Origin: Candidatus Omnitrophota bacterium
Lineage (GTDB): Bacteria > Omnitrophota > Gorgyraeia > Zapsychrales > JANLHA01
DNA: 32,000 nucleotides
NCBI GenBank assembly: GCA_963662715.1
Contig: OY759724.1
Span: 870,001-902,000 of the forward strand
Direction: 5' to 3'
Shown: positions 1 through 32,000 of the stretch, one piece after another
Layout of the letters: each line of letters begins with the position of its first letter
How positions within the stretch are numbered: position 1 is the first letter of the stretch
Made by a program: the position numbers and the translations under genes
Notes under the pieces: model-generated
Seen by the model: only the letters and a program-made list of their open reading frames with translations
The model's database searches: none
Told to the model about the DNA's origin: nothing

Positions 1-67
1 TCTTTAATCCGTTTTCAGCGCATTTATCATGAAAAATTTGTCTTTTACCTTCGGCATCTTTTTCCAT
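1..67 (-). CDS. Partial CDS (5' end only), hypothetical protein running off the left edge
   Basis: ATG at 67-65 on the minus strand opens the frame MEKDAEGKRQIFHDKCAENGLK..., which continues past position 1. Only 22 codons are visible and no family is recognisable. Confidence 0.25.
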   Translation of the reverse strand, partial: MEKDAEGKRQIFHDKCAENGLK

Positions 68-72
68 AGTTT

Positions 73-220
73 ATTACTATATAGTAATGAATACGGCTTG
101 TCAAGAACAGTAATAGGGACAGGCACTTTTGGGTATTAAGGTTTTCAAAAGAAAACCAATTAGGAGACAATACGATTTTTTTGACGATATATCGTCAAAA
201 TTTTGTGCCTGTCCCTATTA
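73..220. repeat. Nested inverted repeats: 16-bp palindrome plus a 16-bp perfect inverted repeat enclosing two inner hairpins
   Basis: ATTACTATATAGTAAT (73-88) is a perfect palindrome. TAATAGGGACAGGCAC (111-126) is the exact reverse complement of GTGCCTGTCCCTATTA (205-220). Inside that pair lie GTTTTC-aaaa-GAAAAC (141-156) and the 18-bp palindrome TTGACGATATATCGTCAA (181-198). Confidence 0.8.
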
Positions 221-226
221 TTCAAA

Positions 227-481
227 TTAACTTTTTATGAACTCATCAACTTTGGCTTGATTATCACAATAACAATCAAAACCGAAACTATATAAATGCT
301 TGCAAGAAAAATTCATAAGCCGCATGTCATGACTATCTAACAAAATGATCTTTTCTCCGCTCGGACTCCTGCGGCCCAGCCTTTTCATCAGATAAACCAA
401 ATCATTCTTCTCTTCGGTGCTTAACAGGCGCTTCATCTGACAGCGACATTCATTTTCATCCGGGATAAAATTTTCTTCCAT
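227..481 (-). CDS. Small hypothetical protein (84 aa), Cys-containing
   Basis: Only sizeable ORF in this interval. No recognisable motif beyond CxC and CYC pairs. Confidence 0.4.
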   Translation of the reverse strand: MEENFIPDENECRCQMKRLLSTEEKNDLVYLMKRLGRRSPSGEKIILLDSHDMRLMNFSCKHLYSFGFDCYCDNQAKVDEFIKS

Positions 482-660
482 GTCTTTTTTTTATAGCTTC
501 ATCAGAACTGCGCTATAAAATCTCCTCCGTTAAACTATTCATGAATTTTGTTTTTGTGATTATTCAATATATATATCATTTGGGGATATACACAAGAGGG
601 TAAAAAACGGCATGAAATGGGTATGGAGAATACCCATCAAAAGTCAGGAGAATTTTTTTA

Positions 661-3027
661 TTAAATCTTTTGTAAATAAGTGGTTAGGTTAATATCTTTC
701 CGGGAAAGCCCCAGTTTTAAGCGGATATTTTTACGGTGTTTTTCAACCGTTTGGAGGGATATATTTAACAGGCTGGAAATTTCCTTGCTGGTCAGTCCGC
801 CTTTAATCATGTCACATAACTCAATCTCCCGGGGGGTCAGTTTAAATTCCGGTTTGGTAATTTTACGGCCAAAGGAAGACGTCATGAATTTCAATTGATT
901 TTCCACAAGACCGACATATTTTTGAGAAGCGCCTTTCATACGCATTTTTTGCAGTGTCGGGATCAAAAACTGATTTATGTTGGCAGACACATCGTCCTTC
1001 ACCCTGTTCTTTTCAATCTCAATCTGCATGATCATTTCCCGGAGGGCCATATTTTTCTGCTCCAGAGAAATTTTCTGTTCCTCTAAAATCCGGGCCGCTT
1101 CCTTTTCCGCTGTAATATCCTCAGCGACAATAATAGCGATATTTTTCCCCGGGATATCAAGCTTGATCCCGTGATTCCGAAGAACTTTGATCTCTCCGGA
1201 CTTGGTTCTAATTTCAAACTCATAATTCCTATAAACTTCTCCCTGAACAAATTTTTTGGTTAAATCCCTTTTTTCCCGAGCATCAGCAAAGACATTAAAT
1301 TCTTCAAAAGTTTTTCCAACCACTTCAGCCGGAGTATAGCCGGTAATATCACAATACGCATTATTCACATAAAGCCTGCGGTCTTCATCCAGATCAATCA
1401 GCACGGTTAAAAGCGGAGACGTCAACAAGGCCTTGGATAATTGCTCCTGGCTTTCCTGCAGATCCCGCTCCATTTTCACCCGGTCGGTAATTTCAGTGAT
1501 AACGGCAAAACTTCCGGCATAATTGTTTTCGTCATCAAATAACGGCTGCCCAGAAACAATGGCAATAACGCTGTCCCCGTCCTTTCTGACAAATCCGAGT
1601 TCATAAACGGAACTTTCCCCTTTTTTTCTTCCTGTCAAATGGCCACGGAACATTTTTCTGTATTTCTCATCAAGCAGATCAAGGATATTCTTCCCTAACA
1701 ACTCTTTTTTCGGATACCCTAACGTGTCACATAACTTCTTATTCACATACGTTATGTTCCCCCCACGGTCCAGAATGCCGAACCCTTCATTCATTGTCTC
1801 AACCAGCAGACGATTATATTTCTCGCTGGCCCGAAGTTTTTCCTCGGCCTCCTTACGCTTGGTGATATCAACCCACTGACACACAACATTTAACAGACGG
1901 CCCGCGTTATCCACAACGGGAAAAAGAGAGGCGTAAAGCCAGAGGTCGCGACCGCCCGAGAGAGAAACATGCCCGGCCTTGGCTACTTTCCAAAGAATGC
2001 TGAATTGGGCAGGTTCTTTCTTCTCAAAAACCGCCCTGACCTGCGACATGACCCCCTGCTCTTTCAGATTAATATCCTTAAAAACATTATACTTCCCCAC
2101 GATCTGCTCTTTTGTAAGGTTAAGCGCCTTGCGGAGCGCTTTATTCGTTCTAATCACTGTGCCCGATGCATCCGAAATCCACATGGAGAAAGGGCTTTGA
2201 TCCATGATATTATCCAGAAAAGAGATGTTCATCTTCAGTTTCTCTTCACTTTCCCGCAAGGCCTCTTCTGTTTTCTTTCGCTCGGTTATATCCAGGGCAA
2301 TGCCTTCGATGGCCTTTAATCTCCCCTGTTCATCATAAATGAAAACATTCCTGTGCTCTGTCCAAATGATTTCTCCGTCTTTTTTTATCAATCTTAATTC
2401 CATGGCTTTTTGCGTATCCCACTTGCCCTCTTCCAACTGCCTGAGCAAATGCCGCTCTTCGGGATGAATGGTTTTGACTCCAAAGGCAGGGTCGAAATAA
2501 TATTCTTCGGGGTTAAAGCCTGTCATTCGGGTTATGGAAGGAGAAATATAGACGAAACGTTTCTGCGGGAGAAGTTCAAGGCGGTAAATGACATCATCCA
2601 TATCTTCAACAAGGTTCCGGTACCGGGTCTCACTCTCGATCAATGCTTCTTTCATTCTTTGCAGTTCGGTTATATCCTGCCCGCTGCTGAGAGTACCGAT
2701 AATCTTTCCCTGCTGATCTTTTAAATGAGCATTATGCCAGGCAATAGTCCTCTTTTCTCCGTTCCTGGTTAAAACATAATGCTCGTAATAATCAAAATTT
2801 TTTAATTTCCCGGATATGGTTCTCTGGAAAATCGGTGTCAACTTTTTTTGCTCTTCCTGAGGCAAAAAGTTTGCGAACCAGTCCCGGCCGATAATCTCTT
2901 TTTCCGGATATCCCAGGACTCTGGCGCCCTTCTTATTAATAAAAGTCACTTTTCCCTTTGAATCCAAGGCGACAATTATGACATTGGCGATATCCAGATA
3001 TTGTCTCGAAATATTATGTATATCCAT
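661..3027 (-). CDS. Multi-PAS-domain sensor fused to a C-terminal LuxR/GerE-type HTH transcriptional regulator
   Basis: 788-aa ORF with about five or six repeated PAS-like modules (recurrent patterns such as GxxxxxFINKKxxxxLGY and xxxGKxxxxLxxxxDITERK). The C-terminus LTPREIELCDMIKGGLTSKEISSLLNISLQTVEKHRKNIRLKLGL is a canonical LuxR-family HTH. Confidence 0.9.
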   Translation of the reverse strand: MDIHNISRQYLDIANVIIVALDSKGKVTFINKKGARVLGYPEKEIIGRDWFANFLPQEEQKKLTPIFQRTISGKLKNFDYYEHYVLTRNGEKRTIAWHNAHLKDQQGKIIGTLSSGQDITELQRMKEALIESETRYRNLVEDMDDVIYRLELLPQKRFVYISPSITRMTGFNPEEYYFDPAFGVKTIHPEERHLLRQLEEGKWDTQKAMELRLIKKDGEIIWTEHRNVFIYDEQGRLKAIEGIALDITERKKTEEALRESEEKLKMNISFLDNIMDQSPFSMWISDASGTVIRTNKALRKALNLTKEQIVGKYNVFKDINLKEQGVMSQVRAVFEKKEPAQFSILWKVAKAGHVSLSGGRDLWLYASLFPVVDNAGRLLNVVCQWVDITKRKEAEEKLRASEKYNRLLVETMNEGFGILDRGGNITYVNKKLCDTLGYPKKELLGKNILDLLDEKYRKMFRGHLTGRKKGESSVYELGFVRKDGDSVIAIVSGQPLFDDENNYAGSFAVITEITDRVKMERDLQESQEQLSKALLTSPLLTVLIDLDEDRRLYVNNAYCDITGYTPAEVVGKTFEEFNVFADAREKRDLTKKFVQGEVYRNYEFEIRTKSGEIKVLRNHGIKLDIPGKNIAIIVAEDITAEKEAARILEEQKISLEQKNMALREMIMQIEIEKNRVKDDVSANINQFLIPTLQKMRMKGASQKYVGLVENQLKFMTSSFGRKITKPEFKLTPREIELCDMIKGGLTSKEISSLLNISLQTVEKHRKNIRLKLGLSRKDINLTTYLQKI

Positions 3028-3229
3028 ATTTTTAATGAGCGTTAAATGAACGGCATTCCCTTTTCAGATTACTCCTTTGAAAATTTTAGTCAAGGATTTA
3101 ATTGCAGGCTCCGAACGGCTCAAAATGATGCAAATTGCTGCGGGAATAGGTTTTATACGCGGGAGAAAACAAGGAATTTATGGAGACAAAACATATAAGA
3201 CAATTCTATTATGTCATGTGACGGGACGA

Positions 3230-3871
3230 TCATCGTCGTTTCATCTCGAGAATATTTCCGCTGGCTGTATCCCGGACAACATAAACGCCTTCGGCCTTTT
3301 GTTCCAGCAAAAATCTCAGTAAAAGCTCTAAACGCTGAAGGGCATCTTCTTTTTGCGTGTGCAAAAAAACCTCGGTGAGACGGGGATCATCCCAGGGGAT
3401 TCCCAAGCGGGAAGGGATAACGGTCGCCTGAAAACATACGGCCGTGCCTTTACTGTCCAATAAAGACCAGGTGACTTCCACTCTCTCGATGGCATGAATC
3501 CGTGAACTGGCGAGCCAAAGCAGAAGGCTCAGAGAATGGGCCGTTTCATACCGGGCCGTATCTCCCAAATCGCTCTGGTCTCCGGCAGCCCATTCTTCAA
3601 GCGTAATCTTGATAATCCTTCCTTGAGATGATATAACGCCCCATCTGTTCTGCCCCTGATATCCAATAAGCTTTCTAACATACTCAAATTCCTCCACGAG
3701 ATACGTGACAAATTCCTCATCGGATATTCCCTCCGAAAGGCCATCCAGACGCAAACGGCCTTCCTCGGCATCCACAAGGCGGCGGCCGCATCCACTTATA
3801 AACAAAGTCGCTATGCCGACAACAAATAAGATTAAAAAACGGCAGAAAATTTTCTTGTTTTTCCGATGCAT
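3230..3871 (-). CDS. Putative lipoprotein, function unknown
   Basis: The ORF track starts at 3928, but the internal ATG at 3871 gives MHRKNKKIFCRFLILFVVGIATLFISGCG, a signal peptide with a lipobox (LFISGC). No other family motif. Confidence 0.55.
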   Translation of the reverse strand: MHRKNKKIFCRFLILFVVGIATLFISGCGRRLVDAEEGRLRLDGLSEGISDEEFVTYLVEEFEYVRKLIGYQGQNRWGVISSQGRIIKITLEEWAAGDQSDLGDTARYETAHSLSLLLWLASSRIHAIERVEVTWSLLDSKGTAVCFQATVIPSRLGIPWDDPRLTEVFLHTQKEDALQRLELLLRFLLEQKAEGVYVVRDTASGNILEMKRR

Positions 3872-3986
3872 GGCCTGTTTGAAATCAACCGGTCTGCCTG
3901 TGCACACAATAATGCACCTAGGGCACAACCTTTAAAAATATTAGAGAACTCCCTTAAATATAAATTTTATTATAACTAAATGAAGA

Positions 3987-4031
3987 AGGCCACATATGAG
4001 TTAATTAAATTAATTGTCTCATATGTGGCCT
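3987..4031 (-). terminator. Hairpin downstream of the YHS-domain gene, candidate intrinsic terminator
   Basis: AGGCCACATATGAG (3987-4000) and CTCATATGTGGCCT (4018-4031) are perfect 14-bp inverted arms. On the minus strand the hairpin is followed by TTCTTCATTT. It lies 30 nt after the stop at 4062. Confidence 0.5.
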
Positions 4032-4061
4032 CTTCCCCTGACTCAAAAATATCCGTTACGG

Positions 4062-4406
4062 CTATTTCATCTTTTCAATATACTTTTCCGGATCCTTTTC
4101 AAACGCAGTCATACAGCCCGCACAGCAAAGATTATAAACCTTGCCGTTATATTCCACCTTAACAGCCTTGTCTTTTTGAATTTTATTTCCCATAACAGGA
4201 CAGAGTTTATTGTTCGCTTCACTCACCTGCTTAACAGCATGTTTGTGCGCCGCTTCTTCGGCCATGGATGCCGTCCCTCCATGACTATGCATAGCGCCGT
4301 CTTTAACACCGGCCTGACACCCGCAGCTGCTGCAGGCATAACTCACACCATAGCTCGTCAAGACTAAAAATGCCGAAATAACCAGAACGAATAATTTGCT
4401 TATCAT
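4062..4406 (-). CDS. Secreted YHS/TRASH-type metal-binding protein
   Basis: N-terminal signal peptide (MISKLFVLVISAFLVLTSYG) followed by a Cys/His-rich stretch (CSSCGCQAG...HSHGG...HKH). The C-terminus CPVMGNKI...YNGKVYNLCCAGCMTAFEKDPEKY matches the YHS domain pattern. Confidence 0.7.
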   Translation of the reverse strand: MISKLFVLVISAFLVLTSYGVSYACSSCGCQAGVKDGAMHSHGGTASMAEEAAHKHAVKQVSEANNKLCPVMGNKIQKDKAVKVEYNGKVYNLCCAGCMTAFEKDPEKYIEKMK

Positions 4407-4545
4407 GTCTTCCTCCTTTAATATTAGAAATTCTCAATAGAAGTCATCCTTGCCCTCGCCTTAAGAGGGTTGATTTAAATCTATTTATTTGTCTCGGGAC
4501 AGATGAAAACCTTACAAGAAGGACGCCGGAAACAGAAACACGCAT

Positions 4546-4581
4546 AAAAAAAGGACACAATACTTGCCAAGTATTGTGTCC
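4546..4581 (-). terminator. Rho-independent terminator after dhaL
   Basis: GGACACAATACTTG / CAAGTATTGTGTCC forms a near-perfect hairpin (4553-4581). On the minus strand it is followed by a 7-T run (plus-strand A-run 4546-4552). It lies about 25 nt downstream of the dhaL stop. Confidence 0.75.
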
Positions 4582-4604
4582 CTAGAAGTTATAAAAATCC
4601 CTTG

Positions 4605-5225
4605 TTACAGCCGGGCTTCTTTTAAGCCTTCAATAAGTTTACGAATAACAACCATGCCGGGATCATCGAGCCCTCTGGTCTTATCGGCAAACATACGCGC
4701 CCGGCCCTGTTTACAGGGGCGGTCCCGGAATTCATCCAAAGCTTCGGCTGCCGCCCGATCCGCGGCTTCCAGCCATAAAGCAATATCTTCGGCGGCAACG
4801 AGGGCCTTCTGTACCGCAGCCAATTCATCGAGCACGGTCTTTTCGCCCAGGCTGCTTCGCCCCCGCTGAGCCATTTTTTCAATACTCAAATCCAGTATCC
4901 CCGGCAGATGCTGCCAGGCAACAGCCTCCCGGCCCTTGGTTTCTTTGGCCGCGGCCATAATACCGGTAGCAAACAGTGTGGCAAACGATGAAGCACGGGT
5001 TCCGGTAAAAGCCTGTGCGCACATCATTAAGGCCATGCCGACATCGTCCGGCAGCTTCGCGGCAACCTCCAGCATGGCCTTGAAGCCTGTAACCATAGTT
5101 ATCCCGATATCACCATCGCCGATCTGATTATCCAGACCGTTCAATTCATCGGCACAGCTTTCCATCTTACGGGCCATGCAAAGGATAGACTGCCGCAAGA
5201 CATCCGTGGTTAAGGCATCAGGCAT
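4605..5225 (-). CDS. dhaL: Dihydroxyacetone kinase, ADP-binding subunit DhaL
   Basis: 206 aa with the DhaL signature LDNQIGDGDIGITM. Overlaps the upstream dhaK by 8 nt. Confidence 0.85.
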   Translation of the reverse strand: MPDALTTDVLRQSILCMARKMESCADELNGLDNQIGDGDIGITMVTGFKAMLEVAAKLPDDVGMALMMCAQAFTGTRASSFATLFATGIMAAAKETKGREAVAWQHLPGILDLSIEKMAQRGRSSLGEKTVLDELAAVQKALVAAEDIALWLEAADRAAAEALDEFRDRPCKQGRARMFADKTRGLDDPGMVVIRKLIEGLKEARL

Positions 5226-6228
5226 ATGTTCCTACTTTCCAAAAAGCGCATTCGCAAGGGGCCTTAAGCAGACCTTCCAGTTCGTCATCAAGCCGGCAGA
5301 CCGTGAGGCTCATACCTGTCATCTCCATTGACGTGGCATAACGGCCGACCAAAGGCAGCACGATGGTTACACCCAGCTCATCGAACCGCGCCTTTACGTA
5401 TCTGTATATAATGTATAATTCTTCCGGGGGCGTTGCTCCCAGGCTGTTGACCATGACCGAAACGGTATCGCCTTTGGCCAGCGGCATGTCCTTGACAATA
5501 AGATCGAACATTTCCTGCGCGATGTCATCGGCTTTCTTCAGCTTACCCCGCCAAATACCCGGCTCTCCGTGAATGCCCATCCCCATTTCCATTTCATCAG
5601 CAGCGATCTCGAACCCCGGCTTGCCGGCTTGCGGAACGGTGCACGGGGTCAAGGCCATTCCGACCGAACGGCAGGCCTCTGCGGCTTTCCGGGCGACCCG
5701 GGTGACCTCGGCCATGTCCGCTTTTTCGTCCGCTTTGGCTCCGGCTATTTTAAACGTATATATCAAACCTCCTGTCCCGCGCCGCTTTTCCTTCTCTTCC
5801 GGAGGGGCGCTCGCCACATCGTCGGCAACCTGAACTGTCGTGGACTCTATGCCCTCCATCTCCACCATTTCTCCCGCCATATCAAAGTTCATAACATCGC
5901 CGCCGTAGTTACCGTAAAGCCGGAGGACCCCGGAACCGCTGTCCGCCCGGCGCATGGCCTCGGCGATCTGCTCAGCCGTCGGCGAACAGAACACATCCCC
6001 GATGGCCGCGGCATCCAGCAATCCCCTGCCGACATACCCCGTAAAGACCGGCAAATGCCCTGAACCGCCGCCGGTGACGATCCCCACTTTCCCGGCCACA
6101 GGGGCGTCAGGCCGGACAATAACGCGTCCCTGCGGTCCGGTCTGCCGATAATATTCCGGATGCGCTGCGCAAAGGCCCTCTAACATCTCGGCGACATATT
6201 TTGCTGGGTCGTTCAGTATCTTTTTCAT
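5218..6228 (-). CDS. dhaK: Dihydroxyacetone kinase, dihydroxyacetone-binding subunit DhaK
   Basis: 336 aa. MKKILNDPAKYVAEMLEGL N-terminus and the GIVTGGGSGHLP motif are typical of Dak1/DhaK. Coupled to dhaL. Confidence 0.9.
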   Translation of the reverse strand: MKKILNDPAKYVAEMLEGLCAAHPEYYRQTGPQGRVIVRPDAPVAGKVGIVTGGGSGHLPVFTGYVGRGLLDAAAIGDVFCSPTAEQIAEAMRRADSGSGVLRLYGNYGGDVMNFDMAGEMVEMEGIESTTVQVADDVASAPPEEKEKRRGTGGLIYTFKIAGAKADEKADMAEVTRVARKAAEACRSVGMALTPCTVPQAGKPGFEIAADEMEMGMGIHGEPGIWRGKLKKADDIAQEMFDLIVKDMPLAKGDTVSVMVNSLGATPPEELYIIYRYVKARFDELGVTIVLPLVGRYATSMEMTGMSLTVCRLDDELEGLLKAPCECAFWKVGTYA

Positions 6229-6339
6229 ATGCAGGTCTCCTTGGTCTCTTTCGTTTGAGGCCGAACAATGAATATCCGGCTCTCCTACGGGCTTCCCCCA
6301 TAGGACATGACAGGTTGGAATGGCATGGTATTCTTCACT

Positions 6340-6368
6340 ATTCTACTCATTTTCATCCTGCGTCTCAA
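6340..6368 (-). promoter_or_regulatory. Candidate sigma70-type promoter for dhaKL
   Basis: The minus strand reads TTGAGA (6368-6363), a 17-nt spacer, then TAGAAT (6345-6340), about 110 nt upstream of the dhaK ATG. Confidence 0.3.
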
Positions 6369-6425
6369 TAAATAAATTAAGGGGAAGTTCCTCAGAGGGC
6401 GTGTGCGGAAAGTCACGGAGACAGA

Positions 6426-6989
6426 CTATTTATCAGGCAATATCTCCTCTATTTTTCTAATTATTTCTTCTGATAAAGGATCAACCCGAGACTCATAGCG
6501 CGCAACAACCTCCCCTTGAGGATCAACAAGGAATTTATTGAAATTCCAGCTGATAGGCCCTTTGAATTCAGACTCTTGAGTCAGGTAGCGATACAAAGGA
6601 TTGATATCGGCACCCTTAACGCTTGTTTTTGAAAAAAGCGTAAAAGTCGTGTTGAACTTGCGATAACAAAAATTCTTAATTTCCTGATTATTCCCGGGTT
6701 CCTGTCCCAAAAAATTGTTCGCCGGAAAAGCCAGGATCTCCAGCCCTTTATCTTTGTATCTTTGATAAAGTTCTTCCAGAGACCCCAATTGCGGCGTAAA
6801 TCCACACCTTGAGGCCGTATTGACGATCAGCAAAACTTTACCTTTATAATCCGAAAAATTCTTTTCACTGTCGTCAATAGTCTTCATCGTGAATGAATAG
6901 ATAGTGCCGGAAGAGCCCTTTTCCGCATAACTATTGCCCCATAAGACAAGAATCAAAAACAAACCTATGCTCAATTTAACGACTCTCAT
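6426..6989 (-). CDS. Glutathione peroxidase family protein with signal peptide (Cys-type)
   Basis: Motifs NTASRCGFTPQ, LAFPANNFLGQEPG and WNFNKFLV are the three GPx signature blocks. The N-terminus MRVVKLSIGLFLILVLWGNSYA looks like a signal peptide. Confidence 0.9.
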   Translation of the reverse strand: MRVVKLSIGLFLILVLWGNSYAEKGSSGTIYSFTMKTIDDSEKNFSDYKGKVLLIVNTASRCGFTPQLGSLEELYQRYKDKGLEILAFPANNFLGQEPGNNQEIKNFCYRKFNTTFTLFSKTSVKGADINPLYRYLTQESEFKGPISWNFNKFLVDPQGEVVARYESRVDPLSEEIIRKIEEILPDK

Positions 6990-7014
6990 ACCTCCTCCTT
7001 AACGGCGACACTGC

Positions 7015-8469
7015 TCATAATTTATCAGCACAAGCTTCTCTGCTGTCATGCGCTTTTTTGTCCGTCTCCTCCGCAGGGCTCTGTCCGTTCCAGCAATGGA
7101 GACAGATCTTTTCGCGCGGCAGACCGATAGCTTCCACCATATCATCAATTGTCTGATACCGAAGAGTCGTGACTCCCATATCCTCGGCTATCCAATCGAT
7201 CATCTTCTGATATTTCTCTGTGGTGCAATCCAAATATTCCGAGATATCATCAGGCTCTCCACCTTCAAGCTCCCTGATGGCACGCCTTGCAATTAACTCA
7301 TCGTGCGTCCGGGTTGATAAACAAAACTTGCACGGGAACATTAAAGGAGGACATGCGGGGCGGGCATGGATTTCCTTTGCCCCGCAATCCCACAATTTTT
7401 TGATCGCAAAATTCTTGAGCTGGGTGCCCCGGACAATAGAATCGTCACAAACGACCAGTTTATTGTCTTCAATAATCTCTTTGATGGGGACCAGTTTCAT
7501 CGTTGCGACCAAGTCCCTGATTTCCTGACTGGGAGGAGTGTAGCTCCGGCCGTATCCGGGAGTGTATTTTATCAGAGGGCGGCGATAAGGCTTCTTTGAT
7601 TCTATTGCATACCCGATCGCATGGGCTATCCCTGAATCAGGAACTCCGGCGACCACATCAACATCAATATCCTTATCCCTCCTGGCGAGGGCTTTCCCGC
7701 ATCGCTCACGAACAGTCTCAACATTTATCCCCTCATAACTGGATGCCGGGAATCCCGTATAAATCCAGTAAAAAGAACATATCTGGTTCCGACCTCTTCC
7801 CCCTGATTTCTGAACAAGGCCGTCTTCCGTCATCAAGACAATTTCTCCGGGGAGCAAAAATTTCTCGTTCTTAAACTTCAGGTTCAAAAAAGCGGCATTT
7901 TCTGTCGTAACCGCCCACGCGTCTTCACTCTTTCCGACACAAAGCGGTGTATAACCCAATCGGTCCCTTGCCACATAAATTCCGTCCTCTTTCAGGACCA
8001 ACAACGAACAAGACCCTTCAATGGCGTCGAACATCTTTTCGATGCCGTCAATAATATTATCCCCGAGACTGATCAATTTTGCAATCAATTCCGCGCTATT
8101 GACCTCATCCTTGCACACCTCGCTGAAGGATATCCCCTGTTTAAAAAGGTCTTCCTTGAGTTTGCCCTTATTCGTTATTAAGCCGGTCATCACAACGCAA
8201 AAAGGGCCGAACTTGGAATTCAAATAAATAGGCTGTTCATCGGAATCGCTAATGACTCCAATCCCTTTATTCCCCTGCATTGTCTGAATGTCGTCAAAAA
8301 ATTTCGATTTAAACTGACTTTGGCTAATATCGTGAATTTGCCTGTAAAGCTCCTCGCCCAACACAGCCACACCCCCAAACTGCGTACCAAGATGTGTATG
8401 ATAATCAGTTCCGTAAAACAATATCTTGCCGACATCCTTTTTTGAAATTGCTCCAAACACTCCACTCAT
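7015..8469 (-). CDS. PurF-like amidophosphoribosyltransferase paralog with a non-canonical N-terminal nucleophile
   Basis: 484 aa. A class-II (Ntn) glutamine amidotransferase-like N-domain is followed by a PRTase domain with the PRPP loop VVCDDSIVRGTQ. The N-terminus is MSGVFG instead of the canonical MCG(I/V)xG, and VMTGLITN sits where PurF has xHNGxLxN. The C-terminal tail is Cys-rich. Confidence 0.75.
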   Translation of the reverse strand: MSGVFGAISKKDVGKILFYGTDYHTHLGTQFGGVAVLGEELYRQIHDISQSQFKSKFFDDIQTMQGNKGIGVISDSDEQPIYLNSKFGPFCVVMTGLITNKGKLKEDLFKQGISFSEVCKDEVNSAELIAKLISLGDNIIDGIEKMFDAIEGSCSLLVLKEDGIYVARDRLGYTPLCVGKSEDAWAVTTENAAFLNLKFKNEKFLLPGEIVLMTEDGLVQKSGGRGRNQICSFYWIYTGFPASSYEGINVETVRERCGKALARRDKDIDVDVVAGVPDSGIAHAIGYAIESKKPYRRPLIKYTPGYGRSYTPPSQEIRDLVATMKLVPIKEIIEDNKLVVCDDSIVRGTQLKNFAIKKLWDCGAKEIHARPACPPLMFPCKFCLSTRTHDELIARRAIRELEGGEPDDISEYLDCTTEKYQKMIDWIAEDMGVTTLRYQTIDDMVEAIGLPREKICLHCWNGQSPAEETDKKAHDSREACADKL

Positions 8470-8514
8470 TCAACTCTCCTCTTATTTATGGGACGGATTG
8501 CCCGTTTTTTTGAT

Positions 8515-11500
8515 TTACTTTTGTAAAGAAAGTTCCACATTTTCAAGGTCCTGATGATATTCCTGCAGCGATTTAGGCACTATTTTTTTATCTTTCATTT
8601 CTTCAATTCCGCTGACGGTTGCCTGAGCTGCCGCAAGTGAAGTGACATAGGGCACCTTCTTTTGTATAGCGTCCATGCGAATGTAGCTGTCATCATACAT
8701 GCTGTCTTTACCGATCGGGGTGTTGATGATCAGCTGAATCTCATTATTTTTTATGGCATCTGAAATATTCGGCCGTCCCTCATACAGCTTCTTTATCACT
8801 GTGCTCTCTATTCCATGCTCTTTAAGAAACCCGCTTGTCCCTTCTGTCGCCAAAATGTTTAAACCCAGATCGCGTATTTTTTGAGCCACGGGAAGCAAAT
8901 TTTCCCTGTCCTTTTTCGCAATAGTCAAAAGCACATTACCTGCGAAGGGCAGTTTATACCCCGCCGCTTCCTGGGCTTTATAAAAAGCCAATCCAAATGT
9001 ATCAGCAAGCCCCATAACCTCTCCCGTCGCCCTCATCTCAGGGCCCAAGAGCGGATCGACTTCCGGGAACATATTAAAAGGAAAAACAGCTTCCTTAACG
9101 CCGAAATAAGGGATCTTTTTAGGCTTAAGCTCGTCAAAATCCGTCAACTTCTTTCCAAGCATCACCTGCGTCGCCAACCGCGCGAGGGAAATGTTCGCCA
9201 CTTTTGAAACGAGGGGCACGGTTCTCGACGCCCGCGGGTTCGCCTCCAGGATATAAACTTTTCCGTCGCATATCGCGAATTGGATATTCAGCAGCCCAAC
9301 GACCTGCAATTCCTTTGCGATGGCTTTAGTATATTTCTCGATGTCCCGCATCTGATCCTCTCCGACCATCCTGCTGGGTATGGAACAGGCCGAATCCCCG
9401 GAATGAACACCTGCCAACTCAATATGCTCCATGACCGGAGCGACAAAGACATTTTCTCCGTCTGATAAGGCATCGACCTCCACCTCTATGGCTTTCTCCA
9501 GGAACCTGTCAATAAGCATCGGATGTTCCGGGCTGATATCGATAGCTTTCAGTGTATATTTTATTAGGGCTTCCTCGTCATAAATGATCTCCATGCCGCG
9601 TCCGCCAAGCACATACGAAGGACGAACCATGAGCGGATAGTTTATCCTGCGGGCAATTTCCAGCGCCTCATCTAAAGAACTTGCCGTTCCGCTTTCGGGC
9701 TGAGGGATCTCCAGCTCGATCATTTTCTCGCGGAAACTCTCCCTGTCTTCCGCAAAATTAATACTCTCCGGCGTCGTACCCAGAATCCTAACGCCGTTGT
9801 CCTTTAATTCTTGCGCCAAATTCAACGGCGTTTGCCCGCCGAACTGCACAATAACCCCCTCGGGTCTCTCTTTATGATAAATATTAAGGACATCCTCAAC
9901 TGTTAAAGGCTCAAAGTAAAGCTTATTAGAAGTATCATAATCGGTCGATACCGTCTCCGGATTGCAATTGACCATAATCGACTCATAGCCTTCATGCCGC
10001 AACGCAAAAGCAGCGTGAACACACGTGTAGTCGAACTCTATGCCCTGGCCTATCCTGTTAGGACCGCCGCCGAGAATCATTATTTTCTTGTTAGGCGAGA
10101 CCGCACTTTGATCTTCGCCTCTCGTATAAGTCGAGTAATAATAGGCTTCATCTTCAACCCCGCTGACGGGAACAGCTTCGTATCTCACTTTTATTCCAAG
10201 CTCTGCTCTTTTATCCCAGACCTCTTTTTCCTTTATTTTAAAAAGGCCGGCTAAGCATCGGTCCGAGAATCCCATTTCTTTAGCCGTCCGCAATTTTTCA
10301 GGATCAAGATTAACCCATTCATATTTTAAAAGCTCTTCTTCGTATTCCACCAAGTCTTTCATCTCCCGGATGAATGTACGCCCGATAGCGGTAAGCTTAT
10401 ACATATCCTCGACGTCCGCTCCGTGTCGCAGGGCCTCGTACAATAAAAATATCCTCTCACTTGACGGTGTGGCAAGCCTCCTTCTAAGTTCGTCCAAACT
10501 AAGATCCTTAAAATCCTTTGCCCCGCCCAATCCATAGCGATTAATTTCAAGAGAACGGATCGATTTAAGAAATGATTCCTTGAAAGTCTTGGCGATGCTC
10601 ATAACCTCGCCGACCGCTTTCATCTGGGTTCCCAGCACATCTTTGGCCTGCGGGAATTTTTCGAACGCCCAACGGGCGAATTTAATAACAACATACTCTC
10701 CCCACGGAGTATATTTTTCGAGGGTCCCATCCCGCCAATAAGGAATTTCATCCATGTTCAACCCGGCCGCTAACTTTGTGGAGATGCGGGCGATCGGGAA
10801 CCCTGTTGCCTTTGAGGCAAGGGCGGATGAGCGCGAAGTTCTCGGATTGATTTCGATCACAACGATACGGTCATCTTCAAGGTTATGCGCAAACTGCACG
10901 TTCGTCCCTCCGATAACGCCGATGCCATCAACGATCTTGTAACTCATCTCCTCCAATCTCTTTTGCAGTTCAACGGGCACCGTCAGCATAGGTGCCGCGC
11001 AAAAGCTATCTCCGGTGTGCACACCCATGGCATCGATGTTCTCAATAAAACAAACCGTGATCTTCTGGCCCCTCTCATCCCTGACAACCTCGAGTTCCAG
11101 TTCTTCCCATCCAAGGACTGACTCCTCGACAAGAACCTGGCCGACAAGACTGGCGGCAAGCCCGCGGGCGACCACAGTTCTCAATTCCTCGATATTATAA
11201 ACCAAGCCGCCGCCTGTACCGCCCATCGTGTAGGCCGGACGCAAAACGACTGGATAGCCAAGCTTCTCGGCAATTGCTTCGGCCTCCTCGACAGAATGAG
11301 AAGGTTCTGATTTCGCCATGGGAACACCAAGCTTAGTCATTGTTGCTTTAAAAGCGATCCTGTCCTCACCGCGCTCAATGGCATCTTCTTTCACCCCGAT
11401 GATTTCAACGCCATATTTCTTCAGAATGCCAGCTTTACTAAGCGCCGAGGAAAGGTTCAAGCCTGTCTGCCCTCCCAAGTTGGGCAGAATGCCGTCCGGG

Positions 11501-11745
11501 CGTTCTTTTTCGATAATGGCTGTTAAACTCTCGACGGTCAGCGGCTCAATGTAAATTTTATCAGCCGTGCCGGGGTCTGTCATAATCGTCGCAGGATTAG
11601 AGTTAACAAGAACGATCTCGAACCCTTCCTCCTTAAGCGCCTTACACGCTTGCGTCCCGGAATAATCAAATTCACAGGCCTGTCCGATGATAATCGGCCC
11701 GGAACCTATAATAAGAATTTTCTTAATGTCTGTACGTCTTGGCAT
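8515..11745 (-). CDS. carB: Carbamoyl-phosphate synthase large subunit
   Basis: 1076 aa. MPRRTDIKKILIIGSGPIIIGQACEFDYSGTQA N-terminus, duplicated ATP-grasp halves (second half IMILGGGPNRIGQGIEFDY) and a C-terminal MGS-like domain. Unmistakable CarB architecture. Confidence 0.97.
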   Translation of the reverse strand: MPRRTDIKKILIIGSGPIIIGQACEFDYSGTQACKALKEEGFEIVLVNSNPATIMTDPGTADKIYIEPLTVESLTAIIEKERPDGILPNLGGQTGLNLSSALSKAGILKKYGVEIIGVKEDAIERGEDRIAFKATMTKLGVPMAKSEPSHSVEEAEAIAEKLGYPVVLRPAYTMGGTGGGLVYNIEELRTVVARGLAASLVGQVLVEESVLGWEELELEVVRDERGQKITVCFIENIDAMGVHTGDSFCAAPMLTVPVELQKRLEEMSYKIVDGIGVIGGTNVQFAHNLEDDRIVVIEINPRTSRSSALASKATGFPIARISTKLAAGLNMDEIPYWRDGTLEKYTPWGEYVVIKFARWAFEKFPQAKDVLGTQMKAVGEVMSIAKTFKESFLKSIRSLEINRYGLGGAKDFKDLSLDELRRRLATPSSERIFLLYEALRHGADVEDMYKLTAIGRTFIREMKDLVEYEEELLKYEWVNLDPEKLRTAKEMGFSDRCLAGLFKIKEKEVWDKRAELGIKVRYEAVPVSGVEDEAYYYSTYTRGEDQSAVSPNKKIMILGGGPNRIGQGIEFDYTCVHAAFALRHEGYESIMVNCNPETVSTDYDTSNKLYFEPLTVEDVLNIYHKERPEGVIVQFGGQTPLNLAQELKDNGVRILGTTPESINFAEDRESFREKMIELEIPQPESGTASSLDEALEIARRINYPLMVRPSYVLGGRGMEIIYDEEALIKYTLKAIDISPEHPMLIDRFLEKAIEVEVDALSDGENVFVAPVMEHIELAGVHSGDSACSIPSRMVGEDQMRDIEKYTKAIAKELQVVGLLNIQFAICDGKVYILEANPRASRTVPLVSKVANISLARLATQVMLGKKLTDFDELKPKKIPYFGVKEAVFPFNMFPEVDPLLGPEMRATGEVMGLADTFGLAFYKAQEAAGYKLPFAGNVLLTIAKKDRENLLPVAQKIRDLGLNILATEGTSGFLKEHGIESTVIKKLYEGRPNISDAIKNNEIQLIINTPIGKDSMYDDSYIRMDAIQKKVPYVTSLAAAQATVSGIEEMKDKKIVPKSLQEYHQDLENVELSLQK

Positions 11746-11901
11746 GCCTTCCTCTTTTCTCTAAGATTAAACATTTGATATTTCATGCAACCAACGTCAT
11801 AAAAACTTGACCTGGCCCCCGGGATATTTTGCTCCAAAATGTCAGATACGTCAAACTAATGGGATCCTCTTTTGTCAGCACAATGACAGCCGAAGATCGT
11901 A

Positions 11902-12096
11902 TCATCTGCGTTCCTGAGCGATAAAAAGGCCCAGCAGACGAGCGATAAAAACAGTTAAAAACATCTGTCCCGTTATCGCCTCCAGGGTCGTCAAATTCCT
12001 TGCCAAAGGGGTCAAAGGCACAATATCGCCAAACCCTAATGTCGTCAACTGTAATACTGAAAATGCCGGTAGTCCACTTGATTTATACTGCCCATG
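11902..12096 (-). pseudogene. 3' remnant of a K+ channel gene (pore helix, selectivity filter and TM2 only)
   Basis: The minus-strand frame reads ...AFSVLQLTTLGFGDIVPLTPLARNLTTLEAITGQMFLTVFIARLLGLFIAQERR*. TTLGFGD is a K+-channel selectivity-filter variant of TxGYGD/TxGFGD. There is an in-frame TAA immediately upstream (12097-12099), and no start codon or TM1. Confidence 0.45.
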
Positions 12097-12174
12097 TTAA
12101 AAGCGGCCTTGACCCACCCCCAAAAAGTTGAGCCACTTTTTGTGATAGAATAATGATAACAGAAAGGGGCAAAA

Positions 12175-12348
12175 ATGGGTAAAAGATTCAAATCAGAAGA
12201 AATAATCACAAAATTACGTTAAGTTGAGATACACCTTGGTAAAGGGATGGACACAGGAGATGCCTGCCGACAAGCGGGCATATCGGAACAGACCTATTAC
12301 CGTTGGCGCAAGACATACGGCGGGATGAAAATAGATCAAGCCAAGAAG
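12175..12348 (+). pseudogene. IS3-family transposase orfA remnant (HTH_Tnp_1 type) with an in-frame stop, truncated
   Basis: Translation is MGKRFKSEEIITKLR*VEIHLGKGMDTGDACRQAGISEQTYYRWRKTYGGMKIDQAKK. This follows the IS3/IS911 OrfA pattern (RFSxEQIxxILRExE...GISxxTxYxWRxKYGGM). It has a TAA at codon 16 and breaks off before the leucine zipper. No orfB follows. Confidence 0.6.
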
Positions 12349-12351
12349 TAT

Positions 12352-12392
12352 AAAGGGGCTAGGATTTGAACCAAGGACCTTCAGGTTATGAG
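12352..12392 (-). other. 3' half of a tRNA(CAU) (Met/Ile2-like), a putative att scar of a tRNA-targeted island
   Basis: The minus strand reads CTCATAA|CCTGA|AGGTC|CTTGG|TTCAAAT|CCTAG|CCCCTTT|A. This has exact tRNA spacing: anticodon loop with CAT, 3' anticodon stem, 5-nt variable loop, T-arm with TTCAAAT loop (one stem mismatch), acceptor 3' strand, discriminator. No complementary 5' half or acceptor strand lies upstream. Confidence 0.5.
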
Positions 12393-12476
12393 AGGTCGGG
12401 GCGAAAGTTGTAACATTATTTATTGCAAGAGGTTAACTACTTCGAGGAGACCCGATGTGCCATATTTGTGCCAATA

Positions 12477-12662
12477 TTATTCGCTACCACCCTTACCCGA
12501 TTTTACCACCCGAACTACCCATACTCCATTAGCCATATGCTCCCCACAGTTATTTTTGCATTCAGGACATATGATCGGCTCTTTTTCCTTGCTTCCGGGC
12601 ATTGCACCATTATCATAGGCTTCAAGTTCTGCGCCGCATTTACTACATGTAAACTTAAACAT
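12477..12662 (-). CDS. Small zinc-ribbon protein (61 aa)
   Basis: CSKC...(21 aa)...CPEC arrangement (MFKFTCSKCGAELE...IICPECKNNCGEH). Strong SD AGGAGG 3 nt before the ATG. Confidence 0.5.
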   Translation of the reverse strand: MFKFTCSKCGAELEAYDNGAMPGSKEKEPIICPECKNNCGEHMANGVWVVRVVKSGKGGSE

Positions 12663-12765
12663 ATATGCCTCCTATCCTTACGCTTATAGATTATCGGTGA
12701 CTAACAAGAACATCGCGCATTTTTGCCATTTCTTGGACTGTTTCCGCTCTTTTCCCTTGCATCAT

Positions 12766-13386
12766 TTAACTGTCCTGATCATCATGATCCAAGTTTTTAT
12801 TATAGACTTCCACACGCCCAAGAAAAAGTACTTCAATTATTGGCGGCTGCGTCCATTTTCTGCCCATTGATTCGAGATCACAATTCTCAACCTTAACGCC
12901 AGACCAATATGCCTTCGATACATTGTCAATCGACATTGCATCAACCGAATGCGCCAAACGCAAGAAATCGACCCAACTAAGATCATGTTTTGAATAGACA
13001 CAAGGACTTACTGACTTGACCCTTTTCAATATTCGATTACCAACATGTTCTTGGTGAATTTGGTAATAACGGCGGGCCTCCTCCGGACTATCAAATAAAT
13101 AGATGGCATTTAATCGACTTGGGTAATTCTTAAAATTGGCCTCTCGTCCAAGCTCAAGGTTATATTCTGCCATGTATTCGCGCATAATATTAAGCTGATA
13201 TGGTGTTATGTCTCCCTTAAATTCAGGATTCGGTATAAACATTAAATTGGTCTTCCGATCACCGAGTATGCCTCCGGATGTAAAACCTGCTGTCACCTCA
13301 ATCTGATGTTTTACCAGCCAATTTAAAGGATTTATCCAAACCCAGAAATCCACGGGGCTTTCACTTTTATACAGATTATTGCCCAT
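12766..13386 (-). CDS. Hypothetical protein (206 aa from the internal ATG)
   Basis: The long ORF is listed as 12766-13476. The ATG at 13386 (MGNNLYKSESP...) avoids a 100-nt overlap with the upstream frame. No family recognised. Confidence 0.5.
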   Translation of the reverse strand: MGNNLYKSESPVDFWVWINPLNWLVKHQIEVTAGFTSGGILGDRKTNLMFIPNPEFKGDITPYQLNIMREYMAEYNLELGREANFKNYPSRLNAIYLFDSPEEARRYYQIHQEHVGNRILKRVKSVSPCVYSKHDLSWVDFLRLAHSVDAMSIDNVSKAYWSGVKVENCDLESMGRKWTQPPIIEVLFLGRVEVYNKNLDHDDQDS

Positions 13387-13971
13387 AGTCACACCTGGGA
13401 GCACTCTGCCATTGACCAATCTTACGTCTTGTCTCCCTCTTAGCATATTCATTAATGGCACGCTGCATCCGCGCACCTGACTGTTTTAATATCTTTTTCT
13501 TAACCTTATCCGACACATTTTCCCGGTCTTCTGCCAACTCGTTCAGATTATTCAATAAATCCACCAGCAAGAATTCCTTGGAAAGCTTCCTGGGGAATTT
13601 AGTTTTCAGGCGAAAATCAAAAACCTTCCCGCCAAACTGAAATTTCCCGCGCCGTTTATGATTATGACAATCTGTTTGTTGTATAATTGGGTTGTCCCCA
13701 CCCCCAAGGAATTATAGAGATTCGGCGATATCAAAAGGAAGTCATCGCTCTTTAGGAAAGCACGCACAAGCTTCTCATCTTCCGGAGGTACATTTCCAAA
13801 AGATGCTTTGATGGGGCAATAATACAAGCCCCTCGACATTTTCTGTAAAACACCTTCTTTAACAAGCTGCCTGAGATGCCGATCAATCGAAGCAGCCCAA
13901 CGAACAAGATCGGCCCGGCGGTAAACCTGACCCAACTTTAAATGTTTCTTTAAATTTTCCACGGACTTCAT
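13376..13971 (-). pseudogene. AbiEi-like / DUF6088-like wHTH protein split by a frameshift
   Basis: ORF 13606-13971 (MKSVENLKKHLKLGQVYRRADLVRWAASIDRHLRQLVKEGVLQKMSRGLYY...LYNKQIVII) ends shortly after a frame change. The +2 frame continues without stops from about 13660 as ...NRKRRGKFQFGGKVFDFRLKTKFPRKLSKEFLLVDLLNNLNELAED..., which is the 64-aa ORF 13376-13570. Joined, the product is about 195 aa. Confidence 0.55.
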
Positions 13972-13977
13972 CTTTTA

Positions 13978-14775
13978 CTAATTGATCTTAATAATTTTCT
14001 GAATCTCAGGCTCTCCATATTCCGCTCTCCCGGCATAGACGGCAAGATTCGGAAGGATTTGACATTCCCCAAGGCCGTGGGTATGCCCGCAAAGAACGGT
14101 CATTTCAGATTCAGGATGCTGCTCCATAACATCTCTGAAAACATCCCCTACTACCTTACAGGAAAAGAACGGCAGCCATTCCTCTCCCGAAGGCTGGCCG
14201 TTATACCGGCAAGCTTCTTTAAACGGCGGCACATGCGTCACCACAATGATATGGCGATGCTTTTTCAATGCCCTTGGAAGTGCTTTTTTAAAATGTTTAA
14301 CAGACTCATCCGCTAATTTTTGCATGGCTTCGAGGCGCTCATCTCGATTCCAAGTTTTCAGTTCCTTTATACAACGGAAATCATTTAGCTCAACCGAGCT
14401 GCCATCGAAATCGCCAAACCTTCCGTCAGCCCAGGAGTCATGACCGATCAAAGCGGTTTCTTCCGTCAAGCTGATACAATCAACCTTGTTGAGCCAGATC
14501 AATTTCTCGTATTTCTTCGTTAGATCAAAGACCGCTGAGCGGACAGCCATAATGGAGCCGGCATAAAAATCGTGATTCCCCATCACAAAATAGACAGGTC
14601 TCTCCACCGCCGACTTAATCCGTTCCAAAAAAGGAACAATGCTGTCTGCTTCTCCAATATCGCCTGAAATAAAAAAACAATCAACCGTTTCCTTCGACAA
14701 ACTTTTTAAAAAATCTTCGCGTTGATTGTATTTCAAGAAATTAAGATGTATATCCGTTAACCAAGCCGCTTTCAT
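13978..14775 (-). CDS. Calcineurin-like metallophosphoesterase
   Basis: Motif set DIHLN, GDIGE, GNHDFY, VTHVPP and CGHTHG. The ATG at 14775 (MKAAWLTDIHLNF), with AGGGGAAGG upstream, is preferred over the listed 14847 start, which would overlap abiEii. Confidence 0.8.
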   Translation of the reverse strand: MKAAWLTDIHLNFLKYNQREDFLKSLSKETVDCFFISGDIGEADSIVPFLERIKSAVERPVYFVMGNHDFYAGSIMAVRSAVFDLTKKYEKLIWLNKVDCISLTEETALIGHDSWADGRFGDFDGSSVELNDFRCIKELKTWNRDERLEAMQKLADESVKHFKKALPRALKKHRHIIVVTHVPPFKEACRYNGQPSGEEWLPFFSCKVVGDVFRDVMEQHPESEMTVLCGHTHGLGECQILPNLAVYAGRAEYGEPEIQKIIKIN

Positions 14776-14813
14776 TAAATTACAAACCTTCCCCTTTTTA
14801 TTTCCTATGGCAA

Positions 14814-15695
14814 TTATTGATCCGGCCTTAACTCCAACTTTCCCCAATACTCCTCCAGGAAAGAAAACGCCTCTTCCATCGACTTCTTCTCAACTCCACA
14901 ATCTTGTGCCATATCCGCATAAGTGCCCGCGAGTGTACCCGGCGGGATTTCCAGACTTTTGGGTATTTCATGTGTGCCACGTCGCGTAAATGTGGCTTCA
15001 ATGGCAGATACAACCGCGTCTTCCCCGGGAAGGCCCTGCTCGATCATTAAGATCAAATCGACCAAATCCCTTATTCGTGAGAAGGGACGCTTTTCTCGCG
15101 GATAAGAATAGGCGTGTATTTTTTCCGCAAAATGCTGCTCTACAGGCAAAATAGCGACACGTGCCGGTTCAATTCCGGCAAACCCCAACATATCTTCGCT
15201 GGTTTTCCATTCCTCTTTTGAAATAACTGCATCTCCAATACCGATATCGATATGAAATTTTGAAAAAACACGATTAGCCACCCTTGCCTCGACCGGATAA
15301 CGCCACCCGCCATAAACCGCTTGGTCAAATTCTCTCATCGGCAACCCGATAAAAAACTGAAACCAATCCGACAGATCTTTCTTGGCCTTTTCTTGGAGCA
15401 TTTCCCGAATCGTATTTTCATCCGGGGAATTCATGTGCGGTATTGAAAAATCGATATCTTTGGTTGTCCTCGCCAAATGATGAAAACGAAACTCGAGGGC
15501 ATACCCGCCCTTAAGAAGCCATTGCTGGTTTGGTTTATCAGGATCAAATAACCTGGCAAGAAACCGGTCAAATGTAACCTGCCTTCTCAAACGGTCCAAC
15601 GGAATCGCGCGCTTTCGGGCAATGTTTTTAAGCCTGTCTTCCAGCGCCTTTCTGAAATGAATTGCATTATCATATTTCTTAAAATTTTCAACCAT
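14814..15695 (-). CDS. AbiEii/AbiGii-family nucleotidyltransferase toxin (type IV TA)
   Basis: 293 aa. The pattern RRQVTFDRFLARL...LLKGGYALEFRF...RTTKDIDFS is typical of DUF1814/AbiEii. Its start overlaps the stop of the upstream AbiEi gene by 1 nt. Confidence 0.85.
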   Translation of the reverse strand: MVENFKKYDNAIHFRKALEDRLKNIARKRAIPLDRLRRQVTFDRFLARLFDPDKPNQQWLLKGGYALEFRFHHLARTTKDIDFSIPHMNSPDENTIREMLQEKAKKDLSDWFQFFIGLPMREFDQAVYGGWRYPVEARVANRVFSKFHIDIGIGDAVISKEEWKTSEDMLGFAGIEPARVAILPVEQHFAEKIHAYSYPREKRPFSRIRDLVDLILMIEQGLPGEDAVVSAIEATFTRRGTHEIPKSLEIPPGTLAGTYADMAQDCGVEKKSMEEAFSFLEEYWGKLELRPDQ

Positions 15696-16306
15696 CAGCC
15701 CTTCTCCTGTCTATGCTTGATTTGTTTTAGAACCATCGTAATTCTCTTCCGTGCTCTTTCAGACATATCAGCGCTGGCAATATCTATGATCTGAATAAGC
15801 CCGCGGTCACACGCTTGGCTGACAGCCTGCGTAAGATAATCCGCGCTGAGATTTGATTCAGCAGAATCGATAACGGTTTGAAGAGGCGTTGTCACAAAAA
15901 AGCCCTCTCTTTGCTCTTTAGCAATATCCGGGATGATTCCTTTATGAATAGCGCATCCTTTGGGCGCCTTTTTCCTGAATCCAGGAGGAACTGTAAAATG
16001 AATTTTACCCGGCATAACATCACTAAGTTCATGAATGCTTAGGGCTGAATCATGCGACATCACCGCTTGTGGCTGACCGCTGCGGTCCCTGCTCCAAAGT
16101 GACCACCGCACATAGTCCTCATCCGGAGAGTTTGGAAATTGGGCAAGCCGGAATACACCTCTGTCTATCTCAAGCCATTCCCCGTTTTGCCGGTAATGAC
16201 TTTGCATACGGTAAGAATAGCCCGCATTGATGGCCTGCTTTGCGGTAAAATACCCTTGCTGGGCTGAAGCCACTTCAAACAGTTTTTCTCGTTTGTTATT
16301 TTCCAT
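15695..16306 (-). CDS. AbiEi-family antitoxin / transcriptional autoregulator (type IV TA)
   Basis: MENNKREKLFEVASAQQGYFTAKQAINAGYSYRMQSHYRQNGEWLEIDRGVFRL is an AbiEi_4-type N-terminal wHTH. The ATG at 16306 is preferred to the TTG at 16315. It lies immediately upstream of abiEii. Confidence 0.8.
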   Translation of the reverse strand: MENNKREKLFEVASAQQGYFTAKQAINAGYSYRMQSHYRQNGEWLEIDRGVFRLAQFPNSPDEDYVRWSLWSRDRSGQPQAVMSHDSALSIHELSDVMPGKIHFTVPPGFRKKAPKGCAIHKGIIPDIAKEQREGFFVTTPLQTVIDSAESNLSADYLTQAVSQACDRGLIQIIDIASADMSERARKRITMVLKQIKHRQEKG

Positions 16307-16309
16307 AAT

Positions 16310-16387
16310 GCACAATCCTTACACTATATGTAATAAATATACAATAATATATTAATTTGTCAAGCACAATCATTACATAAAATGTAA
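16310..16387 (-). promoter_or_regulatory. abiE promoter flanked by two 24-bp operator-like repeats
   Basis: GCACAATCCTTACACTATATGTAA (16310-16333) and GCACAATCATTACATAAAATGTAA (16364-16387) match at 20 of 24 positions, and each contains TTACA-N5-TGTAA. Between them the minus strand reads TTGACA (16363-16358), a 16-nt spacer, then TATATT (16341-16336). Confidence 0.5.
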
Positions 16388-16493
16388 CATTTATGCGTCT
16401 GAGTCTCTCCCCCCGATATATGTGAACCCGTCAGGGGGCCCCAAAGGGGGGATTTCGGTTTTGGAGACCCTAAAATTACCGCCCTTCAGGTAT

Positions 16494-17615
16494 CTACCCT
16501 GAAGAATTTTTTACATAACTTATTGATGGGGATAGGTTTTCTGTGTGGACGGGTGGCCGATGTGCCACATGCGTGCCAACTTTTGACGGATTACCCAGGT
16601 TCAGGGCCTGGACTGCCCGCTGCTTGTGGCTGCAGCTGAGGTGAGAATACCGAAGCGTCATTTCCATGGTCTTATGGCCGAGCAGTTCTTTGACGGTCAT
16701 GAGATCCACCCCGGCCATGACAAGCTGCGAGGCAAACGTGTGCCTGAGATCGTGAAATCTGAAGTTCTCGATCCCCGCCTTCTTCAAGGCCGTGTAGAAT
16801 GACTTTTTGATATCATTAAACGGCTTGCCATTGTAGCTGGCGAAAACGTAGGGGCTTTCCGGATCCTTCCTGACGCGATACAGGATATCGCGCACTGCAT
16901 CATTGACCGGAATCTCGCGTTGCTCTCCGTTCTTCGTCTGCAGAATATGGATCAGCCCGCGGTTCAGATCAACGTTGTTCCATTTGAGATTAAAAATCTC
17001 GCCCTTACGCATGCCGGTATTGATCGCGAACTCCACGATATCTTTCAGGGGATCCTCGCAATGCTCCAGCAACCGCTGAATTTCTTCCTTCTCAAGAAAC
17101 CTTGTACGCTTATTATCAACAGGGAGAAACTTGAAACCTTGGACCGGATTGCGACTACTAAGATACTCCCATTCTTGAGCCTTGTTGAACATATTTCTCA
17201 GCACACCAAGATCCTTGTTCACCGTGTTGCCAACGATAGGTTTCCTGGTCCGAGGATTCTTATGCAGGAGCCGCCAATCGACAAACTTTTCAACATCTCG
17301 CTGAATGATCTCATGAAGATATTTATTACCGAAATATTTTATAAGGTGCCGAACATTGCTCCTCGATGATTTATGCCAGCCACGCAAAGTCCTCTGGCAA
17401 TGCCTCTCAAGATATTCTTGCGCGAAATCCTTAAACTTCATCTTCTTCTCGCGCTTGATATCGAGATGTTTGTTTTCGGCAACGAGGGTAAGCCGCTTTT
17501 GTAGAATCTTCTGGGCAATCGCCTTGTTGGGCGCGATCAATTCACGCTTCCTCACACCCTCTGCCGTGAAATAATCAATACCCCAAGTTTTTCCTCTTTT
17601 AAATACTCTGCCCAT
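16494..17615 (-). CDS. int: Tyrosine recombinase / phage-type integrase
   Basis: 373 aa. N-terminal SAM-like and core-binding region, then a catalytic domain with TGMRKGE (Arg), HDLRHTFAS (HxxR) and LGHKTMEMTLRYSHL (His, Tyr). Confidence 0.92.
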   Translation of the reverse strand: MGRVFKRGKTWGIDYFTAEGVRKRELIAPNKAIAQKILQKRLTLVAENKHLDIKREKKMKFKDFAQEYLERHCQRTLRGWHKSSRSNVRHLIKYFGNKYLHEIIQRDVEKFVDWRLLHKNPRTRKPIVGNTVNKDLGVLRNMFNKAQEWEYLSSRNPVQGFKFLPVDNKRTRFLEKEEIQRLLEHCEDPLKDIVEFAINTGMRKGEIFNLKWNNVDLNRGLIHILQTKNGEQREIPVNDAVRDILYRVRKDPESPYVFASYNGKPFNDIKKSFYTALKKAGIENFRFHDLRHTFASQLVMAGVDLMTVKELLGHKTMEMTLRYSHLSCSHKQRAVQALNLGNPSKVGTHVAHRPPVHTENLSPSISYVKNSSG

Positions 17616-17626
17616 AGTTTAAATAT

Positions 17627-17680
17627 ACACCGCTTTTATTGCGGTGTCAATAGTTTAGCACCGTAGTATAATACGGTATT
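17627..17680 (+). promoter_or_regulatory. Divergent int/XRE control region with two palindromes and a -10 box placed for a leaderless XRE mRNA
   Basis: ACACCGC-ttttatt-GCGGTGT (17627-17647). ACCGTA-gtataa-TACGGT contains TATAAT (17667-17672), which ends only 8 nt before the ATG at 17681. No SD is present. Confidence 0.35.
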
Positions 17681-17893
17681 ATGAATGCGTCACTAAACAT
17701 AAAAGCCAGTAAAAAGATCAGAGCAATGCGCATCAAGCACAAACTCACCCAGGAACAGCTTTCTGAAGCCACTGGCATTGATTATAAATACATTCAGAAG
17801 ATCGAAGGCAAGAATCCTCCCAATATAACCCTTAAAACTTTAGAAAAACTTGCCAAGGTTCTCAAAAGCACCCCTGCAAACTTGCTCAAATAG
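17681..17893 (+). CDS. XRE-family HTH transcriptional regulator (cI/Cro-like)
   Basis: 70 aa. IRAMRIKHKLTQEQLSEATGIDYKYIQKIEGKNPPNITLKTLEKLAKVL is a canonical HTH_3 domain. Confidence 0.85.
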   Translation: MNASLNIKASKKIRAMRIKHKLTQEQLSEATGIDYKYIQKIEGKNPPNITLKTLEKLAKVLKSTPANLLK

Positions 17894-18080
17894 GTCTCTC
17901 TGGCACTTTCTTCCCTTCAAGCCATTTCTCTATTTCCGAAGGTTTGAATTTCGTTAAACGGCCCACCTTCAAGAAGGGCACCTGTCTTGTGTGTACCCAA
18001 TTATAAAGCGTGCTGACCTTGATCCCTAAGTAATCAGCAAGTTCCTGCATATTGATCAAATTTTCTTGTCTATTGTTCAT
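17886..18080 (-). CDS. xis: Excisionase-family DNA-binding protein (MerR/AlpA-like HTH)
   Basis: 64 aa. MQELADYLGIKVSTLYNWVHTRQVPFLKVGRLTKFKPSEIEKWL matches the excisionase HTH_17 pattern. Its 3' end overlaps the XRE gene 3' end by 8 nt (convergent). Confidence 0.8.
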   Translation of the reverse strand: MNNRQENLINMQELADYLGIKVSTLYNWVHTRQVPFLKVGRLTKFKPSEIEKWLEGKKVPERPI

Positions 18081-18352
18081 TTAACATATTAATATAGAAA
18101 AAGTTAAGAGAATCATTGATTGCGTCATCAGGAGGGATACGCAACTTTATATATTCTAATGCGTTACAACAATATGTTCCCATAATCATGGTTTAGTTAT
18201 CACATCACAACTTGTTGCTAATAAATAGCTTGCATTACAATTACAAAAATCCCGCCCCTTTTTGATCTATCTTTGCACACTTCACTCGTGATGGACTATC
18301 CCTCCCCATGCCTTTTATCCCAAAAGCTATCCCCACTTAAAAGATAGGAATG

Positions 18353-18700
18353 CTACGCATTCAATTTATTGATGAAATATTCAATGCTTACCAAAACCTT
18401 GCCTTGAAAACTTTTTACCTTAACAAGAGCTGGGATATCTGCCTGAATATGATATTTATCACCCGCTGTTAGCTCCTGACCCATGTCATATTTTTGCATA
18501 ATAGCTCTACACATAAAACATTGCACCTTCATCTGCTTCCCTATGTCTACCAGAACCCCTATTTTCTCTACCAGCCATTCCTCTTCTTTTTTTCTTTCAA
18601 TCGCTTCATTGCGCTGCCTAATATACTCAGACAGCATCCTTCCCTGAGGCAGGCGCTCTATAATCCTATCCAATTTCTTTAGCTGTTCATCTTTGCCCAT
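18353..18700 (-). CDS. Hypothetical protein (115 aa)
   Basis: Clean ORF in the island, same strand as its neighbours. No recognisable motif. Confidence 0.45.
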   Translation of the reverse strand: MGKDEQLKKLDRIIERLPQGRMLSEYIRQRNEAIERKKEEEWLVEKIGVLVDIGKQMKVQCFMCRAIMQKYDMGQELTAGDKYHIQADIPALVKVKSFQGKVLVSIEYFINKLNA

Positions 18701-18807
18701 TCTTTAACGGTCCTTACACAAGACTTCTACAAGGAGAATCAAAAGCCATATCCACTCGCACACATTTTTTCTTATACCTACGAGAAGTTTTGTGTAACGA
18801 ATAATTC

Positions 18808-20406
18808 TTAAACGCAGGTTAAATCCCCAATGTGATCAAGACCATTCATGGGCCGAACGATCCAAGTCTGAAATCTTTCTTTTGGATAATAAAAATATTC
18901 GTCACCCATTTTGGCTTCTTGAAGCAGTCCAATGCATTTCAGCTCAAGCAATATTCTTTTTGCTTGGTTATATCCTTTACCTATAAGCTTAGCGCATTCT
19001 TTACGGGACAATTGGCCTCTATTAGCAATCACATCCTCCGTTTGGAATAGATAAAGCACCTCTGCCCGATTTACTGGCATAGAAGACATTACAACCCTTC
19101 TCGCTAATTCGATTTCATGATCTGTTACGTGATCCCGTTTATGAATGATGGCCAGTGATCTTGTTAAAACTTTGATTTGCTGCAAAGCACGCCATGGCTC
19201 CTCAATTTGAATTTCCGCAGGTTCATAATAAGTGAAAGCATTCCCCTTCTTGCTTGTCCCACTGACCAATTCGGTTCGAATGACAGCCCTACCATGCCTA
19301 AGCAAATCAGCCAAAGAATTTATATCTTCTATCTGTTCTGGCGTCTCAGGTTTAAGTTCCATGATATCTTCTTGCACCTGCCATATATAGGCAGAAACTT
19401 TTCCCCTCAATTGTTTAAGTTTTCTATTCCGTTCGTCTCCAGACCAAGCGATCTTATAGCCTTCTGAAATTTGATCATTGGTAAGAGGCAATATTCTATA
19501 GAATAAAAACCTCGGACCTATCATGTTCATATAAACTTGATGTCCGGCCAACGCCACTGGAGTAATGCACCCTAAATGGCTAAAAGCGGCTTCATATTGT
19601 ATGCGTCCGCGCGTACCTGTAAACTTGGCAAAGACTTTGTCATATATGGCACACATATCACCCAAAATCTTCCTAATCGTATCTGCCTTTAAGGAAAATA
19701 ACGCCGTAAAATCCTTAACCACAAAACACTTCATATCAAGCTCTGCCAAAAGGTCTTGTGTTGCGAACCCATCTTCAGATACAAAACCGCTAATAAATGA
19801 ATTTTCTGTAAGTGTGTCCAAATGATAAACAAATGGAACGTCACGTATAGTGGTTACAGTGGCAGTTTTGTCGCTTGAAGGTGGCCCTACCAACATAAGC
19901 CAAAGCGGGGCCAAATTATATTTCATAGACACTTTCAAACTGATTGCTACAGCTATAGTCAATTCGATTATGTCATGACTGGCTGATGAAACATCGGCAA
20001 GTATTGCGTGTATTTCCAACAAACTTGTCTGCGTTTCCACTAGTCGTCTAATCTTTTCTTGCGCTTCTGCTTCTCTTTCTTTCTCATGTTTCTCTTTCAG
20101 GAAGGCTGCTCGTTTTTCTCCATAAATTTGCTCGAAGTGCTGCTTGGTAAACTTAAAAGAATTTTTGAAAATAACCTTGAAACTTTCCACTTCTGAGACT
20201 GCATACTCAATACATGCTATTCGCTGTATCAGGCCCGTTAACTTAATAATTCGATCTTGTGCATCTCTAAATGGCGACTTTTTTTGTGATATTCTCACCA
20301 GCTTCTGCAGATCCGCAGAAATGCTTTCTTTTTCTTCCTGCTCTGCAGTTGGACTCTTTTTAATCAATTCATCGAGCTCTTTTTTTGCATAATCTTCATT
20401 TGCCAT
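18808..20406 (-). CDS. Putative primase-associated P-loop NTPase/helicase with C-terminal wHTH
   Basis: 532 aa. Walker-A-like LVGPPSSDKT (Asp where GK[ST] normally has Gly), Walker-B-like CFVVKDFT, and a C-terminal RKECAKLIGKGYNQAKRILLELKCIGLL wHTH. Overlaps the upstream Toprim gene by 11 nt. Confidence 0.5.
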   Translation of the reverse strand: MANEDYAKKELDELIKKSPTAEQEEKESISADLQKLVRISQKKSPFRDAQDRIIKLTGLIQRIACIEYAVSEVESFKVIFKNSFKFTKQHFEQIYGEKRAAFLKEKHEKEREAEAQEKIRRLVETQTSLLEIHAILADVSSASHDIIELTIAVAISLKVSMKYNLAPLWLMLVGPPSSDKTATVTTIRDVPFVYHLDTLTENSFISGFVSEDGFATQDLLAELDMKCFVVKDFTALFSLKADTIRKILGDMCAIYDKVFAKFTGTRGRIQYEAAFSHLGCITPVALAGHQVYMNMIGPRFLFYRILPLTNDQISEGYKIAWSGDERNRKLKQLRGKVSAYIWQVQEDIMELKPETPEQIEDINSLADLLRHGRAVIRTELVSGTSKKGNAFTYYEPAEIQIEEPWRALQQIKVLTRSLAIIHKRDHVTDHEIELARRVVMSSMPVNRAEVLYLFQTEDVIANRGQLSRKECAKLIGKGYNQAKRILLELKCIGLLQEAKMGDEYFYYPKERFQTWIVRPMNGLDHIGDLTCV

Positions 20407-21034
20407 TAAAATAATCTCTCACATCTTTGCCGTGTGATAATACCTTTGCCAAATCAACATTTTTGACACTCAAAGCAATGTCGCATAACATCTGAGCGAC
20501 CTTTTTAGAGCATTCTCTTCCCGTCTGATCCGCATCATAAAGCAATACAACATGCTTTCCTTTAAACAAATGAACCCATTCCTTTAAAAAAGTAAGTGCT
20601 CCAGGCACACCCACCACAAATTCATAACCGTGCGCCTCCATGGACATCGTATCCCATTCCCCTTCGCAAATATAGACGACTGCCCCATAAGGAGCTGTTT
20701 TAAGGCACTCGACATTAAATAATCCCGCTCGACTGCCTTTCTTTGATATCGTGTCTCCCTCGGGAATCTTCCTTCGAAATCCTATTAAAAATCCATTTTC
20801 ATGAAAGATGGGAAGGGTATACGCATACCCATCCCAGCCAATTCTGTGTTTTCTTAAAGTATCAATGGGAATACCCCGATCGTCCGAAAAATTTTTTAGC
20901 TGAACGCGAGATAAGCAGGACTCATAACAATCAATTAACCCTCTATTAAACAGATCTTTCTTGATCATTGGCACAGGGGCATGGGGCTTATTCGCTTGAT
21001 ATCTTCTGATTTCTAAATAACTTTTATCGCTCAT
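20396..21034 (-). CDS. Toprim-domain protein (DnaG-type primase-like)
   Basis: 212 aa. VYICEGEWDTMSM (Toprim Glu) and VVLLYDADQTGRE (DxD) motifs. 4-nt overlap with the upstream gene. Confidence 0.7.
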   Translation of the reverse strand: MSDKSYLEIRRYQANKPHAPVPMIKKDLFNRGLIDCYESCLSRVQLKNFSDDRGIPIDTLRKHRIGWDGYAYTLPIFHENGFLIGFRRKIPEGDTISKKGSRAGLFNVECLKTAPYGAVVYICEGEWDTMSMEAHGYEFVVGVPGALTFLKEWVHLFKGKHVVLLYDADQTGRECSKKVAQMLCDIALSVKNVDLAKVLSHGKDVRDYFNGK

Positions 21035-21282
21035 CTCTTACTGAATATTTCACCTTTTAAACGTTTATATGCATTAATAAAAGATAGAACGGGCACCTCC
21101 CCATTCTGGTAAAAAACAACAAGGGCCTTTTTTAGATCTTGCGAGTCTTCAAAAATGATCTTCTTATACGGAGATGCACAACTTTCTATTCCCAGGCGAG
21201 AAAAACCTTGGGCTTGAAGATACGCAGCCTCATAAAGGGAGTCTGTTTCATAAAGGGAGGATTGTTTGTCTTCTCTTATCAT
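21031..21282 (-). CDS. Small hypothetical protein (83 aa)
   Basis: ORF translationally coupled (ATGA overlap) to the Toprim gene. No firm family call. Confidence 0.45.
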   Translation of the reverse strand: MIREDKQSSLYETDSLYEAAYLQAQGFSRLGIESCASPYKKIIFEDSQDLKKALVVFYQNGEVPVLSFINAYKRLKGEIFSKR

Positions 21283-21301
21283 TTTCTACTCTTTTTCAGT
21301 C

Positions 21302-21336
21302 AAAAAAAATACTTGCATCCTACTGGATACAAGTAT
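21302..21336 (-). terminator. Rho-independent terminator after the 249-aa gene
   Basis: ATACTTGCATCC-tact-GGATACAAGTAT hairpin (21309-21336, one mismatch). On the minus strand it is followed by an 8-T run (plus-strand A-run 21302-21309). Confidence 0.65.
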
Positions 21337-21374
21337 GACAGGACTTAAGGAGCTGTAAATTAACAAAAAAGTCG

Positions 21375-22124
21375 CTACTTTATATCTACATACCCTCCGT
21401 CGACCATGGCTTTACATTCTTTATATCTTTCCCTCATATTATGCTCAGATACAGTGCCTGTTGGATAAAGCTTTTTCGCCATCCAAGCCCATGTTCGCTT
21501 ATTCTTATATTTCTCAACAGCATCCCAAATACGCAAATATTCATCATAAAGATTACGTTTCTTGAGAGAAAGTGGAGTAATTTGAGCCTGCTTGTAAGAC
21601 GGTTTCACATTGTACTTCTTGAGCAATTCACTTCTCTTCTCAATTAATTTATCCAACTCCTTTTCTAACAAAGGCATAATTTTTCCCTTGGGATAATTGA
21701 GGTTAAATGAGAACACCACTGTATCAGGGATTCGGACTTCCCGCCCATTGACATTAACCACCAAATCCCCCCACACCGGATAATTTTTTCTGACAATTTT
21801 CCCCCTTTTTCCTTTAAAAGGCAGTTTCATTTGTCTCATCACAGGTGGCGAATCATTAGAAACGTCAAGATCATGCCCCAAGTTCTTATTCTTGTAATTG
21901 TAAGGATACAATATTCCCCATTTCACAAAAAATTCAGATGCTTGTTCTTGTTTCCAAGAATCAAATTTTTCTTCCCCCTCCAACCTAAACCTCATTTTTT
22001 GCTCTTCTTTAGCATAACGATCATAATCTTCTTGATACTCTTTATTACGCCTCAAGAATTCCCACTTATAGAGAGCAATTATTCTTAACTCTTTTTCAAC
22101 CTGCTTTGCAGTCTTCTCTGGCAT
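21375..22124 (-). CDS. Hypothetical protein with N-terminal WEFLRRN motif
   Basis: 249 aa. YKWEFLRRNKEYQEDY resembles the W-x-FLRRN-x-x-Y motif of regulators from integrative elements (DUF6499-like, recalled from memory). Confidence 0.5.
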   Translation of the reverse strand: MPEKTAKQVEKELRIIALYKWEFLRRNKEYQEDYDRYAKEEQKMRFRLEGEEKFDSWKQEQASEFFVKWGILYPYNYKNKNLGHDLDVSNDSPPVMRQMKLPFKGKRGKIVRKNYPVWGDLVVNVNGREVRIPDTVVFSFNLNYPKGKIMPLLEKELDKLIEKRSELLKKYNVKPSYKQAQITPLSLKKRNLYDEYLRIWDAVEKYKNKRTWAWMAKKLYPTGTVSEHNMRERYKECKAMVDGGYVDIK

Positions 22125-22208
22125 AGTCTATTACTCTTATCTTATTCTTATTGTTTGCTTTATTATAAACGAACTTTTAGCGAATGTCGAAAATCAATAT
22201 AGGACAGG

Positions 22209-22433
22209 CTAGCGACCTGTCAGCCAGATGATTTCATCCTCATCAAACTGCCCGATCAGGTGATCCGGAGGGATATTGTGATTGCGATATTTCTCAATCA
22301 CTTGGAATCGATAATAAGAATGGACAGACACAAAAACCCACTGCTTAGGCTTCAAATTCATTTCTTGTGCTTTATTCTCGGCCTCTGCGTAACGTTCCAT
22401 ACTAATAAAATATGGAATTTCAGTTCTCATCAT
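22209..22433 (-). CDS. Small hypothetical protein (74 aa)
   Basis: ORF 6 nt downstream of the receiver-domain gene on the same strand. No motif. Confidence 0.4.
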   Translation of the reverse strand: MMRTEIPYFISMERYAEAENKAQEMNLKPKQWVFVSVHSYYRFQVIEKYRNHNIPPDHLIGQFDEDEIIWLTGR

Positions 22434-22439
22434 TTTTCG

Positions 22440-23093
22440 CTAAGCCTTTGTCCCCTGCATGTCTAATGCTTTCTCGAAGGTCGACACTAATTGATTTATC
22501 GTACTCGGCTTAGATAAGCTGGCAAAACAACCTAGTTCTTTTGCAACCTCATTAGCTCGTTGTTTTCCAGAATAGATAATAATCGCTAACGATGGTTGGA
22601 TTCCCTTAACTTCATTTATGAAATTTCCCCACTCCCTTTCTATTCCTCGCAGATCAGTCACAAGCAAATCATACGGGTGTCTCTTAAGTCTTTTCAGGGC
22701 GTCTTGACTATTGCTGGATACGGTAACTGCATATCCTCGTTCAGTAACATGATTCCTGACAAAAGCCAAAATTTCTGGCTCATCATCTACCCATAGCAAC
22801 GTTGCTTTATGGGCGCCTCGCCATCCGGGATCAAATCCCAATTTCTTAAGAACAACGGCCAGGATTAATCCCACAATTAGGGGTGCCCAAGAACCTGATG
22901 AAGTCCCGATCCAACCACTGATTAAAAACGTTGCCCCTCCAAGAAAGAGCCCGATCTTTCTCGGCCTCGTTCCAACTACATAACCACACAACAAGACTCC
23001 TCCTGAAAAAACAAATAATAAGCTTATTATGGTCTGAATAAAACCCACAGCTATTATCCTCCCCATGAAAAAGCTTATCATACAAAGCGGCAC
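22440..23093 (-). CDS. Membrane-anchored stand-alone response-regulator receiver protein
   Basis: About three N-terminal hydrophobic helices (IIAVGFIQTIISLLFVF, LLCGYVVG..., WAPLIVGLILAVVL). These are followed by a complete REC domain: LLWVDDEPE, phospho-acceptor LLVTDL, IIIYSG and LSKP. No output domain. Confidence 0.7.
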   Translation of the reverse strand: MPLCMISFFMGRIIAVGFIQTIISLLFVFSGGVLLCGYVVGTRPRKIGLFLGGATFLISGWIGTSSGSWAPLIVGLILAVVLKKLGFDPGWRGAHKATLLWVDDEPEILAFVRNHVTERGYAVTVSSNSQDALKRLKRHPYDLLVTDLRGIEREWGNFINEVKGIQPSLAIIIYSGKQRANEVAKELGCFASLSKPSTINQLVSTFEKALDMQGTKA

Positions 23094-23107
23094 TACACAA
23101 TAAAAAT

Positions 23108-23138
23108 GCTACCTATAGGTAGTCGACTGATAGGTAGC
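23108..23138. promoter_or_regulatory. Palindromic operator-like sites between the receiver gene and the XRE gene
   Basis: GCTACCTATAGGTAG contains the 12-bp palindrome TACCTATAGGTA. GCTACCTAT (23108-23116) is the reverse complement of ATAGGTAGC (23130-23138). Confidence 0.4.
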
Positions 23139-23175
23139 ACGCTCCTACAATATTTTATTGTTGGGGAGGTGTTAA

Positions 23176-23385
23176 GTGCCTGATATCAATAAAGAAGTAG
23201 GAAAACGTATTTTGAAATACCGAAAAAAGCGTGGGCTTACTCAGGAAGGGTTAGCTTTTGAAGCGGATCTGCATCGTGCCTATATCGGTCAGATTGAACG
23301 TGGCGAGAAAAATATTGGAGTGCAAAACCTGCAGAAAATTGCCAAGGCCCTAAATATAAAGATTTCCAAACTTCTCGAAGATTAA
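23176..23385 (+). CDS. XRE-family HTH transcriptional regulator
   Basis: 69 aa, GTG start preceded by GGGGAGG. ILKYRKKRGLTQEGLAFEADLHRAYIGQIERGEKNIGVQNLQKIAKAL is a canonical HTH_3 domain. Confidence 0.85.
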   Translation: MPDINKEVGKRILKYRKKRGLTQEGLAFEADLHRAYIGQIERGEKNIGVQNLQKIAKALNIKISKLLED

Positions 23386-23427
23386 AGATATATTTTCCTC
23401 AAAAAATCAATCCAATTCATCCAGAAT

Positions 23428-24048
23428 CTAAGCAGCGGTCAAAATCTTCTGGATCTCTTTTCTCCGTCGTTTAAATTCCTCTCTGGCCCATCTTTCTACA
23501 GCGATGTGTTCACTTATCATGTCTCCCATAAGCCAGCTTCTAAAGTTTTCACAACGACCATAATAGCAATCATCCGATTCCTTTGTCTTTCTTTTTAAAG
23601 CCCCCCAGGAATCATAATGCATTTTTTCTTTTATGTATCGCTGTTTATCTTTCGGTGTCATTAATTTGGTTTTCCATGCGACCTTTTCCATTCTTAGCTG
23701 ATCTTTTGCATCCTTTTCTAATTGCTTCTTGAGCCGAACCCATTCCAATGGCACTTTTTTCTTAATCCTGAAATGAGCTACCTCATGAAGGAGAGTAAGA
23801 AAATATTGTTCACCGGGCCTCAATTTTACCTTAATATCAGCAACATAGAACGCATCCCCACCAACAATACAGCCTAAATCTTTTAATCCCATATTGGGAT
23901 GTAAAAATATTCTATTCTTATCGAAACATGCCAAACCACACCAATTATTTTTTAATTTCTTCCATTCAACTGCAGGACAATCTTTTTTAAAATATGGCTT
24001 GGCAAATTCCTCTAAAACTTCAATGGTTGGCCTTAATGTCGATGCCAT
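23428..24048 (-). CDS. SprT-like zinc metallopeptidase (HExxH)
   Basis: 206 aa. VEWKKLKNNWCGLACFDKNRIFLHPNM followed by TLLHEVAHF (HExxH) follows the SprT-like domain layout. The start is 3 nt after the stop of the upstream nuclease gene. Confidence 0.6.
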   Translation of the reverse strand: MASTLRPTIEVLEEFAKPYFKKDCPAVEWKKLKNNWCGLACFDKNRIFLHPNMGLKDLGCIVGGDAFYVADIKVKLRPGEQYFLTLLHEVAHFRIKKKVPLEWVRLKKQLEKDAKDQLRMEKVAWKTKLMTPKDKQRYIKEKMHYDSWGALKRKTKESDDCYYGRCENFRSWLMGDMISEHIAVERWAREEFKRRRKEIQKILTAA

Positions 24049-24051
24049 ATT

Positions 24052-25254
24052 CTATCTTTTTAAAAAATCATATTGTTTACCATAAGCGGAATAAAAACCA
24101 TCAGGTACCGGCCAACAAAGGCAAATACCCAACGATCGAAGATATTCAACTATCCACAATAGTTCTTCGGGGGGCGGCGTTTGTACTACCAAACACAGTT
24201 TGGCGCCCTGCGCTGGTTTAGAATAAAGGAATCGATACTCAAAAAGCTGGGCAATCCCACCGCGTACTTGCGACAAGAAATTAGAACCATTCGTGCTTTT
24301 AACTTCAAAGATCCAACTCACACCATCAACCACAGCAAACAGGTCCACCTTCTGATTCTCTGAAACGCTATGCTTGTGAGCGCCTATAACACGACTTAAT
24401 CTATTCAACAGATCTTGGTGAGCATTTAACGACTTTTCTAAAGCCGCTATTCTATTGCCTTCATCATATATCTTTCCGGAAGCTTGCATCTGTGTTAAAG
24501 CTTTTTGACGAAAAGGGGTCTTCTTTTTAACTCTTGAGAATGCTTTTTGATTATATTCTTCTTGTCTTTTTTGCAACCGACTCTCAATTTTATTGAATTT
24601 CTCGGGGTCTTCTATTTGAAATCCAGTTTGCGGCCATTTTTTAAAACCCAGAATTCCTTTCACTTCAGATAACCGGATACCATGATCAGGAGGAACCGCA
24701 TAATCAGGAATAACCGATCTTTTAAAAATCCATCGTTTATTTCCCCTCAATTGTTGTCCTTTCGGGATCCAAATCGTTTCATTTAATACCGTACCACTGG
24801 CAAAAACAGCCTTTGCTCCTTTAAAATTCTCTGAGGGGTGCTTCCCAACTTGATAAAAGAGAACACGATCACCATCTCTGATGATCTCATTTCTACGTTG
24901 TTTCTTCTCGTGAAACCAAATATACAGGGCTGACAAATCTCGATTGGGAGAAGGCCAATATTGCTCAAGCCAATATTGGCAAGCAACCTTTTTCTCTATT
25001 CCTAAGCGAGGTATCTTGTACCGGATAACTAAGTTCGCTCCGTCTCCTTTTGGGGGTTGCTCCCGTATCTCATCTCCATCATTCATTGAACTACGCATCA
25101 CCGAACAACAAACAGGCATTCTATGATTTCCTGGATAGCCCCCGACTTTTCTGTGAAGATCCCCAGCTCTAATATCAATATATGGGAATCCTTTTTCAGT
25201 GGCGTCTCTTAATTCTTCAACCAAACTTTTATAAAAAACTTCCCTTTTTCTCAA
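24052..25254 (-). CDS. Three-domain protein: unknown N-domain, PUA-like (EVE/ASCH-type) middle domain, C-terminal PD-(D/E)xK nuclease
   Basis: 400 aa, TTG start. The middle IIRDGDRVLFYQVGKHP...GAKAVFASGTV resembles EVE/ASCH beta-barrels. The C-terminus VDLFAVVDGVSWIFEVKSTNG...GGIAQLFEY carries a D...E-x-K...Q nuclease core. Confidence 0.55.
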   Translation of the reverse strand: MRKREVFYKSLVEELRDATEKGFPYIDIRAGDLHRKVGGYPGNHRMPVCCSVMRSSMNDGDEIREQPPKGDGANLVIRYKIPRLGIEKKVACQYWLEQYWPSPNRDLSALYIWFHEKKQRRNEIIRDGDRVLFYQVGKHPSENFKGAKAVFASGTVLNETIWIPKGQQLRGNKRWIFKRSVIPDYAVPPDHGIRLSEVKGILGFKKWPQTGFQIEDPEKFNKIESRLQKRQEEYNQKAFSRVKKKTPFRQKALTQMQASGKIYDEGNRIAALEKSLNAHQDLLNRLSRVIGAHKHSVSENQKVDLFAVVDGVSWIFEVKSTNGSNFLSQVRGGIAQLFEYRFLYSKPAQGAKLCLVVQTPPPEELLWIVEYLRSLGICLCWPVPDGFYSAYGKQYDFLKR

Positions 25255-25281
25255 CTTGGTCGATTCCTTTTGACTTCCTAT

Positions 25282-25419
25282 TTATTTTTTCCCTTTTGTT
25301 GTACTTGTCCCTGTCGTAGGTTTTGGCGTTGGAGCTGGCTTCTTATTCTTTCCTGCCGTATGAAACTCACCTTTTGATGGTTTCGGTGTCGGCTTAGGCT
25401 TAGATTTATCAACTGTCAC
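25282..25419 (-). CDS. Unannotated micro-ORF 2 (45 aa), Pro/Thr/Lys-rich
   Basis: GTG at 25419 preceded by AAGGAAGGGG. Translation is VTVDKSKPKPTPKPSKGEFHTAGKNKKPAPTPKPTTGTSTTKGKK*. It is a paralog of micro-ORF 1. Confidence 0.45.
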   Translation of the reverse strand: MTVDKSKPKPTPKPSKGEFHTAGKNKKPAPTPKPTTGTSTTKGKK

Positions 25420-25507
25420 TTTAAACCCCTTCCTTAAGGATAATATTCTTATAAAATATAACGCTATTAATAATGCAAAAAAGGCTCTCGCTTCTTCATT
25501 TGAATTC

Positions 25508-25642
25508 TTACTTATTCTTACCCTTGGTCGTACTTATCCCTGATGTTGGCTTAGGTGTATTTATAGGTCTTATTGTAGCCCCAGCTGTCGTTCCTTGCCC
25601 TTTGGTTGGCTTTGGTGTGGGGCGCGGTTTCTGATCGCTCAC
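25508..25642 (-). CDS. Unannotated micro-ORF 1 (44 aa), Pro/Thr/Lys-rich
   Basis: The GTG at 25642 overlaps the TAG of the upstream gene by 1 nt and is preceded by AAGGAGG. Translation is VSDQKPRPTPKPTKGQGTTAGATIRPINTPKPTSGISTTKGKNK*. Confidence 0.45.
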   Translation of the reverse strand: MSDQKPRPTPKPTKGQGTTAGATIRPINTPKPTSGISTTKGKNK

Positions 25643-26205
25643 TAAATACCTCCTTTCTGTAAAGCATAAAAACTCAAAAAAACGATTAACGCCAGAAGAA
25701 ATCCCAAAGAAAATAAAAACATCCTGGCAGATTTTTTGAGTTCGGCTCCCTTATGCTCATTAATTTGAAAGTTATTACGGTAAACTTCCCAAAAATGTGA
25801 GGTTAAATATCTTTTAAAAGAAGATTCCTCTTCTTGGATCATTTGTTCATGGAAGACATCTTCTTCAGAGATCGATTTAAAATCGCTTCTTGTTTTCATA
25901 GATTGGAATGCATAAAATAATGCCACAAATGAAAAAAGCAAGGACCCCAGATAAAGGGGGACAAGAGTATTTATCCAAATCGGGGATTTAATATCTGTTA
26001 CAATTAACCCTCCCAGGCCAAAAACTAAAGTCATATATACTCCAATTAATCCCAGAAAATTATTGGCTTTTTCATCTAGATTCACCTGTCGATCTGATTC
26101 TTGTTGAACCAGATTATAGGACAAAGAATAGACAGTCTCAATAATCCGAGGATCTTTGATTCTTAGCCGCTCGATAATTTGTTCGATAGAAAGTTTAGGA
26201 GTCAT
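25642..26205 (-). CDS. Three-TM membrane protein (Pycsar-effector/SLATT-like layout, tentative)
   Basis: 187 aa. A soluble helical N-terminus ends in DEKANNFLGLIG, followed by TM1 and TM2, a charged linker, then C-terminal TM3 (MFLFSLGFLLALIVFLSFYAL). ATGA overlap with the upstream gene. Confidence 0.55.
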   Translation of the reverse strand: MTPKLSIEQIIERLRIKDPRIIETVYSLSYNLVQQESDRQVNLDEKANNFLGLIGVYMTLVFGLGGLIVTDIKSPIWINTLVPLYLGSLLFSFVALFYAFQSMKTRSDFKSISEEDVFHEQMIQEEESSFKRYLTSHFWEVYRNNFQINEHKGAELKKSARMFLFSLGFLLALIVFLSFYALQKGGI

Positions 26206-26627
26206 TTCTTTATTTCAATCTTAAAATTTGGGATTTGATCTTCTTTACAGAAAAATTTAATACCCACACCATCCATCGCATTATATCTCTCATATTGCAC
26301 AGTTTTTCGGGGCGTAATCTTAACATCTGTCGCATCACCGTATCTCTCTTCCAGAATAAATATAATAGTCCCATCCTTATCAATCGTTTTCTTTACTTTG
26401 TAAGGGAAATTCTTACTCTTCAAAACACGTCCGTCAGTGGAAACTAAAGCATAGGAATAATCTACGTAAGAAGAGACCACCTGTATAAGCCCATAAATCA
26501 ACAAAACAGATGCGGCAACAATACCAACAATCTTGACCCATAACTGTTGCTGCACCGACTCTGGCAGAAAACCATAAACCGTATTATAAACCGAAATCAG
26601 CACTAACAACGCTATCCACATCCACAT
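26202..26627 (-). CDS. 2-TM protein with beta-rich C-terminal domain
   Basis: 141 aa. Two N-terminal TM helices (WIALLVLISVYNTVYGF, IVGIVAASVLLIYGLIQVV) are followed by a strand-like soluble domain of about 80 aa. It starts 21 nt after the HerA stop. Confidence 0.55.
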   Translation of the reverse strand: MWMWIALLVLISVYNTVYGFLPESVQQQLWVKIVGIVAASVLLIYGLIQVVSSYVDYSYALVSTDGRVLKSKNFPYKVKKTIDKDGTIIFILEERYGDATDVKITPRKTVQYERYNAMDGVGIKFFCKEDQIPNFKIEIKK

Positions 26628-26648
26628 AAATCACCAGCTTTATATATT

Positions 26649-28511
26649 CTATTGGGAATTTTTATTCGCAATGTTTTTAAATTCTAAAGTATGACTCCTC
26701 GGTTTTTTAGCTGTCGGAAGCTCCGTAATTTTCAATTTTAAAGGCATTGGAGTAGCTATCCCGCTAAAAATACATACACCAACCGGCAAAGCTGGTATCG
26801 ATTCCTCAGTTATCCTATCAATATAAGAAACAGCGTTTCCAATAGTAGCAAGATCTTTTTGATTAATAAGTTGATGAATAAAATAATTATGGGCTTGAGA
26901 GATTATTGTATCTGATATGTCATTCGGTCTTTGACTTGCGATGGTAATAAAAACGCCAAACTTGCGACCTTCCTTGATAATCTCTTCAAAAGTTTCAAGA
27001 CGGTAATCTTTCCATTCCTCTGTTTCTCTAAAAGAAGTTTTCGATAAAATGTTATGAGCTTCGTCAATAATGATATTGAGAGATTTTTTATTATCTTCTT
27101 TTTTATGGTTGCTGTAGATATTTTTCGCCAGCAACAAGGGAACGGTTTTTTTCATGTCCAAATTAACATCATGTAAATTTACCACGACACAGTTATATTT
27201 ATCCCAAAATTTAGGAGAAGACTCGACTTTAAAGGTTCTCTCAATGCTTGTTTGCTTGGCTTTAAATCGATTAATAACTGGGTACACATGGTCATTCTGG
27301 ACTTTGTATCTAAACACATCCTCTATAAGCTGCAAATGAAGAAAAATATAGAACAAAGATAATTCAGATATCTTGCCTATCTTTGAATTATCAATAGAAT
27401 TTGTCAGCTTATAGATATTCGTTTCTTCTATAGCCTGGGGACTACCATTAAAATATGTTTCCTCTCCGAGTTTCTTAAACGTCTCGTATTTGCTATTAAA
27501 TTCAATATCACTTTTTATATTAATATCTGTCGTGTCATCAATAAACTTCTCCAGGACTTCTTCCATATAATCCAGCAATTTTAAAGCAACATCCTTATTC
27601 GCCATCTTAAGGATATCCTTGATTTTGTTCTGAACAATTCCTTTTACATAGGCAGCAAAATTATCCTTGGATTTTGACTTTTTATAGAACCTAAGCGTTC
27701 GCTTCAAAAATGGCTTTTGTGTCTTCTCAGTTGCCTCCATCAAGATCGCTAAGGTTTCGATATCGAACAACTCATCAAAAAGCATTGGAATTTTATCGCC
27801 CTTATCATCCTGAGTCCGAAGATTATAAGGTTTCTTATTCTTTGTTACACAATCTGGCTTAATATATTCTCCATTAAAATCAAGAATGAGAAATTTACAG
27901 TTTGTTTGAAACCCCTCATCTTTACCACATAGGTCGAAAAATCCTTGGTACAAAGCCGCAAGAGTATTCGATTTACCACTCCCGGTATTTCCAAAAATTG
28001 CTATATGACTATTAAAAATACTGTCTACGGGCAATTCGACAGGGATCTCTTCAATTTCAGTCTTTGCTATTTGGACATGAAGAGGAGAGTCGTCTTTCGT
28101 TAAATTATGAATATTGTGTATCTTTTGCTCTGTTAAAATGAATGCTTCATTACCAATCAGCGGCAGCTCCTTTATTCCCCCAATAAATTTGCCATTTAAA
28201 TCCACATATCCCACCAAGCTCAACGTCAAAAATCGTTCATTCCTATTAACTCTTTTATATTCATCATTCATCTCTTCTTTTATATCTATTTGTTCCTTCA
28301 ATTTTTCCCCATCGGATTTCCCTATAATACTAAGAAAACCCTTTTTGATTTCTACATAGCTCCCGACAGAAACATTCTTAATTATGTCGCCATCAAAAAG
28401 AAGGTCAGAAGAGTTTTTATTTTTATCTACTTTAATAAAAACTTTCCTTCCTTCAATCTCTGAAACTTCTCCTATCCGGAGAATTGCATCTTTTAAAAGG
28501 CTATTGTTCAT
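26649..28511 (-). CDS. HerA-like (FtsK/HerA, DUF87) ATPase of a SIR2-HerA defence pair
   Basis: 620 aa. N-terminal HAS-barrel-like IGEVSEIEGRKVFIKV, Walker A IAIFGNTGSGKSNT and Walker B LNIIIDEAHN. Overlaps the SIR2 gene by 11 nt. Confidence 0.85.
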   Translation of the reverse strand: MNNSLLKDAILRIGEVSEIEGRKVFIKVDKNKNSSDLLFDGDIIKNVSVGSYVEIKKGFLSIIGKSDGEKLKEQIDIKEEMNDEYKRVNRNERFLTLSLVGYVDLNGKFIGGIKELPLIGNEAFILTEQKIHNIHNLTKDDSPLHVQIAKTEIEEIPVELPVDSIFNSHIAIFGNTGSGKSNTLAALYQGFFDLCGKDEGFQTNCKFLILDFNGEYIKPDCVTKNKKPYNLRTQDDKGDKIPMLFDELFDIETLAILMEATEKTQKPFLKRTLRFYKKSKSKDNFAAYVKGIVQNKIKDILKMANKDVALKLLDYMEEVLEKFIDDTTDINIKSDIEFNSKYETFKKLGEETYFNGSPQAIEETNIYKLTNSIDNSKIGKISELSLFYIFLHLQLIEDVFRYKVQNDHVYPVINRFKAKQTSIERTFKVESSPKFWDKYNCVVVNLHDVNLDMKKTVPLLLAKNIYSNHKKEDNKKSLNIIIDEAHNILSKTSFRETEEWKDYRLETFEEIIKEGRKFGVFITIASQRPNDISDTIISQAHNYFIHQLINQKDLATIGNAVSYIDRITEESIPALPVGVCIFSGIATPMPLKLKITELPTAKKPRSHTLEFKNIANKNSQ

Positions 28512-29589
28512 CTTTTATTAGCTTCGTCTTCTCCTGCTTTTGCTTGTATTCTGGTGGGAGCATTTTTTTTATAATTAAATTGAACTTGTCGAAATTGATT
28601 TCTTCGGCTTCTGAATACACAATGTCTACATTATTAGCTGCAGAAAATTTTTCTTTATATCCTGCCAACTCATCCCTTTTATAACAAAAAACAACAACCA
28701 TTAAAGTCGGATTTCTCAATGCCCTGGCTGTAATCTCATATATATGTTCGTCCGCGAAAGAAAAACCTTCTGCTATTAAGAGGGTATTCTCCTTTTCTAA
28801 TTCATTTGCATATATCCTCAATAAGTCGTAGTAAGTCTGATTCAAAATACATTCTTTAAATTTCTCTTCTCTTGGCAAAACTATTGAGAAATTATTGTTA
28901 AATTGCTTTATTTTTTCTCCCGTCTCAGTATTTGATATTTTTTTAAGCTCTTCTACTAAAACGTCCAACTGTCGAATAGAAAAGAATATTTTGTTATCCT
29001 TAGATTCCCAGCCTAACGATCCATGAATTTTTATAAGATTTATTGATGGAACTTGAACTTGATAGTTATATAAATTCCCATTGTTATATGTCGAGTTAAA
29101 GAACTCGGAGGGAGAAAACAAGAACGAGCCTGAAATCAAAGGCCTTCTATTAAAACCATCATTGAGCCTGGCTGAGATTTCTATTTCTTCAAATGCCTTC
29201 TCAACAAAAAGATCATAATTAGTTGAGAAAATAGTGGCTTGCCTCGGCAAAATATTAGTTTTTCTTTTAAATAATATTTCTGAGATGTTTGTTAAAAAAG
29301 ACTTATAAGTCATCGTAGTCTGATTAATATTCTCATCTGAATTCTGCCTCATCCTTGACGTGACTTCTACGATGGGCTTAAGAAATTCAAACGTCATCCT
29401 TTCTGCTTCTTCATTCTTTCCCTCTTCCCTTCTACTCCTTATTTCATTCTCAACATTCCCCAAGGGTGCGAGTGCAGGATGAGAACAGCCTGAGCCTATT
29501 AAAAAATTCAAATTGACCGACTGGATTGCCTTATATAATCTGAAGAGAAATTCATCTTTTTTCTTATCGATATCCCATATATTTGCCAT
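28501..29589 (-). CDS. SIR2-family (SIR2_2-type) NADase-like protein
   Basis: 362 aa. NFLIGSGCS (GAGxS-type loop), IFSTNYD (catalytic Asn) and IKIHGS (catalytic His). GGAGG SD before the ATG. Confidence 0.8.
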   Translation of the reverse strand: MANIWDIDKKKDEFLFRLYKAIQSVNLNFLIGSGCSHPALAPLGNVENEIRSRREEGKNEEAERMTFEFLKPIVEVTSRMRQNSDENINQTTMTYKSFLTNISEILFKRKTNILPRQATIFSTNYDLFVEKAFEEIEISARLNDGFNRRPLISGSFLFSPSEFFNSTYNNGNLYNYQVQVPSINLIKIHGSLGWESKDNKIFFSIRQLDVLVEELKKISNTETGEKIKQFNNNFSIVLPREEKFKECILNQTYYDLLRIYANELEKENTLLIAEGFSFADEHIYEITARALRNPTLMVVVFCYKRDELAGYKEKFSAANNVDIVYSEAEEINFDKFNLIIKKMLPPEYKQKQEKTKLIKDEQ

Positions 29590-29599
29590 ATTACCTCCA

Positions 29600-29681
29600 T
29601 TCTAAAAATCTAAGGTCTTCGGTACACACCATACACTGCATTATATTCCCACCTTCTCATACAAATGCTTCTAAAAATCTA
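29600..29681. repeat. 13-bp direct repeat in the SIR2 operon upstream region
   Basis: TTCTAAAAATCTA occurs at 29600-29612 and 29669-29681, upstream (minus-strand sense) of the SIR2 start. Confidence 0.6.
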
Positions 29682-29735
29682 TGAAGGTGTTGCGGATATT
29701 GTCAACGCCGCCCGTGATTTCCTCTGCATCACCGG

Positions 29736-30818
29736 TCACAGATCATCACTTTTGGGACAGGTTATACAATCCATCCCCCTGGAATAATAATGACATTCAT
29801 TACAGCGCGTACATTCTCTTATATTCATCTTCTCACCACAAAAATATTTGTCTGCAAACTTGCAATCTGCAATTAATGCTCGCCCTAATGAAAAAGTAAT
29901 GTTTTTATACTGCGCTGTTTTTAATCTTTCTAAATCCAACACTTTACCTGCAACATTCCAAAATATATGCTTAAATTTCTTGGCTAAAGGAATTACTTCA
30001 TCTAACAAATAAGCATGTTTAAAATTCTCAGCCGGATAAATAAAATGCTTGTTAATATTATAGAATCCGCTTGAAATACTTAACATATCAATATCCCATT
30101 CACAAATTCTTCCCAATAAATCAGTCTTATATCCCTCAGCAGCTAAATCCTCAATCCCGTCAAAACGATTCACCCGCAAATCTAAGACGATATCGGGTAC
30201 TTGATCACGAATTCTATCAACAATATCATGCATAAATTTTAATCGATCATAACAATTATCATCATTTCTTGTGTTAAGAACCCTATTAATCATTTGTGCC
30301 AGAAAATAACCATGTGCAGCATGGATTTGGATCACCTTGAAACCAGCTTCTCTTGCAAGAACCGCCCCAGCGACAAACAGGTCTTTAATCTCCTCGAACT
30401 CTTTCTCTGAGCAAGAAGAAATTCTTCTTTGGGCCAATTTAATGAACATCTCTGGATTCTTATTCACCCATTGTTTTTGTTGCTTAATTCTTGGGTCATG
30501 CAAAGACAGCTGTATTCCTGGCAACGATCCGTTCTTCTCTATCGCTTCTGCCAATTTCTTATACTGCACATCTGACGAAATTATTGCTGTATTATCATTT
30601 GACCGAAATCTTGAATGAACAGCGACATTCCCAACATAACTAATTCCTAAACGTGATCCAGACCTTCGCTCATGGAAGTCAATTAACCTTTGTGTTGGTA
30701 TGCCACCTCTAGCAAAACCTGTATTTATGGGTGCGAGGAATAAATGAGAAGGCACCCTTAATCTTCTTATTTCTAAGGGAGCAAACAAATATTTAATTTC
30801 TGAACTAGCACAAAACAT
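29736..30818 (-). CDS. Old-Yellow-Enzyme-like FMN oxidoreductase with C-terminal Cys cluster
   Basis: 360 aa. LFAPLEIRRLRVPSHLFLAPINTGF, LPGIQLSLHD, VIQIHAAHGYFLAQMIN and GRALIADCKFADKY match the OYE/FadH N-domain layout. The C-terminus is CTRCNECHYYSRGMDCITCP. Confidence 0.7.
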   Translation of the reverse strand: MFCASSEIKYLFAPLEIRRLRVPSHLFLAPINTGFARGGIPTQRLIDFHERRSGSRLGISYVGNVAVHSRFRSNDNTAIISSDVQYKKLAEAIEKNGSLPGIQLSLHDPRIKQQKQWVNKNPEMFIKLAQRRISSCSEKEFEEIKDLFVAGAVLAREAGFKVIQIHAAHGYFLAQMINRVLNTRNDDNCYDRLKFMHDIVDRIRDQVPDIVLDLRVNRFDGIEDLAAEGYKTDLLGRICEWDIDMLSISSGFYNINKHFIYPAENFKHAYLLDEVIPLAKKFKHIFWNVAGKVLDLERLKTAQYKNITFSLGRALIADCKFADKYFCGEKMNIRECTRCNECHYYSRGMDCITCPKSDDL

Positions 30819-30843
30819 AAGAAATCAATTTAATAGATACATA

Positions 30844-31293
30844 TTAGCATCCGAACTCACTCTTTAAATGCTTTAAGAACTTCTGCGTCGCAGGAAAAAC
30901 CTTCAACCCCTGTGTATCATCAAGCCTCAACCATCGCCATTCAACAAGCTCAGAAGAATTAAACTCTAATGTAGTGTCCTCAGCAAGATACACCACATAG
31001 AAATAAACCTTACCCTCTCCAAAGTCATAATCCGTAGTAATCGCCAAGCTCATCTTTTGATTAGACAGGTCTAATCCGACTTCCTCTTTTACTTCTCGCA
31101 TAACCGTAGACATTGGGCTCTTATCAATACCCTTTACTCCCCCCCCAGGGGGTTGCCAATGATTTGGAAATCGTCGGGTTTTGACTAGTAGTATTTCTTT
31201 TCTACTATTTAAAATTCCTATTACAGCCACATCACGTCTGGGATTGCGCTCTAACTCCCTCGTCACATCTGAATCATTCTTATCAAAAACCAT
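30844..31293 (-). CDS. NUDIX hydrolase
   Basis: 149 aa. Nudix box GGGVKGIDKSPMSTVMREVKEEVGL (REUxEExGU intact). The start codon directly abuts the stop of the upstream gene. Confidence 0.85.
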   Translation of the reverse strand: MVFDKNDSDVTRELERNPRRDVAVIGILNSRKEILLVKTRRFPNHWQPPGGGVKGIDKSPMSTVMREVKEEVGLDLSNQKMSLAITTDYDFGEGKVYFYVVYLAEDTTLEFNSSELVEWRWLRLDDTQGLKVFPATQKFLKHLKSEFGC

Positions 31294-32000
31294 TTATTCC
31301 CCACCTGTTTTAAATAAAACAAAAGTAATTATTAGCCCTGCAATGGACGCTAAAGATCCTGAGATATCTAGTGTTTTCTCAACAATTAAAAACTTATCTC
31401 CCTCCAGGACAAAGGGAGCTACACCATTTACAATCAACAAGAAAACAAAAAGCATCCCCAAAATCTTTAAATACTTTTCTATCCTAATAACTTTCGAAAT
31501 AATGTTTCGTAAGGGACGAGGCAAGGATTTCCAACATTTTGCTTCCAAGGAATGATAATCTACCGGATCAGCATGAAATTGACTAGGATAAGGCCACGAC
31601 ATGGTTGCATCACCATGCTGCCCAACATAAGGTGAAGAAGCCTTAGCTTTTAGTCGAAAAAAACAGCCTTTGACAAAAGAGATTCCTTTTTCAAAATGAA
31701 TTGGACGAGCGCTTAAATTTGTCATTGTAATGCCTAAACGTCCTCTAAAGCCCGGATCGGCCGCTGTGCATACAGGTGTTAGCCCCATGGAAAACAATGA
31801 CCCCTTGGAAAATAATAGCAAGAAGTGTTCCTGATCAAGATTGACTTTTTCCATTGTTACTATAGTAAGCGTTTCAAAAGGATTGATCGTATGCGAAGCT
31901 TGCTTTCTTTGACTAGTCTGCTTCTTTTCATAATCATAAGTATACGATATATCCCCAACTCGGAATTCATAACAACAGCCATCAAGTTGTTTGTTGTCAA
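31294..32000 (-). CDS. dCTP deaminase/dUTPase-fold protein with C-terminal 2-TM extension (5' end outside the window)
   Basis: The frame stays open upstream of the listed ATG to the window edge (DNKQLDGCCYEFRVGDISYTYDYEKK...INPFETLTIVTMEKVNLDQEHFLLLFSKGSLFSMGL...ADPGFRGRLGITMTNLSARPIHFEKGISF). This follows the Dcd/Dut beta-barrel pattern (SSxxRxGL, DPGxxG, xxN). The C-terminus adds two hydrophobic helices (ILGMLFVFLLIVNGVAPFVL, SLASIAGLIITFVLF). Confidence 0.65.
   Translation of the reverse strand, partial: DNKQLDGCCYEFRVGDISYTYDYEKKQTSQRKQASHTINPFETLTIVTMEKVNLDQEHFLLLFSKGSLFSMGLTPVCTAADPGFRGRLGITMTNLSARPIHFEKGISFVKGCFFRLKAKASSPYVGQHGDATMSWPYPSQFHADPVDYHSLEAKCWKSLPRPLRNIISKVIRIEKYLKILGMLFVFLLIVNGVAPFVLEGDKFLIVEKTLDISGSLASIAGLIITFVLFKTGGE

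Follow-up and report, generated by a model that had tools for sequence, protein, structure and literature searches.

A SIR2-HerA defence pair followed by probable independent cargo genes in a Candidatus Omnitrophota defence island

In a 32,000-nt stretch of DNA from a Candidatus Omnitrophota bacterium (contig OY759724.1, positions 870,001 to 902,000; hereafter the window), eight genes headed by SIR2 and HerA form a compact array on the minus strand. We find that this array is probably a self-sufficient two-gene SIR2-HerA system followed by independent cargo, namely a membrane module, a nuclease candidate that joins a PUA-like to a PD-(D/E)xK domain, and an orphan HExxH protein.

The SIR2-HerA pair and the array that it heads

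The first gene (28501..29589, minus strand) encodes a 362-aa SIR2 NADase subunit that matches the PADLOC SIR2 model PDLC04080 across profile positions 13-343 of 347 (E 9.1e-104). The protein also matches Pfam SIR2_2 (E 6e-12) and, under that model's cut-off, NCBIfam SIR2_antiphage (E 1e-24), and it carries the motifs GSGCS (residues 32-36), TNYD (123-126) and HGS (189-191). Overlapping this gene by 11 nt on the same strand is that of a 620-aa HerA ATPase subunit (26649..28511, minus strand), which has a PADLOC HerA (PDLC04097) match across profile positions 3-614 of 618 (E 1.3e-201), a Pfam DUF87 match, Walker A (GNTGSGKS, 174-181) and Walker B (IIIDEAH, 480-486) motifs, and sequence matches to solved HerA chains that include 8wiv_A (E 3.5e-28) and 9c1m_M (E 5.4e-28). 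The full-length PADLOC matches and intact motifs bear out the first-pass annotation of a SIR2-HerA pair, and on sequence grounds SIR2 and HerA are a canonical two-gene anti-phage system. As established for the family, the HerA-SIR2 complex would be set off by infection and deplete NAD+, and the infection would be aborted.

Six further genes lie downstream of HerA, encoding a 141-aa protein with two transmembrane segments (2-TM), a 187-aa protein with three (3-TM), peptides of 44 and 45 aa, the 400-aa nuclease candidate and the 206-aa HExxH protein. The first-pass annotation had counted nine genes, seven of them downstream; its ORFs, spacings and overlaps stand, while the count drops to eight and six, and no further ORF fits as a ninth gene. 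All genes are co-directional at spacings of -11 to +88 nt, and the coordinates agree with the near-gapless layout described before. By a weak consensus scan we found no convincing intrinsic terminator in the array. Terminator-like sites between positions 22000 and 31000 numbered 9 (vs 5.2 +/- 2.0 expected), and the three on the minus strand inside the array all fall within coding sequence, in line with the earlier remark that the stretch holds no terminator-like hairpin; the intergenic folds tested were indistinguishable from those of shuffled sequence. A putative promoter/operator region (29600..29705, minus strand; consensus matches only) precedes SIR2, where the promoter-like sequence with repeats reported at first pass is indeed present: a TTGACA-18-TAGATT site at 29705-29676, and a perfect 13-nt direct repeat, TTCTAAAAATCTA, whose two copies lie at 29600-29612 and 29669-29681, promoter-like sites across the region being at chance level (25 vs 27.6 +/- 5.6 expected). 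By these weak consensus scans, the array combines a shared strand and short gaps with no internal terminator. Given this compact same-strand layout without terminators, co-transcription of all eight genes is plausible: transcription from the SIR2 promoter may run on into the downstream genes, and a common transcript would then be a product of island packing and not the mark of one machine. GC3 is uniform across the array genes (0.30-0.40), and composition therefore shows no sign of separate origins.

We compared the window with 80 other HerA loci, at 46-72% HerA identity; 72% was the best identity to the window HerA among HerAs from 185,579 species-representative genomes. SIR2 lies within the fetched locus in 78 of the 80, and no conserved third gene was found in these related loci. 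Tblastn of all six downstream genes gave no match in any of them. An HMM search of every stop-to-stop segment in the same loci returned no 2-TM, 400-aa or 206-aa match and one distant match to the 3-TM family, 5.4 kb from HerA, and homologues of the 44/45-aa peptides were found by neither method. Neither the 3-TM module nor the 400-aa nuclease is adjacent to HerA in any of these loci (0/80), and no conserved co-occurrence of the array components emerged across them. Among the 66 loci with at least 1.5 kb of sequence downstream of HerA, no gene family is conserved there, the largest spanning four loci. As a control for spacing, we found that other HerA loci also have same-strand genes at -28 to +42 nt, among them HsdR, a DUF2779/Cas4-like protein, a serine recombinase, PRTase-CE, DUF6883 and a WYL-WCX regulator. 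These equally tight neighbours are unrelated genes, which counts against a single expanded system. The downstream families are mostly found without SIR2-HerA, the exceptions being contig L109 and locus L090 (both below). The initial proposal of one expanded system instead of a two-gene unit is thus not supported, the downstream genes being absent beside HerA in the 80 loci, and the synteny that it implied comes down to the one 3-TM relative 5.4 kb away.

The membrane genes and their mini-peptides

The membrane module is the real lead of this stretch. The 2-TM gene (26202..26627, minus strand) begins 21 nt after HerA, and its product has transmembrane segments at about residues 3-22 and 27-55 and a beta-rich C-terminal part; no family match was found in Pfam, PADLOC or NCBIfam. 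The sole homologue found (47% identity) immediately precedes a 3-TM homologue in L091/L100 and is missing from the remaining 3-TM loci; the 2-TM gene appears to be an occasional partner of the 3-TM gene. In the window, an ATGA overlap, read directly from the sequence, couples it to the 3-TM gene (25642..26205, minus strand), and a hydropathy scan gave the two and three segments counted at first pass. Searched as a profile against 1.84 billion representative proteins, the 3-TM protein yielded 417 matches at E<=1e-3 and 158 at E<=1e-10, a family of at least 417 clusters, and no Pfam family matched at 1e-3 among 61 members. The AF2 model (pLDDT 95.2) consists of three long helices and resembles no fold in PDB or BFVD. 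The predicted cytosolic segments contain the conserved polar residues R39, D44, K46, R106, D116, R132, N149, E150 and K152. We considered and rejected assignment to PycTM or 8xMP, as 0/61 family members match either model at 1e-3; the scores are sub-threshold, at 15-18 bits against a cut-off of 30 for 8xMP and, in a homologue only, E 0.037 for PADLOC PycTM. No nucleotide cyclase partner was found among the scanned window genes.

Overlapping the 3-TM gene by 1 nt is a GTG-started gene for a 44-aa P/T/K-rich peptide (25508..25642, minus strand), whose Shine-Dalgarno sequence, AAAGGAGG, lies inside the final codons of the 3-TM gene. Its 45-aa paralogue (25282..25419, minus strand) has its own GTG start and its own Shine-Dalgarno sequence, AAGGAAGGGG. 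At the same position in L090 is a homologous sORF, 67% identical and with at least 10 synonymous third-position differences, and tblastn of the 45-aa paralogue matched peptide ORFs in L090, L091, L094, L095 and L097; L093 also has two peptide ORFs. L091-L098, L106 and many 3-TM family members carry its equivalent, either as an sORF or as a C-terminal fusion, and the peptide persists after 3-TM homologues of only 30-40% identity. Where it is an sORF, its frame relative to the 3-TM gene varies between loci. Because its reading frame shows synonymous changes and it recurs either fused as a tail or as an sORF of varying frame, we infer that the mini-peptide is a real gene.

The contexts sampled for the two downstream families, 3-TM and 400-aa, were few, about 9-11 distinct ones each. 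The 3-TM gene and peptide occur without SIR2-HerA behind DSR1 (L090), a CHAT-AAA_16-TPR STAND protein (L096), a HamB-like helicase (L106), a radical-SAM gene (L098) and an IetA-like AAA gene (L103), and, with a 2-TM homologue, behind E2-E1-JAB/patatin/Schlafen genes (L091). The closest homologue of the pair, in L090, has a GTGA overlap with the upstream DSR1, another SIR2 NADase. The mechanism of the membrane module is the weakest step of our reading: the 3-TM protein would oligomerise in the inner membrane, and the module may be an autonomous membrane-perturbing or exclusion unit, of which the repeat peptide would be an integral part, fused or split off and translationally coupled. We tentatively suggest, with more doubt than confidence, that the 3-TM protein with its 'PxPxxPSxG' P/T/K-repeat peptide (one or two coupled sORFs or a fused tail, sometimes with a 2-TM/beta partner) is an undescribed, widespread membrane defence module that habitually trails other defence operons at their 3' end (SIR2-HerA, DSR1, Hachiman-like, CHAT-STAND, CBASS-type). 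If so, it may be an autonomous abortive-infection/exclusion unit or a second-line effector shared by its host operons.

The nuclease candidate, the HExxH protein and the island

The solitary 400-aa nuclease candidate (24052..25254, minus strand; TTG start) begins 27 nt after the 45-aa paralogue. At sequence level it matches no family in Pfam, PADLOC or PDB. Its N-terminal ~80 aa are followed by a PUA-like (EVE/ASCH/YTH-like) domain at ~92-215 (EVE domains are surveyed in PMC7641849), a helical linker and a PD-(D/E)xK domain at ~294-400. The AF2 model (pLDDT 90.3) and Foldseek agree with the first-pass call of a PUA-like/PD-(D/E)xK nuclease: the middle domain resembles, at fold level only, 2p5d (E 5e-5), 1wmm, 1zce, ASCH 5y6c and YTH domains, and the C-terminus XisH (2inb/2okf), Card1/Cdn1, AF1548 and PaqCI. 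D304, E317 and K319 do not vary among 14 homologues. Judged by fold and motifs, a modified base would be read by the PUA-like pocket and DNA cut at the D304/E317/K319 site, and the modelled architecture matches that of modification-dependent (type IV-like) restriction enzymes. The N-terminal domain is promiscuous: many unrelated proteins carry it as a fusion. Varied restriction and mobile-element contexts surround the homologues of the 400-aa protein; seven of the eight distinct contexts read apart from the window lack HerA, and a stand-alone homologue (L107) is flanked by intergenic spaces of ~450-520 nt. On contig L109, a homologue lies directly behind a HerA. L109 is a distant branch in the trees of both proteins (HerA and the 400-aa family), which implies that the two genes were juxtaposed independently.

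The last gene of the array (23428..24048, minus strand) begins 3 nt after the 400-aa gene and encodes the 206-aa orphan, with HEVAH at residues 88-92. Of its initial description as a SprT-like HExxH protease, the motif stands, and the family is unsupported, there being no SprT-like or peptidase family match in Pfam, NCBIfam, PADLOC or PDB. The protein has no Pfam, NCBIfam or PADLOC match of any kind at E<=0.1 and no PDB-sequence or plasmid match, and a search of 5.8 billion protein clusters recovered only itself. Its sequence makes a minimal zincin possible.

Outside the array and convergent with the 206-aa gene is a gene (23176..23385, plus strand) for a 69-aa XRE/C-protein-like HTH (Pfam HTH_3, E 8e-17; PADLOC Control_protein, E 1.7e-21), which is not conserved beside the 400-aa homologues. 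We rejected a C-protein-controlled restriction system, as the HTH gene is convergent with the array instead of preceding the nuclease gene in the same orientation. The stretch belongs to a low-GC island of defence and mobile-element genes, which at other places in the window also encodes an integrase, a Toprim primase and AbiEi/AbiEii.

Alternative readings and known systems

Several observations run against independent cargo: the co-directional genes, their -11 to +88 nt gaps and the lack of a detectable terminator leave room for a single transcript and some interplay, a 400-aa homologue lies behind HerA in L109, the closest 3-TM homologue is coupled to DSR1, and GC3 does not vary between the genes. 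Synergy is also known between separate defence systems linked in one operon (Liu-DS6, below), and the contexts sampled for the 3-TM and 400-aa families were few.

The adjacencies in L109 (HerA and the 400-aa gene) and L090 (DSR1 and the 3-TM gene) are weak signals of a possible partial link. The 3-TM protein with its peptide, the PUA-PD-(D/E)xK nuclease, or both, could be facultative add-ons that preferentially follow SIR2-type NADase systems, at the 3' end, and reinforce them or serve as their backup, e.g. as a second-line membrane effector like Csx28 with Cas13b. The 3-TM module does follow SIR2-HerA in the window and DSR1, by the GTGA overlap, in L090, the juxtaposition in L109 is by implication independent, and the modules are generally found a short gap behind other defence genes, on the 3' side. 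However, the 3-TM partners are mostly non-SIR2 (CHAT-STAND, Hachiman-like, CBASS-type, radical SAM, IetA-like), neither module is adjacent in any of the 80 HerA loci, one extra case per family is within chance co-location in defence islands, and the upstream systems already own effectors, all of which makes such coupling unlikely. We consider it less probable still that all eight genes are one integrated defence system, with NAD+ depletion, membrane, nuclease and protease activities cooperating under one promoter. The compact co-directional layout, the overlapping or abutting stop and start codons, the lack of terminators, and the location of the best promoter-like site and the repeats upstream of SIR2 favour such a system, but the downstream genes accompany SIR2-HerA in none of the 80 related loci, the 3-TM and 400-aa modules are found elsewhere in other contexts, the 206-aa gene has no homologue, and unrelated genes are equally tight behind HerA elsewhere. 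Least credible is that the small ORFs and/or membrane genes are not genes at all but chance ORFs in a spacer separating two genuine units: both small ORFs are GTG-started and low-complexity, and the protein collection contains no exact copy of them or of the 2-TM protein in its 141-aa form, but the peptide is 67% identical in L090 with mostly synonymous differences and still turns up, fused or in varying frames, behind 3-TM homologues only 30-40% identical, strong Shine-Dalgarno sequences precede both small ORFs, the 3-TM family numbers in the hundreds and its protein here is modelled at pLDDT 95, and the 2-TM protein has its 47%-identical homologue in the same position.

The preferred reading, a two-gene SIR2-HerA system with independent cargo, can be set beside known systems part by part. 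PycTM of Pycsar and Csx28, the Cas13b accessory pore (bioRxiv 10.1101/2021.11.02.466367), are also small multi-helix membrane proteins beside defence genes, and the 3-TM protein shares with them conserved polar residues in predicted cytosolic segments. Unlike them, it has no cyclase or Cas13 partner and no PDB/BFVD fold match, its matches to PycTM and 8xMP are weak and sub-threshold, and nothing among the membrane-effector families compared corresponds to the 'PxPxxPSxG' repeat peptide, whether fused or split. The position of the 3-TM gene and peptide behind a DSR1-like gene (defence-associated sirtuin 1) in L090 parallels that behind the SIR2 system of the window, although DSR1 is a single-gene system without HerA and the adjacency was observed once. 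Like the modification-dependent endonucleases that combine a PUA reader with PD-(D/E)xK or HNH (PMC6765204, PMC7897488), the 400-aa protein has a PUA-like and then a PD-(D/E)xK domain with an invariant D...ExK, and is a single gene in restriction-rich islands, with no methyltransferase annotated among its neighbours in the window; it differs by the N-terminal ~80-aa domain (GDLHRKVGGYPG...HRMPVCC) and the long helical linker. In Liu-DS6 (Pycsar and type IV Thoeris; PMC13069673), evolutionarily separate defence systems are operon-linked, and the window likewise packs separate systems in an operon-like array; synergy was shown there by experiment, whereas the window combination is not conserved. 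The closest likeness is to the SIR2-HerA system (Garb et al., bioRxiv 10.1101/2021.12.14.472415; structures in PMC11472057 and PMC11514289; E. coli types I-III in PMC13434337). The additional same-strand genes of the window lie outside that family's conserved architecture, and neighbours are variable here too, as a two-gene unit would have; the core itself, SIR2 and then an overlapping HerA, with catalytic and Walker motifs intact and both proteins matching their PADLOC models full-length, shows no difference.

Gene order, transcription signals and core pair

The array comprises eight genes on the minus strand (23428-29589), and its ORFs and junctions read as the first-pass annotation had described them, except that the total had been given as nine. 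SIR2 (28501-29589, 362 aa) comes first and overlaps HerA (26649-28511, 620 aa) by 11 nt. After a 21-nt gap follows a gene for a protein with two transmembrane segments (2-TM; 26202-26627, 141 aa) and, through an ATGA overlap, one for a protein with three (3-TM; 25642-26205, 187 aa), both segment counts being borne out by hydropathy. A 44-aa ORF with a GTG start (25508-25642) overlaps the 3-TM gene by 1 nt, and its 45-aa paralogue (25282-25419), also GTG-initiated, lies 88 nt further on. The last two genes encode a 400-aa protein (24052-25254, TTG start, 27 nt after the paralogue) and, 3 nt later, a 206-aa protein with an HExxH motif (23428-24048).

Consensus scans and RNA folding found no convincing terminator and no structured spacer within the array, in agreement with the original reading. 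That reading had also placed promoter-like repeats upstream of SIR2. The best promoter-like site of the consensus scan (TTGACA-18-TAGATT) does lie there, together with a perfect 13-nt direct repeat, TTCTAAAAATCTA, at 29600-29612 and 29669-29681 (copies 69 nt apart), but the region-wide number of promoter-like matches is that expected by chance (25 found against 27.6 +/- 5.6). The repeat, possibly an operator, has one copy that shares bases with the -10-like hexamer and a second that immediately precedes the SIR2 Shine-Dalgarno sequence. It is plausible that the downstream genes are read through from the predicted SIR2 promoter, but shared read-through transcription would not turn the genes of the array into one machine. 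GC3 is uniform across the array genes and uninformative on mosaic origin.

The identification of the first two genes as the published SIR2-HerA anti-phage pair was upheld. SIR2 matched the PADLOC SIR2 model PDLC04080 (E = 9.1e-104), and HerA matched PDLC04097 essentially end to end (E = 1.3e-201). The pair also matched SIR2_2 and DUF87 of Pfam, respectively, and a sequence search paired the window HerA with solved HerA chains. The SIR2 motifs GSGCS, TNYD and HGS were all found, as were Walker A and B in HerA, and the NCBIfam anti-phage SIR2 and HerA models matched with scores below their cut-offs.

The 3-TM and peptide module

For the 3-TM protein, a word-indexed search returned just two homologues; when 1.84 billion representative proteins were searched exhaustively with a profile, 417 family matches passed E <= 1e-3 and 158 passed E <= 1e-10, which puts the family at no fewer than 417 clusters at 50% identity. 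Of 61 members sampled, none matched a Pfam family at 1e-3, and likenesses to 8xMP (15-18 bits, cut-off 30) and PycTM (E = 0.037) were sub-threshold. The AF2 model (pLDDT 95.2) consists of three long helices (residues 19-71, 75-103 and 127-183) and drew nothing beyond generic helical-bundle matches in the PDB and BFVD. Sequence searches of the PDB gave nothing, or only spurious matches, for the 2-TM protein and for the 3-TM profile, the close 3-TM alignment matched nothing in metagenome or viral contigs, and a literature search on '8xMP' gave nothing relevant. No homologue of the 2-TM protein turned up in viral contigs, nor any of the 3-TM protein or of two distant family members in plasmids. 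The 3-TM family is an uncurated and uncharacterised membrane-protein family. For pattern scanning its 61-sequence alignment was too diverse; a 13-sequence alignment worked.

The closest 3-TM homologue, 81% identical, lies in L090, one of the contigs or loci retrieved for comparison (L001-L110). The next gene there, a 42-aa ORF, is a homologue of the 44-aa ORF and likewise starts with GTG and overlaps the 3-TM gene by 1 nt; the peptide genes of L090 and the window differ mainly at synonymous third positions (at least 10 such changes). Scans of metagenomes and viral contigs gave nine further distinct 3-TM loci (L091-L106). In the eight closest of the ten distinct loci, the 3-TM gene is followed by a P/T/K-rich peptide with PxPTPKPSxGxxxTxG-type repeats, encoded either as a separate sORF in varying frames (L090, L091, L093 with two copies, L094/L095, L096 and L098) or as a fused C-terminal tail (L097, L106 and, after an in-frame stop, L092). 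Among the best 150 representatives of the family, 48 have tails of at least 20 aa, 27 of which are P/T/K/S/G-rich. This recurrence of the peptide, taken with the synonymous changes, argues that the small ORFs are genuine genes that go with the 3-TM gene; the 45-aa ORF is a second copy of the peptide gene. A frameshift or readthrough joining the 3-TM gene to the 44-aa ORF was considered and rejected, since the sORFs have their own starts and Shine-Dalgarno sequences and their frames differ between loci; these features favour separate, coupled translation.

In L092 (3313-4284) an in-frame stop breaks the 3-TM homologue (LQS*KGGYMSDKK...), after which the frame runs on into a P/T/S-rich repeat tail of ~110 aa, which could reflect readthrough, recoding, sequencing error or recent fission.

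The 2-TM protein is an occasional partner of the 3-TM gene: in L091/L100 a homologue (47% identical) directly precedes the 3-TM homologue, and the remaining 3-TM loci, the window aside, contain none. In L090 the module is joined through a GTGA overlap to a DSR1-like gene (3-2859) whose N-terminus is cut by the contig end and which matches PADLOC Dsr1 over the C-terminal 640 positions (E = 1.8e-55). L090 is, after the window, a second instance in which the module lies behind a NADase system of SIR2 type. By tblastn, none of the retrieved module loci other than L090 showed a homologue of SIR2, HerA or DSR1. Upstream of the module we found a CHAT-AAA_16-TPR STAND protein (L096, at 21 nt), a Ski2/HamB-like helicase (L106), a pVip-like radical-SAM gene (L098) and an IetA-like AAA ATPase (L103). 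In L091 (2964-10710), the only locus besides the window with the 2-TM partner, an E2-E1-JAB fusion, patatin and Schlafen/HATPase_c_4-wHTH genes, a CBASS-type neighbourhood, precede the trio of 2-TM, 3-TM and peptide genes. Overall, defence-typical genes lie upstream of the module in 7 of the 10 loci (nine retrieved and the window), directly adjacent in four. The 3-TM/peptide module is a portable defence-island resident, often located 3' of other systems, and the family is a concrete candidate for functional screening.

The 400-aa and 206-aa proteins

In the AF2 model of the 400-aa protein (pLDDT 90.3), the middle domain superposes on the PUA superfamily (2p5d, PH1033, Atu2648, ASCH, YTH) and the C-terminal domain on PD-(D/E)xK nucleases (XisH, Card1/Cdn1, AF1548, PaqCI), and residues D304, E317 and K319 are invariant across the family. 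Established modification-dependent restriction enzymes combine a PUA reader with a PD-(D/E)xK nuclease in this way (PMC6765204, PMC7897488, PMC7641849). Together with this precedent, the superpositions indicate that the initial PUA-like/PD-(D/E)xK call was correct, and the modelled protein is a solitary candidate modification-dependent nuclease. Fourteen proteins match its C-terminal ~77%, and about 20 more have only its N-terminal ~80-aa domain in common, fused to unrelated partners (HEAT repeats, PdxA, DUF4145, PF26468/PF21818 proteins). This domain (residues 1-82, window 25009-25254) has a small alpha/beta fold and the motif GDLHRKVGGYPG..HRMPVCCxVM..PPKGxGAxLxIxYxLPR, and no Pfam model matched it in the 400-aa protein. 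The family is a new sequence family, with a promiscuous N-terminal domain in addition to the PUA and PD-(D/E)xK domains, and would enlarge the catalogue of candidate modification-dependent restriction enzymes.

Matches in plasmids were partial, to the N-terminal or nuclease domain, and the viral-contig scan found only nuclease-domain relatives. We read nine distinct contexts of the gene, window included. Homologues occur with MmeI-type and DISARM-like genes (L001), with M78/DUF4411 and either Type ISP restriction genes (L003) or Type I R-M genes (L008), with PLD-SNF2 and MmeI-like R-M genes (L004), with HNH, Vsr and Dcm genes (L110) and with an integrase (L006); one stands alone on a mobile element between intergenic spaces of ~450-520 nt (L107), one directly follows a HerA fragment (L109), and the window gene lies behind SIR2-HerA and the membrane module. 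A pairing of the nuclease with a small gene was rejected, the ~180-aa genes after the homologues in L001 and L004 being unrelated to the 206-aa protein.

The 206-aa protein had been labelled a SprT-like HExxH protease. The motif is present (HEVAH, residues 88-92) in surroundings that recall minimal zincins, but the protein has no family match and no PDB sequence match, no homologue but itself among 5.8 billion protein clusters, and none in plasmids; 'SprT-like protease' is a guess at the level of the motif.

Island setting and relation to known systems

The window carries core genes (PAS-LuxR, Dak1/Dak2, GPx, CarB; 43-56% GC) from 1 to ~12,000. From ~12.7 kb there follow AbiEi/AbiEii, DUF6088, a tyrosine integrase, a Toprim primase, a membrane-anchored receiver domain and a C-protein-like HTH, and GC drops to 33-41% from ~17.5 kb through the window end. 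These mobile and defence genes around the array place it in a defence/mobile-element island. The minus-strand genes at 13606-17615 (DUF6088 protein, metallophosphoesterase, AbiEii/AbiEi toxin-antitoxin pair, tyrosine integrase), with the primase (20396-21034) and a DUF5659 protein further on, have the appearance of an integrative-element backbone that carries defence cargo. A 217-aa minus-strand protein (22440-23093) combines hydrophobic segments over its first ~90 residues with a response-regulator receiver domain and resembles the C-terminus of PADLOC PD-T4-6 (E = 4.8e-8). It adjoins a 69-aa plus-strand HTH (23176-23385), convergent with the array, that matches restriction-modification control (C) proteins (E = 1.7e-21) and has no nuclease gene downstream on its strand. 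Upstream of SIR2 (29736-31854, minus strand) lie an OYE-like flavin reductase and a NUDIX hydrolase, the latter directly abutting a protein that has part of a dCTP-deaminase-like (DCD) domain and, at its C-terminus, two TM segments; the NUDIX and DCD-like proteins may be another nucleotide-targeting defence pair.

We compared the array with 80 HerA-relative loci (46-72% identity, up to 10 kb of flank per side) from 185,579 species-representative genomes. SIR2 was found in 78 of them, and tblastn detected none of the six downstream proteins. HMM searches of their 19,590 stop-to-stop segments gave no match to the 2-TM, 400-aa or 206-aa protein and a sole, distant 3-TM-family match, which lies in L033, past HerA and separated from it by 5.4 kb and three genes. 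When all ORFs within 4 kb downstream of HerA were clustered, no family was common to more than four loci; 66 of the loci offered 1.5 kb or more of sequence there. As a spacing control, we annotated the same-strand genes directly after HerA in other loci, which encode HsdR (-4 nt), a DUF6883 protein (0 nt), a serine recombinase (+7 nt), a DUF2779/Cas4-like protein (+34 nt), a PRTase-CE protein (+42 nt) and a WYL-WCX regulator (overlapping). Since such unrelated island genes closely follow HerA elsewhere, tight same-strand packing behind HerA is common.

The array is thus probably a mosaic of a canonical SIR2-HerA pair, an autonomous 2-TM/3-TM/peptide module, a solitary candidate modification-dependent nuclease and an orphan HExxH gene. 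A facultative functional link between SIR2-type NADase systems and the modules downstream seems unlikely to us; in its favour, the 3-TM module follows DSR1 in L090 and a nuclease homologue follows HerA in L109. Separate defence systems linked in one operon can act in synergy, and Liu-DS6 is a demonstrated example (PMC13069673). In L109 (2-2758), 48 nt separate a C-terminal fragment of HerA from the next gene, whose 549-aa product is a homologue of the 400-aa protein (51% identical, with a different N-terminal region); an integrase is close by. This HerA is 54% identical to other HerAs against 45% to that of the window, and closer relatives of the 400-aa protein are not beside HerA; these kinships argue that the adjacency arose independently in L109 and the window, and we treat it as a lead on HerA-nuclease linkage, short of proof. 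That all eight genes form one integrated system, as first proposed, is highly improbable, the downstream genes being absent beside HerA in the 80 loci bar the distant 3-TM relative.

Within the mosaic, the uncharacterised 3-TM and repeat-peptide family is the most interesting outcome. The array also carries a caution: in defence islands, genes are commonly packed close behind a known defence pair, on its strand and with no terminator in between, and such packing does not by itself make them a new multi-gene system. SIR2-HerA has been described as a two-gene family (bioRxiv 10.1101/2021.12.14.472415; PMC11472057; PMC11514289; PMC13434337), and the core pair of the window is a regular member of it.

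Follow-up and report, generated by a model that had tools for sequence, protein, structure and literature searches.

Several defence-island systems target the (d)NTP pool or produce modified nucleotides, among them the zinc-dependent dCTP deaminase/AvcD, dGTPase and the prokaryotic viperins, and dNTP depletion by dCTP deaminase and dGTPase reportedly serves as a defence. In Kongming, the deaminase KomA is accompanied by the non-canonical NTP pyrophosphatase KomB together with the SIR2 protein KomC; the signal is dITP, and phage nucleotide kinases act as the trigger. The T4 hydroxymethyl-dCTP pathway runs from the gp56 dCTPase/dUTPase through the gp42 dCMP hydroxymethylase to the gp1 dNMP kinase. 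Finally, the CBASS/Pycsar-type sensor-effector proteins include PNP ('PN-superfamily') and 2-TM/4-TM effectors, and nucleotide-gated membrane effectors usually combine a nucleotide-binding domain with a 2-TM segment.

The locus described here lies at the end of the window, by which we mean the whole 32,000-nucleotide stretch of Candidatus Omnitrophota DNA that was analysed. It consists of three consecutive genes on the (-) strand, set in an island with an integrase, lower GC, an adjoining SIR2-HerA system and AbiE nearby, and its features are as follows.

26649..28511, (-) strand: HerA, on the same strand as the trio and downstream of it (PADLOC E 1e-201).
28501..29589, (-) strand: SIR2, likewise on the same strand and downstream (PADLOC E 9e-104).
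29676..29705, (-) strand: promoter-like site TTGACA-18-TAGATT, a consensus match only, the regional count of such sites being not above the shuffled expectation.
29736..30818, (-) strand: short OYE-type FMN/[4Fe-4S] oxidoreductase of 360 aa, a core component (Pfam Oxidored_FMN, E 4.7e-20).
29757..29813, (-) strand: predicted [4Fe-4S] site, the Cys cluster C336-x2-C339-x2-C342-x11-C354 (plus C351), from family alignments.
30306..30323, (-) strand: OYE catalytic motif H166-A-A-H169-G-Y171, invariant in alignments A2 and A4 and aligning to the HAAHGY of YqjM.
30844..31293, (-) strand: NUDIX hydrolase of 149 aa, in the accessory pyrimidine-(d)NTP pyrophosphatase slot (Pfam NUDIX, E 2.1e-18).
31294..32000, (-) strand: Dcd/dUTPase-fold protein with a C-terminal 2-TM hairpin, a core component (Pfam DCD, PDB profile search, AlphaFold2/Foldseek).
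31303..31518, (-) strand: C-terminal helical hairpin with two predicted TM segments, residues 194-265 (AlphaFold2, Kyte-Doolittle).
31570..32000, (-) strand: beta-barrel nucleotide-binding head, residues about 34-176 (family alignments, HMM alignment to PDB dUTPases).

The family matches of the array and of the SIR2 and HerA genes are far beyond chance, and all sequence statements of the initial annotation hold on this strand: the TAA of the Dcd-like gene (31294-31296) directly abuts the ATG of the NUDIX gene (31293), a 25-nt gap separates the NUDIX stop (30844) from the OYE ATG (30818), and the trio lies immediately upstream of SIR2-HerA at a distance of 146 nt. With PADLOC-DB v2, neither the Dcd-like nor the OYE protein gave a match in any of three subtypes of the module, in line with the earlier statement that these enzymes differ from the known dCTP-deaminase and dGTPase defences; the folds of dCTP deaminase/AvcD, dGTPase and the viperins are unrelated to those of the module. 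The suggestion that the system is undescribed also stands, as the module is absent from PADLOC, NCBIfam and the literature searched, and no flavin ene-reductase appeared in the defence-related part of that literature.

The first gene runs past the window edge, as originally described. Its frame is open over 31294..31998 up to the edge (the ORF listing starts at the internal ATG 31854), and the full-length protein that we found in public data (P0001, 267 aa) is 100% identical over the window part, which corresponds to residues 34-267. P0001 carries the Dcd/Dut motifs SKGSLFSMGL, ADPGFRGRLG and ITMTNLS (which includes the TNLS reported before), passes the cut-off of Pfam DCD (PF22769; E 2.6e-9, 37.8 bits vs 27) and stays with 43.6 bits below the cut-off of 92.8 of TIGR02274 (dCTP_deam). 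Its best PDB profile matches are the dUTPases 8y1w (E 3.4e-20) and 9ln0 (2.2e-19), at 28-30% identity. For the AlphaFold2 model (overall pLDDT 88), the top Foldseek matches were Dcd-Dut, Dcd and the dUTPase P45 (probability 1.0), with TM-scores against Dcd-family structures, normalised to the target, of 0.7-0.88. At the level of profile matches and predicted structure, the Dcd/Dut jelly-roll beta-barrel fold of this protein is established, and by the same measures it is closest to the archaeal Dcd-type dUTPases (8y1w, 9ln0), not to the deaminases. Family alignments (A1 with 29 sequences, a second with 40 sequences over all subtypes, and an HMM alignment to PDB dUTPases) revealed that the head keeps the nucleotide-pocket residues K98, D114-P-G-F117, N127, K143, Y157, G159-Q-H-G162 and W168-P169, and that the deaminase residues known from E. 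coli Dcd are replaced (E. coli numbering first: E138→T124, S111→G99, R115→S103). Across the whole family the E138 position is T or V, and S111 and R115 are absent too; this loss confirms that the catalytic Glu is missing and that the protein is not an ordinary Dcd, and it excludes deamination by the canonical mechanism. The archaeal dUTPases keep an RSS..R phosphate-binding motif where the Dcd-like protein reads KGS..S, with D114, Y157 and Q160 kept. Since its nearest solved relatives are active dUTPases, the Dcd-fold protein may still be capable of dUTPase-type hydrolysis and could be an enzyme, not a sensor.

Compared with the known Dcd-family enzymes (E. coli dCTP deaminase, the bifunctional Dcd-Dut proteins of M. 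tuberculosis, M. jannaschii and B. halodurans, and two archaeal Dcd-type dUTPases, 8y1w from Thermococcus pacificus and P45, 9ln0), the Dcd-like family shares the beta-barrel fold and the ADPGF, N127 and Y..GQ.G pocket elements, but it has a family-specific invariant K143 and W168-P169, adds a C-terminal extension of roughly 90 residues with the 2-TM hairpin, and is obligately paired with the OYE/Fe-S protein. The two hydrophobic helices noted at the end of the first protein correspond to Kyte-Doolittle peaks (1.68 at residues 206-224 and 1.92 at residues 243-261 of P0001, with windows of at least 1.6) and to the long AlphaFold2 helices 194-230 and 234-265. This pattern recurs in nearly all family members, the hydrophobicity being conserved and the hairpin sequence not. 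TM-less Dcd variants exist in the form of Dcd-MazG fusions (L012, L013, P0038/P0177), hence the membrane hairpin cannot be the sole output.

The third gene had been described as a divergent OYE flavoprotein with a Cys-rich tail; the protein contains HAAHGYFLAQ and CTRCNECHYYSRGMDCITC, and the Pfam (PF00724, 72.6 bits vs a cut-off of 27) and PDB profile matches (YqjM at 1e-43, FadH 1ps9, NCR 6qkg) agree with this description. Its AlphaFold2 model (pLDDT 94) matches YqjM, TsER, NCR, FadH and TMADH in Foldseek. The protein resembles the N-terminal domain of FadH/BaiCD/TMADH/NCR and ends at residue 360, with no C-terminal FAD/NAD(P)H-binding domain (the full enzymes have about 640-730 aa); the NCBIfam BaiCD (109 bits vs 825) and bilirubin-reductase matches cover the N-terminal domain only and are far below the cut-offs. 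By alignment to YqjM, H166 and H169 would be the substrate-carbonyl-binding His pair and Y171 the proton-donor Tyr, and alignments A2 and A4 show no exchange at Q103, H166, H169, Y171, R215 or R313. Of the cluster cysteines, C336 and C342 never vary within the family, C354 is conserved to at least 90% and C339 varies; H343-Y344 is nearly invariant. The invariant active-site residues, the three or four conserved Cys and the confident model all point to a competent reductase. As in the N-domains of FadH, BaiCD, bilirubin reductase, trimethylamine dehydrogenase and 2-naphthoyl-CoA reductase, a CxxCxxC-x11-C motif stands at the barrel end, and the TIM barrel, the HxxHGY motif and the FMN-binding Gln/Arg are common to these Fe-S flavoenzymes, the classical 'thermophilic-like' OYEs (YqjM, TsER) and the module protein. 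Unlike them, however, the module protein stops right after the Cys motif, its second Cys is not conserved in the family, it has the family motifs INTG(F), GNV and CHYYSRG, and its gene always adjoins a Dcd-fold gene.

Indeed, all 40 loci that could be assessed, from at least 6 phyla, have the Dcd-fold gene next to a short OYE-type FMN/[4Fe-4S] gene, and almost all of their Dcd-fold proteins carry the C-terminal 2-TM hairpin. The adjacency was seen in every one of the 16 genome loci whose contig permits judgement, as well as in all close homologues, loci reached from the OYE side, plasmids and prophages; a Dcd-like neighbour occurred in none of 66 generic OYE/FadH loci. The pairwise identities of the Dcd-like and OYE proteins are correlated (r = 0.92, a value reached by 0 of 2000 Mantel permutations, although the common phylogeny of the hosts inflates it). 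What stays invariant is the pair of Dcd-fold and OYE/Fe-S proteins, which forms the core, and the array is almost certainly a conserved functional unit. The refuting condition named at the outset, a trio that is not conserved as a unit, did not come true, with the correction that the NUDIX gene is replaceable or absent.

The second gene is a NUDIX hydrolase, as first proposed (PF00293, 67.1 bits vs a cut-off of 21.1). The Nudix-box core REvkEEvG is intact, all 5 loci of the NUDIX type share RE..EE.G and the upstream Glu position is K/D-shifted; the PADLOC single-gene candidate PDC-S07 matches the protein (E 8.9e-12), and no NCBIfam equivalog cut-off was reached (MutT, 40.8 bits vs 97.9). In about 30 other loci this slot is taken by a MazG-like pyrophosphatase whose ExxE and ExxD motifs are conserved, in one by a canonical Dut (L031, Pfam dUTPase 3e-17), and in five it is empty. 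NUDIX is not part of the core, but one of three interchangeable, unrelated pyrophosphatase folds (NUDIX, MazG-like, Dut). Moreover, a thymidylate-kinase-like (Tmk-like) gene is adjacent in four loci (L007, L033, L039, L113) at differing positions, and that of L113 matches PADLOC PDC-M51B. In relatives of the protein, the Dcd-2TM unit is fused to PNP, PRTase-CE or bacterial Death-like domain 3, and both Dcd-MazG and NUDIX-Dcd fusions exist. Given the Dcd fold, the three NTP-pyrophosphatase folds in one slot, the Dcd-MazG and NUDIX-Dcd fusions and the adjacent Tmk-like genes, pyrimidine deoxynucleotides are reasonably likely to be the substrates, and we infer that the chemistry of the module consists in modifying or sensing them.

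One way to read this gene content is as a pyrimidine-dNTP sink, in which the Dcd-fold protein (as a dUTPase/dCTPase) and NUDIX, MazG or Dut would hydrolyse dCTP, dUTP or dTTP to the dNMP, and the flavoenzyme would irreversibly reduce the base, so that phage kinases and thymidylate synthase could not reuse it and phage DNA synthesis would be starved; the membrane anchor would merely localise or restrain the enzyme. Such a sink would suit the active dUTPases among the relatives of the Dcd-fold protein, the intact NUDIX, MazG-like and OYE catalytic motifs and the Dut in the slot of L031, and dNTP depletion is an established defence principle. We nevertheless consider it unlikely: the recurrent Tmk-like kinases oppose it, a second pyrophosphatase within the module would be superfluous, the fusions to a Death-like adaptor, a CBASS-type PNP and PRTase suggest a regulated sensor/effector unit, and an unregulated version would be toxic, yet the module has no conserved regulator. 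The Tmk-like kinases together with the PNP, PRTase-CE and Death-like fusions fit nucleotide modification with a sensor/effector better than plain depletion. Hence, from the earlier idea of a nucleotide-depletion or -modification system, we retain the modification part and find depletion less fitting.

Taken whole, we tentatively propose, with slightly less than even confidence, that the genes form an undescribed conflict module that moves horizontally, would most likely serve against phages and would act on pyrimidine deoxynucleotides. Its core would be a trimeric-fold Dcd/dUTPase-like protein with a dNTP pocket and a 2-TM anchor, and a short FMN/[4Fe-4S] OYE-type ene-reductase; among the accessories, a pyrimidine (d)NTP pyrophosphatase would be frequent and a Tmk-like dNMP kinase occasional. 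The pyrophosphatase would turn a pyrimidine dNTP (dUTP, dCTP or dTTP) into the dNMP, and the flavoenzyme would then modify the base of this monophosphate. Reduction of C5=C6, which is conjugated to C4=O, would be the most plausible reaction at this step, although a 5,6-dihydropyrimidine nucleotide as the product is possible rather than likely. A kinase (the cis-encoded Tmk, a host or a phage enzyme) would restore the triphosphate, and the Dcd-fold head may bind the modified (or another) pyrimidine dNTP and control the attached output, which in the window would be the 2-TM hairpin, acting through membrane damage and abortive infection, and in the fused relatives the PNP or PRTase enzyme domains. 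A sensor/effector role of the Dcd-2TM protein, as opposed to one as a pathway enzyme, is suggested by the loss of the deaminase triad with the pocket kept, the near-universal 2-TM tail, the effector-domain fusions and the Kongming precedent, and we give this reading just short of an even chance. In P0196, the PNP domain attached to Dcd-2TM gives a match to PDLC00759, the PADLOC model of the CBASS 'Effector PN-superfamily' (1.6e-37); unlike CBASS/Pycsar, the module comes without a CD-NTase/cyclase or a SAVED, STING or SLOG sensor, and its putative ligand domain is the Dcd fold.

By analogy, the gene content and domain fusions would be compatible with Kongming-like signalling through a base-modified nucleotide. 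The likeness lies in the presumed logic, i.e., a base-modified deoxynucleotide made by a small enzyme set plus kinases, and a dNTP-binding fold of the house-cleaning type coupled to an effector. All protein families differ, however: the KomB fold is replaced by a Dcd fold, the deaminase by a flavin/Fe-S reductase and the SIR2 output by a putative 2-TM, PNP or PRTase one, and the nucleotide would be a pyrimidine rather than a purine. The module has no obvious infection sensor, and the cis-encoded Tmk would in some loci render a kinase-gated trigger constitutive; both points count against our proposed model. The gene content also suggests the order of the T4 pathway, from a dNTP pyrophosphatase through a base-modifying dNMP enzyme to a dNMP kinase, but the module is cellular or prophage-borne and does not belong to a lytic phage replication module, its modifying enzyme is a reductase, and it has an additional membrane-anchored Dcd-fold protein. 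With the same T4-type order, the module might instead work in the manner of viperins, making a pyrimidine dNTP, reduced or modified in some other way, for phage polymerases to misuse, with the Dcd-fold protein acting as a pathway enzyme (e.g., feeding dUMP) or in self-protection. The combination of pyrophosphatase, base-directed flavoenzyme and Tmk would suit this, as would an OYE active site presumably adapted to an alpha,beta-unsaturated carbonyl such as the pyrimidine C5=C6-C4=O. However, polymerases accept 5,6-dihydropyrimidine dNTPs and are blocked by them only weakly, the 2-TM hairpin and the effector-domain fusions would be left without a role, and Tmk is missing from most loci, which makes this alternative improbable.

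The initial annotation also considered that the trio might generate or destroy a signal for the neighbouring SIR2-HerA genes. As an accessory of this kind, it would make or remove a nucleotide, or process NAD/ADPR, to regulate SIR2-HerA; the two arrays lie on the same strand in close proximity, ADPR and NAD are among the possible substrates of NUDIX enzymes, and the NUDIX protein has a weak match to the NCBIfam NAD diphosphatase. The adjacency, however, occurs only in this window among the loci screened: no SIR2 match was found in the other 40 or so loci, and their single HerA-like ORF (L002) lies about 3.5 kb off on the opposite strand. PADLOC counts SIR2-HerA as a complete two-gene system, and NUDIX itself is replaceable by MazG-like or Dut proteins. 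The promoter-like site lies between the stop of the OYE gene and the start of SIR2, which suggests that SIR2-HerA may be a separate transcription unit. The proposed link finds no support, and we regard an accessory role as highly improbable.

A conflict or defence role, on the other hand, is quite likely, given the island, prophage and plasmid settings, the defence-type neighbours and the pseudogenised copies. The alternative is a metabolic or house-cleaning cassette that would sanitise or salvage damaged or oxidised pyrimidine nucleotides at the membrane and travel as mobile-element cargo. House-cleaning is the classical function of NUDIX, MazG and Dut, many OYEs serve as reductases in stress or on xenobiotics, and ordinary metabolic genes adjoin some loci (e.g., upstream in L019). 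We judge it quite improbable, as the distribution is sporadic over at least 6 phyla with frequent pseudogenised copies, the module in prophage loci L107 and L108 stands immediately after a CI-like repressor gene and before xis/int, and the Death-like, PRTase-CE and CBASS-type PNP fusions are hallmarks of conflict systems. Furthermore, the neighbours are rich in toxin-antitoxin pairs, restriction-modification genes, reverse transcriptases (RVT_1) and NACHT genes, besides the SIR2-HerA of the window, and they include methylases, HD-CE/ORC-CDC6-like and NERD genes. A context of defence islands or mobile elements was thus recovered among loci sampled one by one, which include islands, conjugative or mobilizable plasmids and prophages, and the flanking ORFs of L002-L016 gave PADLOC matches to CapP, ShosA and CARF models.

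On the minus strand of the window, three close-set genes lie upstream of SIR2-HerA:

31294..>32000, minus strand: gene 1, Dcd-like; frame open to the window edge, with just an internal ATG in the ORF listing
30844..31293, minus strand: gene 2, NUDIX, 149 aa; its ATG abuts the gene 1 stop
29736..30818, minus strand: gene 3, OYE-type, 360 aa; starts 25 nt after gene 2

For gene 1, the rightward extension proposed in the initial annotation is provided by public data, which include its full product (P0001, 267 aa), and the families assigned there to all three genes were borne out by family searches, with gene 1 matching DCD PF22769 (E 2.6e-9), gene 2 NUDIX (E 2.1e-18) and gene 3 Oxidored_FMN (E 4.7e-20).

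The array is a conserved unit. Viewed from the Dcd-like side, the OYE gene lies downstream in 16/16 genome loci with enough sequence, and close homologues show the order DCD-NUDIX-OYE; viewed independently from the OYE side, Firmicute and metagenome loci again have a Dcd-2TM gene adjacent. A metagenome scan revealed the partner in 14/14 true family members wherever the contig allows, and a Dcd-like partner in 0/66 of the generic OYE/FadH loci that the scan's pattern also retrieved. Given that the Dcd-OYE pair is present in 40/40 assessable non-redundant loci, compared with none of these controls, we reject a chance neighbourhood and regard the strict pairing of the core genes as established; conservation as a unit, which the initial annotation proposed to test for the trio, holds for this pair, with the NUDIX gene being replaceable. 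Pairwise identities of the Dcd-like and OYE proteins are correlated with r = 0.92 (0/2000 Mantel permutations reach it), which is partly due to shared host phylogeny. The window module is a chimera, with Dcd and NUDIX genes closest to the L017 clade (42-52% identity to loci L017-L020, the NUDIX clade) and an OYE closest to those of loci L021, L027 and L023 (41-44% identity; 24% to the L017 OYE), a clade that elsewhere pairs with MazG-type or PPase-less modules.

The NUDIX gene occupies the variable slot only in the window clade (5 loci). Elsewhere the slot was found in the following states:

Variable slot in the other loci compared
117-aa MazG-like protein: about 29 loci; ExxE and ExxD motifs conserved; PGAP name MazG
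Dcd barrel with a fused MazG-like domain instead of the TM hairpin: L012, L013
Canonical trimeric Dut: L031; Pfam 3e-17
Frameshifted MazG-like remnant: L023
Empty: 5 loci

Hence, NUDIX is not essential, since a MazG-like protein or Dut takes its place or the slot is empty. The swapping of pyrophosphatase folds is established, and the sharing of one slot by three unrelated folds, one of them a dUTP-specific family, points to a step from pyrimidine dNTP to dNMP; the substrates of the module are presumably pyrimidine deoxynucleotides. Association with kinases is likewise established, with thymidylate kinase (Tmk)-like genes adjoining the module, at differing positions, in loci L007, L033, L039 and L113. 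The presence of these genes disfavours a pure dNTP sink, in which, moreover, two pyrophosphatases would be redundant.

When compared with solved structures, a profile of 29 relatives of the Dcd-like protein (alignment A1) placed the archaeal Dcd-type dUTPases 8y1w (3.4e-20) and 9ln0 on top, followed by Dcd-Dut and Dcd enzymes, and the AlphaFold2 model (pLDDT 88) matched the dUTPase/Dcd-Dut/Dcd set with a Foldseek probability of 1.0; the fold is established. The catalytic Glu that the initial annotation took to be probably missing from gene 1 is missing throughout the family: in the alignment, Dcd E138 corresponds to T124 in the window protein and to T or V family-wide, and Dcd S111 and R115 correspond to G99 and S103 in the window protein. 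Since all three residues are replaced, the canonical deaminase mechanism is excluded, and we reject the reading of gene 1 as an ordinary Dcd. Across 40 sequences covering all subtypes, the nucleotide pocket is strongly conserved (K98, ADPGF at 113-117, N127, Y157 and GQHG at 159-162), as are the family-specific residues K143 and W168-P169. The two hydrophobic helices noticed at the end of gene 1 are present in the model and in nearly every family member as two long helices downstream of the barrel, with one hydrophobic stretch apiece; their sequence is not conserved, but the hydrophobic pattern is. The membrane tether is not indispensable, given the existence of TM-less Dcd-MazG fusions, and because of these fusions the hairpin need not be the sole output. 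The Dcd-fold protein may also have an enzymatic role, since its closest solved relatives are active dUTPases.

In the OYE family, the FMN-binding residues Q103, R215 and R313 are invariant, as is H166-x-x-H169-G-Y171, which in OYEs supplies two His for substrate binding and a Tyr as proton donor (alignments A2 and A4). The window protein carries the Cys motif C336-x2-C339-x2-C342-x11-C354, the second Cys of which varies across the family, and CHYYSRG is a family-specific motif. Together with the Oxidored_FMN match, the HxxHGY and Cys motifs confirm the divergent OYE-type flavoprotein with a Cys tail recognised in the initial annotation. Its model (pLDDT 94) matches YqjM, TsER and the Fe-S flavoenzymes NCR, FadH and TMADH; however, it corresponds just to the N-terminal domain of the latter three and lacks their NAD(P)H/FAD domain. 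Its similarity also extends to BaiCD, bilirubin reductase and FadH, in their N-terminal FMN/Fe-S domain, with scores far under the NCBIfam cut-offs. Since the OYE site fits an alpha,beta-unsaturated carbonyl, e.g., pyrimidine C5=C6-C4=O, the simplest product would be a 5,6-dihydropyrimidine nucleotide.

An exhaustive profile search yielded about 61 Dcd-like clusters (50% identity) with E <= 1e-30, several of them of fused architecture, and the OYE gene again flanks fused Dcd genes, on one side or the other:

Fused architectures and gene orders
PRTase-CE + Dcd + 2TM
PNP_UDP_1 + Dcd + 2TM: at least 10 clusters
NUDIX + Dcd + 2TM
Bacterial Death-like domain 3 (bDLD3) + Dcd + 2TM
Locus L111: integrase, 313-aa gene, [PNP-Dcd-2TM], OYE
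Locus L112: [PNP-Dcd-2TM], MazG-like, OYE
Locus L113: Tmk, MazG, OYE, [bDLD3-Dcd-2TM]

In PADLOC, the PNP domain of the fused protein hits a CBASS model, 'Effector PN-superfamily' (1.6e-37), and the effector and adaptor fusions are established. A viperin-like system producing a poisonous nucleotide analogue would leave both the 2-TM hairpin and these effector fusions unexplained. Given the loss of deaminase residues, the fusion to a 2-TM hairpin or known effector domains and the link of one subfamily to a Death-like adaptor, it is most likely that the head of the Dcd-fold protein binds a pyrimidine dNTP and governs the output joined to it. Adjoining the PNP-Dcd-2TM/OYE variant, we also observed a protein of ~650-665 aa with an N-terminal XRE-type HTH (L111 5642-7600, L112 3300-5297), the orientation of which differs between the two loci; a role as regulator or sensor is conceivable for it.

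The gene content of the module appears to mirror the logic of phage T4, in which a dNTP pyrophosphatase, dNMP modification and a dNMP kinase act in succession. The pyrophosphatase would convert pyrimidine dNTP to dNMP, the flavin/Fe-S ene-reductase would yield a reduced (5,6-dihydro) pyrimidine deoxynucleotide, and a cis-encoded, host or phage kinase would phosphorylate it to an alarm molecule. The deaminase-dead Dcd-fold trimer would read this nucleotide and gate the membrane hairpin or, in fused relatives, the PNP or PRTase effector domains. Kongming employs a non-canonical NTP pyrophosphatase, KomB, which is complexed with a SIR2 effector and responds to the base-modified dNTP dITP, with phage nucleotide kinases as the trigger. 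The module, as read from its genes, would be analogous in that a base-modified dNTP is sensed and coupled to an effector. We speculate, with considerable doubt, that a reduced nucleobase made by an ene-reductase and read by a Dcd-fold receptor that gates a hairpin or effector could represent a new type of immune pathway.

Manipulation of nucleotide pools and nucleotide signals are central to bacterial and animal innate immunity, as exemplified by SAMHD1, viperin, cGAS-like systems and Kongming. As a theme, nucleotide-based immunity is thus known; its implementation here, through these protein families, flavin/Fe-S chemistry and a Dcd fold joined to a membrane segment, is not. To our knowledge, no described defence system contains a flavin/Fe-S reductase, a Dcd/dUTPase-fold protein that is anchored in the membrane and devoid of deaminase residues, or a slot with three interchangeable, unrelated pyrophosphatase folds, and the module would add one of each. 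PADLOC-DB v2 holds no model for either core protein in any subtype examined, NCBIfam gives them generic sub-threshold matches only, and PGAP labels both as 'hypothetical protein'. Our full-text literature searches returned no description of a Dcd-OYE module, and effectors of Dcd/dUTPase, MazG or OYE type do not figure in the main texts of Kaur et al. 2020 and 2021 (eLife). If the proposed pathway is true, nucleobase redox chemistry would serve as an immune signal and the dCTP-deaminase fold would have been re-purposed as a receptor. Either way, the module gives a function to two families now labelled 'hypothetical protein', 'dCTP deaminase' or '2,4-dienoyl-CoA reductase-like', and it may disclose a new modified deoxynucleotide.

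The module, of 2-4 genes, has representatives in Bacillota, Pseudomonadota, Acidobacteriota and Chloroflexota; it is found in prophages and, in Sinorhizobium, Rhizobium and Priestia, on plasmids that are conjugative or mobilizable. In prophages L107 and L108 it begins directly after a CI-like repressor, ahead of xis/int, which is the site of rexAB in phage lambda. Its neighbours include ParE/Phd and HicAB toxin-antitoxin pairs, YoeB/RelB, RVT_1, EVE, NERD, DNA methylases, transposases, HD-CE/ORC-CDC6-like proteins, a 2001-aa NACHT protein and an ATPase-like ORF that by eye is OLD-like, and a PADLOC scan of 124 pooled flanking ORFs from loci L002-L016 gave CapP, ShosA, DinG, CARF and methyltransferase matches. 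Decayed copies were also found, with the Dcd-like gene split in L016 (7992-8768), the OYE gene split in L009 (9090-10084) and L040 (5446-6461), and the MazG-like gene frameshifted on Priestia megaterium plasmid L023 (7650-8000). The mobile and defence context is established and, along with the fusions, disfavours a non-defence house-cleaning cassette. A lytic-phage DNA-hypermodification pathway was set aside, since isolated phage genomes in INPHARED gave just generic OYE and Dcd matches (21-30% identity).

Several flanking genes were recurrent or unusual. In three alphaproteobacterial or metagenome loci (L110 9151-13917, L004 4850-10252, L036 7021-11820), one convergent cluster of four genes, encoding a Dam-family methyltransferase, a metallophosphoesterase, a ~600-aa protein and a ~300-aa hypothetical protein, directly follows the module, with which it may travel as a further defence system. 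The PPase-less module of L021 (flanks 6190-7134 and 10110-16115) has a GGDEF/Cas10-palm-like protein immediately upstream and a 162-aa orphan gene and the 2001-aa NACHT (STAND) protein downstream; given the Death-like adaptor in another subfamily, a signalling link with these genes is possible. L108 encodes an HD-type deoxyribonucleoside 5'-monophosphate phosphatase (10345-10887; PHROG 318, E 9e-68), the gene of which lies some 2 kb past the module and ahead of the integrase.

In the window itself, housekeeping genes (CarB, Dak1/Dak2, glutathione peroxidase) extend up to about 12 kb and are followed by a lower-GC island with metallophosphoesterase, AbiEii/AbiEi, tyrosine integrase, Toprim protein, orphans, HerA, SIR2 and the trio; GC drops from about 0.42-0.56 (1-17 kb) to 0.33-0.41 (18-32 kb).

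Island border in the window
13978-21034: border region with calcineurin-like metallophosphoesterase, AbiEii/AbiEi, integrase, orphan 532-aa gene and Toprim-domain protein
14814-16315: AbiEii/AbiEi toxin-antitoxin pair
16494-17615: tyrosine integrase

No tRNA gene was found at the island border or anywhere in the window. Given its integrase, AbiE pair and SIR2-HerA, the island around the trio is a defence island associated with an integrase. In PADLOC, SIR2 and HerA gave clear-cut matches (E 9e-104 and 1e-201), and the window is alone among the loci compared in having the module next to them. As this adjacency is not conserved, we reject the module being part of, or an accessory to, SIR2-HerA. 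The proposal that the trio makes or destroys a signal for these neighbouring genes likewise found no support: besides the lack of conserved adjacency, the 146-nt gap between the OYE stop and the SIR2 start holds a promoter-like site, in a region where the overall promoter/terminator count was not above shuffled expectation.

Directly downstream of HerA (window 25642-26627, minus strand), two overlapping genes encode small membrane proteins of 141 and 187 aa, the former starting 22 nt past the HerA stop; both gave zero matches in Pfam, PADLOC and NCBIfam, and as a pair they could serve this SIR2-HerA locus as an uncharacterised accessory or effector. Between a response regulator and the HerA block (window 23428-25254, minus strand) lie two orphan genes, encoding proteins of 206 and 400 aa with zero family matches in the same three databases, the former of which carries an HExxH-like motif (HEVAHF).
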